Part shown: piece after piece, positions 1-60,000 of the stretch
How the letters are laid out: each line of letters starts with the position of its first letter
How positions within the stretch are numbered: position 1 is the first letter of the stretch
From: Amphiscolops sp. MND2022
Lineage: Eukaryota
Direction: 5' to 3'
DNA: 60,000 nt
Assembly (NCBI GenBank): GCA_964187785.1
Contig: OZ076409.1
Coordinates: 41,232,001-41,292,000, forward strand
Made by a program: the position numbers and the translations under genes
The notes under the pieces: model-generated
What the model saw: only the letters and a program-made list of their open reading frames with translations
Database searches by the model: none
Told to the model about the DNA's origin: nothing

Positions 1-42
1 TAGCAATTTCACAACAATGTACGCAAATTGTTCATATTATAG

Positions 43-2250
43 ACCAATGGAGAGATTTGTTAAGAAAGTTGAATTGAAACTGTATCGTAATAAAATAAAG
101 GTAAGTGTATCGTAATTCAACGTAATCGTATTGCATGCTAGCACACTTCATGGTAACACTGAAGAGTGTTGTCTTTTCAGGCAGGTACTAGTAAATATGT
201 CTAGCCGAGGCTGACCTTTTCTCCTCAACAATTCACCACTTGAAACTCTCCTCATAACCTCATTGGCGGAGACCTCAAAAACTCTTAGATAAAATCTGAA
301 AATTAAAATTTTTTAGTATGGAAAAGGATTATAACACATCAAAAGATTAAAAAAAAGAAATTCACTGAAACTAAAGAACAGAAAATAATTTATTTTGTCA
401 AAAACCCTCATTGAAACTGCACATCATGACATCAGCGATGGGCGACATCTGGGTACACTCTGGCAGAGATGATTCTCACTGTTGTGTGAATGGCTGTCGT
501 GTCCCCGCTCATGTTCCACACATGTTCTCCAGACTAGGATGGGGCTTTTTTGGATGTTGATATAATGGAAAAGCAGTAATAGTATCTGAATTGCTTTTGT
601 GGAGTCTGTGCGACTCTGTACAGTTCTGTACATATTCGCACAGAAACTGTTTTCCAAAACGTCAATCAGGAGGCTTGTTTATCTTGTAGAGCCCTTTTCA
701 TCACCTAATTTGATTTTCAAAGCAGTATTGACGACTTGTTAATTTTCGATAAATCCTGGCACATCTGTCAGGATCTGTAAAGATCTGTACAGATTCGCAG
801 GGAGGGCTCAACATGGGATGTCATCAAAAAGTATGCCCAAATAAATAAGCAATTACTGATGACAAAAATACCGTGAAATTTTTCTGATGGGAAAGTTCCA
901 CAAAAGGTTTAGCGCTTAATGTCACGCCGCAAGCTGTTTCAGTTGCATTTTGTATTCATCTAAAAGACTATGACGGCGAGCGGGAATAACGCCTAATTAA
1001 TCACATCTATTTGCTAAACGGGAATAACGTCCAAAGTCATGCCAATTTCCTATCTTAAAACATCGAATTTTAGACGTTATCCCGAAACACTTTTAGACGC
1101 TATTCACACCCCTAGCCCCTAGACAATGAATAGTACTCTTGAATTCTGAGAGCCAATTTGAGATACGACTCTCTTGGTAAAAAGCTGCATTTGAAACTTT
1201 TTTGTTTTCCAAAATTTCTTGTTTCAATTTGTACTATTGACAGGTTTTGACAGGTTTCGATTGTGTATTCAAGGTCCTACAAAACTTCCTCGTAGAATCA
1301 AATTCCACAATTTCGTGTTTCAGGATGTTATGCAGCGTCTTGTGAACAGATACATACATGAGTACAAAGCAGTCCAAGAAACAAAAAGGTGTGAATGAAG
1401 ACGACTTGAATGAAATTAAAATGGACATCTCCAGTCTCAGGTTTCCATCATTGCTTCATTCATATTTTATGACTATCAAACCAAATACATTTTTTCTCTT
1501 CTTCCGCATTCAGGAATTTTCCCAGTGGAAACTTTGAACGATAATGGTAATAGCGTATGATTTAGATAGCTGCGTTTTCTTATATTCTATTCAACTTTTT
1601 TGGTTTTTCCACCTATATAAATATATTTGTTTCAATCAGTGGTTAACCACACCTCTTTATAATTGATCTTTTCTTTATTTTTGTAGAAATTTTAATATTG
1701 TTACTATTATTGATCATCATTGATTCATGATTCATCAAACTCTATTCGGGTGTTTTCAAAAGTTTTCTTCCTATTGATATTTTTTTTTCAAAAAAGCAAT
1801 TTTACCCAACTCTTTAAAAAAATCTTGGTCAGCATGCGTTCCGGCACTATTTCTGTACCGGAACTTAGTAGAGATCATGACGGATGAATCGTACAACACA
1901 TAGGGCCTCATCTAAGGAAAATTCAGTCAGTGAACAAAAAGCATATGAGCTAGAGTCAAGTTCGCAATTCCGAAATGACATTTTCGGTCTGTTTTTTTCC
2001 TTCAACACGTTTTTGGTTAATGATTGAGGCGAGGTTCAAAAAGGATCCTATTTTTGCAGATTCGAGCTGCGAGAATCAAATCGACTTAATCGAGAAACCC
2101 TACAGGACAATTTTGTGGAGCTGAAGAATGAGCTCAGTGTTCATACGAGCAAGCAGGCTGCCTCAAATTCTTCAAGTGCCAACAGTGGGATTGGACACCA
2201 CAGATTAGCATCCAACAGCAGAGCAAAACATGACTGCATCAGGCATTTTG
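43..2250 (+). CDS. 3' exons of a host TRPC-family cation channel gene (exons ~43-100, 1324-1440, 2060-2250); the middle exon has an apparent 1-nt frameshift
   Basis: AG/GT-bounded exons. Spliced reading gives ...YRNKIK|DVMQRLVNRYIHEY-KQSKKQKGVNEDDLNEIKMDISSLR|FELRE, matching the TRPC C-terminal rib helix/coiled coil (EVMRNLVKRY...ELKQDISSFRFE). Needs removal of one A near 1366; the 1441 donor (GTTTCC) is weak. Confidence 0.7.
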
Positions 2251-2677
2251 GTAATTTTCAACATTGACGCAACATTTAGGAGCTCTTCTACCTACAGCGA
2301 TCACTTGAACTCACCGAGCACGATGTTCAACAGTTTTTAACTTTTTTGATATTGGTTCAATTTGGCAAAATTAGAACCTGATCCCCGAAATTTTCCACTT
2401 TCAAGAGAGTAAATTCACTATCTTTCCTATCTGAAGGAAAAAATGTCTTTAATTTTACCCATCAACCCTTAGTCATTATCTTTTCAACACATAACATATT
2501 GTCAGAAACTGAAAATTGAACAAACCAGTACGCGCTTTTGTAATTTTCAGGCTGCTTTAAAATGTTATCCCTATATTGGCCGCTAATGGAAGCAGTGAAA
2601 TTTTAGTTTGAAAAGTATGAAAAGTTATGGTTTTTATTCGGCGCTTTTCGTTAGAAAAAGTCGACTATAGTAGTGGC

Positions 2678-2895
2678 TGTTGTTTTCTAGGGCTCAGCTA
2701 AAATAAAACGTAGTTTAAAAGTACTCTGAATTATGTATAACTGATTCGTACTAAGATTTTTCCTAACTGTAGTATAAATGTATACAAAACATATTGATGG
2801 TACAAAGTCTTTTAAATTTAAGTTTGTTAGTAAACAACTTGCTAGATGTCTAAACCGAAACTCGAATAGGTTCTTTCGGGATCAACCGTATTACA
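2678..2895 (-). repeat. Gypsy-A 3' LTR; PPT adjacent at 2896-2910
   Basis: Direct repeat of 8157-8363; flanked by tttccccctctctct (purine tract on - strand). Confidence 0.9.
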
Positions 2896-3149
2896 TTTCC
2901 CCCTCTCTCTCGGGGTTTCTTCTCTATATGAAAGTCGACGTTACAGAAGGGGTTATCTCTCCGGGCATAAAATCAGCTGGCTTATGGGTAGTTTGTGGTT
3001 GTGGCGTTCCCCTTCTTGCGTTCCAGTTTAAACCTGTAATATTAAAAACATTTCTAATTTTGTTAGCCCCAAAAATTTCCAGTAAAAGGTGCACTACCGT
3101 ATCTACTAATTTTATTTTTTATTTCGACCTGATCGCCGGATTGTATTTT

Positions 3150-6100
3150 CAATTTTCTCACCCTGTGGGAGTTCACCGTCGGTGTGGATTTGGATTACGT
3201 TCTCCGGGCTAGTCCGTAATGGCTCATGACGGCCGTCCCTTTCTGAGGTGTTGTATATGCGGTTTCTGGTATCTTCCGGCATTTCTTCTTCATCATCGTC
3301 GTCATCGTTTTCGGTGTCGGATTCATTTTTCTTTCTGTTCTGAACAATCTTTAATTTGACGTTTAGGATGTTGCGCAGTATCTCATCCCATCAGCCGTCT
3401 TTTCCGTCCAGCCCCTCAGGCAGTGTCGGTTTTTCGGTGTTGTTTCACTGCTCGTTATTACCGTCTCCTTTCGCTTCCTTTTTTTTGGTCTCAAGCAATG
3501 GTCACGAAATAAATTTTCGGTGTAGTATTTTCCCGTGTCCGTTTTTACGGTGTTTTCGGTTCCGTCAATTGCTGTTTGGATTTTCTTTTTGAATTTTCTT
3601 TCCAGTGATTTTTTTCTACAAATTTAAAAGCATCTCTAACCAAGCTTTCTTCTGCGGAGACTTCAGGCCTTCGCTCGCTTGTTTCTTCTTCATCTTTGTT
3701 CTGGCCAAAACCACATGATTAGTTATTTCCCCATCCGCATCGCTGCCCACATAGATAGGAACTTTTAATTTGTTTGGTTGGTGCTGAAATAGATGTTTCT
3801 GATCAATCCGATAAATATGTGTTCCGTCTTCTACTATATTAGGTAATTCGGTCGTCGGTTTTCTACCGTGGTGTAGCTCAAATGGTGTTCTTTTCAAACA
3901 CATCACTCTTGATTTAGTGAAACACTTCACATGAATTAGTGAAACGCATCACGCGGTTTAAGTTCGATAACATTAAATTTATTAGGGTTCGTATCGCTCT
4001 TTCTATCGTCCCGTTTCCCCTTTGTAACCGGGGTGTACAGTAATCAATTTCCATGTTTCGGTTTTCGCGAAAAGCTTTATATTCTTTCGATATAAAGGCT
4101 CCTCTTTTATTGGATTTTATTTTTTTTCGGGTATTCCGTATAAGTTGAAACTATTTGTTAAAAAATTTATTACTTCTTTTGTTTCGGCAGTTTTACACAT
4201 TTTTACCGTCGGCCATTCACTGAATCAATCTACCGCATTCAATTTTTGAATCTTACCGTTTATTTTCTTGTTATGTTGTTTCCCGGTGAAATCGATTTGT
4301 ACAACTTGGCCCGGTTCAGTTAATTATTCCAAGTGGTTACAGCTTGACTTGGTTTTTTATATCCCGGATGATTTCTAGCAACCAGAAAATCTTTCCTTTG
4401 GCCAGTATCTTTGTGGTTCCGGGATGACCGAAGTGTAGAATATTTAGTAGCCTTCTTTGGAGATCCACCGGAACTACAATTTGGTCGTCTACATGAACAC
4501 AAGACTCCTTTTTATCGAGAGTTTGTCGAATTTGGGTTTAATTGTGGTTTTGGAAATTAGGCTCTTTAAGTCAAGCATGAATCAAACTCGGCTATTTTGA
4601 TTGTCTCTTCGGTTATTTTCTTGTTACCGGATAATTTTCCCACGATAGGGTCAATTTGAATATAGTGGGCTTCCTTGCCCTCCGTGTTGAACTCGCTCCA
4701 GTCCACTATTGGTAGGTCATTTCCCCGTTGGATCACGCTGTCTTCTTCCGTTTCCACTTGATCGGGTTCGATTTCTCCTTCCTCCGGATTTTCGGTCCCC
4801 TCTATTTCGTTTGCAATTGGCTGGTAGTCGCCCCCCACCTTCAGTCGGTTCGCTCTTTGTAGCAGTTCAGCGTCTACCTCTGCTATTTGTTCTCGGCTGT
4901 GTTAATTTGGACGGGAAGGTGCAAATATCGTCCGTTTGGAATGGGATCTTATCGGGTTTGCATAGTCCCTGGTCATGATAGCATGGTTCTTTGCGCTACG
5001 AGCGTTCTTGTCTCCGAGCTTTTGTTCCTCTTCCGTATTATTTCCATAATCTCCCGCGCCCCAATGATAAAAGTTTTCTCGGTCCATGTAAGTAATTTCC
5101 GGATTTGATTTAGATAGTTTCTTCTTTTTAACAGCTTTTGAATTCAGTTTAGGTGAACGACTTGAATTTGAAGCGCTAGTTTCAGACTGCCTGGATGTAA
5201 TTGTTTCGCTTTGGTGAATTTTGTTGCTGTCGTTTTTGTTATCGAATTTCTGTTCATTTGTGGTTGGTTGTTTTGATTCTCACTTTGTCCCTCGGACGTA
5301 CCATTCTTTTTTTACGCTGTCCGTTTGCTGTCTTTTGATTGGTCTGCGAATAGTTGTCGGTATTTCAAATTTAATTTCGCTTGTTCGGACTGTATAATAT
5401 TTACATCTTCTTTGTCAATTTTGCCTTCCGGCGTTGCTCCCCTACCGGATTTTGGCTGAGGTAATCAGAAAATTTCAAGTTGCTTCCCGCGATGTGTTGT
5501 ATTGCGATGTCAAATTGTGCTAGATGGTCTGACCACCGCTTTTGCTTTGTACTATATTCTTTATTACACCGGTGATCTACTGCTTTGTGGTCGGTATTGA
5601 AGAATACTTTCTTTCCGTACAAATAGAATTGGAATTTCTCCAGTCTCCACTGCCAATAGTTCCAGTTCATCGATTGAACATTTTTTTTTCGGTATCGTTC
5701 AAATATCTACCTCCGTGCTCTCTTGATTTTATATTTCCTTCAACTTGATTTTGCCATAAGGTAATCATAAGCCCGATTTTGCTAGCGTCAGTTGTTACCA
5801 TGTTATCTTTAATTTTTGCGTAACGAGCTAGACGTTGGTTTTCGGTTTAAATTTGTTTATCAGGGTCAAAATACGTTTCATTGTTCCGGTCCACATTTCC
5901 AGAGTTCATCCTTTTTGAGTAATTTCCTTACTCGGTCTGTCTGTTCTGATAGCTTTTGCAAGAATTTTGTCATGTATTATATTCCACCGAGATTTGATTT
6001 CAGCTCTTTTGTGTCTCTCGGTGGCTTTAATTTTACTATCGCTTCCACTTTGTCTTCGTTCGGTTTTACACCGTTTCCATCTAGTTAGTGTCAGAGCCAT

Positions 6101-8128
6101 TTTTTTGTCCAAGAAGAATTCGGATTTCTGATTTCTCGCTCGGTATCCGGATTTTCTAGCTTGTTTATAACGTCACACAGTTGTTTCTCGTTTTCTTGTT
6201 TGTCCCCCGGATTACTACTATTGTATCATCCAATAATGACGCTGTGCAATACTCTAATGTTCGGTCAATCTTTTTCTGGAGTCTAGTAGCCCGCGAGCCC
6301 GTAGAATCATCTTCTGAATCTATTGTATCCGCTGAATTTTCCCCCCGTTAGTGCGAATACGCATTGTCGGCTTGTTTTTTCTGATAATTTCATCTGCAGA
6401 TTTTGGTAACCCAGTGCAATCTTTGATATAAATAATTGCAACGTACGGTCACGGGTTATTTCTACTGAAAATTGGATCAATAATTTTTCCATATTCGGCA
6501 TATGTGGTCTCATTTTGATACAACTGTCATTCAGTTTTCGTGAGACGAGTGCAATTTTTACAGATTTATTGCTTTTCACCGTTATCACTACTGGAGGAAC
6601 AAAACAATCCTCGTCTACATGGTTTCTTTTCTCTAGATGTCCGGTTCGAATTAGTTTTTCTAATTCTCGTTCAACATCTTCTTATAGATGTTGGGGTACC
6701 GGTCTCGCTTTTTGTTCGATTGGGTGGTGTCCCGGTTTCAATAGGATATTTTTCTCGTTCTCTTTTTTTGTTTCATTGTTCTCGAGTAATTCCAGAAATC
6801 AATTGAATACTTTCTCGCTTCTGATTGGTTGTTTTGGCCCAATTGTACTTTACCGATTGTCCTTTTGAATGTTTTCATCCAGTCCATTTCTAGTACGGGG
6901 TGTGATGTCAGTTCTTTCCGTTATTAGTACTTTCATTCTTTGTTTGTGGTTTCTGTACTCAATATCCACCGGAATTTTCCCACGGAACTTGACTTCGTTT
7001 TTGTTGACGTCTTGATACCGGTTTGTTACTTTTTGTATTTCGGTTGGGTTTACTATTCTTGTGTCCATCGGCATTATTGTTGTTGGGGATCCGGTATCAA
7101 TTATGAATTCTTTTCTCACTCCGTTTGTTTTGACTGTTGCTGTGTAGTTTTTGTTTGTTTCTTCGACCTTCTTGATTGTTTTTATGTGATGTATTCTTTC
7201 GTTCGATTCATCGGATGATTCATTCTGTTCATTCATTCCTTCTTGGGTTTGTCTTTTCACTGTTCGGTTGTTGTTGAATTCTGTCTGCATGCTTTTGCGT
7301 AGTGTCCTTTTTTCCTACAATTGTTACAGTTTACTTCTTGTGCGTGGCATTTCTGTAATGATGTCCAGTTTGAAGCACCGCAATATCTGCGCACTCGGTA
7401 ATTGAAATTTTAGTTTTTCGGTCTTGTTCCTAATTGTTCCATTCTTTGTATTAGTTCTTATTTGATTTCTTGTTTTTCTTTCGTTGATATCAGGGCTTCC
7501 GGTATTGTGTTCTTTTTGTTTTTCTCATAAGTATTTTGTTTTAGTAGCTCGAATATTTTCTTCAGTTCTAGTGTCTTTTCTTTCATTATCTCGTCCCAAA
7601 ATTTCTCGTCGGTGATCGCAGTCATATATTTTGATATCAGTATTTCTTCAGCTGAATATGTGTTAACATTACATTCTTTTTCAATTTCAATTAACTGTCT
7701 CCAAAATTTTTCCGGTGTTTCTTCTTCCGTCTGTTTTGCCCAGAAGAAATCTTCTCGGTTATGGTAAATGTTTTTTTTCGGATTGTAGTATTCAGTGAAC
7801 AACCGGATTAGGTCTTTGATTTTTATTGTGTGCTGTCCGTTTTTAATTCGGCTCGCGTTATTTGGTAGAGGGCTTCCGGTCCGACTCCCCCAATGAAATC
7901 TTCTTGTATTGCTTGTTTGTTTGCGGTCCAACTGTTTTGCGTTATTTCTTCTCCTTTGATTAATGGTGCGATGTCGATTTTATGTTCCCGTTTCGAAAAC
8001 TGTCTAAATCTCTCCAACCACTGTTTCGGTGTGAATACCGGATTTTCGTCAGTGGCTTTTGCTTCTAGGTTTGGTACATTGTTTCGTTCGGCCATTGTTA
8101 GCTTTTCGTGGTAATGAGTTCGGTACAA
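3150..8128 (-). pseudogene. Gypsy-A gag-pol remnants
   Basis: gag pieces 7458-8128, protease FIIDTGSP (6850-7290), RT piece 6307-6588, RNase H FYLYGK..TDHK (5401-5670), integrase pieces ~3600-4500; many stops and frameshifts; left boundary approximate. Confidence 0.88.
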
Positions 8129-8156
8129 TTTGTATAAAAATTGGCTGATTGTGCCA

Positions 8157-8363
8157 TGCTGTATTCTAGCGCTGAGCTAAAATATAAACGTAGTTCAAAA
8201 TTACTATGACTTTTGTATAAGTGATTCGTCCAAACTGTAGTATAAATGTATACAAAACATAATGATGGTACAAAGTCGTTTTGATTCAAGTTTGTTCGTA
8301 AACAACTTGCTAGACGTCTACACCTTAACTCGGTAAGGTTCATTCGGGATGAACCGTATTACA
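8157..8363 (-). repeat. Gypsy-A 5' LTR; PBS at 8141-8156
   Basis: TGCTGTATTC...ATTACA; adjacent - strand TGGCACAATCAGCCAA is a degraded tRNA-Ser-like PBS. Confidence 0.88.
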
Positions 8364-9051
8364 GTGGCTATTTTATTTACCAGCCTTTTTCTCAATAATT
8401 GTAAAAAAGACCTACGATTTTTTCAGCACTATGCAACTTTTTAAAAATAACTCTCATTTTGTCAAAGGGTACACAAGTTTTGGATTAAAGAAAACATTTT
8501 GCAAAGTTAAAGGTCTTTTTTGTTTTTATCAAGGCATAATGAAGCTTTTTTCAAAAATGTTTGGGAAAAAAGCGGGTTTCGAGTCTTTTGGGCATAACTT
8601 CGGGTCTTTTTGATTGAAATTATTCACAATAGTGTTATGTTTTTTTTAAACACTAAATCTGTTTGAACTTTGAGCGCCGACGGGGGCCGCTCCCGACTTA
8701 TCTTTGCATTTCGGACATAAATTTTACATCCATTCTGATCCAAAACATTTTATAAACATCTAGTATCAACTTCAACGTGCTGTTTTGGTAATGATGATCA
8801 AGTTCGCTGTGTGGTTGACAACAGCAATCTTGTTGAATTAAGATTATGCAATTTACAGTTATTGTTTCCGGAAACAGCGTTCAAATATTCATATAATATG
8901 AAGAAAACGTCGAAATATTGGAAATAACAATAATTTTTCCAAGTTTTTAGCGAGCCACTGCCAGGCGAAAGTTGAGGGTTCTAACCTTGTCAACACTGTG
9001 GTGTTCATTTGTTCCAATTTAGATTAACTGATTTCAATTTCTGATACAACA

Positions 9052-9248
9052 TCATACGCGAAGTTTTAAAAAGTCTAGAAACAGCCAGATACGTTATCCA
9101 ACCGAAGTCTATAGATTTATATCCGAAGTAGGTATGAACTATCTGATATCATATCAGATAGCTCATACCTACTTCGGATATAAATCTATAGACTTCGGTT
9201 GGATAACGTATCTGGCTGTTTCTAGACTTTTTAAAACTTCGCGTATGA
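9052..9248. repeat. 197-bp near-perfect palindrome
   Basis: 98-bp arms around a single central C (9150), one mismatch (9138/9162). Confidence 0.97.
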
Positions 9249-9653
9249 ACTAGAAGAAACAAAAGTGCCTAACTTCAGATTTTTTGGCTTTGTAGGGCAT
9301 TTTGGAGCCCTTTTTCAAATTTCTGAAGTTGCCACCACCTTGATTTTTTCTGAGAAATGCATGCAGTTGGAAAAGCTTTTGCTTTGATAGGGTATTTTAG
9401 CACCTTCGAAGGACTGCGCTTTCTGTTGGTTAGATGTTTTCGTTGGTTAGATCTTCAAAACAATTCAACAAGCAAATTTCTGCAATTTTTCACAATGTTA
9501 ACCATTTTTGTGAACTACTCAAATGTATTCATTTGATACCAATGCCGTACATTCTGTTTTTTTTTGTGTTGTTGGCTCTCCAATTTTGCCTGGAGAAGTT
9601 GATTAACATCAAATTTGTTCCTTTGATCAAAATTTGTCGTTGCTATGTAACCC

Positions 9654-9849
9654 TTTTCCATTTAATGAATAAGATAAGAAAAGAGTTCAGTGCTGAAGTT
9701 TCGATTCTGTATTGTAAGCGATAAAAAAGGGTAAGTGAATATGTCAGCACATGATTCTAAGTAGAAGTACTATTGACTGGTAGTAAAGTGTCAGTATGAC
9801 TATTTATATAACATAAGATATTAAGTACATGGAGTGACGTCATGTCACC
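9654..9849 (-). repeat. Gypsy-B 3' LTR
   Basis: Aligns by eye with 39199-39396 (e.g. ctgaagtttc.attctgtattgtaagcgataa ... aagtacatg.agtgacgtcat). Confidence 0.85.
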
Positions 9850-12420
9850 TTCCCGCTCTTTGGGATGTAAGTACATTTACAAACACGAGTATAAATGAAT
9901 GTAACAATAGTAAACTTAAATTTCAAACTGTTGTAGCACCGAATGATCCAAATGTTTATTTCTTGTTCATGTACTGTTTTTACCGTCAAATCCTCTTCTT
10001 CTCGTTTTAATGGTTTTCCTTTCTCCGTTGTCTCTCCTTCTGTCGGCCGCTGCGTATTGTCTCATTGACCAGCTGTCGTCTGCATTCCGTTTGTTAACGT
10101 TGTTACCTTTAAAGGTCAAATTGTGCTCGGGTTACCATATCTTTTTATTAGGTTAGTAGATCTTAGTCTAGTTGACTTTTGTACATTCGGTTCGTTTTGA
10201 TTTTCGTTTATTTCTATGTTTTCAGATTTTAATAAATCGGTATTACCGTTTTGTCTACCATGGTGATTACATTAGGATTGTCTTCCGTGGTTCGTCTTGC
10301 TTCAATTGTTGGGCCGGGTGTTGGCGCGCTGCTTATGTCTCTAATCTATTTTCTTCGTCCTCTGCCGCACACCGGACTGATTGTTGTGTTCGCCATCTCG
10401 AGTGTGTTGTCAAACACACTTTATTGTAGCACCGGTGTACTACATCTCTGAATGTTCGGCTGCGACAATTTATTCTAGTTGTTCGATGTGGGTGAACCTC
10501 TCGCCTCTTCCCATTACGACGCCAAACAGGGAACTTTTGACTGCAACAGATCTGTTGCAGTGTGGTGTGGATTCTTCACATCGATTACATTACGTGGGTT
10601 TTCAAGAAATGAGGAAAGTGGAGTGAAACAATTTTCTGGATTCTTGCACTAATACCTGCGTAACCTGCGAAGAATCGCCGAAACAAAATATTCACTGTTT
10701 TCCTGAATTCTTGAAATTTTATCGATTCTTCGTTTTAGAAATTATTAGCAAATATTAGTTTGCGGGGATTCTTCACAAATTAGGTCACTTATTTGAGTTA
10801 CTAAATTTTTTTGGATTCTTCGTTTCGTATGAATTCACAGAAATACCATAAACAAAATTTATGGATTCTTCCTTTTGTATATAAACAATTTTGTTGAATA
10901 TGTTGAAATAGTTTTCACAATACAAATCCCCCGTTTGCCGAATTCTAAAAAATTCCTTTTAATTGTAATGAAACAAATGATTTTGTAACGACTCCAGGAG
11001 CGTTTAAGTAGAATGTTTAAAATAGACAAACCCCCCACCCCAGTTTGTCAAATATAAAAAAAACCCTTTTTCTAAATGTAATGAAGCATGAAACCCAACT
11101 TCAGTTGTGGAAAAAAATATTTATCGGTGGAAAGGAAGTTCAAACAATCTCCTGTTTATATATATTAATACCTCATTTTACAAGAAGGTAAATTTGTTGG
11201 GGAGATGGTTTTCAAACTAGATTTTAATTCTTAAATTACGTTCCGGGGGGACCGGGGAAGGTTCTAAATGTCTGGTTTTTTAAATAAATTTCTCACATGA
11301 AGAAACTTCATATCAACTGTAATGAAACAGTTAATTTTGAAACAACTCCAGGAGCGCTAAAAAAAGTATCAAACACACCCCATGTTTGCCGTTTTTAACA
11401 TGTAAAAATTTATCCCCAAACACCCCCCCTCCCTTCTGACCAATTTCAAAAAACTTCACATCACGTGCCAGTTTTTATCTGTTTTACATCGTCGGTAATC
11501 TAGCACCAGAAACTAGATTATTTGCAGTTGTGAAATCATTTGAAGTATGTGAGGAATTTATCACTTTTACATCGTTGTTTAGAGTCCTCGTAATTTCCGA
11601 GTTAGGATGATCGGACGATGTGATACGGATGAACTGTTATTTAATTATACTGCTGTTTAATTGTAGTTGCCATTTCCAATATTTAAATTATGTAAAATGA
11701 CACCAAAAACTCTGACAAGAAAACGATGAAAAATACAGTTTTCAGAAAATCGCTCGGTTGACCGATGAAGACATTGGGGAAAATCAGAAAACGCGAACTA
11801 AAAGCTGGACACACGATGGAAAAGTGATAAAAAACTCAAAGTCAAACGATGCAAATGACGAAATTAGCGCGCAGCTCTAGTGATCACTACATACATGTAA
11901 TTAATTTTTTTCAACTTGACGCCTGAATATGTATTTCAAATAGGAAGCTTACTATTCGGTTGAATCTAGGACAAGCCCCCAGTCACTCGACCAAAATACT
12001 CAATTATGTGAAAGCATTTAGCATGAAAAGTGCAAAGTAGCAAAAAGGGAAAAGAATTTGGTTCCAAATTGTTAAATTTTCAATTACTTGTCACAAAGAT
12101 CAACAATTCCAAATACTAAACCAAAAGGTTTAGTCGAATTAACACGAAACGAAACAAACTGTCTTCAATAAAAACGTAATACGTTAAGGCTCTTTCCTGT
12201 CCCTACCCATGTGAATTCACGCATGTAATTATATAAATTAGTCAAATTAGTGTACATGTAAACCAGTCAGAGTGAAAAGTGTCAAACGTCAACCTAATTA
12301 CCGACTGCAATTACAATGTGAAGCGTTTTTGTTAAATAAGAAAACCAATACGATGTATCGTTTCTTTGGTGTAGAGTAGTCAAACTTTGATCACTTTCCC
12401 CTTTTAAAATGAATGGTATT

Positions 12421-12586
12421 TCTAAGTACTCGAAAAGTGGATTCTAGTCAAACATTGACTAATTTACGTGGTAGATAGCTCTAAGTGCTCGAAAAGTGGA
12501 TTCTAGTCAAACATTGACTAGTTTACGTGGTACATAGCTCTAAGTACTCGAAAAGTGAATTCTAGTCAAACATTGACTAATTTACG
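12421..12586. repeat. 59-bp tandem repeat, ~3 copies
   Basis: tctaagtactcgaaaagtggattctagtcaaacattgactaatttacg repeated. Confidence 0.92.
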
Positions 12587-13346
12587 CTTTATACACGTTA
12601 CAGAATTGAGCCAATTGTAGGTTGAAATTCTTGACTGGTTTCCATTTTTCTCTAATTACGCTCAATGACCAAAATCCGCAATTTCTGATTACACTGGGCA
12701 TCAAAATTCACGATGAACACACTACTCTGTTTGACTAGAATACGGTTCGTTCTCGTTTTACGGAAAATACACTTTACACTTGATGATAAAATGTGTAGGA
12801 GAAGTTAACTTAGAACGACTCCAGTAGCGTTCAAATAGAATGTATCAAAGACCTCACCCATCCCCCTGTTTGACAATTTAAAAAAAATCATTTCAATTTT
12901 AATTGAAACTGTTAACTTTGGAACGAGTCCAGGACCGTTCAAATTTAATGTACCTCACCCAAACTTTATATCAAATGTATAGAAAAGACTATTTTTCTAA
13001 CGACTCTAGAAGTGCTCAAATTATTTCAAATTTCGCACTGCACATTGTTCGACAACTTCAAAAAAAATTGTCTTAACAATTATAATGAAACAGTTGAACT
13101 GGTTGTAAAGTTAACAATTGTGGAAAGACATACATTCGTTCCTCAAAATTCTTTCATCTACATGTAATGGCTCTTCAGGTACGACGAGGAAATACATGTA
13201 TTTAGCATGACACGCAAGTTTATGTTTGTCATTGTGAAACATCTAGCGGCCTCGGCAATCGAAGTACATGTATTGAAGTTATTATTCAACCAGTGTAGCT
13301 CCAAAACAGTTGCTTTACTTCGAACACTTGAATCTTGTTAATTGAG

Positions 13347-13413
13347 TTGATTACTCCAGTTGATAACTCCAATTGATAACTCCAGTTGATATCTCCAGTT
13401 GATAACTCCAGTT
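13347..13413. repeat. 13-bp minisatellite, ~5 copies
   Basis: ttgataactccag repeated. Confidence 0.9.
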
Positions 13414-13734
13414 CCGAAGCCTGATCAAATTCATCCAGCCTGAGCATTCATCAAATAAAGGAAGTTTTTAATAAAAATATTGTCATTGGAAACTTTATCA
13501 ATCAACAAAAACAAGAAGTGTTACGAATTTCTCATCCAAATTAGTACAAATAATGAAGATATAGAGTATTCTTTTATATAATGAAAAACAATCAAAATTT
13601 TTTAATGAAGTTGGTTTCCAATGTTGGGCATTTTTCAAAGAAGGTATACAGTATGTGGCATTTATTGAGAGGCGAGTAACATCACGAAGAGCCTAATATA
13701 TAATGATACATTTAGTGTTGAAACTTGTATATAA

Positions 13735-14170
13735 ATTCAGCTGTCTTAACGCTCCTGGAGTCGTTAAAGTCTTTAATCTTATACAAAAAATTAGCTGTCT
13801 TAACGCTCCTGGTGTCGTTAAAATCTCTAATATCAGATAAAATTTTTAAAACTTTACCGACTCCAGGAGCGTTGAGACAGCTAAAATTATAGATGATTTT
13901 AAAGACTTTAACGACTCCTGGAGCGTTAAGACAGCTAAATTTATATACAATAATCAAAACTTTAACGACTCCCGGACCTGGACCAGGATCGTTAAAACAG
14001 CTAAATTTATATATAATATTCAAAATTTTAACGACTCCAGGAGCGTTAAGACAGCTAAATTTATATATAATTTTAAAGACTTTAACGACTCCAGCAGCGT
14101 TAAGATAGCTAAATTTATATAAATTATTTGAAATTGCAACGATTCCAGGAGCGTTAAGACAGCTAATTTT
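13735..14170. repeat. 54-bp-period array (8 units) of the palindromic AACGACTCCAGGAGCGTT motif
   Basis: Cores at 13748 and 13802 (reverse) and 13856, 13910, 13964, 14030, 14084, 14138 (forward). Confidence 0.92.
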
Positions 14171-14364
14171 TTGAGACTGTATTACAGAACCTACTAAAGT
14201 CAGATGACTTAAAGCGTGGTCGCATGAAAATACTGCCAATGTCAATGACAAAATATTGATCGTTTTTCGTTTGATGAGATTTTACTTCGAAACTTTAACA
14301 ACTCCAGGAGCGTTGAGAAAAATCAATATTCGAAATGATTAAACAATCTTTTGAAATCCAGGAA

Positions 14365-17238
14365 ATGCCGCTCAAGAAGTGCCCAAAATGCTCCTACCAG
14401 ACAAAGAAACTCTTTAATTTCAACCGCCATGTTGGAAAATGCACAGGTGTTGAGACCGAACAGGTTAAAGCCAGAGGTAGTGATCACTTTTCTTGTGACA
14501 AATGTCTGCTGCCAGTGTAAACTAAGGATGCCCTCAAAAGGCATCAACGGACTGAAAGCTGCGCTAAGAGGGCAGAGGGGCTGGCAGAAGGTCTTTCCCC
14601 GCCTCTGAGGAAATACAGTAAGTTATTCCTCGCATAGAAAACGTATGCTGCGCAAAAACATGCTCGTTACAGTAAACAACTGCTCACATCAAACTTGTCT
14701 TTTTGTCGTTTGATAATTGTGCTGGCGAAGTAGAAACGTACCGCCTATTATGAAAAACTTCTTGAAAGGCGATGCTATAGAAAGAAAAAATCTTTTAATA
14801 TTTCAGTTTGTAACAGGGACGCTGAAAAGCAAAACGTGTGACACGTGTGGTCAGGTGGTTTCTTCCCGCAGCAACTTGCTGAGGCACCTTGATCGAGCTC
14901 CCCATCACCGATTTCAGCATATGTCTTTCTCAAGAGTCCCCAGAAAGTCAGCCAAGGAAGACATTTATAGGTAAGGAAAATCAGCCATTATCAAAGAGTT
15001 GTTTTTTCAGTTGAACGATTGCAAGGAAATCAAAAAATTGTTTTCATGCCTAGAAAAGTTAATTCTGTTTTCAAGGTGAGGATAGTTGCCACGGATATAA
15101 GGATCTGTCTTTTCACTGAATAAAAACTTTTAGGTATTGTTTTTAAATGTATTTAGGTACTACGAGCACATCGAGGGGACCAAACAGAGTGCCGTCCAAA
15201 AGTGCGTTGTGTGGATAGGGGCTGTGGAAAACCAGTCTAAGAAGGTGTTCAACAACCTGTTACATGGTTTTCTCATCCTATGGAGAGATGCCAAGCAGAA
15301 TGCTGAAGCCCTGGTGCTTCCGCATGTCCCCAATGAAACAGCGACACAGTTTTTGCCCTTAGCAAAGTACATGCTTCGTTACATGGCTAACGCTGATGTC
15401 CCCATTGCAGCAAAGTCTGCAAAACCTAATAAGGTGAGACTAGAAACTTTAATTCATGGATAACATATTTTTTTGAAAGTTTAAAGTTATATACAATATT
15501 TGTTCTTTTCCGTATAAAAGTTTTATGACCAGTTATTGGCGTACGTCATTGAGAAACAAGGGAAACACTGGAATAAAGTTTTATTAAAAGTGGAATGGGA
15601 GGTTCTAAACACATCTGGGGATTCAAAAAATTGACAAGTACACATGCAGGACGCTTCAAGGGAAAGATATTTTGTCTTCGATTTTCAGAGGTTGTGCTTT
15701 TTCGAATAGAAAATAGAAATCTATTCCTGAATATATACATGAACATCGGAACGAAGAATCCACAAAAGTTTACAATCATATTGAGCTTCAAAATCATGAA
15801 CGATTACCTTCAAAGTAATTTTGCAATGGTTTGTCATCCAGCGCTAGATTCTTCACAACATGTTTAATTATTGTTTTCTCAATTCTCTTTTGCTTATGCA
15901 GCCAATTTGAAATTATTCCAGCAGTGACATTTGACCAGAGAAAAATATCTGGTGGAGCAGCGCGCGGGGCCAGAAGCAGCCGAAAAAGATCTGTTCCCGG
16001 TGAATGTCATCGACGTCACTCTTGGCCATGAGGTAATTAAATTCATTGTAAACTTCTGTATATATTTTTTTTATCCGTTTTTTAACTGTTTTTGTCACTG
16101 TTGGTATGAATAAAATACTATGTAGCAACAATTATTCTACGGAAACAAATAAGATAAACTCAGTACTTATATTTAGATCTTTTCACCACCCAGTGCCGTA
16201 AAAAATGCCGCAGTAGACTCGTTTGCGGAATCAAAGTTGGCAGCCGGGGTTGAAAACGGGTTCGTGACGCAGATCACTTGGAATTACCTGCTGCTTTCGA
16301 ACGACCAGTGTGTGACCCCCTGACACATAGATTTTGCCAGTACCTGCCTGTTTCATGTGGTCCTCCTTGGTTAAAAAATCTTCTGGCTCTTCGAGCCAAC
16401 GAGGAAGACTTTGAGGCTCTTCAAGCAGTATAGCGAGAAAGACCCAAGAAGCTTGTAAAACATTTTTCTTGTAAAAAAAAACATTTGCCTCCCACAGGAA
16501 CTTGATTTTGAAAAAAAACAGCCGAATGAAAAGTCGAGACATTTTTCATCAAACCCCGTCTTTATAATAATGTGTGTCATTTAGATCAACATCTTTCGGG
16601 GACCTGGAGCAGTTGGAGGGAGGAGGCTGCCACAGGATCCATGCAAGGGCAGGTGAAGCCGTCATTTTAGCGTCGAAATGGATTCACTGTGTCCTCACCC
16701 ATGGCAACTCCGTGGCACTAGGTGCCAATTTCCTTTGCTGTGGACACAGTGATTTAATCGTCGCTGCCCATTTTGACGAGGACGAGGATACACGGTAAAT
16801 ATCGTACCAAATACTACAAACACATATGCAAAAGTTGTAACCTGTAGCGACTCCGGGAGCATTTCTGCGAATAAGCTGAGAAATGGTATAAAACAGCCTC
16901 CCCATATTTCTGCGTAACATGAAACGTCTCCCGGAGCATTTTAAGGGAATAATATTCTAATTGCATTTTTACAAATCTGTCGCTTCTGATCACGTACTAT
17001 AACCTAACGATAATCCACCCTCTAATTACTTAATAACGTTATAAAACAAAAAGCTCCAATAAACTGTGTTACCAATAGATATCCCTCTTTGGCGACAATG
17101 TGGAGTGTAATCCTCTTCAACTACCGCAAGATGCGAGTGCCTCCCAATGACTTGTACAGGAGCCTGCTTCAAAAAATGGCTGCAAAGATCAAGGACGAAG
17201 AAGCCTCTACTAAACGAGTTAGGACTATATTTTATTGA
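14365..17238 (+). pseudogene. spliced C2H2-type zinc finger + JmjC (KDM2/KDM7-like) demethylase gene, disabled
   Basis: Fingers CPKC..RH, CDKC..RH, CDTC..RH. JmjC motifs VNVIDV, YLLLS...VTP*HIDFASTCLFHVVLLG*KIFWLFEPT, CHRIHARAGEAVILASKWIHCVLTHGNSVALGANFL, R|YPSLATMW. Phase-compatible introns 14618-14816, 14971-15156, 16455-16584, 16795-17078; middle exons less certain. Stops at 14518, 16321, 16372. Confidence 0.85.
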
Positions 17239-18238
17239 TAACCTACTGAAAGCGATTCTTGGTAACTTGAATTAACTTCGAAAAAAGTCAACAGGGTTGA
17301 AACTGATTTACAATGAGTCACAATATACACAATTTAACAAATGAATGAAGTAGCAAAAATCAGGCACAATGAGAAAATAAAAGGATTCCGAAAGTCAACG
17401 GTTGTCGTGATCAAAATAGCACTAGCTGAGGCTATCAATTCGAGTGATTGACCTAACGCGCCATAACACATTAGCCACCCCGAAAAATATCAAGTTGACA
17501 AGGTCTGAAACAAAAACATATACCGATCAATATTCTCTTTTTTCCAAATCAAAACGTATCTTATCGAACAAAAATCAGTTCTCGAACTTAGAAAGGTCCT
17601 GATCTTGAAATCCTAGGCTTTCGTTCAAGTTGTTCGGTCATAAATAAAGAAGGCCTGAAGGAATTTCGAAAAGATTTGCAGTACTGAAAGTAATACTATA
17701 CTACTGAAAGTAATTCTACATTGTCAGTAAAAATTTAATTTGAACATTGTTCGTTGATAGACGGCAACAAGGTCATGGACCGCTGTTTGCTTTTAAAGAG
17801 TCCAGAAAACGTTGAAGAATTTACGAATATACGAAGAATCTTCACAGCAGTTGTAAGGCATGCTACCATATCTTATTATGATTGTGAAGATTTCACAAAA
17901 ATAATTGAAAATAATTGCTTTGTGAAGAATCCAGGAAAGCTTGTGAAGAATCCAGGAAACTTTGAAGAATTGACGAAAATCGAAGAATCTTCACACCCAT
18001 TATTAAACATGGGAACCATATATTATTAATATTGTGAAGAATCCACAAAACCTTTTCCTCATTTCTTGAAAATTTCACTTTTGCACTACTAATATTATTG
18101 TCTGAATTCTTCCCTCAAATTGGCAGCACTTTGAAGTTCACTTTTTCCCCATTTCCAGAAAAAACATTTTGGTAGTCGCAAAAGCCAATTTTCCTCAATT
18201 CTTGAAAAACACAAAGTTCCCTGTTTGGCGTCGTAATG

Positions 18239-21200
18239 CCCCTTGGGTTCTCTCCCCTCTGCGATAGGGGTTCCGAAAGATTGGATTTAGTGGTTTGCTC
18301 GCTCTTTTTCTATGTTATTTGTTATTTGTATCGTGTGTTTTGGGCTTGTTATTGCAATTTGTGGTTTTGCTCATACAAACTTTCAAATTTGTCTCTATTT
18401 TGTTTTTTCTTAAGAAATAAGTATGGGAATTTGTTACTGACTTGTTCTTTCAGCCTTTTTGATGCTTTCTTTACTAGCTCGTCGTATGGTCGTATAGTCC
18501 GTTCCCATTCGTGAACGACTAGTCATGCAGTGTCTCTGGTTTTGCTGAAAGATTTTTTTGTCTATTGGGTAACACATGTAAATAATTATGAACTTCCGTT
18601 TTTGGCTTTCTGCCATAATCGCGTTCGAATGGTTTTTCTTTATGCTTGAATGGTCCGTTGTTCTCATTACCTTTAGTGAACGGATTGACGCCTCGTATCT
18701 GTTTTACCCTTCTTCCAAAGGTATTCTTTAAATGTTCTGATACCTTGTTCCACCAATCCCGTTGGTGTTTGTATACTCGGTGTCCTGTATATTAAATTTA
18801 TGTTTGGAACTCTACAAAACTCTCTTCCAGTAAAAGCCGTGTGTTTATCTTTTTTCCGTAGGTGCACGCAGCCGGCCATCTGCTGTACCGGTCTTTTGAA
18901 ATTAGTAAAAAAATCTTCGATGTTTAAATTTTTTTGGTCCAATGAAATCCAATTGGATTTCATTGTTTGGATTCTCAACCGGTGGTAAGTAATGAATTTC
19001 GGTCAACGGTATTGTTCTTACCAGACATTTTGCCGGGGATGTTTTCCTCGCATTTTTAATGGATGTCTCTTGACAGTCGTGGCCACCAAAATGGTTTTGC
19101 CGCTGTCGTCATCTTGTTGATGGCCACGTGCACTTTAAGTAAAAGCGTATTAATTGTAGTCGTGAGCGCTTCCAATAATATTATTATTCGGTCGTCGTAA
19201 ACTACGGCGCCGAATCTCGTTGAAAGCTGCTTCTGGTGAGGTTTAATCTCCTCAGGAATTTGTTCTACGGTTCTTCTTTCCAAGCACACTAGCGTGTTTA
19301 GCATTTTTCGTTGTTTATTGTTTCAATGCCGATAGTTATTAGATCAGTTGAGATATTGTGCTCGGCCTGTCGTATTGTTTCTTCCAAGTCCCAGTTATTG
19401 TCGTCCAGCACGTGGCTGTTTTGTCCCATATGTATATAGAGTACACCCGTAGCCCCCAGGTATCGTTTGAAATTTATTGCAGGAACGTCGCGTCACTCGA
19501 TTCAGCTTGTTGACTCTGTTTTAGTTGTTTCCGGTAATTCTTGTGTGTCTCCGCTGGTTCCTTTTGATTCGCCTTGTTGTTGTGTAGGGAAGTTTCTGTT
19601 CTATTCGTTTACCCATTGTAATTCTTCTCTTGGCAAAGTTCCTTCTTCGGGTTCTCTATTTTGCTCTCCCATACGGTCCCATCTCATTCGTTTTTGTCGT
19701 TAGTTTAGCGCCATTTCTGTTCGCTTTATTATTTCTTCTCTGTGGGGTCTTGGCGGGTTGTGTTTGTTCCGTTTTCCGTTTGACGTTTTGAACTCTCCGG
19801 ATTCGGTCAGCTCTTTCCAACGGGTTGTTTGATTTATCGGTTTTTTCGGAGGATTTTTTCTTTCCAATTGACCTATTTGTCTTTGGTTTTTTGATCGGCT
19901 TGGGTAAAGTTAAGTTTGTTTTGATCGACTGTGTTAAAATGTGGTAGCAACGAACTGCGCTTGTTTGTTTTGCTCTCTTGTGACTTCGGTTCGTTCGTTT
20001 TGCTTGATTCTGCTTGGCTGGTTTTTTGTTCACTCCACTCATTCTGATCCGTTCGCGCATCTGATTTCCTTTGACCGCCGACGCTGGCGTAATTCTTGAT
20101 GAACTCAAGTAATGGTATTTGAGCAATTAAATACGTTCTATTTGTCGTAATTTTTGATCGGTTCTGCCTTTGATATTGGGTTTTTACTGAAATATTCGGT
20201 CAGCGCTAAATGTTTTCTGTAAAGTGTTGATAAAGAAAGTAGTTTCTGTAAGATTGATATCGAAATGAGCCAAACAATCTAATCGTCTTGTTAGCCTCCC
20301 GCTGTATGTTTTATTCGATCTGTTCTTTTTGATTGGTGGTTCTAGCGCTTGGTGATCTGTTAGTAATTCATTTGGCTTTCCATAAATATGTAACCTAAAA
20401 TGTTCCAGTCCCCAGACTACGGCCAGCAGTTCTAATTAATTGATGGCGTGTTTTTTCCAGTATTGTATGAAATTCGACTCGCGAATGCGATCGGGTTTCA
20501 TTCTCAAATTTTTTGATTCTGCCACAGTGTTGATCCCAATCTTTTTGTACTGGCGTCTGTTGTGATGATATTTTCGCTCTGCGCGTTGTAATGTGCTATG
20601 CACGGTTTTTTGATAATACGTTCCTTTAAGTTATTGAACGCTTTGGTATGTTTGTCTGTCCACATCCATTTGTTCTGTTTCTACAACATTTTTCTCAGAA
20701 TACCTGTGTTTGCTGAGAGGTTTTCAATGTATTTGGATAGGTACTGTATTGCTAACACAAATGCTTTGAATCCTTTTCGTTTTTTTGAATGCTGATTTTG
20801 GTGATTGCTTTTAACTTGTCATGTAGTGGTCGGTTAGCTTGTTGATCTTTTTTGTGTCCCACCCATTCAATTATTCCTTTAAAACTCGCACTTTTTGGGA
20901 TTTAGTCTGTGACCGGTTTGTTCCAGTTTTGTCATTGTTTTCCGTACTTTTGCTTCGTGTTTTTCCATGTTTCGTTTGGTGGCTACTATTATGTCATATT
21001 ATGATGTCATCTAGCCATGCCGGATGTTTGTGTTCCAGTATCGTGTCTATCCGTTCTTGGAATTTTGTTGGAATATCAGCCAGTCCGTAGAAATCTTTCA
21101 GGAAACGGTAGTATCCAGTGAAGGCTCCTCCCGTAACTGTGAGTTTACAAATAGTTTTTTTTTGTATTTCCGTCCAGTTTAATTTGTCAATACGTGTAAT

Positions 21201-22803
21201 CGGAGTCAAGTGTTGCTGCCAATATTTCTCCGTCTGTTCCTTCAGATATTTTTCTTGATACTCGTGAAATCAGTTCTTCCGTATTGGGCATTTGTGCTTT
21301 TCTTTTTACTCTTACTTCGTTTAGTTTTCTGGAATCAAGGGCAACCTCTACCGATTTGTCTTTTCTCACCGTTATTCCTGCGAGGCTTACAAAACAAACT
21401 TCGGTAATTTCTGTTGCTCTTTCCACGTATCCGTGTATTATTAGTCGTTTCAGTTTTTGTAGCACTTGGTCCTGGAGGTGTATTGGGATTGATAGTCCGT
21501 TTTGTTGTATTATTTGTGCTCCGTCCTTTAGATTTGTTTTAACAGAGTTTTTTACCTCTTTGTTTTTGTAGAATAAGTCTTTTGATATCCTCTTTTCCGT
21601 GTTGTCCCGTTAAATGTTGTGTATTTGAATTGCATCGTTATTTGAACTGAAGTTTGTTTTCAGCCGTTGCATTTAATCCAAATCCATTAACACAGCTGTT
21701 TGTGCTCTTGTGATTAGCAAACGTAATTCGATTGTTTCTTTGTTTGTTTTCACCTTCGTTTTCGTTTGTCCCGCGAAATTGATCTTTTGACTTTTCACAT
21801 TTTCATTTGTGTTCTTGAGTGGTTCAAGTGGAGTTGTATTGTTGAAAAAGTATTCCGGAATAAGTGTGAGTGGCCAGCCTCTGTCATTGATTAAATTGAT
21901 TCGTACGTTTTTATTCAAAAGTGTGGAGTTGTTAAAGCCTTTCTTCTGTTTGGCGTTCATCTATTTTCTTAATTTTGCTGTGTTTCCAATTGCCTTCTTC
22001 TGCGTACCACGTTGTCCTTTCCACGTTTTGTACTCGTTTTGTTGATCTGCACTTCTTCTCGTAATGGCCTCACCTTTTGCAATTTCTGCATTCTGCCGGT
22101 TTTGCAGACGTGTTGTCTCGACCAATTTGGTGTCCGCATCGGTTATCTCTCTGCATTTGCTTTTGGTATTCCGGTCTTTTCTTTCGGCATCGGATTTGTC
22201 CGTCCATTTTCTTTTGTATGGTCGTTCCTGTACGTGTTTGATTGTTCTCTCATCGGTTAGTCATTTTTCAGTCATACATGTGCTCATGTATTAAAGCTGT
22301 TATTGTTTAAATGGTCATGTTTTTTCTCCGAATTTTCTTCTTTAATTCATAATAGCCTGTTGATCTCCCTATCACGGACAGGAATTTGGATGCTATTATT
22401 TCTGCCGGTGTCACGTTGTCGAATTCGCAGTTCTTTTCCACCTGTAACACCCTTGTCCACACATCTTTCGTGTTTTTTCTCTTGTTATACCAAAGAAATC
22501 TACTGTGGAACTTGCTTCGTTCCGGTATGAAGTGTAACCGGAACAGCGAGTTTAGTTGATTTATGTCGATTCTGTTTGGGTTTTTGCCTCGAACGGTTCT
22601 TGTCATTTTCGTTGTCGCTGACTCGCCCAGTGCCCAGATGATTAAATCCTTGATCCGGTGTTCTAGATCATCTCTGTAGTTCGGTGATATTTCGAGGTCT
22701 GTCGTCATATCGTTGAGGTCGGTATTCTGGGTCATTTTATTGTATTGTGAGAATCTTCTCCACTATCGGTTCGCCTCCTGTATCCCGCGTTTTTTGAATG
22801 TTT
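18239..22803 (-). pseudogene. Gypsy-B gag-pol remnants
   Basis: gag 22307-22735, protease region 21673-21960, RT VALDSRKLN / AWLDDIII (20994-21465), RNase H ~20250-20600, integrase 18434-19304; fragmented. Confidence 0.88.
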
Positions 22804-22809
22804 GGTAAT

Positions 22810-25303
22810 TGTTACGACTACTGTTCGTGTCGTTATTTTGAGTGGACGTTATCCTAACGGATTTAGTTGGAGTATAGAAACTCCTGGTTTCGTTTTCGGT
22901 TTCATCATCTATGCTAATTCTGACGTTTTCCCTTGTTTCAGGCTTCAAGAGTTTCAACATTTCTCTCTGGGATTCTGCTAAAAGATTCTTAATTTCGGAA
23001 GTGATTTCCTCTTTAAGAGATGCTCTTAGACTTTCTAGAAAACTGTTCTCGACCCTGGGGGACTTTGATTTAGATGGCCCTGCTATACTCGAGTCTTGCT
23101 CGACTAGACTAGGATTTTCTACCTCTGCAGGAGAAATGAAACCTTCACTTACATCATCATCAGCGCTGAGCTGAACGTTCTTTCTCTTTTGGCTTCTCGT
23201 TGTAGACATTGTGGTGAAGAAAATATCTTGTTTCTTTGGAGAATTGAATTTTCTTTCAAAGTTTTCAACAAAGTTGAATTAAGTGAGATTGAGATATACA
23301 GGTTAGGTGCAACTGGTTATCACAAAAATCAAAAGACTGAGTCCCTCAATCGTCAAATCCTATCATATTTATACCCTCCCAGCATTATTTGATCACGAAC
23401 AAAGTCCTAATTTCCCTTGAACAATTAGTCATTTCCTGTATTTTCGATGAAAAAATCATTTTGTTCCCAATTTTACGTCGACATTTCGTCAATTTTTGAG
23501 ACACGATGATCTTCATTTAGTATTAGTCATCAAATTTGATCATATCATTTCATCTCGGCGTCCTTTTGCTTCCTCCCAAGCAGGAAGTAGATATTACTTC
23601 AGTCTGTCAAACCGGAAATGCTTCCCTGTTTTACTGCTTTGGTTCGCGGGAAATTGACGCTGAGATGACGCTGACGTGAACAAAAAATACCTGGTTTTGA
23701 ATTTCGCTTTGATAAAAATGCTATGACTAATTTCAAGATAAGGATATTTGAACGATGCCAGGACGATATTTTATGAATTTGGATTCAATCTTTTGCTAGA
23801 GGTGGGAATGAAACCATGATATGAAAATAATACCTTGTTAGCAACTTTGTCATGTCGTGTTACGCACGACGAGATTTACAAAATTAACAACAACGTTTGT
23901 TAAATAGCAACATCAACACAACGTAAATAACTGGATAGCAACGGATGTACTAATATAGGAAAACATGACCACAACCACGAGTACTGCGTTCAATGTTGTA
24001 GAGTACAAAAATGCAAAATATATGAAAAATACATTTCTGGTACACAATATACTTTTTAGTTGGAGAGAATAAACCGTGACTTCCTCATTAATCTACTACG
24101 AAAACTTGTAATAAGATGATTCATGCACTGAAATTTCTTTATTGTTAAGGATACATGATTGTTACTTAACGTGGGGTTGAAATTATCCTATATGTGTCAA
24201 AACGCATTCTAAATTGGGACTTTAAACCATGGAAAAGTCAACAATACATTCGTTATACAATTTGCCACAGTCTGCAATTTTCTCTCTTTAGGAAATAACG
24301 GCATTTGTGTGATGAAAACTTGACTAAATTCAGCAAATTCATCCACTTTATTCAATTCATAAACTTGTCAGCGTCATGTTGACGAGTTTTCTTGGCAGAA
24401 TTTAGGCCTCACAAACTTGTCAACGTCATGTTGACGAGTTTTCTTGGCAGAATAGAGATTTTGACTAGTTTGACGCAATGCTGACGAGTATTTTAGAAAT
24501 GAGTCTCTCGCTAGCTGCCGGCGCAGTGACGTCACGGTGGCGGTAAATTGGAATGATTTCTAGCAATGCTATTAATATAGGCGGATAATTGGAATGATTT
24601 TCTGGTATGCATATGCGAGGCAGTGACGTCAATTGGTATGCCCTCAAACTTGTCTGCGTCCTACTGACGACAAATATACATGTATTCTTGTTTCTTTTGC
24701 CGCTTTGTTTACTCAGCGCAGTATTGACGTCCTAAATCGCTTTAATTGCTGTTCAAAGAGTAATTAAGCTGTCTTTCTAAGAAAAGGCTTAACTACCACG
24801 GTGTGTTGTCTCACTGTAATTTCCTGTTTTAGGTCTAAATGGAATGTATTTTCTCAAGATTAGTTTTGATGTATTTTCATTTAGATTAGCTTATGGTCTC
24901 TTTATTCTTGGGATAGTTTTATTCTAATTTTCAGGTTGTGAATGTTTCATTTGTCGTGGTTGACTCGTCCAGCCAAACATGCGTGAAATCATTTTTGGAT
25001 TATTTTGCTTCCTTATTTCATTTCCGCCCAAATTTGCGCGCGGTAAATGTGTATTTTACAATTCCGGTACTATTTTATTCAATTTTGCGAGGGCATGAAA
25101 AATTTAGAACGCGTTCACTAGTTTTATTTGGAATTTTTGTTAAGCGAAAGTATTATTGCATTTCAAGTCACAGTTTATTTGAATTTAGTTAGAGTTCGAG
25201 TTAATAGCCAAAATACTCTTCGTGAGTCTTGCGGTGCACCCATGTCCACGCCCAAAGCCAACTCTCCTGCATCCGCAATCCAGTCCGGGAGCGGACTGTG
25301 ACA
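22810..25303 (-). repeat. Gypsy-C 3' LTR
   Basis: TGTTACGA...TGTGACA, near-identical to 36586-39079. Confidence 0.97.
24361..24730. repeat. LTR motif cluster (52-bp duplication plus degenerate GTCA-N9-TGAC copies); also at ~38136-38505
   Basis: aaacttgtca.cgtcatgttgacgagttttcttggcagaat twice, plus three variants. Confidence 0.8.
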
Positions 25304-25931
25304 GGGCCACTGTCATGGGACGAACGGCTTTGCCGGGTTGATTGAAGTCGAACGCCTGGCGCAGGTGATTTTCGCGAGTGTAGTTTTCCTTGGCTTCATC
25401 TAGCATTAATTTCGGCTCCTCCAGATCGTTTAGAGGACTAGTTGTCAGCAGATTTATTCTTCTCAGTGGACCAGGGGGCGTGACAAAGTATGAAGTGGCG
25501 TCTTCTTGCTGCACCTTCTCCAGATATTCGGCTACTTTGCTACTTGTTACTGATTCGGTTTGGACAGCTGGGGCTTCTACTATGAATTTGTCCGAAGACA
25601 AGCTTTCATCAGGGCTTTCCGGGGAGTCAGCAATAACTTCTTCGGTCGACTCAGAGTGGGGGTATTGTCCCGATTCTACAGTTTCAAAACTAGAGAACGA
25701 CTCACTCAGCTTCAATTTCTTGCATTCTGTTTCTAGTGAATTTACCGATAGGTCGAGGCATTCTTCTTCGTCTGCGTTCGCCTCTGCAGATGAGTTCAGA
25801 ATTTCGATGATCAATCCCGGATAGGCCCTGCTGTCACTAGGTATTGGGGTGGACGATCTTGTTATTTCGCCCTCCTCCTCGCTTGATGACGAGATGTCGA
25901 TTAGTTCGTAGATATCTAACAAGTTGTTCAT
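25185..25931 (-). CDS. Gypsy-C accessory ORF (248 aa, acidic/Ser-rich, SIM-like motifs), ends inside the 3' LTR
   Basis: Intact ATG ORF divergent from the antisense gene; LIDISSSSEEE, IIEILNSS, LDLSVNS. Confidence 0.6.
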   Translation of the reverse strand: MNNLLDIYELIDISSSSEEEGEITRSSTPIPSDSRAYPGLIIEILNSSAEANADEEECLDLSVNSLETECKKLKLSESFSSFETVESGQYPHSESTEEVIADSPESPDESLSSDKFIVEAPAVQTESVTSSKVAEYLEKVQQEDATSYFVTPPGPLRRINLLTTSPLNDLEEPKLMLDEAKENYTRENHLRQAFDFNQPGKAVRPMTVALSQSAPGLDCGCRRVGFGRGHGCTARLTKSILAINSNSN

Positions 25932-26370
25932 TCTGCAGCGAAGTTTCTTGGCTGCTGTTTTCCGAGTTTGATTGTTTCACAATGAATTTCCCGGATAATT
26001 AGGATTACTGAGAATGTTGGGATAAATCCCTTCATTCTGATTGGTTAATCAATCTTTTTAATCCTTTCGATCTGCAGTTGTTGACGTTATGTCGACAACT
26101 CTTTTTATTGGCCAAGAAATTGAAATAATTCCTTTAGCCAAACTTGTCAACGTTATGCTGACGTCATTTTCGCTAGCTTAGCTAACTTTTGTAATTTGTC
26201 ACCGTTATGATGACGTCATTTTAGATTACAGGATTAATCTCTTAATCTCTATAACCTTTTTGTCGACGTTATGCCGACGTCAATTTTGTTGGTTGAGAGC
26301 CAACTTCAAGTTTTGTCACCGTTATGATGACGTCAATTTGGTTGTTGTTTTCAGATTTGCTGTTTAAACA
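25932..26370. promoter_or_regulatory. putative bidirectional promoter with five GTCA-N9-TGAC motifs
   Basis: Lies between divergent ATGs; motif at ~26080, 26146, 26198, 26262, 26315; ATTGG (CCAAT) boxes near 26040 and 26108. Confidence 0.55.
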
Positions 26371-29300
26371 ATGGATTCTGATCCAGTTCCTCCTCGTGCG
26401 GGTTCTGGTATTCAAGGTGGGCATGAGACGCAGTATTTGTTTTCAGAGGGGGACATTCACGAAAGTGATGCTGACCCTCTGTTTTCACAGTCTGCTGTTG
26501 GTAAGTTTGTCATTCCCCGATCCATTAAGCTTTTGTGAATAATACTACTATCAGATAGGCCTTTTCTGTTTCGTATTTCCACAGCTTAGGTTTTCTGACG
26601 CGTCGATTTGGGAATGTTGTTTCAGTTCCTGTGGTGACAGGGTCTTCTCCTGTAGCCGTCGTCTCTGCCCTACCGGCTGTTTTAACTGAGGTTTCTGTTG
26701 AACCACTTGTCGATGCCGCTGAGATTCCTCGTGCGCTTCCTGGCAGTTCCGTTGAGTCTACCAAGATCGGATCTGCTCTTTGTCCTTCCGATGATCTGGA
26801 TATGACTCTGGGGGCACTTGCGCGACAGCTTCATTCTTCCTCTGCTGTTGTTCCTCGCGGAGGTGAGGGTTATCCCCCCCTCTCAGAGATACTGAGCCAG
26901 GACGAGGGAAAGATCAAGGGACTTCTGGGGGGCCTGGAGTGGGGTTTCAGAAGTCATCTCCACGATTCAGTGGTTTTTTGTCTGGATCCGCTCGGGCTGA
27001 GGGATCGCAGGAATCTTCTCCAGTGCCCAAGCGTGGTAAGTATATTGTTTGGCTGCATTATTTGTTTGCTGTTCCTTTCCTATGGTTGTGATGGGTAATC
27101 ATTTCTTTGCTGGTGTGTTTCTTAATTAATGTTTTAACTAGGTTGCTTGGTGGCTGTTGGCGTCGAGGATTCTGTGGTTGGTGAGACGACGCGGCAGCTT
27201 CGTTCAGATAAGAATCAAGTCCCTGGCAAGTCTGTACACTTCAGCCTTTGTAGTAGTGATGGGGAGGAAGTGGATGCTGCAGATGTTCCTCAGAGTTCGG
27301 CACCCCGATTAGGACATGAGATTGCTGCCGTCCCAGATGTAGAGGGTCATTCCGTGGATCCTTTTGTTGCCAGTAAGTTCTGTATTATGTTGTTGTAAGT
27401 GTATTAGTCGGCTCAAAGGGTGTTGTTATCTTTGGAATAGGTATGGGGGGGGAAAATATTCAAGGTTTCCTATGGGTTTTATGGGGTGTGACTTTGTGTT
27501 ACAGAGTTCGAGGAGCTGATCAGGCGCATGGAAATGACACTGGACAGTGCTTCTCGGAATCGGAAGCGAGTGTACAGTCCAAGGCATAGATTGCGGCGGG
27601 ATATGGTTACTGGTCATCCAATCTTCGAGCTCTTTGTCAGTGGGTCCAGTACTGGGTCGGATAAAGCTTTCCACTGTATGATTTGTCAGCGGGATGTGTC
27701 CATGGAGTCACGAGGGGCTGCTGAGTTTTCTCGTCATTTCTTTGGGAAACGGCACTGGCAGCTCGACGTGGCTTATCGGGTTCGCAATGACATGCCTGTG
27801 TATAATAGATTGATGGACCCTATGATTCTGAGTGAGAGTCAGGTGGCAGAATACCGTGATTGGCCCAGTAAGGGCAAAAGCGAGGGATTTAGTTTCCCTG
27901 AAGACTTGCTGCCAGCGTGTACCCAGGTCAATTCTAGTGTGCCGCTAATGACAATGGTCAATTGCCTTCTTGAACTGTTGCGTTCTGGAGGTAGCTATAC
28001 TCTGCTACGTAGATTGTGGGGCAACTTTCGCGCGACTCTGGGTCGTGACAATCCCCTCTATAGTCTGAATTGGAGTCAAGTCGAGTCCTTGGTTAGTTGT
28101 GTTTTGGACGAATACTCTTCTTTGCATGTATCTGTCGTGTTTCCCTCATTTTTGTCTTGTCATTGATATTATGGATATTGAGTTCTGTTGCAGTTGGGTC
28201 CGTAAGTGTGTCATGGTAAGGTAGTTAGTTTTGTGTTTTAGTCGCTGATCTGCCGTGCACTGTTTCCACGGGCTTTGCGGATGTTGATTGCGCGTATCTC
28301 TGCTTTTCGGGAGTACAGCGTGTTTTTCGTGGAAGACGATAAGTCCCAGAAGTGCTTTGTGCAGACGTGGGATGATCACAGTTTGATGAGTGTTTGCGTG
28401 TGGGTGGAGCCTCTGGGGCAGGTTGTTCCCAAAGCAGAATTGTCTGGGTTGTCACGGATTGTTGGCAGTACTTCGTCGTGCCAGTTGCCTCTTTCCTATC
28501 ATGGGGGCAGTCCCACTCTGGTACGCGTTCTCAGTGACAATCGGGTTGACGGGCGGAGTTTCCTTCTGTTTCGTGAATTCAACACTGATGTATTTCTGCA
28601 TTGCTTCCGTCTGGCCTATCAGGAGACATTTGGAGGACTAGAGGTGACTACGATGGTGGATTTCCTAGTTCTTCGTCTCCGAGGTGCCCTGCAGGAATCT
28701 TGGCTGGAGAATGTGACTTCACTACGTCGGTGTGTCGCTGCTGGGCGGGTTCCATTCAGTGAGCTGTGTAGTGTCGTGCGTGATTTGATCTCTGTATGGC
28801 GTTCTGTGCGGAATTTCATTAAAGACAGTGCTCCACGACATATCAAGACTGAAGCTGGCAGGGTAATTTATTTCATTTGTTATCTCTTTCTTTTGTTGTT
28901 GTACTTTGGTGAGGTGCTCGATGTTATTGTGATTGTTCTCCAACTGGCTTAGGGTGGTGTTATTTTGTATTGCTTTTGCAAGCTTTGCGTTGTGGAGAGT
29001 TAGGTTTTTTAGTGCTCACGGTTGTTGTTTGTTGTTGTAGATGCGAGGTACAGACTGGACTATCTACTCTGATGGTATCGGTGAGCTGCGTTTGGGTCTT
29101 TTGTTGCACATCTTGGAGCTCTTTCATTGTACGTTCAGAAAGCAGTTATCGGGGCGGTCAGACTACAGTTTCCACTTTTACATGGAAGTATGTCAGTTTG
29201 TCTACTGCCTATTATCGCGCACCCGAAAGATTGGCTCTCTTCCTGATTTGAATGATTGGGAAGAGTATATGGATGAGCAAAGAGTTGATGAGTTCGAGAA

Positions 29301-30369
29301 TGTTGCCGTCTGTAACTTTTTGTCCAATCATTCCTTCGGTGTCGTCCTGCAGAACCGCAAAGATGGTGATGGTCGTATTTTCCGAGAGCAGTGTTTGAAG
29401 TTCATGGATCGGCTAGTCGATGCAATTCTTGCGCAGCAGCCTGTGACTGGGGAGTTTTCCCGGGGGCTCTATGCCTTTTGCCCTGAGTTATTGTTGGAGG
29501 GTGATGATCGTCGGATGCTGGAGCTTTTCCAAAAGTTGGTCCGTGTGCTGGAATTGAGTGGTTGTATTACAGCGTTGGAGTCGAGGACTGCTGTCGAGGA
29601 GTATTCTACTTTTGTTGTGGATGCTCGGAGAAGGCATTTGAGTGGTGGTTGTAGTGCGGAGGAAATTCCTGATGTGAAGCAGTACCTATTGTCGGACTAT
29701 AGTTTCCTGTCACGCAAGGCGCTGTGTCGTGTCTTCAAGTTATGTTGCTTGGTCGTCTTGAAACCCCGCAGTGATTTTCCTTCTGTGGATATTACGTGTG
29801 CTGGTTGTCAAGTTCCTGATTGGGTGGTGACCACGTGTGTGTGTGGTGTGCAGAGCAGTGTCTCGTCCGCTGATTTTAAATTGGGAACCTTTTTCACGAA
29901 GTTTACCATGAATGAAGTTCGGGAGTCAATTAGTTCTGCTCGTTCGTTTATGTCGCAAGTGGATTTCGATCCGTGGGCTGGGATCTGCAGTGACAGTCAT
30001 GCCGCATTTGTGGAGCGATATACGGAGCTGTTCAATGCACGTATGAGTCGTAAGAGGGGGTCTGGTTCCCAATCGACTAATGTTGTCGCTGAGTGCAGTC
30101 AAAAGGTGCGACCCGATGGTGACGATGGTGTTTCTGGCGATGTTCTTTCTGACAGTGCCGCTTCAGCTGTGTCCGCTCCTCCTGTGCCTAGTTCGAGTGG
30201 TTCAAGCTCTTTCAGGCAAAGTAAGGCACCGATTCACAGTAGTTTGGCTTCGTTGCTGGGTCGAAAAAGAGATGCCTCAAATAGTAGTGATCAAGTTGGG
30301 AAGAAGTCCAAGAAGGGATCCAAAAAGTCTGCTGTCAAGGGAGGAAAATCGTCCGCGAAGAAGGCTTGA
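26371..30369 (+). CDS. antisense 6-exon accessory gene of Gypsy-C (~1100 aa), zinc finger, possibly hAT-transposase-derived
   Basis: Exons 26371-26500, 26626-27035, 27142-27372, 27505-28091, 28242-28862, 29041-30369 with GT-AG introns; 4 of 5 junctions in phase, one needs +1 nt (probably the C7 run 26874-26880). Finger CMICQRDVSMESRGAAEFSRHFFGKRH; basic C-terminus. Confidence 0.8.
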
Positions 30370-30785
30370 ATGACACTTTGTATTATTGTCAAATTTCATT
30401 GTATTTTGTACGTTAATTTTGTTGTTTTCATATCAATACAATTGATTGCAGTTTTGTTGTATAATTAGAATTCCAAATAACGTCATGTATGACGCTAAAA
30501 AAGCACAAGAGTCAGTAATGGAGTCTTTCTAAAAGAGAGTAAAAAGGCCTTAGTATGCCTTTTAATTGAAAATCGTCGGGCCGGTTCGGTCTGGACTCCT
30601 GGTATTTCCTTTTCTCATTATTGAGTCAAAGTTATAGCGTCAAGTCGTCGAAAGTCAGGGTCTGCATTAGGTTTAGGGTTAGGTCGCAAGTTGTATTTTC
30701 CCGTTTTCCTCGGATTATATCCAATAACTGTAGGCGGTGATTTTGGGGGAATAGGTGGACTTTGAATGGGTGGGGGGCGTCGTAT

Positions 30786-33700
30786 CTATGGGTTATCCCC
30801 TACGTCTGTAGTGAGATTTGAAAAGTCCGGGGACGGCGGAGTCACTTCGTTTGTATCTTCGGTCGATTTTGATGCCGACATGTTACCGTCCGAGTTTGTC
30901 ACCTCTTGTATTTCCGTTCTTTGTTCGGTCTCTACGTTTTTTAGTGGCTCTTGTTCATCGATTTGTTTTCCGAAATCCATTTCCCATGATACTGCATACC
31001 ATTCATTGTGTGAAATTTTGACGTCTGGATCCGGTAGGTATTCGTTTGACCGTACTGTAACGTCGGGTATGCGTTGATCTGGCACATAGGGTCGTATTCT
31101 AATTCGATGCAGAGTTTGTGTATATCTCGTGCCAGTTTTTCGTATCGTATAGTTATTGTTTGATAATACTTTTATTACTATGTATGGTCCCGTCCAAATG
31201 CAATCTTGGAATGCAAATTTTGTCGACTGACTGTCAGCTTTCGGGTTAAGGATGTAACAATAGTCATTCACTTTAAGCGGGGCTGCAGAAGCCTTGCGGT
31301 CGTAGTATTTTTTGTATTTGAGATAAGATAGCATGATGTTATCTTTTGCTGTTGCGCGGACTTCGTCTATTTGCTTCTGTAATTGTTCTGTTATTTCCGA
31401 ATTAGGCGTAGTCTTCCATTTTGGTTTGATGCCTAGTTTCAGGTCTAGGACATTGTAAGGTATGCGGCCATGAAATACCGTGGATGGTTCACATCCTAGT
31501 GTTTCATGATACGTTGTGTTGTAGTTCATAACTGCAATTTGGACGTATTTATGCCACATTGAACGTCTTTCGCCTGTCGATATTTTCAGTGCAGTTTTGA
31601 TTGAGGCATGAGTTCTTTCTAGGATTCCAATTGTTTGTGCGTGTTTTGTAGACGCATGACTGATTTGTATTTCCAAGATTTGCGTTATTTCTGCAACGAT
31701 TTCTGATCTGAATTGTGATCCTTTGTCAGATAAAATTAGTGTTGGCAGATATGCGTGTCTTGTCATGACGTCCACGATGCATCGTCCGATTGTCTTCGCT
31801 GTGACATTCTGCGTTGGATAAGCAAAAAGATATCTTGAGAATACGTCTATCATTGTGACGATGTTCTGATATCCTGCAGAATTTGGCAGGTTCGGTAGTA
31901 TGTCGATTTCGAGGATATCTTCTGGTCCGAGAACATGTTCCGTGTTGTTGATCATCTTCGGTCGGATTTGGTTGTTGTTGATCCTTTTGTATTTGATACA
32001 GTCTTCACATTGCATTACCCACTGTTTGATTCTTTTGGCTAACCCAGGGTAATAGTATTTGGATCTGCATTCTTGGATCATTTTTGTAATTCCAGGGTGT
32101 TTTCCCATCTGTCCGTGAAGGGCTTTGAGGAGTTCTGTGATCAAGTGCTCGGGGATTAGTATTTGATGATGTGTGACCTGTCCACATTCCCCGTAGTATT
32201 TGCGCATTAGAATTCCGTCTTTAACTATTAGTCTATTTTCGTGAACTAAAAGACGTTTTGCTGTTGTGTCCGTTTGTAGAAGATGTTTGTCGTACTCTTC
32301 ACATATCAGCTTCTTTTTGATTGTTTTGAAGACTGGGTCTGAGTCTTGTTCTACTCTGATGCGTGCATCTTCCTTTATTGCTCCGAAGGTATATGATGCT
32401 TTGTTTAATGGGATCGGGTTCGTTTCTTTGATGGCTAGTTTGATTCTTGTCGAGTCTTCGTCGCGAGCGGCTTGTCTAGCTTGTTCTTTCTGCAGTAGTA
32501 TTTCTTCTTCAGTTTCAATGGTTTCTTCTGGCAGAAAGAAAAGTTGTTCTTCATCGGCGACGTCCGTGGATTGTAGGTTGACTTGTATGGGTCGCACAGT
32601 GATGTCGTTTCTGATCTTTAGTTCGACTCTTTCTTTGGGATTGAGATCAATTCGTGATAGGAAGTCAGCCGCAGTGTTTTGCGTCCCTGCAACGTGCATG
32701 ATGTGGAAGTTGAATTGTAACACATAGTCGCATGCATTCCAAAGTGTGGGAGGGATCGTTTTTGTTTGAAAGAATCTTTCAGATCCGACAGATCTGTTGT
32801 CGGTCATTACCAGAGTCGGTAGGGTTGTTTCCCATAATATGTGGCTGTATTCTAAAAAAGCATGGTAGATCGCTAGGAATTCTTTGCAATAAATGGACAT
32901 TTTCAGTTGTGCTGGTGAGAATACTTTTGATCCAAATGCCACTGGTGCAAACGTTTTCTTTTTTGAATTGAGTTTTTTGTTTGGGTCTTCCTCAATCATG
33001 AGTGCGTACCCTGAGGCTCGAAAACTTGCGTCTGTCATTAGGACGTATTGTCGTCCTGTGATCGGTTGTCTCAGTGCTAGCCCACATGCTTCTGCTAATG
33101 CTGTGTTGATGGCTTTGTAGTGATCGAGTAGTTCTTCGGTCACCTTGATTTGTTTGTCTGCTTTCAGGAGTTCGTAGAATCCGAGTAGTTTTTCTGAGAG
33201 TCTTGGGATATAGTTTCTGTAGTAATTGACGAATCCGATGTATCTTTGTACCTGTTTTTTGGATTTGGGAAATCTGACGTTTGCCAGGAATTTTTGGATT
33301 CTGTGGTCCTGTGGGGCGATTCCTTGTGGAGTTATGGTACGTCCGAGGAATTCGATTTCAGTCACTCCAAAGTGACATTTTTCGATGGTTAGTTTTAGTC
33401 CCGCTTGTCTGATACATTCGAAGACAGCTCTGATGTTGCGTATCAGTTGCGTCACAGAATTAGCAGCTACTCCAATGTCGTCCACATATTGCGCGCACTG
33501 GTCAGCTTTGATGACTTTATCTAAGTACTCTCTCATGAAGCTTGAGAAAGCTGACAAAGCCCTGCTCAGGCCTTGAGCTAGACGTTTGTATGCAAAGGTT
33601 CTGCTCGCAAAGTTGAATGCCAGCATTTCTATGGATCTTTGGTCCGCCATTTGTAGGCAGTGGTATGCTTGGGAGCAGTCTAGTTTGCAGAATAATTGTT

Positions 33701-35546
33701 TTCCTGCTAGGTGTTGCGCGGCGTCTGATAATGTGCTGACTGGGTGGTTGTTGTTAATGTAGTCGTCCGATATTAGTGCATTGATCTTTCGGAGGTCGAC
33801 AAGTAGGCGTAATTTTCCATTTGGTTTGCGTTGTGCGAAGATAGGGCTGGCGTATTTGGAAAACGGTAGGGTCGTTATGATGCCATATCTATGCATTAAT
33901 GCTAGTTCGACTGTTAGGTCTTCTTTTAGGTTGATTGGTACTGGCAGACTCTGGGTGTAGATTGGTCGTTCATCTTTTGGCGTTAGTTTTACTTTGAATG
34001 TGTTGTTGATGCCAATGTCGAGTCGGTGACGTGCAAAGATGTCGTTGTATTCAACTATCGTTTCTTCGAGTTGTTTTCTGTCATCTCCTTCGATTTTTGA
34101 GCCTTCCCAACTGAACATATCAAGGAATTTCTTTCGCGATTCTTGGTCTTTTGTTGGATCTAGCTGTTCTTTTTGGATGAGTTCACGTATTTCCTTTAGT
34201 ATTCTCCTTTGAATTGGCGTGTGTTCATCCTCGTTGCCTGGGTTTTCAGGTGTGGGGAACCAGAAATTTTCGTCATTTTGTTCACTCTCTTTGGATTTCA
34301 TGAGTTCGTTGACATACATGTGGGTGTCATCAGGATCTTCTAACAATTTGAGTGCTGCGGCGTCTACTGGTCGTATTTGTTTCGTGTCCTCGGGTTTGAG
34401 GATTTGTAGTTCAGCCAGTTTTGTGTGACTCTTTATTGTATGAGGGAAATCCGTTAAGTTGGCGATTCGGATGTTGAGCCTTTTGTTGTGAGCTGTCGCT
34501 AGTGCTGGTGCAACGATGATTGTCGCTGTTTCATCAAATTGGGGTAGTGGTTGTACCGCTCCAGTGACGTCATGCATGTTTGTGGTTATTACTATTGCGT
34601 TCACTGTTGTTGTTTGTTGGGGCGGTAGGGTTTGATTTCCTTCTACCATTATTTGGAGCGGTTTCGGGTTGCATTTTTTCATCTCGTCCGTCATGGCTAG
34701 CGTCATTTCAACGTGCGGGAAATTAATGGTCCCGTTGGCAGTGTCTATTACTGCTTGGTGATTTCTCATGAAGTTCAATCCTATGATGGGAAATGACGTT
34801 TTCGATAGGATGACGAAGGTGTCCGTGAAGGTATATGTTCCGATGTTGAACTGGATGTCCGCTGTTGCTATTGGTTGTTCTAGTTGTGCGTTTGCGCATT
34901 CGATCTTGAAGGGAGGTTGAGGGTATTCTTTTATGACACAACTATCACTGTTCATTTTGATTGCGTTGTAGTCTGACCAGGACATGGCATTGATGAACGC
35001 ACCGGAGTCGACAAGTCCATCCATTGTTATTTCGCCGAATTCTAGTGGCAAATACAGCATTCTCCTTCTGCTCTTGAGGTCTATAGTGGAGTGGAGAGGT
35101 ATATATGTTTCTCCATCCTTTTCGGCTACGTACTCCTTGATTGAGTTGAGTGATGTGGGGAAATCATCTGGGAGGTTGGGCAGTTTGATGTGGTTTTGGG
35201 GATCCTTTTCGTCTATTTGTGGTGGGTATTTTCCGGTGGGCTCAATTTCATCCTGGTTTAACTGAGGTATGCCGGTATGTTCTTCGGTTGTGGTGATTTG
35301 GGGAAAGGGTGCTTTTGGGTGCATGGTGTTTTCTCGGTAGTCTTTGTCTTGAGGGTAAGGGTCCTGTTGTTGGATTGGTGGGTTCAGTCTTTTCATAGTG
35401 GCAAGTGCCTGGCGTCGTAGCCAGTCTTCTGTTGGGGTGCCATCACATTGGATTGTTGTCTCAGAGGCGTATGTAGTAGGGGGATTTGTTGGAGAGTACG
35501 CCCTCGAGTCTACTGTTTCCCCGAAGCGCAGGCGCGGCGTAACTAG
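30786..35546 (-). CDS. pol: Gypsy-C Pol (PR-RT-RNase H-INT)
   Basis: LVDSGA protease, YVDD RT, TDAS/TDN RNase H, HHCC zinc motif, DDE core (ILSDKGSQF, LERTH), WTGPY; Gypsy domain order. Confidence 0.97.
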   Translation of the reverse strand, partial: LVTPRLRFGETVDSRAYSPTNPPTTYASETTIQCDGTPTEDWLRRQALATMKRLNPPIQQQDPYPQDKDYRENTMHPKAPFPQITTTEEHTGIPQLNQDEIEPTGKYPPQIDEKDPQNHIKLPNLPDDFPTSLNSIKEYVAEKDGETYIPLHSTIDLKSRRRMLYLPLEFGEITMDGLVDSGAFINAMSWSDYNAIKMNSDSCVIKEYPQPPFKIECANAQLEQPIATADIQFNIGTYTFTDTFVILSKTSFPIIGLNFMRNHQAVIDTANGTINFPHVEMTLAMTDEMKKCNPKPLQIMVEGNQTLPPQQTTTVNAIVITTNMHDVTGAVQPLPQFDETATIIVAPALATAHNKRLNIRIANLTDFPHTIKSHTKLAELQILKPEDTKQIRPVDAAALKLLEDPDDTHMYVNELMKSKESEQNDENFWFPTPENPGNEDEHTPIQRRILKEIRELIQKEQLDPTKDQESRKKFLDMFSWEGSKIEGDDRKQLEETIVEYNDIFARHRLDIGINNTFKVKLTPKDERPIYTQSLPVPINLKEDLTVELALMHRYGIITTLPFSKYASPIFAQRKPNGKLRLLVDLRKINALISDDYINNNHPVSTLSDAAQHLAGKQLFCKLDCSQAYHCLQMADQRSIEMLAFNFASRTFAYKRLAQGLSRALSAFSSFMREYLDKVIKADQCAQYVDDIGVAANSVTQLIRNIRAVFECIRQAGLKLTIEKCHFGVTEIEFLGRTITPQGIAPQDHRIQKFLANVRFPKSKKQVQRYIGFVNYYRNYIPRLSEKLLGFYELLKADKQIKVTEELLDHYKAINTALAEACGLALRQPITGRQYVLMTDASFRASGYALMIEEDPNKKLNSKKKTFAPVAFGSKVFSPAQLKMSIYCKEFLAIYHAFLEYSHILWETTLPTLVMTDNRSVGSERFFQTKTIPPTLWNACDYVLQFNFHIMHVAGTQNTAADFLSRIDLNPKERVELKIRNDITVRPIQVNLQSTDVADEEQLFFLPEETIETEEEILLQKEQARQAARDEDSTRIKLAIKETNPIPLNKASYTFGAIKEDARIRVEQDSDPVFKTIKKKLICEEYDKHLLQTDTTAKRLLVHENRLIVKDGILMRKYYGECGQVTHHQILIPEHLITELLKALHGQMGKHPGITKMIQECRSKYYYPGLAKRIKQWVMQCEDCIKYKRINNNQIRPKMINNTEHVLGPEDILEIDILPNLPNSAGYQNIVTMIDVFSRYLFAYPTQNVTAKTIGRCIVDVMTRHAYLPTLILSDKGSQFRSEIVAEITQILEIQISHASTKHAQTIGILERTHASIKTALKISTGERRSMWHKYVQIAVMNYNTTYHETLGCEPSTVFHGRIPYNVLDLKLGIKPKWKTTPNSEITEQLQKQIDEVRATAKDNIMLSYLKYKKYYDRKASAAPLKVNDYCYILNPKADSQSTKFAFQDCIWTGPYIVIKVLSNNNYTIRKTGTRYTQTLHRIRIRPYVPDQRIPDVTVRSNEYLPDPDVKISHNEWYAVSWEMDFGKQIDEQEPLKNVETEQRTEIQEVTNSDGNMSASKSTEDTNEVTPPSPDFSNLTTDVGDNP

Positions 35547-35552
35547 TTTTTT
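35495..35552 (-). promoter_or_regulatory. -1 ribosomal frameshift signal
   Basis: A AAA AAC directly before the gag TAG, followed by a GC-rich stem (TACGCC...GGCGTA); the -1 frame is open for 50 codons into the pol ATG at 35396. Confidence 0.85.
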
Positions 35553-36985
35553 GAGTCATCATTACTTTTAGTTGCTGTTTGTTGGGCCGATGATTCTAAA
35601 GTGCGCTCCTGAGTATGGTGTCTCTTGGGTCGGGGGTCATTTGCTGCATTGGCACCGTTCCAGCAGTCTTCAGTTTTGTGAGGTTTGCCACAAGTTTCAC
35701 ATTTAAGTGTTTTTCCTGTGGTATTGTTGTTGTGCCCGTTATTCTTCCGGGTTTGTTGCCACTTGTCTCGTTTTAGCTTTCGGCATTCGGCTTTGTAGTG
35801 GCCAAATTTGTTGCAATAAAAACAGTATCCTTTTTTAGGGTGCTGCGTCGTGTTCTCGACTGGTTTTGTTTCCGTCTTAATAGGGGCCTGTTCTATTGTG
35901 TTGAGAGGTACTAAGTTGACCTCGTCTGGTGCCCCAAGGCCGTTGAGTCGCATTTCTCGTTCCAGATGGAGCACTATATCGTTGTAGGGTTTGTCCTCGA
36001 GGTATGCCCTGTTGAGGATCTTTTTCACGTGATCGGGCATTTTTGCATAGATTGCTTTATCTCTGAATTGTTGTGCCTCAGCTCCGAAGGCTTCTTTTGC
36101 AGTTTTCTGGAGGACATCCAGGAATTCGTGTAATTTTTGTGTTGAGGGGTCGAATTTGAGAGAGTCCCACTCGCATCTGGCTTTTGCCATTGATAGATAG
36201 TCGCCAAAACGACGTTTAAAAATTGTCATTATCTCGTCCAATGAGTCTTTCTTGGTGTCCTCAATGTTGCAAAATGCTTGTAAGGCGTCCCCTCTGAGGA
36301 GTGAGTGGAAGTAGTTGATCTTTTGAAGTTCTGTGAGATGTGGGTACATCTTTAGGTTGTTGCGAAACAGATCCTCGAATAGTTCAAACTTTTCGGATTT
36401 CCCATCGAAAGTTGGGAGTGATGCCGTTAATGCCTTCGGCATAGGTAGTATTGTGGAGTCACTCTTTTCTGCTCCAAACAGTGTTCTGGCCACTGCTAGG
36501 CGCTCTTTTGGCGCAGGTTGACTTTGGGACCGTTTTTTTGGTCTTTTTACCTGGTTGGTGGAGTCGTTTAAAACTCCTGTCACCATGTTACGACTACTGT
36601 TCGTGTCGTTATTTTGAGTGGACGTTATCCTAACGGATTTAGTTGGAGTATAGAAACTCCTGGTTTCGTTTTCGGTTTCATCATCTATGCTAATTCTGAC
36701 GTTTTCCCTTGTTTCAGGCTTCAAGTGTTTCAACATTTCTCTCTGGGATTCTGCTAAAAGATTCTTAATTTCGGAAGTGATTTCCTCTTTAAGAGATGCT
36801 CTTAGACTTTCTAGAAAACTGTTCTCGACCCTGGGGGACTTTGATTTAGATGGCCCTGCTATACTCGAGTCTTGCTCGACTAGACTAGGATTTTCTACCT
36901 CTGCAGGAGAAATGAAACCTTCACTTACATCATCATCAGCGCTGAGCTGAACGTTCTTTCTCTTTTGGCTTCTCGTTGTAGACAT
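35543..36985 (-). CDS. gag: Gypsy-C Gag (480 aa)
   Basis: LPTFDGK capsid-start motif; zinc knuckles CFYCNKFGHYKAEC and CETCGKPHKTEDC. Confidence 0.93.
   Translation of the reverse strand: MSTTRSQKRKNVQLSADDDVSEGFISPAEVENPSLVEQDSSIAGPSKSKSPRVENSFLESLRASLKEEITSEIKNLLAESQREMLKHLKPETRENVRISIDDETENETRSFYTPTKSVRITSTQNNDTNSSRNMVTGVLNDSTNQVKRPKKRSQSQPAPKERLAVARTLFGAEKSDSTILPMPKALTASLPTFDGKSEKFELFEDLFRNNLKMYPHLTELQKINYFHSLLRGDALQAFCNIEDTKKDSLDEIMTIFKRRFGDYLSMAKARCEWDSLKFDPSTQKLHEFLDVLQKTAKEAFGAEAQQFRDKAIYAKMPDHVKKILNRAYLEDKPYNDIVLHLEREMRLNGLGAPDEVNLVPLNTIEQAPIKTETKPVENTTQHPKKGYCFYCNKFGHYKAECRKLKRDKWQQTRKNNGHNNNTTGKTLKCETCGKPHKTEDCWNGANAANDPRPKRHHTQERTLESSAQQTATKSNDDSKN
36568..36585 (-). promoter_or_regulatory. 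Gypsy-C primer-binding site (tRNA-Leu-like, uncertain)
   Basis: TGGTGACAGGAGTT directly after the 5' LTR. Confidence 0.65.
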
Positions 36986-39079
36986 TGTGGTGAAGAAAAT
37001 ATCTTGTTTCTTTGGAGAATTGAATTTTCTTTCAAAGTTTTCAACAAAGTTGAATTAAGTGAGATTGAGATATACAGGTTAGGTGCAACTGGTTATCACA
37101 AAAATCAAAAGACTGAGTCCCTCAATCGTCAAATCCTATCATATTTATACCCTCCCAGCATTATTTGATCACGAACAAAGTCCTAATTTCCCTTGAACAA
37201 TTAGTCATTTCCTGTATTTTCGATGAAAAAATCATTTTGTTCCCAATTTTACGTCGACATTTCGTCAATTTTTGAGACACGATGATCTTCATTTAGTATT
37301 AGTCATCAAATTTGATCATATCATTTCATCTCGGCGTCCTTTTGCTTCCTCCCAAGCAGGAAGTAGATATTACTTCAGTCTGTCAAACCGGAAATGCTTC
37401 CCTGTTTTACTGCTTTGGTTCGCGGGAAATTGACGCTGAGATGACGCTGACGTGAACAAAAAATACCTGATTTTGAATTTCGCTTTGATAAAATGCTATG
37501 ACTAATTTCAAGATAAGGATATTTGAACGATGCCAGGACGATATTTTATGAATTTGGATTCAATCTTTTGCTAGAGGTGGGAATGAAACCATGATATGAA
37601 AATAATACCTTGTTAGCAACTTTGTCATGTCGTGTTACGCACGACGAGATTTACAAAATTAACAACAACGTTTGTTAAATAGCAACATCAACACAACGTA
37701 AATAACTGGATAGCAACGGATGTACTAATATAGGAAAACATGACCACAACCACGAGTACTGCGTTCAATGTTGTAGAGTACAAAAATGCAAAATATATGA
37801 AAAATACATTTCTGGTACACAATATACTTTTTAGTTGGAGAGAATAAACCGTGACTTCCTCATTAATCTACTACGAAAACTTGTAATAAGATGATTCATG
37901 CACTGAAATTTCTTTATTGTTAAGGATACATGATTGTTACTTAACGTGGGGTTGAAATTATCCTATATGTGTCAAAACGCATTCTAAATTGGGACTTTAA
38001 ACCATGGAAAAATCAACAATACATTCGTTATACAATTTGCCACAGTCTGCAATTTTCTCTCTTTAGGAAATAACGGCATTTGTGTGATGAAAACTTGACT
38101 AAATTCAGCAAATTCATCCACTTTATTCAATTCATAAACTTGTCAGCGTCATGTTGACGAGTTTTCTTGGCAGAATTTAAGCCTCACAAACTTGTCAACG
38201 TCATGTTGACGAGTTTTCTTGGCAGAATAGAGATTTTGACTAGTTTGACGCAATGCTGACGAGTATTTTAGAAATGAGTCTCTCGCTAGCTGCCGGCGCA
38301 GTGACGTCACGGTGGCGGTAAATTGGAATGATTTCTAGCAATGCTATTAATATAGGCGGATAATTGGAATGATTTTCTGGTATGCATATGCGAGGCAGTG
38401 ACGTCAATTGGTATGCCCTCAAACTTGTCTGCGTCCTACTGACGACAAATATACATGTATTCTTGTTTCTTTTGCCGCTTTGTTTACTCAGCGCAGTATT
38501 GACGTCCTAAATCGCTTTAATTGCTGTTCAAAGAGTAATTAAGCTGTCTTTCTAAGAAAAGGCTTAACTACCACGGTGTGTTGTCTCACTGTAATTTCCT
38601 GTTTTAGGTCTAAATGGAATGTATTTTCTCAAGATTAGTTTTGATGTATTTTCATTTAGATTAGCTTATGGTCTCTTTATTCTTGGGATAGTTTTATTCT
38701 AATTTTCAGGTTGTGAATGTTTCATTTGTCGTGGTTGACTCGTCCAGCCAAACATGCGTGAAATCATTTTTGGATTATTTTGCTTCCTTATTTCATTTCC
38801 GCCCAAATTTGCGCGCGGTAAATGTGTATTTTACAATTCCGGTACTATTTTATTCAATTTTGCGAGGGCATGAAAAATTTAGAACGCGTTCACTAGTTTT
38901 ATTTGGAATTTTTGTTAAGCAAAAGTATTATTGCATTTCAAGTCACAGTTTATTTAAATTTAGTTAGAGTTCGAGTTAATAGCCAAAATACCTCTTCGTG
39001 AGTCTTGCGGTGCACCCATGTCCACGCCCAAAGCCAACTCTCCTGCATCCGCAATCCAGTCCGGGAGCGGACTGTGACA
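36586..39079 (-). repeat. Gypsy-C 5' LTR
   Basis: Near-identical to 22810-25303; followed on the - strand by the PBS. Confidence 0.97.
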
Positions 39080-39198
39080 GGTAATGTAATTGGTTGGTGG
39101 GTTTTTCGGTTTCTGAATTTTCTCTTTTGGAGATTTCTCCGCTTGAAGAACTTGTGCTCTTCGCTGATTTTTGATTCTCCATCTTGCTGACTGCGCCA

Positions 39199-39396
39199 TG
39201 TTCTATCTTATGAATAAGATTTAAAAAAAGAATTCAGTCCTGAAGTTTCTATTCTGTATTGTAAGCGATAATAAAGATTAAGTGAATAGATCAACACATG
39301 ATTCTAAAAAGAAAAATTTTTGACTGGTACTAAAGCGTCAGTACGACTATTTGTAGCACATATGAAATTAAGTACATGAAGTGACGTCATTTCAGA
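39199..39396 (-). repeat. Gypsy-B 5' LTR
   Basis: Direct repeat of 9654-9849, directly adjacent to the PBS. Confidence 0.85.
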
Positions 39397-39580
39397 AACC
39401 CAAATCGCTTGTCAAAACTCAAAACGAAACTAAATTTTTAAAAATGAACCCTCCAGGGGGAAAGCAGTTAGTTTTTCAAAACTTATCAACTAAAAATGGC
39501 AAAGAGACTGCTCAATTTTACAAAACAACTAGTGTTGGAAAAAAAACATCTTAGTTTCTAACCAATGAACATTTTTTTAG

Positions 39581-39801
39581 CTACAGTGGATAAGAACCTT
39601 CTTCAAATCCAATGCTTGCAGGACGAAATTGTGGAATTGTCAGACTCGGTGTCTGAACTTACAGCCATGGTCAATGACTCACACGAGGTGTTGAAGGATC
39701 TGGAAAGTCTTCTCGTCTCTTATGGACCCCATCTCAAAAATCTAAGAGCACAGCCTTCCACCCCACCCCAAGGCATGCTATACCATCTGCGCAATATCTG
39801 A
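39581..39801 (+). CDS. putative terminal coiled-coil exon, possibly of the TRPC gene
   Basis: ttttttttag acceptor ending 39580 is phase 1, compatible with the phase-1 donor at 2251; 73 open codons with heptad-like pattern (LQDEIVELSDSVSELTAMV); lies just outside Gypsy-B. Confidence 0.35.
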
Positions 39802-39976
39802 GAATAATAATATTAAAAAGTTATATGGCAACTGTGCGTAAAGGCCATCAGTTGAGTAGAGATATTTTTGGGGGATGTTTATGACCTTGTTGATACGTGA
39901 ACAATTTCGAATATCGAGGACCTAAGCCTTGACTGTAATGAATAATGAATGCTTCATTGACTTCAATACCACATTT

Positions 39977-42175
39977 TTAGTCGGCGCTTTATCCTTTTAA
40001 GGAAAAATGCCCGACTATAGCAGTGACGTTTTTTAGTCGGCGCCTTTTCCCTTAAGGAAAAAAGCCCGACTCTTACAGTGAGTAGTTTTTTTTTCAGTTG
40101 ACAATCTCACTCTGAGTGGTCCACTTTTCTTACAATATGTTCATCTTTCATATTTGTTCATCTTCCATCTTCGACCCAGCCGGAGTGCGTGGGTTCGATT
40201 CTCGCACTAAACCATAAATTTTTTTAATGCTTCCAAAAGTACAGGTGAGACCAAAGGGCCCCCCCTTTGGGTTTTTTTCGGCACTATGCGACTTTTTTCG
40301 AAAATTTTTGTAATTTATCAAAGGGTACCCCCTTGCATTTTTTTTGAAATTTTCGGTTTGTAGAAAACGTTGAATGAGCCTGAATGGCCTTTTTTTTGAG
40401 TTTTTCGGCATTTTGCGACTTAAAAAATACTTTTTTTTCGAAAAAAATTCAAAAATAATTTTTTTGAAAAATTTTTTTTTCCAAATTTTTACAATAGTTG
40501 TTCCTTGAATATTTTTGAGCCTAAGATATGGCGCCGACTTGGGACGTTCCCGTCTTGTTAGTCGGCGCCTTTTCCCTTAAGGAAAAAAGCCCGACTCTTA
40601 CAGTGAGTAGTTTTTTTTTTCAGTTGACAATCTCACTCTGAGTGGTCCACTTTTCTTACAATTTGTTCATCTTTCATATTTGTTCATCTTCCATCTTCGA
40701 CCCAGCCGGAGTGCGTGGGTTCGATTCTCGCGCTAAACCATAAATTTTTTAATGCTTCCAAAAGTACAGGTGAGACCAAAGGGCCCCCCCCCCCTTTGGG
40801 TTTTTTTCGGCACTATGCGACTTTTTTCGAAAATTTTTGAAATTTATCAAAGGGTACCCCCTTGAATTTTTTTTTGAAATTTTTGGTTCGTAGAAAACGT
40901 TGAATGAGCCTGAATGGCCTTTTTTTGAGTTTTTCGGCATTTTGCGACTTAAAAAATACTTTTTTTTCGAAAAAAAATTTCAAAAATAATTTTTTTGAAA
41001 AATTTTTTTTTCCAAATTTTTACAATAGTTGTTCCTTGAATATTTTTGAGCCTAAGATATGGCGCCGACTTGGGACGTTCCCGTCTTGTTAGTCGGCGCC
41101 TTTTCCCTTAAGGAAAAAAGCCCGACTCTTACAGTGAGTAGTTTTTTTTTCAGTTGACAATCTCACTCTGAGTGGTCCACTTTTCTTACAATTTGTTCAT
41201 CTTTCATATTTGTTCATCTTCCATCTTCGACCCAGCCGGAGTGCGTGGGTTCGATTCTCGCACTAAACCATAAATTTTTTAATGCTTCCAAAAGTACAGG
41301 TGAGACCAAAGGGCCCCCCCTTTGGGTTTTTTTCGGCACTATGCGACTTTTTTCGAAAATTTTTGAAATTTATCAAAGGGTACCCCCTTGCATTTTTTTT
41401 GAAATTTTCAGTTTGTAGAAAACGTTGAATGAGCCTGAATGGCCTTTTTTTGAGTTTTTCGGCATTTTGCGACTTAAAAAATACTTTTTTTTCGAAAAAA
41501 AATTCAAAAATAATTTTTTTGAAAAATTTTTTTTCCAAATTTTTACAATAGTTGTTCCTTGAATATTTTTGAGCCTAAGATATGGCGCCGACTTGGGACG
41601 TTCCCGTCTTGTTCTTTCTTCAGACTACAATCCTCACACTGATCGGTCCACTTTTTAGAAACAACCCTGAAACCACCTAAGGCGCCAAGTCCGGCCAAGA
41701 GGCCAAGGCAAACTCAGTGTAAAGGGTCCCCCTTTCATTTTTTACTTTTTCAAGGCAACTTACAAAACCGGACGGGACTAAAAAGTCCCCCCTTTCGATT
41801 TTTTTTGGCACTGTGCGACTTTATTTCTAATTTTTTTTGTCTCCAAAGGGTCCTTCCTTTCATTTTTTACTTTTTCAACGTAACCTACAAAACCGGCCGA
41901 GACTAAAGGGTCCCCCTTTTGGTTTTTTTCGGCACTGTGCCACTTTTTTTTCGAAAATGTTTCAATGTCCCCAAAGGGTTCCCCCTTTGAGTTTTTTGTT
42001 ATTTTGCAACAAAATGCATGCTTATAAATCAAAAGGGTCCCTTTTACATTTTACGGCACTGTGCGACAGTTATCGAAAGAAAAAATTTTCGAAAATTTCA
42101 AGTTTTTTTTCCAAAAAAATGTTTTGCGCTTTTTCAGCATTAGATATAGCGCCGACTTTAGACGTTCTCGTCTTG
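39977..42175 (+). mobile_element. older Helentron/HINE-like copy interrupted by the tandem array
   Basis: 5' hairpin at 39979-40016; body resumes at 41612; ends GCGCCGACTTTAGACGTTCTCGTCTTG-TTTTT. Confidence 0.6.
40033..41611 (+). mobile_element. three head-to-tail copies of a ~525-bp non-autonomous Helentron/HINE-like element
   Basis: Units 40033-40557, 40558-41088, 41089-41611; subterminal inverted AGTCGGCGCC/GGCGCCGACT, 5' and 3' hairpins, TT junctions, no TSD. Confidence 0.75.
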
Positions 42176-42467
42176 TTTTTAATAACGCAGGTTTTATCCT
42201 TGAATCATACGAGTTCGGAGCCTTTGTCCCGGTTTTCACTCCCATAAAAAATCAGGCTGATCATAATCTGCCGTAATAAATACAATATGATTCCAAGCTG
42301 ATTATAGACTGGTGCCAACGAAGGCATGACGTCATAAGCGTGCATCAAAAATCATACGCACGTTTCATTTGCGTAATGATCATATATGTATACGTCTCAA
42401 GCTCTTCTGTGTCATTCCTTGCATTTGTTCGAATGTACCCATGGTGTTTTATTTGTTTAGAAAGCAA

Positions 42468-42984
42468 CAAGCCGGGAACGGCCTAAGTCGGCGCCATATC
42501 ATATCTAAGGTTCAATAAGACTCGAAAATCACTTTTTCTACAACTGGAGACAACAAAAGCTCTCAAAAAACTAAAAATTGAGGAAAAAAAATTTTCCGAA
42601 ATTTTTTTGAAGTCTCCGGTAAGTCACATAGTGCCGAAAAATGTAAAAGGGGGGCCTTTGGGGTTTTTTGAACATCCATTCAGTTGCAAAATTTGATGGG
42701 GGGACCCTTTGGAGCAATTAAAAAATTTCAGAAAAAAATGAGAAATTTGAAAGTGCCGAAAAAAAGGGAAAGTCTCATAGTGTCGAAAAAAGTGGAAAGG
42801 GAGACCCTTCTGCTTTGGAATGGCTTTTTCATTTCATGTTAGAGGCTTTGGATACGTTGAAATTGAAGTACTAAGTACAAATGGTACAAGTGCATATTGC
42901 ACAAAAAGTTGACCGATCGCGTTGAACTGACGAAAAAAACTAGCCACTGTAAGAGTCGGGATTTTTTTCGAAAACGCCGACTAA
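42468..42984 (-). mobile_element. reverse-oriented diverged copy of the same Helentron-like family
   Basis: caagccgggaacggcctaagtcggcgccatatc ... agagtcggg..cgccgactaa are the reverse-complement termini. Confidence 0.7.
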
Positions 42985-44108
42985 AAATATTGACATGTAT
43001 GTAACCGTATTTTTATACTTGAGTCCTAGTATGAGAACAATTCCTCACATGAAATGAAGTAGAACCAGTGGTGTTTGATCCAGGTTCTCTTGATCGCTTT
43101 CGTTTTGATGAAAAACCTTTGGGAACATGTTATTATTACAAATGTTTAAAATGAAAGGCGTCAATTAGACCATTTGATGATAAATATCCAAATAGTTTGT
43201 ACAATGTGATTTCTGTAGCAACTAGAACATCCCTAGCCAGAATTGAAGTTCTTTGAAAAGTTTTATATCCCAATTGCTGTTTTTAAAAACAACTTCACTG
43301 TTAATTTAATTTGCTCCATAATTCAAATGCTGTCTTAAAATGACAAAACAGCTATTGCGCGGTCCTCATAATAGGCCAAGCTGGACACATGATGTCACAG
43401 TACGACCCAGAAAACTCTTCAAATACCGTAAATAGCAGTAAAAACTTGACGTCACTCGTCAGTGTACAGTCTCCTGTTCTGGCTACATCTGAGAACGAAG
43501 TGAAAAATTTGTCACAAAGCACGGATACTTGTTCACACCTATGATGCAATATTTAGTTTTCTCATTTTTGTAAGCACTCTTCAATTCAGCATTTCATCCA
43601 GTATTTAAAAACAAAGTATTTGAAAAAAAGTATTTTTGGACGTTTCATCGCGAGGGCGTGTAAGTTTAATGCATAAAGTAAAACATGGACACTTGGGTGT
43701 TCAACGCAAGTTTCGCTACAAAAGCTGAGAAGTTTCTCGGAGCAGAGTTATGCGAAAGAGATGCAACATCATCACACAAAAGTATCCAGGAAATGAATCA
43801 GAGCGAAACTAAGCTTATAAAATCAAATTTCTGTTCTATCTCTTGAAATGAATTCATTTTTTAAAAGTGAGTAGTATACGAATTCCCGATTCGGGCCAGT
43901 CAAATATTTTTTTTTTAAAAATGTTGAATATTTTTAAGAAAAAATCAACGTTTTTTTCACAACTAACTGTTAAAAAATAACCAAGGCAAACCATCTAAAA
44001 TTAGTCATTTTTCACAACTAAAAAATTAACAAAATAAAAATTAATGAACAAGTTTTTCCAATGGAAAATTCATTGACCAAGATATAATCATGGAAAAATA
44101 ACTATTAA

Positions 44109-44513
44109 ATGAATTATTTATCATTCAAAGAATTTGTTAATAAACATGGATCAAAAAATGAAGCAACTTCCAATGTAGAAATAAAAGAAAACTTAAAACT
44201 CATGAACACATCTTGTGGAATATATATGAGAGATGATAAGTTTACCACTACCAGTGGTATAGTTAACTTACATCCAACTAAAGGTACACATTGGGTTATG
44301 TTTGTTAACGAGTTTTATTTTGATTCATATGGCTGTCCACCACCACTAAATATAACAAAACAAATTAATAATGGTATCTATTCAGAATATCAAATCCAGA
44401 AAGTCGATAGTTATTGTGCAGCTTATTGTTTGTATGTGTTGTATCACAAATATAATTGGTTTCAAAAATGCAGTTTTAAATTTATACTACCAAAATTTAT
44501 AATTATTAAATGA
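44109..44513 (+). CDS. adenain-like cysteine protease (C-terminus probably frameshifted)
   Basis: GIVNL..GTHWV, YFDSYGCPPP, QIQ..DSYCAAYCLY. Confidence 0.88.
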   Translation: MNYLSFKEFVNKHGSKNEATSNVEIKENLKLMNTSCGIYMRDDKFTTTSGIVNLHPTKGTHWVMFVNEFYFDSYGCPPPLNITKQINNGIYSEYQIQKVDSYCAAYCLYVLYHKYNWFQKCSFKFILPKFIIIK

Positions 44514-44694
44514 AGAAAATTAATAATTATTCAGCTCAATTTAAAATTATTCAAAAACCAATGAATGCCAATGAGAATCAATTTGATGAGAAAATAATAC
44601 AAAAAATAATTCAAAAAAGAAATTATCAAAACAAAACCGAGAATTTATAAATAAGATATCCGCAAGTGGATTTAAACAATTTTTCTCCTTATAA

Positions 44695-45726
44695 ATGGAT
44701 CTATCAAATTCTGTAACCTATGATAAAAAAGAATCTCTTTTATTGAGTATTGCAAAATCTAATCAAGAAGAAATTGTTGAAAATACACATTCTAAACCAC
44801 AAGAAACTTTAGAATTTAAAATGAATAAACAAAAAGAATCTTTTTCATTTGATATTCCACTAGACTTACCAGAACAATGGATGATGGGAGTGACAAGTTT
44901 AGAAGTATACAACACCATATATAACATTACTGAGAAGAATAATAAAATTCAATTTTTTGAAACAGACAAAATGTTAAAAGAATATAAATTTGCAACTGAA
45001 TTTATACCAAAGATAAAACATTTATATGAAACCTCTAAAATAGAAGAAATTAAAAAACTTATAAATGATGTTAAAATTAAAAAGCTTGTATTTCCTAACA
45101 ATTTTCATGATGATTTAAATAAAATCATTGATCAAATTAATCAAAATATTAAAGATAAAACAAATATTCTTGATCTTGATGGTATTGGATCTGTATCTAA
45201 TTGCTTGGGAATTGAAATACCACCAGGAGCATATGAATTAGATGATATAAGTAATACCATCCAACAAGAACTTATTAATTCTTGTAGTTCTAGTCTTAAT
45301 CCTGATGTTAAAATTAACATAAAAGCAGACACAATATCAATGAAATCACTTTTAAAAACCTCAAAACCCATTTATTTTAATTCAGAACTTAACACCCTTT
45401 TAGGATTTACAAACAAAGGCTACCCAGCAGGAACTCATAAATCAGAAAAACCGGTTATGATAACAACCACAGACAAAGTTCACCTGAAGTGTGACTGCGT
45501 AGATGGTTCAATCGTTAATGGTATACGAGAACAAATTTTATTTTCATTTATTCTTAGTGCTCCTCCAGGATATAAAATTATAAAAGAACCTAATATTATT
45601 TTATTTAAAAAAATAAACAAAACAAGGTTAGATAGTATTCAGTTTTTCCTTGTGGATAACAACCATAATCCAGTTGATTTCAACGGGGAGACATTAACAT
45701 TTACAATTCAAATTATTAAGATTTAA
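44695..45726 (+). CDS. probable minor capsid (penton) protein
   Basis: W..GVTSL, IPPGAYE, KCDCVDGSIVNG..ILFSF...PPGYKI...PVDFNGE pattern of Polinton pentons. Confidence 0.7.
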   Translation: MDLSNSVTYDKKESLLLSIAKSNQEEIVENTHSKPQETLEFKMNKQKESFSFDIPLDLPEQWMMGVTSLEVYNTIYNITEKNNKIQFFETDKMLKEYKFATEFIPKIKHLYETSKIEEIKKLINDVKIKKLVFPNNFHDDLNKIIDQINQNIKDKTNILDLDGIGSVSNCLGIEIPPGAYELDDISNTIQQELINSCSSSLNPDVKINIKADTISMKSLLKTSKPIYFNSELNTLLGFTNKGYPAGTHKSEKPVMITTTDKVHLKCDCVDGSIVNGIREQILFSFILSAPPGYKIIKEPNIILFKKINKTRLDSIQFFLVDNNHNPVDFNGETLTFTIQIIKI

Positions 45727-45735
45727 TATATATAA

Positions 45736-46138
45736 ATGAGCTTTAGTAAATTTAGAAATAATTCATATTGTGTTGGTGGGAAACATTATTCCGCTACCAC
45801 AAATTTTCGTGGAGATAGTACTCAAAATAAAAAAAAACAGGAGCACCTGTTAAATTATTAAGAGGTACTTGTTCAACTTGCAAAAGAAATAAATCATTAA
45901 TTGTATCAGATCAAACTATACAAGCAGAAGGATTAGGTGACTTTTTCCGAGGTAGAGGAAAAGCCGCCAAGAGTGTCGGAAAGAAAATTTTAAACAATCC
46001 TGGAAGAGCATTAGAACTCGCAGCTAATATTGGTACAGCAGCAGCAAGTAAAAATCCAAAACTTATTGCCGCAACTGCTCCTGATATTATAAAATTTGTT
46101 CATCAAGGGAAAGGCCTGTATTCAGGTAAAATTCATTG
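45736..46138 (+). pseudogene. small basic virion/core-like protein, frameshifted near 45835
   Basis: MSFSKFRNNSYCVGGKH..., then LRGTCSTCKRNKS...EGLGDFFRGRGKAAKSVGKKILNNPGRALE. Confidence 0.5.
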
Positions 46139-46189
46139 ATTTACAGCCTTGGAGAAAAATTTAATATTGTTTTTTATGAATAATAAATT

Positions 46190-47134
46190 ATGTATTCAAT
46201 TCATAATCGAGATGAATTAGAAAAATTAAAAAAAGTGCAAGAAACAAAATCTTCTTTGAAAGCTGAAAGATTAAAAGAGACACTAGGGAAGCAAGACTTT
46301 CATTATGATATGGAAGAAGTTTTTGAACCTGTTACTGAAAACCAGAAACAAAACCAAACTAAACAACAAGAACTTTCTGAAAAGCAAATACAAGCGCTAC
46401 GTGATTCTACTCAAACTACAACACAAGCAATCGAAAATCAGACAAGAGCAATAGAACACAGTAGTGATATTTTAAATAAAACTTTACAAAAATCTATCAA
46501 AGATGCTAATTCTAACCAAGTAGACAGTTCAATTGTTAAAACAGTTTCCAACCTCCTCAACACCCAAAGTTAATTCAGATTAGAACCTGTGGAAGGTATT
46601 CCAAATTTATTCATTATTAATCCTTTTACTAATCCTCAACAGGTATTAATCAAAGGTTCAACGATGACATTCCAAAATGGTAACACGTATCATTTGAATG
46701 ATCCGGATCTTTCAAATTTCATTACGAATACACAACACGATAAAATTAAAAATATAGCTGTGAAATATAATTTTTTACGTGATATGAATTACGATTTAAA
46801 TTATGGAGATAAAAAATCAAATAGGTATAACTTTATTAAATCTATGTTACAACCATAAATAGGAAGTGGATTAAATTTTACAGGTCAAAGACCTGCAAAT
46901 CCTGTGGTTTGTGTTTTTCTTCCATCTGATCCAGATGAACTTGTAGATCAATTAAAACTACTTTATTTTGAAAAAGTAGGAGGAAATGATAATCCTATGC
47001 TTAGTGAACAAATCATAGCAATTGCAGATAAACGTTTACAATACCAATGTATTACAACAAATCAACATCAAAACATACACAGCACCTTCGGTCTTATAAG
47101 CACATTTACTAAGAAGGATCAGTTTGTGGACTAA
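46190..47134 (+). pseudogene. Polinton hypothetical protein, interrupted by stops
   Basis: In-frame pieces 46190-46573, 46589-46858, 46904-47134; C-terminal FLPSDPDELVDQLKLL...GNDN motif that I recall from Polintons. Confidence 0.6.
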
Positions 47135-48095
47135 ACACCTGGTATTGCGGATTAGATTCATTACATATCATATACTTACTCCCATTTTTATCTTCTAACC
47201 TATTTAATATTGAATAATTATACTTATCCCGCCATGCTTCTTTACACAAACTTTTGAATTCATCATAAGACATATCAAAACCAGCAATATCTCTATAAAT
47301 GTGTTCAACACCTTTCAATGTTTGTTGAAATAAAATTATAATAATACTATTGTTTCTAATTGTTCTTTTAGGTAAATCAAAGTATGACTGTGATAAATAA
47401 TAAACATCCAGATCATTATGTCTTCCCCTAGTAAAAAATGGATCTATTAATTTCTGTGAAGTGTCCAACATATCATCAAATACAACACAACAATTTTGAA
47501 AATCTTGTATTGTTCTATCTTCTAGATCTTCGTCCACTGAAGTATCTTCTATTTCTGTATTTGTATATTGTCCCGGAGATCTAGTTATTATATGTATTTG
47601 TTTTTCTTTATCATATATTCGAATTAATTGTAATTTGTTTAATAACAAATGGGTCTTACCACAAAATGATGTGCCAACTATCAATGTCCTATTACAATTA
47701 TTATCAATATTATGATTATTATCATTTGTAATGATATTATTTGTAAAATTATTATCATAATTTTCATTATGATTTATAATTTCATTATTTGTATAATTAT
47801 TATTATCATGATTTTCATTATGATTTATAATTCCATTATTTGTGTAATTATTATTATCATGATTGATAATACATCTTTTTAAATGTTTTGATAAATAAGT
47901 TTTATTGAATTCCGTATTACAGAAATCACAATTTACTTTTTTATTGAAACATTCTATACATGTACTATACATTTTACCATTTTTATATTTGTAAAAATCT
48001 GTTTTCAGTATATTACACCCTTTACATCTTTTTTTATTCTCATTATCGGAACAGACAGATTTTTCATTACTTTTTCAACAAATTATACACTTCAT
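47109..48095 (-). CDS. A32/FtsK-like packaging ATPase 1 with N-terminal Cys motifs and Asn-rich repeats (likely true start 48095 has a TGA at codon 7)
   Basis: Walker A GTSFCGKT, Walker B VVFDD, TRGRH, SQSYF. Confidence 0.88.
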
Positions 48096-48282
48096 TTATT
48101 TAGTAAAAAATCACTAAATCACTAAAACAAATTCACAAAGAGCATGATGTTTTAAGTGTAACTTATTTGCTTAGTGACAAAAAAATGCTCTTAGTGAATT
48201 TGCTTAGTGATTTTACTAAGAAAATTACCAAGAAATCAAACCCCTTTTTTGTGTACCGGAGGACAGCTTTGCTGTAAATATT

Positions 48283-48507
48283 TCATTTTAAACTATTTGC
48301 GATGCCAGCTTTACCGTAACTAATTGCTTGTTCCATTATTATATTTTTAAAATCTTCTTTAAGTTTGTCTGAAATTAGTGGTTGTTGCATTCTATCGATG
48401 TAATTGTCTATTTTAGATTCATTTACTTTAATTTTATTTTGTTTACAATAATATACATAATAATAAGCTACATTAAAAGGTGTTATTTCAATTGTTTGAT
48501 CTGACAT
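48283..48507 (-). CDS. Polinton hypothetical protein (possibly the tail of the ATPase-2 gene)
   Basis: Short ORF directly downstream of ATPase 2. Confidence 0.35.
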   Translation of the reverse strand: MSDQTIEITPFNVAYYYVYYCKQNKIKVNESKIDNYIDRMQQPLISDKLKEDFKNIIMEQAISYGKAGIANSLK

Positions 48508-48564
48508 ATCTTCTAGGAATATTTTAAGTTTATTATATTCTTCACCTGTAAAGAAATAACTTTC

Positions 48565-49307
48565 TTATTTTACATAATCTTCCGGACTCCATTTATGTTT
48601 AGTTGTATCGTAGACTAGTTGGTATTTGTGGTTGAGTATTTTATACTTTTGTGATCTAGTATCAAATTCTATTATACCAAATTCTAATTGGTCACGATAT
48701 TGTTTCCAATTAAGTTGTTTGATACTATAACAACTCATCATTGTTTCAAAGAAACTATCTGGATTATCTATTGTGATATATAACTTTTTTATAACAATTT
48801 TCTCTAACAACAGGTAGAACATCCTTTGCATAATGTGCAAGATAGATAACTTGTATATTATGATGTCTTCCAAACCGGAATAAGTCTTCTACTTTTGTTT
48901 TGAGTTGCTTATAAGCACCCGCATCATCTAAAATGATTGTTTTACCAGCAAGTGATTCAATGGTTATATTTTCTAACTGCAACAATTGTATAAATCTACA
49001 ATTCGGCTTCATCTCTACCGAATACTATAAAATCGCTTTTAGTTCGATCTAAATAATACTTCAGGAAACTAGTCTTACCTGATCCACTAGTACCATACAC
49101 CAAAAAATGACAATTAGTATTTGTGATTGGTTTGACTTGTGGCTCGTCTTTTGGTTGATCAGTTAAATGGGACTTTTTAAATCCCTTGAATTGTTTCAGT
49201 TTTTGGTATATTTTTTCGTAATGTCTAGGTCTAATATAACACCAATAAATATATAATACTATAATAAAGATTACACATAATAAACCTATATAAAATTTTT
49301 TATTCAT
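48565..49307 (-). pseudogene. second A32-like ATPase with N-terminal transmembrane helix, frameshifted
   Basis: FYIGLLCVIFIIVLYIYW; Walker A GTSGSGKT; Walker B IILDD; RFGRHHNI; split over three ORFs. Confidence 0.8.
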
Positions 49308-49321
49308 TTATTAACAAATAA

Positions 49322-50197
49322 ATGAAAGAAAAGAAGAAAGAAATTGCTAAAGAAATATTCTCTCCTGTAATCAAGAAGTTTCAAAGAATTCAAATACAAA
49401 TTCACTATAAGGATGAGTGTTGGAGTATTGATCTGATAGACAGGTCTAGCTTAGCAAAATACAACAAAAACTACAAGTTCATTTTTACAATAATTGACAA
49501 TCATACTAAATATGCATCGGCAATTCCACTTAAAGATAAATCAGGAGAAAGTACAACAACTGCATTTAAAAGTTTTATTGAAAAAGCAAAAAGAAAACCT
49601 GATAAAATTTGGTCAGATAGAGGTAAAGAGTTTTATAATAAAACATTTTTGGATTTTCTTAAACAAAATGAAATTCAAATTTATTCAACTAATTCAGATT
49701 TAAAAGCTGTTTTTGTTGAACGATTCAATAGAACATTATTAGATCTTATCAAAAAACCTATGTATATTGAAGGTAAAGCTTGTTGGTTGAATCACCTTGA
49801 TGCTGCTTTACAAAAGTATAATAATCGTTTCCATGGAACTACCAAGATGACACCTTTTGAAATGTCAACTAATCAAAAACTAATACCTAACAATAGCGAA
49901 GGCGCTCTGCGTAATAATTTTAATAACAAACAACCCAAATTTCATGTAGGAGACTATGTTAGAGTTCCTGATAAACGCAATTTATATAGTAAAGGTTATA
50001 CAACAAATTGGAATAGAGAACTTTTTAAAATACATAAAATTAACAATACAAATCCCGTTACATATGGTTTAGTAGATGAAAACAACGAACAAATAGAAGG
50101 AAAATATTATGAACAAGAACTTTTAAGAAGTATATTCAACTTTAAATCTAACAACAAAACGTTAGAAAGTATGAATATTTTCCATCACAATGAGTAA
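49322..50197 (+). CDS. retroviral-type (rve) integrase of the Polinton
   Basis: WSIDLID, TIIDNHTKY, IWSDRGKEF, VERFNRTL, KGYTTNW. Confidence 0.95.
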   Translation: MKEKKKEIAKEIFSPVIKKFQRIQIQIHYKDECWSIDLIDRSSLAKYNKNYKFIFTIIDNHTKYASAIPLKDKSGESTTTAFKSFIEKAKRKPDKIWSDRGKEFYNKTFLDFLKQNEIQIYSTNSDLKAVFVERFNRTLLDLIKKPMYIEGKACWLNHLDAALQKYNNRFHGTTKMTPFEMSTNQKLIPNNSEGALRNNFNNKQPKFHVGDYVRVPDKRNLYSKGYTTNWNRELFKIHKINNTNPVTYGLVDENNEQIEGKYYEQELLRSIFNFKSNNKTLESMNIFHHNE

Positions 50198-50214
50198 ATA
50201 TATTAAAATAAATA

Positions 50215-50919
50215 ATGTCAATTCATAAATTTGATTATAGTGCCGAAAGCTTACAAAAAAATAAGATTGAGAATCTAAAAAAAGAATTGGAATCACAAAC
50301 CAAAATAATCGACTTAAAACTTAATGATATGCAAAGAACCATAAATGGTATGACTGATAACCTACAAAGTGTACAAGAAATTAATTTTGATGATGGTGAA
50401 ACCAAGGTAGTAGTCAATGCAAAGTCATTCTTAGACATAAGTAAAGATATAGAAGACTTGAAAATCAACCTGAAATACTTAGAACAAGATGTTAAAAACA
50501 AATTTTTAGAAAAGAAAAAAGAAATAATTTTGGATTCTGCCAAGTTAGTGGAAGAACAACAAACCATTTTACGTAATCATTTTGAGAGAAACCTTATTTC
50601 GGAATTGGAAAAATGTAAAAATCAAACAGTCAAAGATACTATTCAATTACTATACAACAAAGGATTGTTTGATTCATTTGAAAATAAAGACCAAATCTTT
50701 AATGAGTACTTATATTTTAGTGATGAATACTTGTTGGAAAAATACGGAACAGAAATAAAGACATCAGATGGTGTGTATTATTTATCAGACTTAGACTATT
50801 CAACGCGAGAAGATATCGTGTATTCCTTAAAAATAGATGAATACAAAGATATTGTTGATCTTAAATATAGAATGAAACTAATCGATACTGAGATAAATTT
50901 TATACTTTTTAAAGACTAA
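50215..50919 (+). CDS. Polinton hypothetical coiled-coil protein
   Basis: Intact 234-aa ORF within the gene array. Confidence 0.6.
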   Translation: MSIHKFDYSAESLQKNKIENLKKELESQTKIIDLKLNDMQRTINGMTDNLQSVQEINFDDGETKVVVNAKSFLDISKDIEDLKINLKYLEQDVKNKFLEKKKEIILDSAKLVEEQQTILRNHFERNLISELEKCKNQTVKDTIQLLYNKGLFDSFENKDQIFNEYLYFSDEYLLEKYGTEIKTSDGVYYLSDLDYSTREDIVYSLKIDEYKDIVDLKYRMKLIDTEINFILFKD

Positions 50920-50953
50920 TTACTTTATAAATTAAGTTTTTATTCAAAGTTAA

Positions 50954-51475
50954 ATGAGTGAAAAATTGTACCCATGTTTACAACAAGATCAGAATCTTGA
51001 TCTTAGATTAAAAGAAACGAATAGTTTTAATAATTCAATTCAAAATATAAAAGATATTCAAAATTTTTATAATCATGAAGCTAAAAAGTTTAAAAAGAAA
51101 TCCAAAACATATAAAATTATAAACGGTTGAATTCAATCTATTGATGGAGTTTCAATACTAGCAGTATCATCAACATGTGTCACGTTGAGTGTCACAGGAG
51201 TTGGACTTGTTGTTGTACCTATAGCAAGTGGTATAGGTGCAGGTTTATGTATAATCAGTAAAATTGCTGGAGAGTACCTAAAAAGAAAAGAACAACACAA
51301 TATTAAAAAATATACTCTTGCTGGTAGAACTTTACATAATTTCTGTAAACTACATTCAAAACGTTTAGAAGACAAAAAAATTGATCTGAATGAATACAAC
51401 AAACTAAAACAAACGTATGATGTGTATAAAAACAATAAAACTAAAATAAATTCTGAGTTTACTTTTTTAGGATAA
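50954..51475 (+). pseudogene. Polinton small membrane-type protein, interrupted
   Basis: TAAATG start at 50954; hydrophobic Gly-rich SVTGVGLVVVPIASGIGAGLCII. Confidence 0.5.
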
Positions 51476-51536
51476 GTTTATTTAGTAAAAATAAAATCAG
51501 TATAAAATTTAAATCCTAATTTTTATTCCTATTTAA

Positions 51537-52767
51537 ATGGAATTATTTTCATTGAAAAATAAATATGCTATGGATAAACCTATTCATAAAATTGATTTTA
51601 TTAAATACTCACCTAGTAGTTTAGCTACAATCAACAATAATAATTCAAATATTTCCATCATCTTCCCAAGAGAAGATGCAAATATTTGTTTACAAAACTC
51701 ATACATATCATTAGAATTTGAAGTTCTTAAAAATGATGATACAAGATATGCAGACGGTGATCAAATAAGCTTGGTCAACTTCGGACCTGTTGCTCTATTT
51801 AGTGAAGCTAAGTTAACTACTAGTTCAGGTAAACATTTAGTAAAAGTTGATAATCTACACCCAATTTCATTGATGTATAAATTTTAACATCTAATCAACA
51901 AACAAGTCAATTGATGTATGGGTTTGAAGAATCACAAGCAACTAGAAGACAAGAACTAACAAACAATAAAACAGAAAAAGGAACCTTTTTTGTTAGAATA
52001 AAATTAACTGATATATTTGGATTTGCTGATCAAGAAAAAATAACTTATGGATTGGGCTACACTCTTACTTTAAAACGAAATAATAATAATGATCCCATTA
52101 TAAGGGACAATGCGATTACTGCTGCAAAAATAAATATAAAAGACATCTCCTGGTACATTCCACACTATGTTCCTAGCTTAGAAAACCAGCAACTCGTGAT
52201 GGATCAAATATTAGACAACTAAGATCCAACTGAATTATATTACATGAAACGGATTGTATTTAGAAAAGATGTTAACACGAATAATAATTGGACATTTGAA
52301 TTAGGTGGAGCATGGAGAATCGACACCACGTTTTATAATTGTTGGATTTCAAGCTAGAAATAAAGTTGATTCACAAACACATGATAATGCAATATTTGAT
52401 CGTTTACCAATTTTAAATGCTGTTTGTAAAATAGGATCAGAAAAATATCCCGATAATGGAATAGAATGTGATTATGATAGAGATAAATATGATCAATCAT
52501 ATAGTGAAATTGAAAACATATTTGTTAAAAAGTGAAACTAATCTACTCAATCCATTTATTGATTTGCATAAATTCAGGACAAATTATAATTTCTATGTAT
52601 TCGATTTATCCAAACAAAAAGATAATATTGCGAGTCAACCTATTAGATTAGAATTTAAATTTAGTGCTGCCATTGATGTAGCAGACTATATAGCTTATGC
52701 CCTAGTCCTAACGCCCAAGCTGATAAGTATCAGTAGTGATGGACAAAGGCATTTTGATTTATTATAA
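51537..52767 (+). pseudogene. probable major capsid protein (double jelly-roll), broken into 4 ORFs
   Basis: ~410 codons, beta-rich; NFGPVALFSEAKL, PRFIIVGFQ, YVFDLSKQ, IRLEFKFS motifs. Confidence 0.78.
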
Positions 52768-52878
52768 CCGAAGTTGCTTTGCATATGAGAAATAAATTTC
52801 TGAGAAATAAATTTATAAAGAAATAAATATATTTATGAGAAATAAATTTATAAATAATTATAAAATGATAAAAAGGAG

Positions 52879-53294
52879 TTAAAAAAGATGTGCTCGATCA
52901 TTTATCAGTTTTAAAAGCTGTTGATGGGTTAGATTTTCTTTTTGGTAACAAACATTGAAATATATTTCTTCATCTGTTTTCTTGCTACCGTCAACATTTA
53001 TAGTTAAATCTTTATAATCCGAACCAATTAATTTCAAACAATATATACAAGGACAATCACCTTTCTGGGTGTGTTTATCCCATGGTAAACTTTGTATTGG
53101 ATTTATATACAAACGTTTATCGTCAAAAGGATTCAAAGCTAGTTTGTTTTGTTTTTCAACTGTAAGGTTGTGTAAATTAGATTTAATTGATATATTTGTA
53201 GAACTTGATGTTTCCGACTTAAACAATGAATTCTGATATTCTTCACATTTGGGAGTTTTTTGTATTCCTTTTTGTTTCGCTTTTTAAATGATAC

Positions 53295-53366
<72 letters not shown>

Positions 53367-56300
53367 CATTATTATTATTATTATTATAACTAAAAGAATA
53401 TGACTTTGATCGCAATGCTGTGAAGGTATCTAACACCAAAACTAGACTTAATTCAATTTTCATTTTTCCTATAACTTTCTTGTTATTAGGATCATATAAT
53501 TCATTAGATTTATCTAATTCACTGAAATCAAATTCATCTTTATTTTGTTGTAAAAAGTTTATTAGTTCTTGGTGGTTTGTATCAAAACTAAGTATGAAAG
53601 AATCTGTATCCATATAATGTAAATGTATTTTATTTTGCCAATATGGTTGTAATTTGTTATAATAAAACTCATACATTAATAGTTTTGATAGTTCTAAAAC
53701 TGTAAAACCTAAATAAATTGCTTTATCAAAGACTGTTTTTTCTTTATCAAACTTGTACACACTAAACTTAAAATAATGATCCACAATGCCTTTGAAACTT
53801 AACTTGGATTGTCTTTTTAGTATTTGATCTATTTGAGAATGATCAATGAATTCTAGATTGGTTCTATCTCTTACATTTTCCATAGTCTTCCCAAAGAAAG
53901 CATTTTTCATTAATTTATAAAGATCCTTTTCAAAGTTTGTTTTCGCTACTGTGCGTTCCTGAGTATTATGATCGATATATTTACCTAACCATGGACTTAT
54001 TTGAAGCGGTAGATTGTATGTATCTTCGTTACTTTCATCCTTTGGTTAAGATAAAACTTAAACACCCTATAATGTATCATATATTTCGATTTATTGGTTA
54101 CATCACACATAAGTTTTGGGGTTGGTTTGTATTTAGGTTGATTTACACTATTCATATAAGCTGAGAATAAGTCTGGATCTGCTTTTGTTTGATACGGACA
54201 AAAAGGAAAGTTTTTTGTTTTTTCTTTAATTTCAGCTGGATATTCTAAATCACATTCTATGAAGTAACCATATTCATTATCATCTGGTGTACTCAAAATA
54301 TCTTCTTTAATTTCATTCAACAGTACAGAATCATGTTCACAACCGAACTTCATCTTTTTAAAGTCTCCAGTAGGAAGAAATTGACTCATAGCCCATCCAT
54401 ACAAATTATTTGCATCAATGTATAAGATTTGTTTATTTTCGTTTGATTCAACAAATCGATATCCCATTACACTTGAAATTCCTCCACGTATATTGTTTTC
54501 TAAAAGTAATAAAATTTCTTTACATTTAATATAATCTAATTTAATATTAGTTAACTTCAAACCTGCTTTCCATGTATAACCAGGTAGGGAGTAACTATAC
54601 AAAGGATTAATTTTATATTCTCGTGTAGAACTTTCCACAAAGTTTTCAATTACATCAGCTAATAAAAGAACATCCATTTTTAAGTATAACATAGTTAATT
54701 CTCTTCCATTTTCAATTTGTTTTTCATCAATTAATTCTTGGGTTCTTTTTATATCATCATCTGATGGATAAGACTGTGTCAATGTTGACCAATAATCGTC
54801 TTTGGTTAGATTAAGTGGTTTGTCAAAATTATCTAAGTTAAAATATTCATATGGATAAGCTAATTTCTTCTTGAAGTTTTCGTTTATAAATTCGTTTTCA
54901 TCCATTATTGGTAAGCTGTCTAAACTCTTAACTAATTTATCTAAACGACTACTTAGAAAACGACATGAATCTAAGAATCTTAAGCAACCTACTTGAATTG
55001 ATACATAATTTTCCATTGACTTTGGGATTATTTTCGGTTCATACCCCTTTTCGAAAGCTTGTATTAAGAGTTCTTCAAATATAAGATGACAATCATACCC
55101 AGAAAAGTTATGGAAAAATATAGGAACAAAACTTGATGACCTTTGTTTACAATTTATGTTACATATAGTATGAGCTGCTCCTCTGTATTGTCCTGTTAGA
55201 TGATCATGATCTCTAACCTTAGTACACAAAGCGCCTTCGGTATTATCGAGTGAATTTTCACAGAGCCAACATATGGTGGATTGTTGAAATGATTCTTCTT
55301 CTTCAGGAGTTATTTGTAATTCTAAGTTTGTTTTAAAATATTTATTTGCTTCTAGTTCTAATTTTAACATTTCCTTTACAAACCACTTGGTACAATCTGT
55401 TCCAAAGTATGAGCTGTACTTGTTTCCAAACGGTGAAATTACATAAAATCCTACTGTAATTGGAATTTGTTTAAATAATACTTTGGGGTTATTTTGAGGT
55501 TGATTAATACATTCAAAATCTGCATATACTCTGATAGGTAAAGGTATTTTCATGTGGTGGTCTTCAAATTTTAGATGATATTTATAACTGAAACTGATTT
55601 TAGTTGGTTGTTGTTTTTGACAACGGTCAATGTGTTGACTGAGAGTATTCTCAGAACTAAATGCAGTTAGACATCTTCTACACACCCATTTCATGTGTGA
55701 ATCCTTATTTAGTAAGCAATGCAATTTTGTTATTAAGCAATAATGATTTTCAAATAGCAGCAAGTCAATTTGTGACTGTAAGTAATTTTTGTTAATATGA
55801 ATTGGTGTTAAAACTGTTCTGGTGAGTTCAAAAACATTTACGTTTAAATTATTTAAGTTTTCGCAACTGAGAATATCTTTAATTTTCATGGGGAATTCTA
55901 AACCATTTAAAATGAGTTTGTTCGTGTGCATTGAATAACTTGATGTTCTATTTTTATGATCCTCAACGGGAAAAAGGTGTGCTAGGATGCACCACAAAAA
56001 GCAAAATTGATCATCAATTTTTATATTTATAATTGATTTATTATTCTTATACTTTTCTGGCAACTCAATGTATTAAGATGCTTGAATATCATTAACTTTA
56101 TATCTTTCTAAAATTACTTCTTCTATTTCTTGAAATTGAAAACCTGATCCTTCTAAATGTTCATCATCTAGTTTCTGCATTAATGTGTTATGAGTATCTT
56201 GTTGTGTACCGGATTGCAAGTGATTATATATTAAATCTGATTTTATCCATCTTTTAAATACTTCTTCTTCTCCATTGACTATTTTTGAAAATTTAGCTAG

Positions 56301-56756
56301 ATATCTCAATTGATATTTATATCGGGGAAAATAATTTTTACTAAGTAAGTCATTTATGTTATGTTCAAGATTTTCAGCAGGATTTACTTTCAATTTGATG
56401 TATGTATTTTCATTCATAATTATTTCTATTCCATTACCGAAGGTGTTTTGTATACCGAAGGTGCTTTGCATATTGTTTTGTTGACGGTTTTCTAAATGAA
56501 TTTCACTTTGGAAATGTCTTGTTTTATCAGATATATATCTATTACAATCTTCACACCAAACACGTCGTTGTTCGGTTTTATTTTTATGTTCATCTGACTT
56601 TAGATGACTAGACTTACCTGATAAGGGCATATATAAATTACATTTTTTACAATAATATTGATTTAATTTTTCAAGATGTTTTACTGATTTACAATGATCA
56701 GATTTGAAACATTTTTTATAATTTGAATTACAGATACTACAATTCTCCATTTCCAT
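52879..56756 (-). pseudogene. protein-primed family B DNA polymerase with N-terminal zinc fingers and an endonuclease-VII-like insert; disrupted
   Basis: YADFEC, HNFSGYD, VRDHDHLTGQYRGAAH, YIDANNLYG, KNAFFGK, YMDTDS; stops at 56073 and 53284, frameshift near 53997. Confidence 0.95.
53295..53387. repeat. (ATT)n microsatellite, ~31 units, inside pPolB
   Basis: Direct observation. Confidence 0.97.
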
Positions 56757-56944
56757 TTTTTAAGGAGAAAATAGTTTAATTAAGTTTAATTAAAATTTTT
56801 CAATATGTCTTTTTTAAAAAAATGGAATTTTTTTTATTTTTCTCACCTGTGGGTTCAAGATGAAAAATTTGTTAGTAACAAAATTTGTTCATATTTTGGA
56901 TGTCTCCACTTTTAGTCACTGACTTTTCACGGTAGGACCAACCA

Positions 56945-57625
56945 GTCTCGAGTAAAATGAGAAAAACCCAATTCTCACACCTGTTTCATCACCTGGTAAT
57001 CAGTGGGTCCAAGATACAGAAAATTTTCTTCCAGAAAAAAGTTTGTCTTGTTATTGTCTATAACTTTGATATTCTGCGTCGGCATTGTAGGATAACTCAA
57101 TTTCGAGAAAATTGAGAAAAACCAGTTTTTCACACCTGTTGGGGCAGTGGTAATCAGTGGGTTTTCAGTAACGAGCTGAAATTTGGTGGGGAGACCTATT
57201 TTCTGACGCCCTACATTTTTGGTCCTATGAGTCATCACGCTAAAACTAACGGTTGAACGAGTTCCTTTGATCTTGCAAGTTTCAAGGTCAACCCTGATCT
57301 CAACACCTGTTCGGGTCACATACGAGCTGAGTATACCATCAGAAAGATCGTATATGGAAGTGGACCTAATTTACAAGTGTTACTAGTCTTACTCCAACCG
57401 TTTTCGAGAAAACTGAGAAAAACCAATTTTTCACATCTGTTAGGGCAGGTGATAATCAGTGGGTCCAAGATACAGAAAATATTCTTTTTGAAAAAAGTGT
57501 ATCTTGGTATTGTCTACAATTTTGATCTCCTATGTCATTTCGCTGGGATGAGTCAGTCTCGAGAATTTAGGGAAAAACCCTATTTTCACACCTGTTTTAG
57601 TACCTGGTAATTAGTGGGTTGATTT
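56945..57625. repeat. Polinton subterminal repeats (TCACACCTGT...TAATCAGTGGGT x4)
   Basis: Copies near 56974, 57129, 57430, 57585; longer block duplicated at ~455-bp spacing. Confidence 0.75.
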
Positions 57626-58469
57626 TAGAAAAAACGTTCAGAACCAAAATTTGTGTAACTTTTGATTATCTACAAGTTTTGTGTCTGTGAACTTTGTCTA
57701 AAATTGTTCTCCGTTGAGATTTTGAACAAAAAATGTTTTCCCATGTATTAAGATTAGGTATAATTCACAAAGTCATGAAATAACTTGCTTGGAAATTATA
57801 CTCGGTGAAACAAAAATGAAACCAAAATTCAAACCAAAACCAAAACTCAAACCAAATCCAAAACTCAAATAATTTCAGAAATTATCAGAATTTCCGATTT
57901 GGTTTAAATGCTTTGATATACTTTCATGTTTCTCGAGTAGGAAATGTCATTTTGTCATCACTGCACACTTCACTGCAAAAATGAATTGAATTGCACATGT
58001 TACACTTTTAAGCCAGCGTTGCTGTAATTCATTCCAAAAAATTTTTGCTACACAAATTTTCTCTATTACCATAATGGAGGTTAGTGAATTTTTGCTTCAT
58101 GACAAAATTGTTTATTAATAAATTTTGCTCAGTGATTTTTATTTTGTTAATTTTTAGTTGTGAAAAATGACTAATTTTTAGATGGTTTGCCTTGGTTATT
58201 TTTTAACAGTTAGTTGTGAAAAAAACGTTGATTTTCAAAAAAAAAATAATCAACATTTTTTTAAAAAAATAATATTTGACTGGCCCGAATCGGGAATTCG
58301 TATACTACTAAAGTGTTTTCAAGTTTTCTCGTCAAAAACAGGCCGGAGTCAAATTTCCTTCGCAGGGGAATCATTATTACAAAATTGATAGAAAAATCAA
58401 GAACAAGAATCGTCAATGGTTTTCACAAGTACTGAACATATCACTCGCCTTGATTTCCTTTGCGCAAAT

Positions 58470-60000
58470 CAATCAAACTGCAAGTCAGTAGGCAGTAGAA
58501 ACTTCCGACATTTTTGAACGGCTCGGTTGTATTCTCCGCTCCCTGACTTTATTTTGACAACTTTCACAATCGAATCTCGCCCTATGTAAACATGTTCGAC
58601 GCGTCTAAGTGACGATAGCACAGGTGGTACATTATCATCATTTTGTACACTGCATCGCCATGTATTGGCTTGAGGACTTCATTCCTAGTTTTAGTTCCTG
58701 GTCACCAGCGACATACTTTTTGATCCATCGCTTCCAGGAATGTGTCATTTTTGCTTGGATACAAGCACATTTTTTCTTCGAGTTGCAGTGCGAAGTAGAT
58801 ATTGAATTTTGACTAATTTTTGTTGTTAATGAAAAAGCTTCAAACTTTGCACCGTTACAAAAGTCTGAAGGAGTCAGTGGAAAACTGATGGAGTGAAAAT
58901 TCAAGAGAAGTTCAATTTGACTGAAAGTTATCTGCAATTCGTCGTAGCTAAGGGCACAATTGCCCTTGACACGTCGCAGTTCCTTTCTAGCGCTTTTCGG
59001 CCGCTTCCCGCAAACCAACAAAAAGAGGAGCCCTGAAAAAACTAAAAGAACAGTCCTGCTAAAAAGACTGCTAAAATTTGCTCCGACTGGCTACTAGTAG
59101 CGTTAGTGGATCTTTCAGATTTGCTTGCGCTCTAGTGAAATTCTTTCCGTTGTCACTATATATCCTCTCAGGACAGCTTCGGCGCGAAACAAATCTTCGT
59201 AGTACAGCAATTAGGGCTTACGAACTCAAGTCGGACATTAACTCCAAGTGCACAGCACGTCTGGCAAAACAGACAAAAAGTGACATTCAACATTAGCCTC
59301 TTTCATGAGAACTACTTCACACAAAAAACGGTCCTCTGATGTCAATGCCAACATCTTGGAAGGCTCTATTTCATTCCTTAGGCAAGTCAAATCAGAAGAT
59401 TACTGGCTTTGGTGTAAAAGCGACAACAAGACACACAGTTTCTGACTTTTTTGGTGTCAAGTTTCTACACTTGAAAGTCGAATATTTAGTTCTAACAAGA
59501 GCCAAAATTTGATCGAGCACAGCATTCAATGTAGCGTGGCGAGATTCCAAAAAAAGGCAGTAGACAAAAACTTAGGCAATAGTCTTTCGCTTAATAGTTG
59601 ACTTTACGCTTAGCTAAGCGTCCTCCAACACATAGAACTTCATAATTCAAGAAGGCACACATTTTTTCGAACTTTGCTCAATATTTTCACTTGTGGAATA
59701 GTTTGAATCGTATTTATTTCATCAGAGAAGAATATTTCTGCTTCTGTACCATCAGAAGTTTATTGGCTTCAGTTGGCTCGCTGGTTGTGATGAACTTAGT
59801 ATATCATGGTTTTGATTTGCACATAGTTGTAAAACATAGACATAAGCAAAAATTCTGAGAGATTTTTTTAGTGAACGTTGCGTTGATAAATCAATATTAC
59901 GTTCAGCTTTGGAACTTGAGAAAACCTAATCATTTTTGGTTTCGTTTCAGGTTTTCTTCTGTGCTAGGTAAAACTTAAGGGTTAACTTAGGTGTTGTAAA
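58470..60000 (-). pseudogene. BEL/Pao LTR retrotransposon pol (integrase end), decayed, runs off the window
   Basis: - strand RAVHLELMSDLSS..LRRFVSRRSCPERIYSDNGKNF, LSYDELQITFSQIELLLN, WKRWIKKY, VKVVKIKSGSGEYNR. Confidence 0.85.

Follow-up and report, generated by a model that had tools for sequence, protein, structure and literature searches.

What reads a palindromic motif that a retrotransposon carries both in its LTRs and between two accessory genes? The first-pass annotation of the 60-kb window (the whole stretch of DNA analysed here) had reported GTCA-N9-TGAC in both places and had proposed inverted half-sites for a dimeric factor, possibly the antisense zinc-finger protein, with a host bZIP factor as the alternative. 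We examined the element that carries the motif, the copies of the motif as DNA and as RNA, and the protein encoded on the antisense strand.

The retrotransposon and its accessory genes

The motif belongs to a 16.3-kb Ty3/gypsy-type LTR retrotransposon on the minus strand of the window (Table 1). Its LTRs run from TG to CA, a target-site duplication flanks the insertion, and pol has the order protease-RT-RNase H-integrase; the Ty3/gypsy assignment rests on this domain order together with the LTR features. The two LTRs (36586-39079 and 22810-25303) were 99.7% identical with 8 differences, which indicates that the element is young. All DNA evidence comes from this one copy of the element; neither the antisense protein nor the RT stretch had a relative in protein-based scans of public viral, metagenome and genome contigs. 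CpG was not depleted (observed/expected 0.65-1.21). We take the primer-binding-site-like sequence to resemble tRNA-Leu primers. No polypurine tract was found ahead of the 3' LTR, where the 25 nt are coding and without a purine run, and a variant primer possibly takes its place. The junction of the 3' LTR (25297-25321) forms TGAC-N9-GTCA, the half-sites of the motif in reversed order, and the LTR end reads TGTCAC on the minus strand. The LTR is coding at both ends: 22810-23209 carries 133 gag codons and 25185-25303 the final codons, some 40, of the 248-aa ORF. Five AATAAA/ATTAAA signals lie directly past that ORF (24906-25179, minus strand), whereas the stretch from the TATA box to the LTR end has none.

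Table 1. Coordinates of the element, its genes and the copies of the motif (positions in the window).
Feature	Position	Strand	Remarks
3' LTR	22810..25303	-	2494 bp, TG..CA; contains first 133 gag codons and end of 248-aa ORF
5' LTR	36586..39079	-	twin of 22810..25303
Target-site duplication GGTAAT, left	22804..22809	+	6 bp
Target-site duplication GGTAAT, right	39080..39085	+	6 bp
Primer-binding-site-like sequence	36570..36585	-	starts with TGG, abuts 5' LTR; local fold z -4.6 on minus strand
gag, 480 aa	35543..36985	-	DUF1759 above cut-off; zinc knuckle below cut-off
pol, 1536 aa	30786..35396	-	protease-RT-RNase H-integrase; protease match below cut-off
TATAWA	23368..23373	-	no other from 22800 to 31000; gag ATG about 160 nt downstream; twin in 5' LTR
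248-aa accessory ORF	25185..25931	-	acidic, serine-rich; env-like position
Antisense gene	26371..30369	+	multi-exon, hAT-transposase-like
Candidate exons of antisense gene	26371-26500, 26590-27035, 27142-27372, 27505-28091, 28242-28862, 29041-30369	+	each open
C-x2-C-x16-H-x5-H zinc finger	27675..27755	+	arginine-rich stretch ahead of finger
3' splice-site-like sequence	26340..26354	+	16 nt before antisense ATG, between cluster and plus-strand ATG
Predicted RNA hairpin chain	25932..26345	-	motif hairpins (five) and spacer hairpins (four) in alternation; a branched domain and two more hairpins follow
Internal copy I1	26078..26097	+	4 mismatches; longer palindrome; more stable on plus strand
Internal copy I2	26144..26166	+	full CRE
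Internal copy I3	26196..26218	+	full CRE
Internal copy I4	26260..26282	+	two symmetric changes, pair kept
Internal copy I5	26313..26335	+	full CRE
LTR units L1, L2	24361..24441	+	complete motif; 12-bp quasi-palindromes; tandem 52-nt duplication
LTR units L3-L7	24467..24729 (starts 24467, 24512, 24609, 24650, 24710)	+	left arm decayed; CG-N6-TGACG kept; full CRE in L4, L5
5' LTR twin of the seven units	38136..38504 (starts 38140, 38192, 38242, 38287, 38384, 38425, 38485)	+	
Two further CG-N6-TGACG units	23640..23676	+	about 280 nt upstream (minus sense) of TATA box
Degenerate, inverted motif-like copy	30473..30501	-	weak; beyond 3' end of antisense gene; p 0.012-0.038, four queries, uncorrected

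No env was detected in the element. The region from pol to the 3' LTR carries a multi-exon gene on the plus strand (26371-30369) and the 248-aa ORF on the minus strand (25185-25931), for which no Pfam match was found. The 90% cluster of the 248-aa ORF had 161 members, that of pol 73 and that of gag 7, and those of the last antisense exon and the finger exon had 27 and 16, hinting that this ORF and the LTR are common to more elements than the remaining parts. The last 10 residues of the ORF here were unlike those of all 14 aligned relatives. Its residues 10-20, LIDI followed by serines and glutamates, presumably resemble a SUMO-interacting motif; this candidate was rejected, since chance could account for it (2 observed, 1.0 expected, p 0.26 for the composition).

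Four of the five exon junctions of the antisense gene were in phase. The junction between exons 2 and 3 was out of phase, which implies either a missed splice or a frame break in the present copy. A natural protein of 890 aa (P0342) matched three exons in a single frame, exon 4 with E 1.6e-29, exon 5 with 27% and E 3e-18, and exon 6 with probability 99.7; at least about 20 further long relatives were found besides it. Among 8000 candidates scored, 98 relatives of the last exon were recovered, and among 298 there were 164 relatives of the finger exon, the listed ones being ENA proteins. Uninterrupted natural relatives of 830-890 aa keep the finger. P0342 and P0462-P0496 represent many subfamilies, several of them with 18-104 members, in which the stretch from the finger to the C-terminus is a single frame of 710-890 aa; intron content therefore varies within the family. 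Across the subfamilies the antisense protein spans identities of about 35 to 98%. P0089 is a relative that joins part of the antisense protein, in frame, to pol-like sequence; in the present element pol lies on the opposite strand.

The antisense zinc-finger protein is a stronger candidate for a trans-acting reader than the first-pass annotation could tell: the C-x2-C-x16-H-x5-H pattern was kept in 55 of 63, 18 of 24 and 20 of 22 aligned relatives, and it agrees with the N-terminal CX2CXnHX3-5(H/C) finger given as a signature of hAT transposases in PMC7471704. Language-model matches in the Atlas pointed the same way for the last exon, where 24 of 30 carried Dimer_Tnp_hAT (PF05699) at 0.93, with 151-155 shared features, a number below the level typical for close family members. 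The finger exon matched GTF2IRD2/FAM200/BED clusters at 0.84-0.87, which is the level of a lead. Pfam gave no hAT match in the 54, 63 or 22 relatives scanned and no TRP28 (PF04195) match in the antisense protein or its relatives; searches of PDB sequences with the antisense protein were blank or at chance level. Fold searches with both models of the protein, of which the last-exon model is of low confidence, produced no significant match, and a Pandoravirus hAT-domain protein at rank 3 (E 0.71) was too weak for use. The finger region was modelled at pLDDT above 90. Among 144 re-aligned chains the best matches to it, at Z 3.6-5.2, were spliceosome chains, which we take to be SF3A2/Prp11, and TUT1/TUT4; one such match had an rmsd of 1.6 A over 47 residues. 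The BED entry of ZBED1 did not appear among the matches with Z of 2 or more. The fold class of the finger may be BED or U1-type. Its nearest solved folds are RNA-binding ones, but RNA binding by the finger is a lead only, because the Z values are low.

Positions of the hAT DDE triad and of CxxH were mapped by general hAT patterns that we presume to apply to this protein. At these positions in 22 full-length relatives the first D was not conserved (position 278, Q10/R8), the second was G15/D4 and the last was D14/E8; the CxxH stretch contained no C or H, and 13 other acidic columns were conserved. Overall, the antisense protein resembles a hAT transposase with eroded presumed catalytic motifs and an intact finger, and proteins of that kind have been published as regulators with sequence specificity. 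A nested intact DNA transposon was considered and rejected, as no terminal repeats surround the gene; neither a terminal inverted repeat nor an 8-bp duplication was found around it. For 6 of the 14 listed non-self members of the last-exon cluster, the longest contig was the same size as that of a listed gag or pol member. Because of this agreement and the lack of flanking terminal repeats, the antisense gene looks integral to the element family.

The motif clusters in DNA

The motif occurred exactly seven times in the window against 0.90 expected, and none of 100 shuffles reached seven, which confirms the clustering. All seven lay inside the clusters, three internal and two in each LTR, and they are not independent of each other, since two are LTR twins and the LTR pair arose by tandem duplication. 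Between the two start codons the five internal copies were recovered at the 52-66-nt spacing that had been reported, successive starts being 66, 52, 64 and 53 nt apart. The consensus TTGTCANCGTNATGNTGACG held exactly for three of the five; the copy at 26260 has 2 mismatches and that at 26078 has 4. The claim that several copies end in a CRE-like sequence was correct, with the full CRE TGACGTCA closing three of five internal copies and two of seven LTR units. A dispersed host repeat (9656-9847 and 39201-39394) also contains TGACGTCA. Pax, RFX, NFI and as-1 sites were considered as possible likenesses of the motif; the spacing in Pax and as-1 sites presumably differs by one base.

The flanks had been called unrelated. 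This was true of the 15 nt upstream and of 9-28 nt downstream, where identity was at background (0.23-0.34), but not of the 8 nt that follow the internal copies. Ungapped identity among the internal copies was 0.83 over the motif, 0.69 over these next 8 nt and 0.23-0.30 in the distal flanks. Two of three spacer comparisons showed weak similarity (p 0.013, 0.039 and 0.84, the second being LTR versus internal), and 26144-26222 matched 26260-26339 at 79%. In metagenome contigs at least 120 loci matched the motif, with one match in each of the 80 listed; over the 120 loci, blastn matches were confined to the motif itself (21-26 nt, 3 loci), and tblastn gave nothing.

About five variants of the motif had been reported for each LTR. 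Repeats are indeed present there, but only two copies per LTR are complete and five more units keep just CG-N6-TGACG. Compared with TTGTCANCGTNATGNTGACG, two copies in each LTR were exact, a third had 3 mismatches and a fourth had 5. The LTR cluster consists of seven units at 41-60 nt spacing with one 97-nt gap, and all seven keep CG-N6-TGACG. L1 and L2 were 96% identical over 45 nt and are, as judged from their alignment, a recent tandem duplication. A matrix built from the internal copies scored above chance only at the two complete copies per LTR, the unit at 24650 standing at 0.83 expected per shuffled window. The reverse search with a matrix from the LTR units recovered four internal copies, at 0.00 (I2), 0.07 (I3 and I5) and 0.17 (I4) expected per shuffled window; I1 was absent from its top 30.

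TGACG is present in every internal copy and every LTR unit, and a CG stands 11 nt earlier in all seven LTR units. Since the LTR units were chosen by TGACG, their TGACG is circular as evidence and the phasing of the CG is the independent test. The CG stood 8 nt upstream of 12 of the 17 plus-strand TGACG of 22810-26370 (CG frequency 0.039), and across 22810-36585 a CG-TGACG spacing of 6 occurred 15 times while each of the other spacings from 3 to 10 occurred 0-2 times. The retention of CG-N6-TGACG in the five decayed LTR units looks like selection on a CRE-type DNA half-site. Both clusters are probably descended from one repeat unit whose motif outlived its flanks, because the motif is conserved between and within the clusters while the flanks diverged and the spacers are weakly similar. 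Five of the seven LTR units have lost the left half-site yet keep TGACG, and the host bZIP alternative is therefore favoured in the LTR.

Within the internal cluster we counted nine ATGs on the plus strand and three on the minus strand; the 100 nt ahead of the minus ORF and the 40 nt ahead of the plus ORF are free of them. The first-pass annotation had placed a divergent promoter here. Start sites just outside the cluster would fit the pattern, but splicing that skips the cluster, such as from the 3' LTR, would fit it equally well. The 3' splice-site-like sequence on the plus strand is a good match to an acceptor but is possibly initiator-like instead, and a splice-acceptor-like site was found at 26008 on the minus strand. 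Splicing of an antisense gene from the 3' LTR is described for HBZ in HTLV-1 (PMC4926181).

Folding of the internal cluster as RNA

On the minus strand the internal cluster is predicted to fold into a chain of hairpins that stops 3 nt ahead of the AUG of the 248-aa ORF. The predicted motif hairpin has a 6-bp stem and an AUAAC loop, and one spacer hairpin has a GAGA loop; the conserved TCA(A/T)TTT extension of the motif falls outside the hairpin. The fold of 25925-26375 had a z of -8.3 on the minus strand, with a centroid almost equal to the MFE structure, and a z of -4.0 on the plus strand, with a poorly defined centroid. We scanned 219 windows of 120 nt across the element, taking only every third step within pol. 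The three lowest minus-strand values (-7.1, -6.3 and -5.8) all fell at 26101-26340, and the lowest outside 25932-26345 was -4.6, at the primer site.

The four spacers alone, with borders taken from the motif coordinates, gave a z of -6.2 on the minus strand (0 of 300 shuffles) and of -1.7 on the plus strand (p 0.07). None of the six LTR spacers folded. Four of the five internal copies were more stable on the minus strand, and I1, L1 and L2 were more stable on the plus strand. A strand-neutral count of ungapped stems gave 12 against a shuffle mean of 5.9 and maximum of 10; the strand-neutral wobble count, 8 on the minus against 7 on the plus strand, was not significant (p 0.135). With DNA folding parameters the strands were nearly equal (-7.7 and -7.3). 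Covariation in 10 related copies was matched by 4 of 500 shuffles on the minus strand and 22 of 500 on the plus strand, values that relatedness alone can give. Rfam returned nothing near its gathering score, with 3 matches at chance level. These measurements establish an excess of inverted repeats in 25932-26345, and selection on the genome-sense RNA is likely. As the internal cluster is predicted to form a strand-biased chain of RNA hairpins, the inverted DNA half-sites proposed in the first-pass annotation are only one of two readings of its symmetry.

Each internal copy also forms a mini-ORF of 3-4 codons on the minus strand (26098-26336) that ends at the UAA of the loop, two starting with AUG and three with UUG. 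In I2-I5 the pattern is (A/U)UG, three codons and UAA, including the two true AUG mini-ORFs.

Candidate readers of the motif

The reading we tentatively favour, to which we give somewhat less than an even chance, is a cis element with two uses: a host bZIP factor would act on the TGACG arm and the antisense protein of the element on the complete motif, as DNA or RNA. The TGACG arm would be a CREB/ATF-type half-site of the host, which would make the LTR array an enhancer. The antisense protein would be a catalytically disabled hAT-type transposase, retained as a nucleic-acid-binding regulator, and would recognise the complete unit, of which there are five internally and two per LTR. By analogy with VANC, TnpA and Tax, it might recognise double-stranded DNA and activate or de-silence cognate copies, a version we consider unlikely. 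By analogy with Rev and Rex, it might recognise the repeated 6-bp/AUAAC hairpin on genomic RNA and so serve export, stability or read-through, which we regard as very doubtful. Equally great doubt attaches to the proposal that a domesticated hAT-type transposase with a disabled enzyme core became a Rev/Rex-like factor whose finger, nearest in fold to U1-type RNA-binding fingers, reads five hairpins in a 410-nt genomic-RNA element, while the same letters serve as CRE enhancer units in the LTR. If it were true, one motif would couple transcriptional and post-transcriptional control.

Host factors could suffice, since TGACG is present in every internal copy and LTR unit. A DNA enhancer read by the host alone is a serious contender, though on the unlikely side. 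Each of its units would pair two CG-centred CRE-type half-sites at a distance of 11 bp, to which host bZIP dimers would bind, perhaps with a partner on the TTGTCA arm; the array would have arisen by tandem duplication in the LTR and been copied to an internal divergent promoter, and the antisense protein would have another role. This agrees with TGACG and the phased CG being the sole invariant features of all seven LTR units, with the full CREs (three internal, two LTR), with the conservation of the TCA(A/T)TTT extension although it lies outside the hairpin, with the weak similarity of LTR and internal spacers (p 0.039) and with the ATG-free 100 nt and 40 nt before the minus and plus ORFs, which are compatible with start sites just outside the cluster. 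However, the circular choice of LTR units leaves the CG phasing as the one independent part of the argument, and neither the 14-15-bp minus-biased spacer hairpins nor the intact finger across dozens of subfamilies is explained. The strong minus-strand folding of the region and of its spacers would be expected if host machinery used 25932-26345 as an RNA element, either for export or as an IRES/leader for the 248-aa ORF. The motif would then be a stem-loop recognised by an RNA-binding protein of the host, and the LTR units would be a decaying or DNA-level offshoot. The end of the structure 3 nt before the AUG, the mini-ORF pattern of I2-I5 with two true AUGs, and a size and 3'-proximal position like those of the MusD transport element of about 400 nt, as described in PMC4588558, are consistent with such an element. 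We nevertheless hold it to be distinctly unlikely: the neutral wobble count was not significant, Rfam had no match near gathering score, a local hairpin chain is unlike the tertiary-folded MTE, the acceptor-like site at 26008 could excise most of the chain from the ORF mRNA, and five LTR units keep the sequence and lose the pairing.

The clusters might also be a neutral relic, either of quasi-palindrome tandem duplication and template-switch correction during reverse transcription or of subterminal repeats left from a captured DNA transposon. The recent duplication of L1/L2, the 79% match of 26144-26222 to 26260-26339 and the inverted degenerate copy beyond the other end of the gene fit such an origin. 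It is highly improbable given that the motif is much better conserved than its flanks, that the CG phasing is retained in decayed units, that the spacers fold and that neither a terminal inverted repeat nor an 8-bp duplication surrounds the antisense gene.

By analogy, the arrangement with two uses of the motif would work like the antisense aORFs of plants and fungi, like VANC/TnpA, and like Tax/CREB with Rex or the MTE, without full membership in any of these. Genes of the aORF-3R type between pol and the 3' LTR are described as the TRP28 ORFs of Retand/PRARE, gene23 of maize Grande, which has its own upstream promoter, and brtn of Botrytis Boty (PMC11963269, PMC7264820). The present element shares with them the Ty3/gypsy type, a long region with repeats from pol to the 3' LTR, and an antisense gene for a proposed nucleic-acid-binding regulator. 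It differs in that its gene lacks TRP28 and is multi-exon and hAT-like, whereas most such ORFs are stated to lack similarity to other transposons (PMC7264820), and in having a second, sense ORF, a repeat that recurs in the LTR and a predicted chain of RNA hairpins. VANDAL/VANC and Spm/TnpA are accounts of sequence-specific anti-silencing with proven binding and loss of DNA methylation; TnpA is reported as transposase-derived, and domesticated transposases are reported to lose catalytic residues (PMC5735166, bioRxiv 10.64898/2026.08.24.746577). An element-encoded protein and a dense same-orientation array of motifs in non-coding regions are found in those systems and here. In those systems plant DNA transposons use proteins of their own superfamily, whereas here a retrotransposon carries a DNA-transposon-like gene and a 20-nt quasi-palindrome, and CpG is not depleted.

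HTLV-1 combines Tax-responsive 21-bp repeats with CREB/ATF, HBZ and Rex/RxRE, as described in PMC4926181 and PMC4588558. CRE-containing LTR repeats (seven TGACG units per LTR cluster here), a spliced antisense gene and an acidic accessory protein are points of likeness, and the flanks of the LTR CRE units could likewise be contacted by a protein of the element. The element is not a retrovirus, no env having been detected, its antisense protein is a zinc-finger transposase-like protein and not a bZIP, and the repeat is also internal. DREF and ZBED1 are given in PMC7471704 as domesticated hAT proteins that bind palindromes and self-associate. The antisense protein resembles them in its N-terminal CX2CXnHX3-5H finger and in a putative C-terminal hATC-like region, but they are host genes with 8-10-bp sites and the finger here is closest to spliceosome and TUT1/TUT4 entries. 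For the MusD MTE, function has been demonstrated and kissing and pseudoknot contacts are required according to PMC4588558. The predicted hairpin chain is similar in its length of about 400 nt, its many stem-loops and its place near the 3' LTR on genomic RNA; it differs in its predicted local hairpins, in its five sequence-repeated stem-loops, in lying 630 nt or more from the LTR and in standing directly before an ORF.

The accessory domains of other LTR elements described in PMC6431247 and PMC13547354 include none that is hAT-like, and our searches of the published literature, chiefly open papers, turned up no LTR element described as carrying a gene derived from hAT. Tat/Rev-like roles have been proposed for antisense extra genes, without a target in the accounts of PMC7264820 and PMC11963269. 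The present family offers a candidate origin for such genes in LTR retrotransposons, a DNA transposase, and adds a finger that is conserved and a specific candidate site that would exist as both DNA and RNA. As the element is young and dozens of subfamilies are available, the co-evolution of protein and site and the choice between DNA and RNA binding are directly testable. Should host CREB be the sole reader of the motif, the repeat itself would be ordinary, and the antisense gene and the RNA structure would be what is of interest.

The rest of the window contained further repeats. Strongly T-skewed regions with ORF fragments lie at 2700-8200 and 18000-22800, with a weak aspartyl-protease match at 6853-7314, and are probably older retroelements on the minus strand. 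An element at 43870-58309, which we take to be Polinton/Maverick-like, has terminal inverted repeats of about 185 bp (92%) that start with AGTAGT, an AT-rich interior and an integrase core at 49322-50197. A tandem repeat of about 526-530 bp occupies 40030-41950 and 42466-42967, with an inverted partial copy nearby. A near-perfect palindrome with 98-bp arms was found at 9052-9248, and a 54-bp repeat array with an internal inversion at 13714-14327.

Follow-up and report, generated by a model that had tools for sequence, protein, structure and literature searches.

The locus lies in a window of 60,000 nt of the Amphiscolops sp. MND2022 genome (OZ076409.1, positions 41,232,001-41,292,000, forward strand), to which all coordinates refer. 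The window contains an LTR retrotransposon on the - strand, with LTRs, gag and pol, and a gene of six exons on the opposite strand, located between pol and the 3' LTR. The features are listed below.

22804..22809, no strand: left target-site duplication (GGTAAT, 6 bp)
22810..25303, - strand: 3' LTR, pairing with 36586-39079
25188..25931, - strand (sense): orfX, second accessory ORF, 248 aa, extending into the 3' LTR
26078..26350, no strand: four to five imperfect palindromic repeats with a TGACGTCA-like core and 52-66 nt spacing, between the start codons of orfX and the antisense gene
26371..26500, + strand: exon 1, with ATG
26501..26625, + strand: intron 1
26626..27035, + strand: exon 2, low complexity, with a length-variable C run (26874-26880)
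27036..27141, + strand: intron 2
27142..27372, + strand: exon 3, fast evolving
27373..27504, + strand: intron 3
27505..28091, + strand: exon 4, best conserved of the exons, with the finger at 27675-27755
28092..28241, + strand: intron 4, exactly missing in L133-L143 and P0090
28242..28862, + strand: exon 5, with a proposed RNase H-like core that lacks the catalytic Asp (mapped by eye)
28863..29040, + strand: intron 5, missing in L133-L143
29041..30369, + strand: exon 6, helical region and hAT-dimer-like end, followed by a tail rich first in Ser and then in Lys
30786..35555, - strand: pol, domain order AP-RT-RNase H-integrase
35543..36985, - strand: gag, with DUF1759 and zinc knuckles
36586..39079, - strand: 5' LTR, directly followed by TGG (PBS start)
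39080..39085, no strand: right target-site duplication (GGTAAT)

The host element is of the Ty3/gypsy type, as assessed by its domain order (gag, then a PR-RT-RH-INT pol) and by the best PDB match of pol, which is Ty3 Gag-Pol (E 6e-45). Its LTRs, which are in direct orientation and have TG...CA ends, are 99.7% identical, and it belongs to a family whose copies number in the hundreds (one exon has at least 150 matches) and which includes such young members. The gag frame begins ~400 nt inside the 5' LTR, and pol ends earlier than in sister copies, near 30786. No clear purine tract is present at the inner edge of the 3' LTR; distant clades have short purine-rich stretches, and a G-rich tract is found 1.6 kb farther upstream. 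The product of orfX, which was found in every clade examined, is acidic, probably disordered, and without a match in a Pfam search (pN 0.19 and pS 0.73 versus L041).

The six + strand exons with GT-AG introns proposed in the initial annotation were confirmed, and their splice sites are kept in sister loci. Donors 1-5 are conserved in 40, 39, 40, 39, and 39 of 40 sister loci, and acceptors 2-5 in 40, 39, 37, and 39, i.e. nine of the ten sites are conserved in 37-40 loci. Acceptor 1 occupies the same column in 30 of these loci; the D-type copies shown have it 6-7 nt farther downstream. Because 82 other intronic GT/AG dinucleotides are conserved in a mean of 15% of 30 distant loci, and none of them in 90% or more, this pattern is not due to chance. 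A TTT..CAG acceptor-like site within 40 nt upstream of exon 1, found in 35/41 copies, suggests an additional 5' intron, and a sixth intron, between 29122 and 29123, is present in subfamilies C and D. In the window copy, four exon junctions are in phase, as previously noted, and the E2/E3 junction is out of phase because the reading frame shifts within exon 2, at about 26874-26927. The ~1100-aa product that had been proposed is therefore borne out in relatives (1,102 aa, open in 9 of the 11 closest sisters), but not in the window copy, whose splice product terminates at aa 236. Spliced open frames longer than 1,000 aa are present in 14 of the 40 sister loci and missing from the other 26; the run in exon 2, which varies from 5 to 12 nt among copies, coincides with many of the off-frame copies.

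All 60 gene relatives that were fetched lie inside such elements, in the same position, with pol down to 58% identity. On the opposite strand, pol adjoins the last exon in 40/40 close and 19/20 distant loci; in the remaining one (L140), from which pol is deleted, gag and an LTR adjoin it. Conversely, the gene is present in all 15 pol copies at 96% identity or more, whereas 18 of 25 pol copies at 84-86% were unmatched to it among the matches listed. No pair of terminal inverted repeats (TIR) flanks the gene, the longest candidate spanning it being 14 nt at 86%. Comparison of copies, which the initial annotation had recommended, gave core dN/dS values of 0.10-0.13 in close pairs and of about 0.04-0.07 in distant ones. 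Four of five other frames gave 1.0-3.8, and the reverse frame with shared third positions 0.15-0.27; there was no surplus of replacement changes. These ratios show, at the level of sequence, that the antisense gene is under strong purifying selection. Taken together, these comparisons indicate that it is a real, conserved, intron-containing gene integral to the element.

Introns have been lost from this gene with precision. In one clade (L133-L143), introns 4-6 are precisely absent, and both P0090 and this clade join E4/E5/E6 where predicted, with offsets of 0 to -6 nt. Intron 6 is exactly missing in subfamilies A and B and in L150, independently of the absence of introns 4-6. Exact intron loss and conserved splice sites make it very probable that the gene gives rise to a spliced mRNA of its own. 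Alleles differ widely on similar backbones. In the pair L057/L061, pS is 0.04-0.08 for pol and 0.08 for orfX, and 0.76-0.82 for the antisense gene, and L145/L150, L138/L141, and L138/L142 similarly carry diverged antisense alleles. Such different alleles on near-identical pol backbones show, as far as sequence comparison goes, that the gene is swapped between elements as a cassette; recombination also reshuffles LTR/orfX and portions of pol. In this family, both the loss of introns within a retroelement and the exchange of accessory-gene alleles can be followed as a natural series.

The predicted protein contains the finger and peptides pointed out previously. The finger has the form C-x2-C-x16-H-x5-H, and its ligands C72, C75, H92, and H98 are each kept in at least 89% of both clades; it is followed by a core and by a C-terminal tail that is basic in all clades, the putative NLS of the initial annotation. 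The claimed resemblance to hAT transposases fared unevenly, persisting as a lead in ESM Atlas feature searches and failing in alignment-based ones. With exon 6 as query, the top Atlas rows were Dimer_Tnp_hAT, FAM200/GTF2IRD2, DUF4371, and zf-C17orf113 (score 0.94), and residues 1-780 of P0216 retrieved the same hAT dimer/DUF4371/FAM200-ZBED5 clusters (score 0.93). For each query, nine of the ten best family matches fall in one clan. The two marks are slightly below the confidence levels (recognition 2294 versus 2300; shared features 162-164 versus 170), and shuffled proteins reach 0.9 in 4-10 of 100. The finger block also aligns weakly to N-terminal fingers of hATs of the same genome (E 0.03). 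By eye, we take the finger, three strands, x-G-A/G-S, F-x13-W, and C-terminal helix pair to follow the hAT order over ~650 aa.

Pfam and NCBIfam gave no hAT match in any of 107 members, which likewise had no Pfam match to PF04195 or a Zn2Cys6-like domain, and PDB-sequence and hhalign tests of the antisense protein were blank. A 107-row profile aligned to the hATs of the same genome at E 0.86, not above reversed controls, and in block-wise hhalign the core and C-terminal blocks fell off the expected hAT motifs, the templates in both cases being few and mostly Ac-type. No donor hAT was found among 54 fetched hAT-type loci. As the initial annotation anticipated, there is no clear DDE: no acidic residue is conserved at the expected positions, and the columns that we mapped by eye to the DDE triad, CxxH, and RW are variable or replaced. 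Fold searches with a low-confidence model of exon 6 (pLDDT 38) were uninformative.

A captured host gene or orphan fold, with a finger resembling that of hATs by chance, would account for the blank alignments, and is favored also by the Atlas scores of shuffled proteins. Two queries that share only 23-38% identity nevertheless gave the same clan, and the motifs are collinear by eye, which makes this origin somewhat unlikely. We consider it likely that the antisense protein derives from a Buster/DUF4371-like hAT transposase.

Several features bear on its role. Repeats similar to those at 26078-26350 occur inside the LTR (24357-24730), and the array is a candidate two-way promoter or set of binding sites, possibly for the protein itself, as a hAT finger is described as binding quasi-palindromic repeats (PMC10368747). 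The array was not found in distant clades by blastn, and any binding sites there would therefore differ. Intron 1 is 78-90% conserved, above its flanking exons, and contains GACGCGTC at 26597-26604 and a 20-pair hairpin at 26526-26588. In this hairpin, 96.5% of cells are paired, three pairs show two-sided changes, and the covariation score exceeds 500 of 500 shuffles, although relatedness can inflate it.

These properties of intron 1 would suit a Rev/CERV-like factor which, whether hAT-derived or not, binds genomic RNA, e.g. at the hairpin, so that unspliced RNA is exported from the nucleus or packaged. Indeed, G-U variants in the hairpin favor the genomic-RNA strand. H-x5-H fingers are also found in RNA-binding jaz/matrin fingers, and one member matches zf-C2H2_jaz at E 2.2; CERV of Cer1 provides a precedent (PMC10309623). 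We nevertheless regard this role as improbable, since the folding z-scores are modest (+0.2 to -2.8, element strand), the hAT-like lead favors DNA binding, and the hairpin could instead serve a host factor or packaging, independently of the antisense protein.

Alternatively, a dead transposase could sit on LTR ends or chromatin and tether the integration complex, or assist nuclear import. The basic tail in every clade would fit, as would the oligomerization of hAT proteins and their use of fingers to bind transposon ends, and a review suggests such roles for antisense ORFs (PMC7264820). However, one and the same integrase is found with freely exchanged alleles, which speaks against a close, co-evolved contact; we judge this quite improbable. 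A copy-number control or specificity locus, in which the element or rival variants are held back by protein or antisense RNA and frequency-dependent selection keeps alleles diverse, would explain deeply diverged alleles on common backbones and perhaps the coincidence of exon 2 run length with off-frame copies. Yet the other parts of the element are reshuffled too, so neutral template switching suffices, the run length may vary through slippage or assembly error, and replacement changes are not in excess, leaving this very improbable. A secondary DNA-transposon insertion or non-coding artefact, to which the frameshift of the window copy and the 26 sisters without a long product might point, is refuted by the constant position in 60/60 loci, the absence of a TIR pair, and dN/dS of 0.04-0.13.

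The best explanation as a whole, to which we assign a probability of about 0.5, is that a captured hAT gene now acts as a nuclear DNA-binding regulator of the element. An ancestral Ty3/gypsy element probably took in a hAT-superfamily (Buster/DUF4371-like) gene, reversed, between pol and the 3' LTR. Since the splicing machinery does not see the introns of a reversed gene in the genomic RNA, they are copied at each retrotransposition, and the gene is very probably transcribed and spliced as its own mRNA. The protein would have lost its catalytic residues and kept what we take to be a zinc finger, a folded core, and a basic tail. Tentatively, at slightly less than even odds, it would be an oligomeric, sequence-specific factor that binds the palindromic repeats of the element (LTR, 26078-26350, and intron 1) in the nucleus, and sustains transcription or shields from silencing; regulator or anti-silencer is our best guess for its role. 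The 3' introns were presumably lost stepwise, probably via recombination with reverse-transcribed spliced mRNA, and whole alleles have passed between backbones at conserved flanks, presumably by template switching. We lean toward the view that a hAT transposase without catalytic activity was domesticated by a retrotransposon lineage, in which it is now a spliced antisense gene for the lineage's own nuclear regulator, with deeply diverged alleles exchanged as a cassette.

Antisense accessory genes are known from plant and fungal gypsies (PMC7264820), and what they do in LTR retrotransposons, and where they come from, is described as unsettled. The gene described here resembles aORF-3R in being an antisense ORF between pol and the 3' LTR under purifying selection. 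The aORFs of plant Ty3/gypsy elements (Grande gene23, RIRE2, Retand TRP28/PF04195, and PvRetro13) are described as occupying the same slot, in most copies, and as conserved. Grande gene23 is reported to be nuclear with its own promoter, and Retand TRP28, called 'transposase 28', to be a predicted DNA binder (PMC7264820, PMC11963269). Ours differs by having no PF04195 match, about 1,100 aa, five to six introns (a word absent from the Retand paper), and an indicated hAT origin, whereas the plant genes are, according to the review, of unknown origin and without similarity to other TEs (PMC7264820). In fungi, brtn of Boty-like gypsy elements (Botrytis, Sclerotinia) is an antisense accessory gene in the same slot, but brtn-type proteins, compared by description, are small, cysteine-cluster proteins of chromoviruses. 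Also by description, the C. elegans Cer1 protein CERV, made from a spliced mRNA of that element, and HTLV-1 HBZ, from an antisense mRNA, are comparable accessory nuclear proteins. The plant mobile domain is common to Gypsy and DNA transposons (MULE), but it is no transposase, and MULEs acquired it from Gypsy or host genes. The nearest Atlas clusters, the hAT Buster/DUF4371 branch with domesticated FAM200, ZBED5, GTF2IRD2, and C17orf113, share an N-terminal finger followed by a transposase-length core; our gene differs by its lack of TIRs, DDE, CxxH, and RW, its blank Pfam/hhalign results, and its retention by a retroelement rather than a host. Gene size, transposase-like origin, and cassette exchange appear to be new. 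The 2020 review rejects a TE-insertion origin of antisense accessory genes on the grounds of no similarity (PMC7264820). If the hAT link is true, this gene would be a direct example of that route, giving an antisense accessory gene a traceable origin, and one class of mobile element would have domesticated the core enzyme of another.

The antisense gene lies within a Ty3/gypsy retrotransposon of 16.3 kb that occupies the - strand. A GGTAAT duplication lies on both sides of the LTR pair, TGG directly follows the 5' LTR, and the distance from pol (30786-35555, -) to the 3' LTR is ~5.5 kb. pol has the gypsy order (protease, RT, RNase H, and integrase), DUF1759 and zinc knuckles were found in gag, and the best solved relative is Ty3 Gag-Pol.

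Features of the element and its antisense gene, in window coordinates
22810-25303 and 36586-39079, - strand: LTRs, 99.7% identical, with TG...CA ends
25188-25931, - strand: orfX, a fourth, sense ORF of ~185-300 aa, present in every clade and running into the 3' LTR
26371-26500, 26626-27035, 27142-27372, 27505-28091, 28242-28862, and 29041-30369, + strand: exons 1-6 of the antisense gene, all introns GT-AG

orfX, for which Pfam and NCBIfam searches returned no match, is acidic, Ser-rich, and under purifying selection, and its N terminus is a hydrophobic followed by an acidic stretch, which we take to resemble a SUMO-interacting motif. The gag frame starts ~400 nt within the 5' LTR, so that both LTRs may encode an N-terminal extension of Gag (36586-36985 and 22763-23278, -); a second ATG spans the LTR/PBS boundary. 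In the window copy, pol ends earlier than in its sisters (near 30786, -), and conserved coding-like sequence runs on for ~190 nt. The 3' LTR edge (25304-25320), where orfX codes, has no clear polypurine tract; on the element strand, antisense exon 2 contains a G-rich run of purines (26874-26880) whose length among copies is 5-12 nt. Elsewhere in the window, positions 43870-58309 hold a 14.4-kb element of low GC that looks Polinton/Maverick-like; it encodes an rve integrase (49322-50197) and has an AAAGTG duplication and terminal inverted repeats of ~185 nt that begin with AGTAGT. The window also contains a ~530-nt unit in three tandem copies of 97-98% identity (40030-41613), a near-perfect palindrome with 98-nt arms (9052-9248) and a ~54-nt repeat array in both orientations (13714-14327).

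The initial annotation had described six + strand exons with GT-AG introns, four junctions in phase, and a product of ~1100 aa. The exons and introns are indeed present, and four junctions are in phase in the window copy; the fifth is not, because of a frameshift in exon 2 at about 26874-26927. We fetched 40 sister loci from the 1.07-Gb assembly of the host, a eukaryote and probably an animal, spread over 95 scored exon 6 matches (60-98% identity). Splice donors are conserved in 39-40 of these 40 loci and acceptors 2-5 in 37-40, while acceptor 1 occupies the same column in 30 and lies 6-7 nt downstream in copies of subfamily D. The control, 82 GT/AG elsewhere in the introns, showed a mean conservation of 15% across the 30 distant loci. 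Spliced, 14/40 sister copies have an open frame of >1,000 aa. The expected size holds for 9 of the 11 closest sisters, which yield 1,102 aa, but not for the frameshifted window copy. Many other sister copies are off-frame in exon 2, which holds a C run of 5-12 nt; this may reflect slippage or assembly error. In 35/41 copies the ATG is preceded by an acceptor-like site, which favors a further upstream exon.

The predicted joints are confirmed by natural intron-free relatives: in protein P0090 and loci L133-L143, exons 4-6 form one frame, with an offset of 0 at intron 4 and of 0 to -6 nt at intron 5. The conserved 5' splice sites are retained in L133-L137. A sixth intron, 82 nt into exon 6, is found in 19/20 subfamily C/D loci as modelled (L060 was scored by exon offset and L065 is partly deleted). 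It is exactly missing from subfamilies A and B, and also from L150, which belongs to another clade. In the gene tree (FastTree, midpoint root), A and B sit within lineages that have this intron, so their lack of it represents a loss; the difference at introns 4-5 may be either loss or gain. In host genes, recombination with reverse-transcribed spliced mRNA gives exact, 3'-biased intron loss, and the antisense gene may have lost introns in the same way. Those that persist would do so by virtue of their reverse orientation in the genomic RNA. From these patterns we infer that the gene is spliced, and its reality is well supported. Read by eye, proteins P0096 and P0136 (probably another species) seem to carry an additional in-frame intron in the late part of the exon 6 region. 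The intron-poor clade includes two near-identical copies 40 kb apart in opposite orientation (G000:C5:40514273, +, and C5:40553937, -).

The antisense gene is inherited with the element. pol lies on the opposite strand just past the last exon in 40/40 close loci and in the same arrangement in 19 of 20 loci from distant clades (pol 58-76% identical). In turn, each of the 15 pol copies at ≥96% identity has the antisense gene, and a search around it for terminal inverted repeats of its own, which would mean a secondary insertion, found none. Among the matches listed, at least 7 of 25 pol hits at 84-86% pair with antisense-gene hits. The remaining distant locus, L140 (G000:C13:36192700-36202650), has lost pol through an internal deletion and keeps gag, an LTR, and an antisense frame that is open; in L148, a rearranged locus, there is a second fragment of the gene. 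The antisense gene is also under purifying selection: comparisons of exons 4-6 (740 codons) gave a dN/dS of 0.10-0.13 for close copies and of about 0.04-0.07 for pairs whose dS is still measurable, the most distant pairs being saturated. Of the five other frames, four gave 1.0-3.8, and the reverse frame sharing third positions gave 0.15-0.27. Exons 1-3 evolve faster. The 563 relatives identified by searching a profile against 1.84 billion proteins include 10 that we looked up, all of them unnamed ENA proteins; a second search gave 35 long ones. The 20 distant loci above come from the clades of these relatives. P0216, P0222, and P0015 are present in the same genome at 98-100%; the best match of P0136 is 36%, so it is probably from another species.

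Alleles of the antisense gene can be swapped. Several pairs of loci share a recent common backbone, yet their antisense alleles are saturated at silent sites. In L057/L061, pS is 0.04-0.08 in pol and 0.08 in orfX, but 0.76-0.82 in the antisense gene (pN 0.13-0.24). The corresponding pol and antisense values are 0.03-0.08 and 0.65-0.74 in L138/L141, and in L145/L150 pol pS is 0.03-0.16 and antisense pN about 0.3. From ~97%, DNA identity drops to 45-75% over the gene, recovering at the pol end. Since LTR/orfX and parts of pol are likewise mosaic, general recombination between co-packaged RNAs may suffice.

The proposed resemblance to a decayed hAT transposase is partly supported. Pfam, NCBIfam, and PDB sequence searches of the antisense protein gave no match, and hhalign against a small, mostly Ac-type hAT profile did no better than reversed controls. 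ESM Atlas, a language-model feature search, linked exon 6 to Dimer_Tnp_hAT and FAM200/GTF2IRD2 clusters (0.93-0.94), and residues 1-780 of P0216, whose identity to the window exons is only 23-38%, to Dimer_Tnp_hAT, DUF4371, FAM200-ZBED5 RNase-like, and zf-C17orf113 clusters (0.90-0.93). Both are leads, as the scores fall slightly below the tool's confidence marks. A C-x2-C-x16-H-x5-H finger is near-invariant among antisense proteins and aligns weakly with hAT fingers of the same genome (E 0.03). By eye, the motifs after it follow the hAT order (Y/F-S-hydrophobic strand, x-G-(A/G/C)-S, F-x13-W, and a C-terminal helix pair), the reference motifs coming partly from the genome's hAT alignment. Finger, motif order, and leads suggest that the protein is probably of hAT ancestry; against this stand the hhalign result and the lack of a donor among 54 hAT-type loci. 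As already noticed, there is no clear DDE: the columns at the first and second Asp, CxxH, RW, and final Glu, mapped by eye, are variable or replaced. If the ancestry is right, catalysis has very probably been lost. The sole structure model, of exon 6, was too poor for use (pLDDT 38).

What might such a protein do? Antisense transcription could start in the 3' LTR or, alternatively, in the array of repeats at 26078-26350, and a basic tail in all clades points to a nuclear protein. According to PMC10368747, Hermes uses its finger to bind quasi-palindromic repeats and oligomerises; here, palindromic repeats occur in the LTR, upstream of the antisense gene, and in intron 1, whose GACGCGTC persists in clades with pol only 59-72% identical, though not in L138. 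The best reading, to which we give a probability of roughly 45%, is a dead transposase redirected to the DNA of the element itself, where it would act as an activator or anti-silencer. Intron 1 (26501-26625) is more conserved than its flanking exons; its invariant GACGCGTC, also present in L133, L144, L147, and L150, adjoins an element-strand hairpin. The main alternative, which we consider unlikely, is a Rev/CERV-like RNA export or packaging factor: the hairpin shows some covariation and favors the genomic-RNA strand, though its single-sequence z-scores are modest. Tethering of integration by the protein is less probable again, and self-restraint of the element by the gene slightly more doubtful still.

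Antisense ORFs between pol and the 3' LTR are known from plant gypsies and from fungal Boty, whose brtn is cited in the available part of PMC8365987. The sections available of one review (PMC7264820) give their origin and function as unknown and report no similarity to other TEs. Those of Retand carry TRP28 (PMC11963269, available text), whereas the gene described here does not. In animals, the accessible portions of reports on rotifer ORF3s (PMC5408684), Oikopleura Tor (PMC4402516), Lamellibrachia (PMC8220671), errantiviruses (PMC13524379), and Cer1 CERV (PMC10309623) describe no antisense accessory gene. TE accessory proteins in general are covered, as far as their available text goes, by PMC13547354, PMC5418596, and PMC12477816. 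A hAT-derived antisense gene in an LTR element was not found in the literature searched, subscription papers and Repbase lying outside its scope. The layout is already known; what appears new is the size of the gene, its number of introns, its probable transposase ancestry, and the exchange of its alleles.
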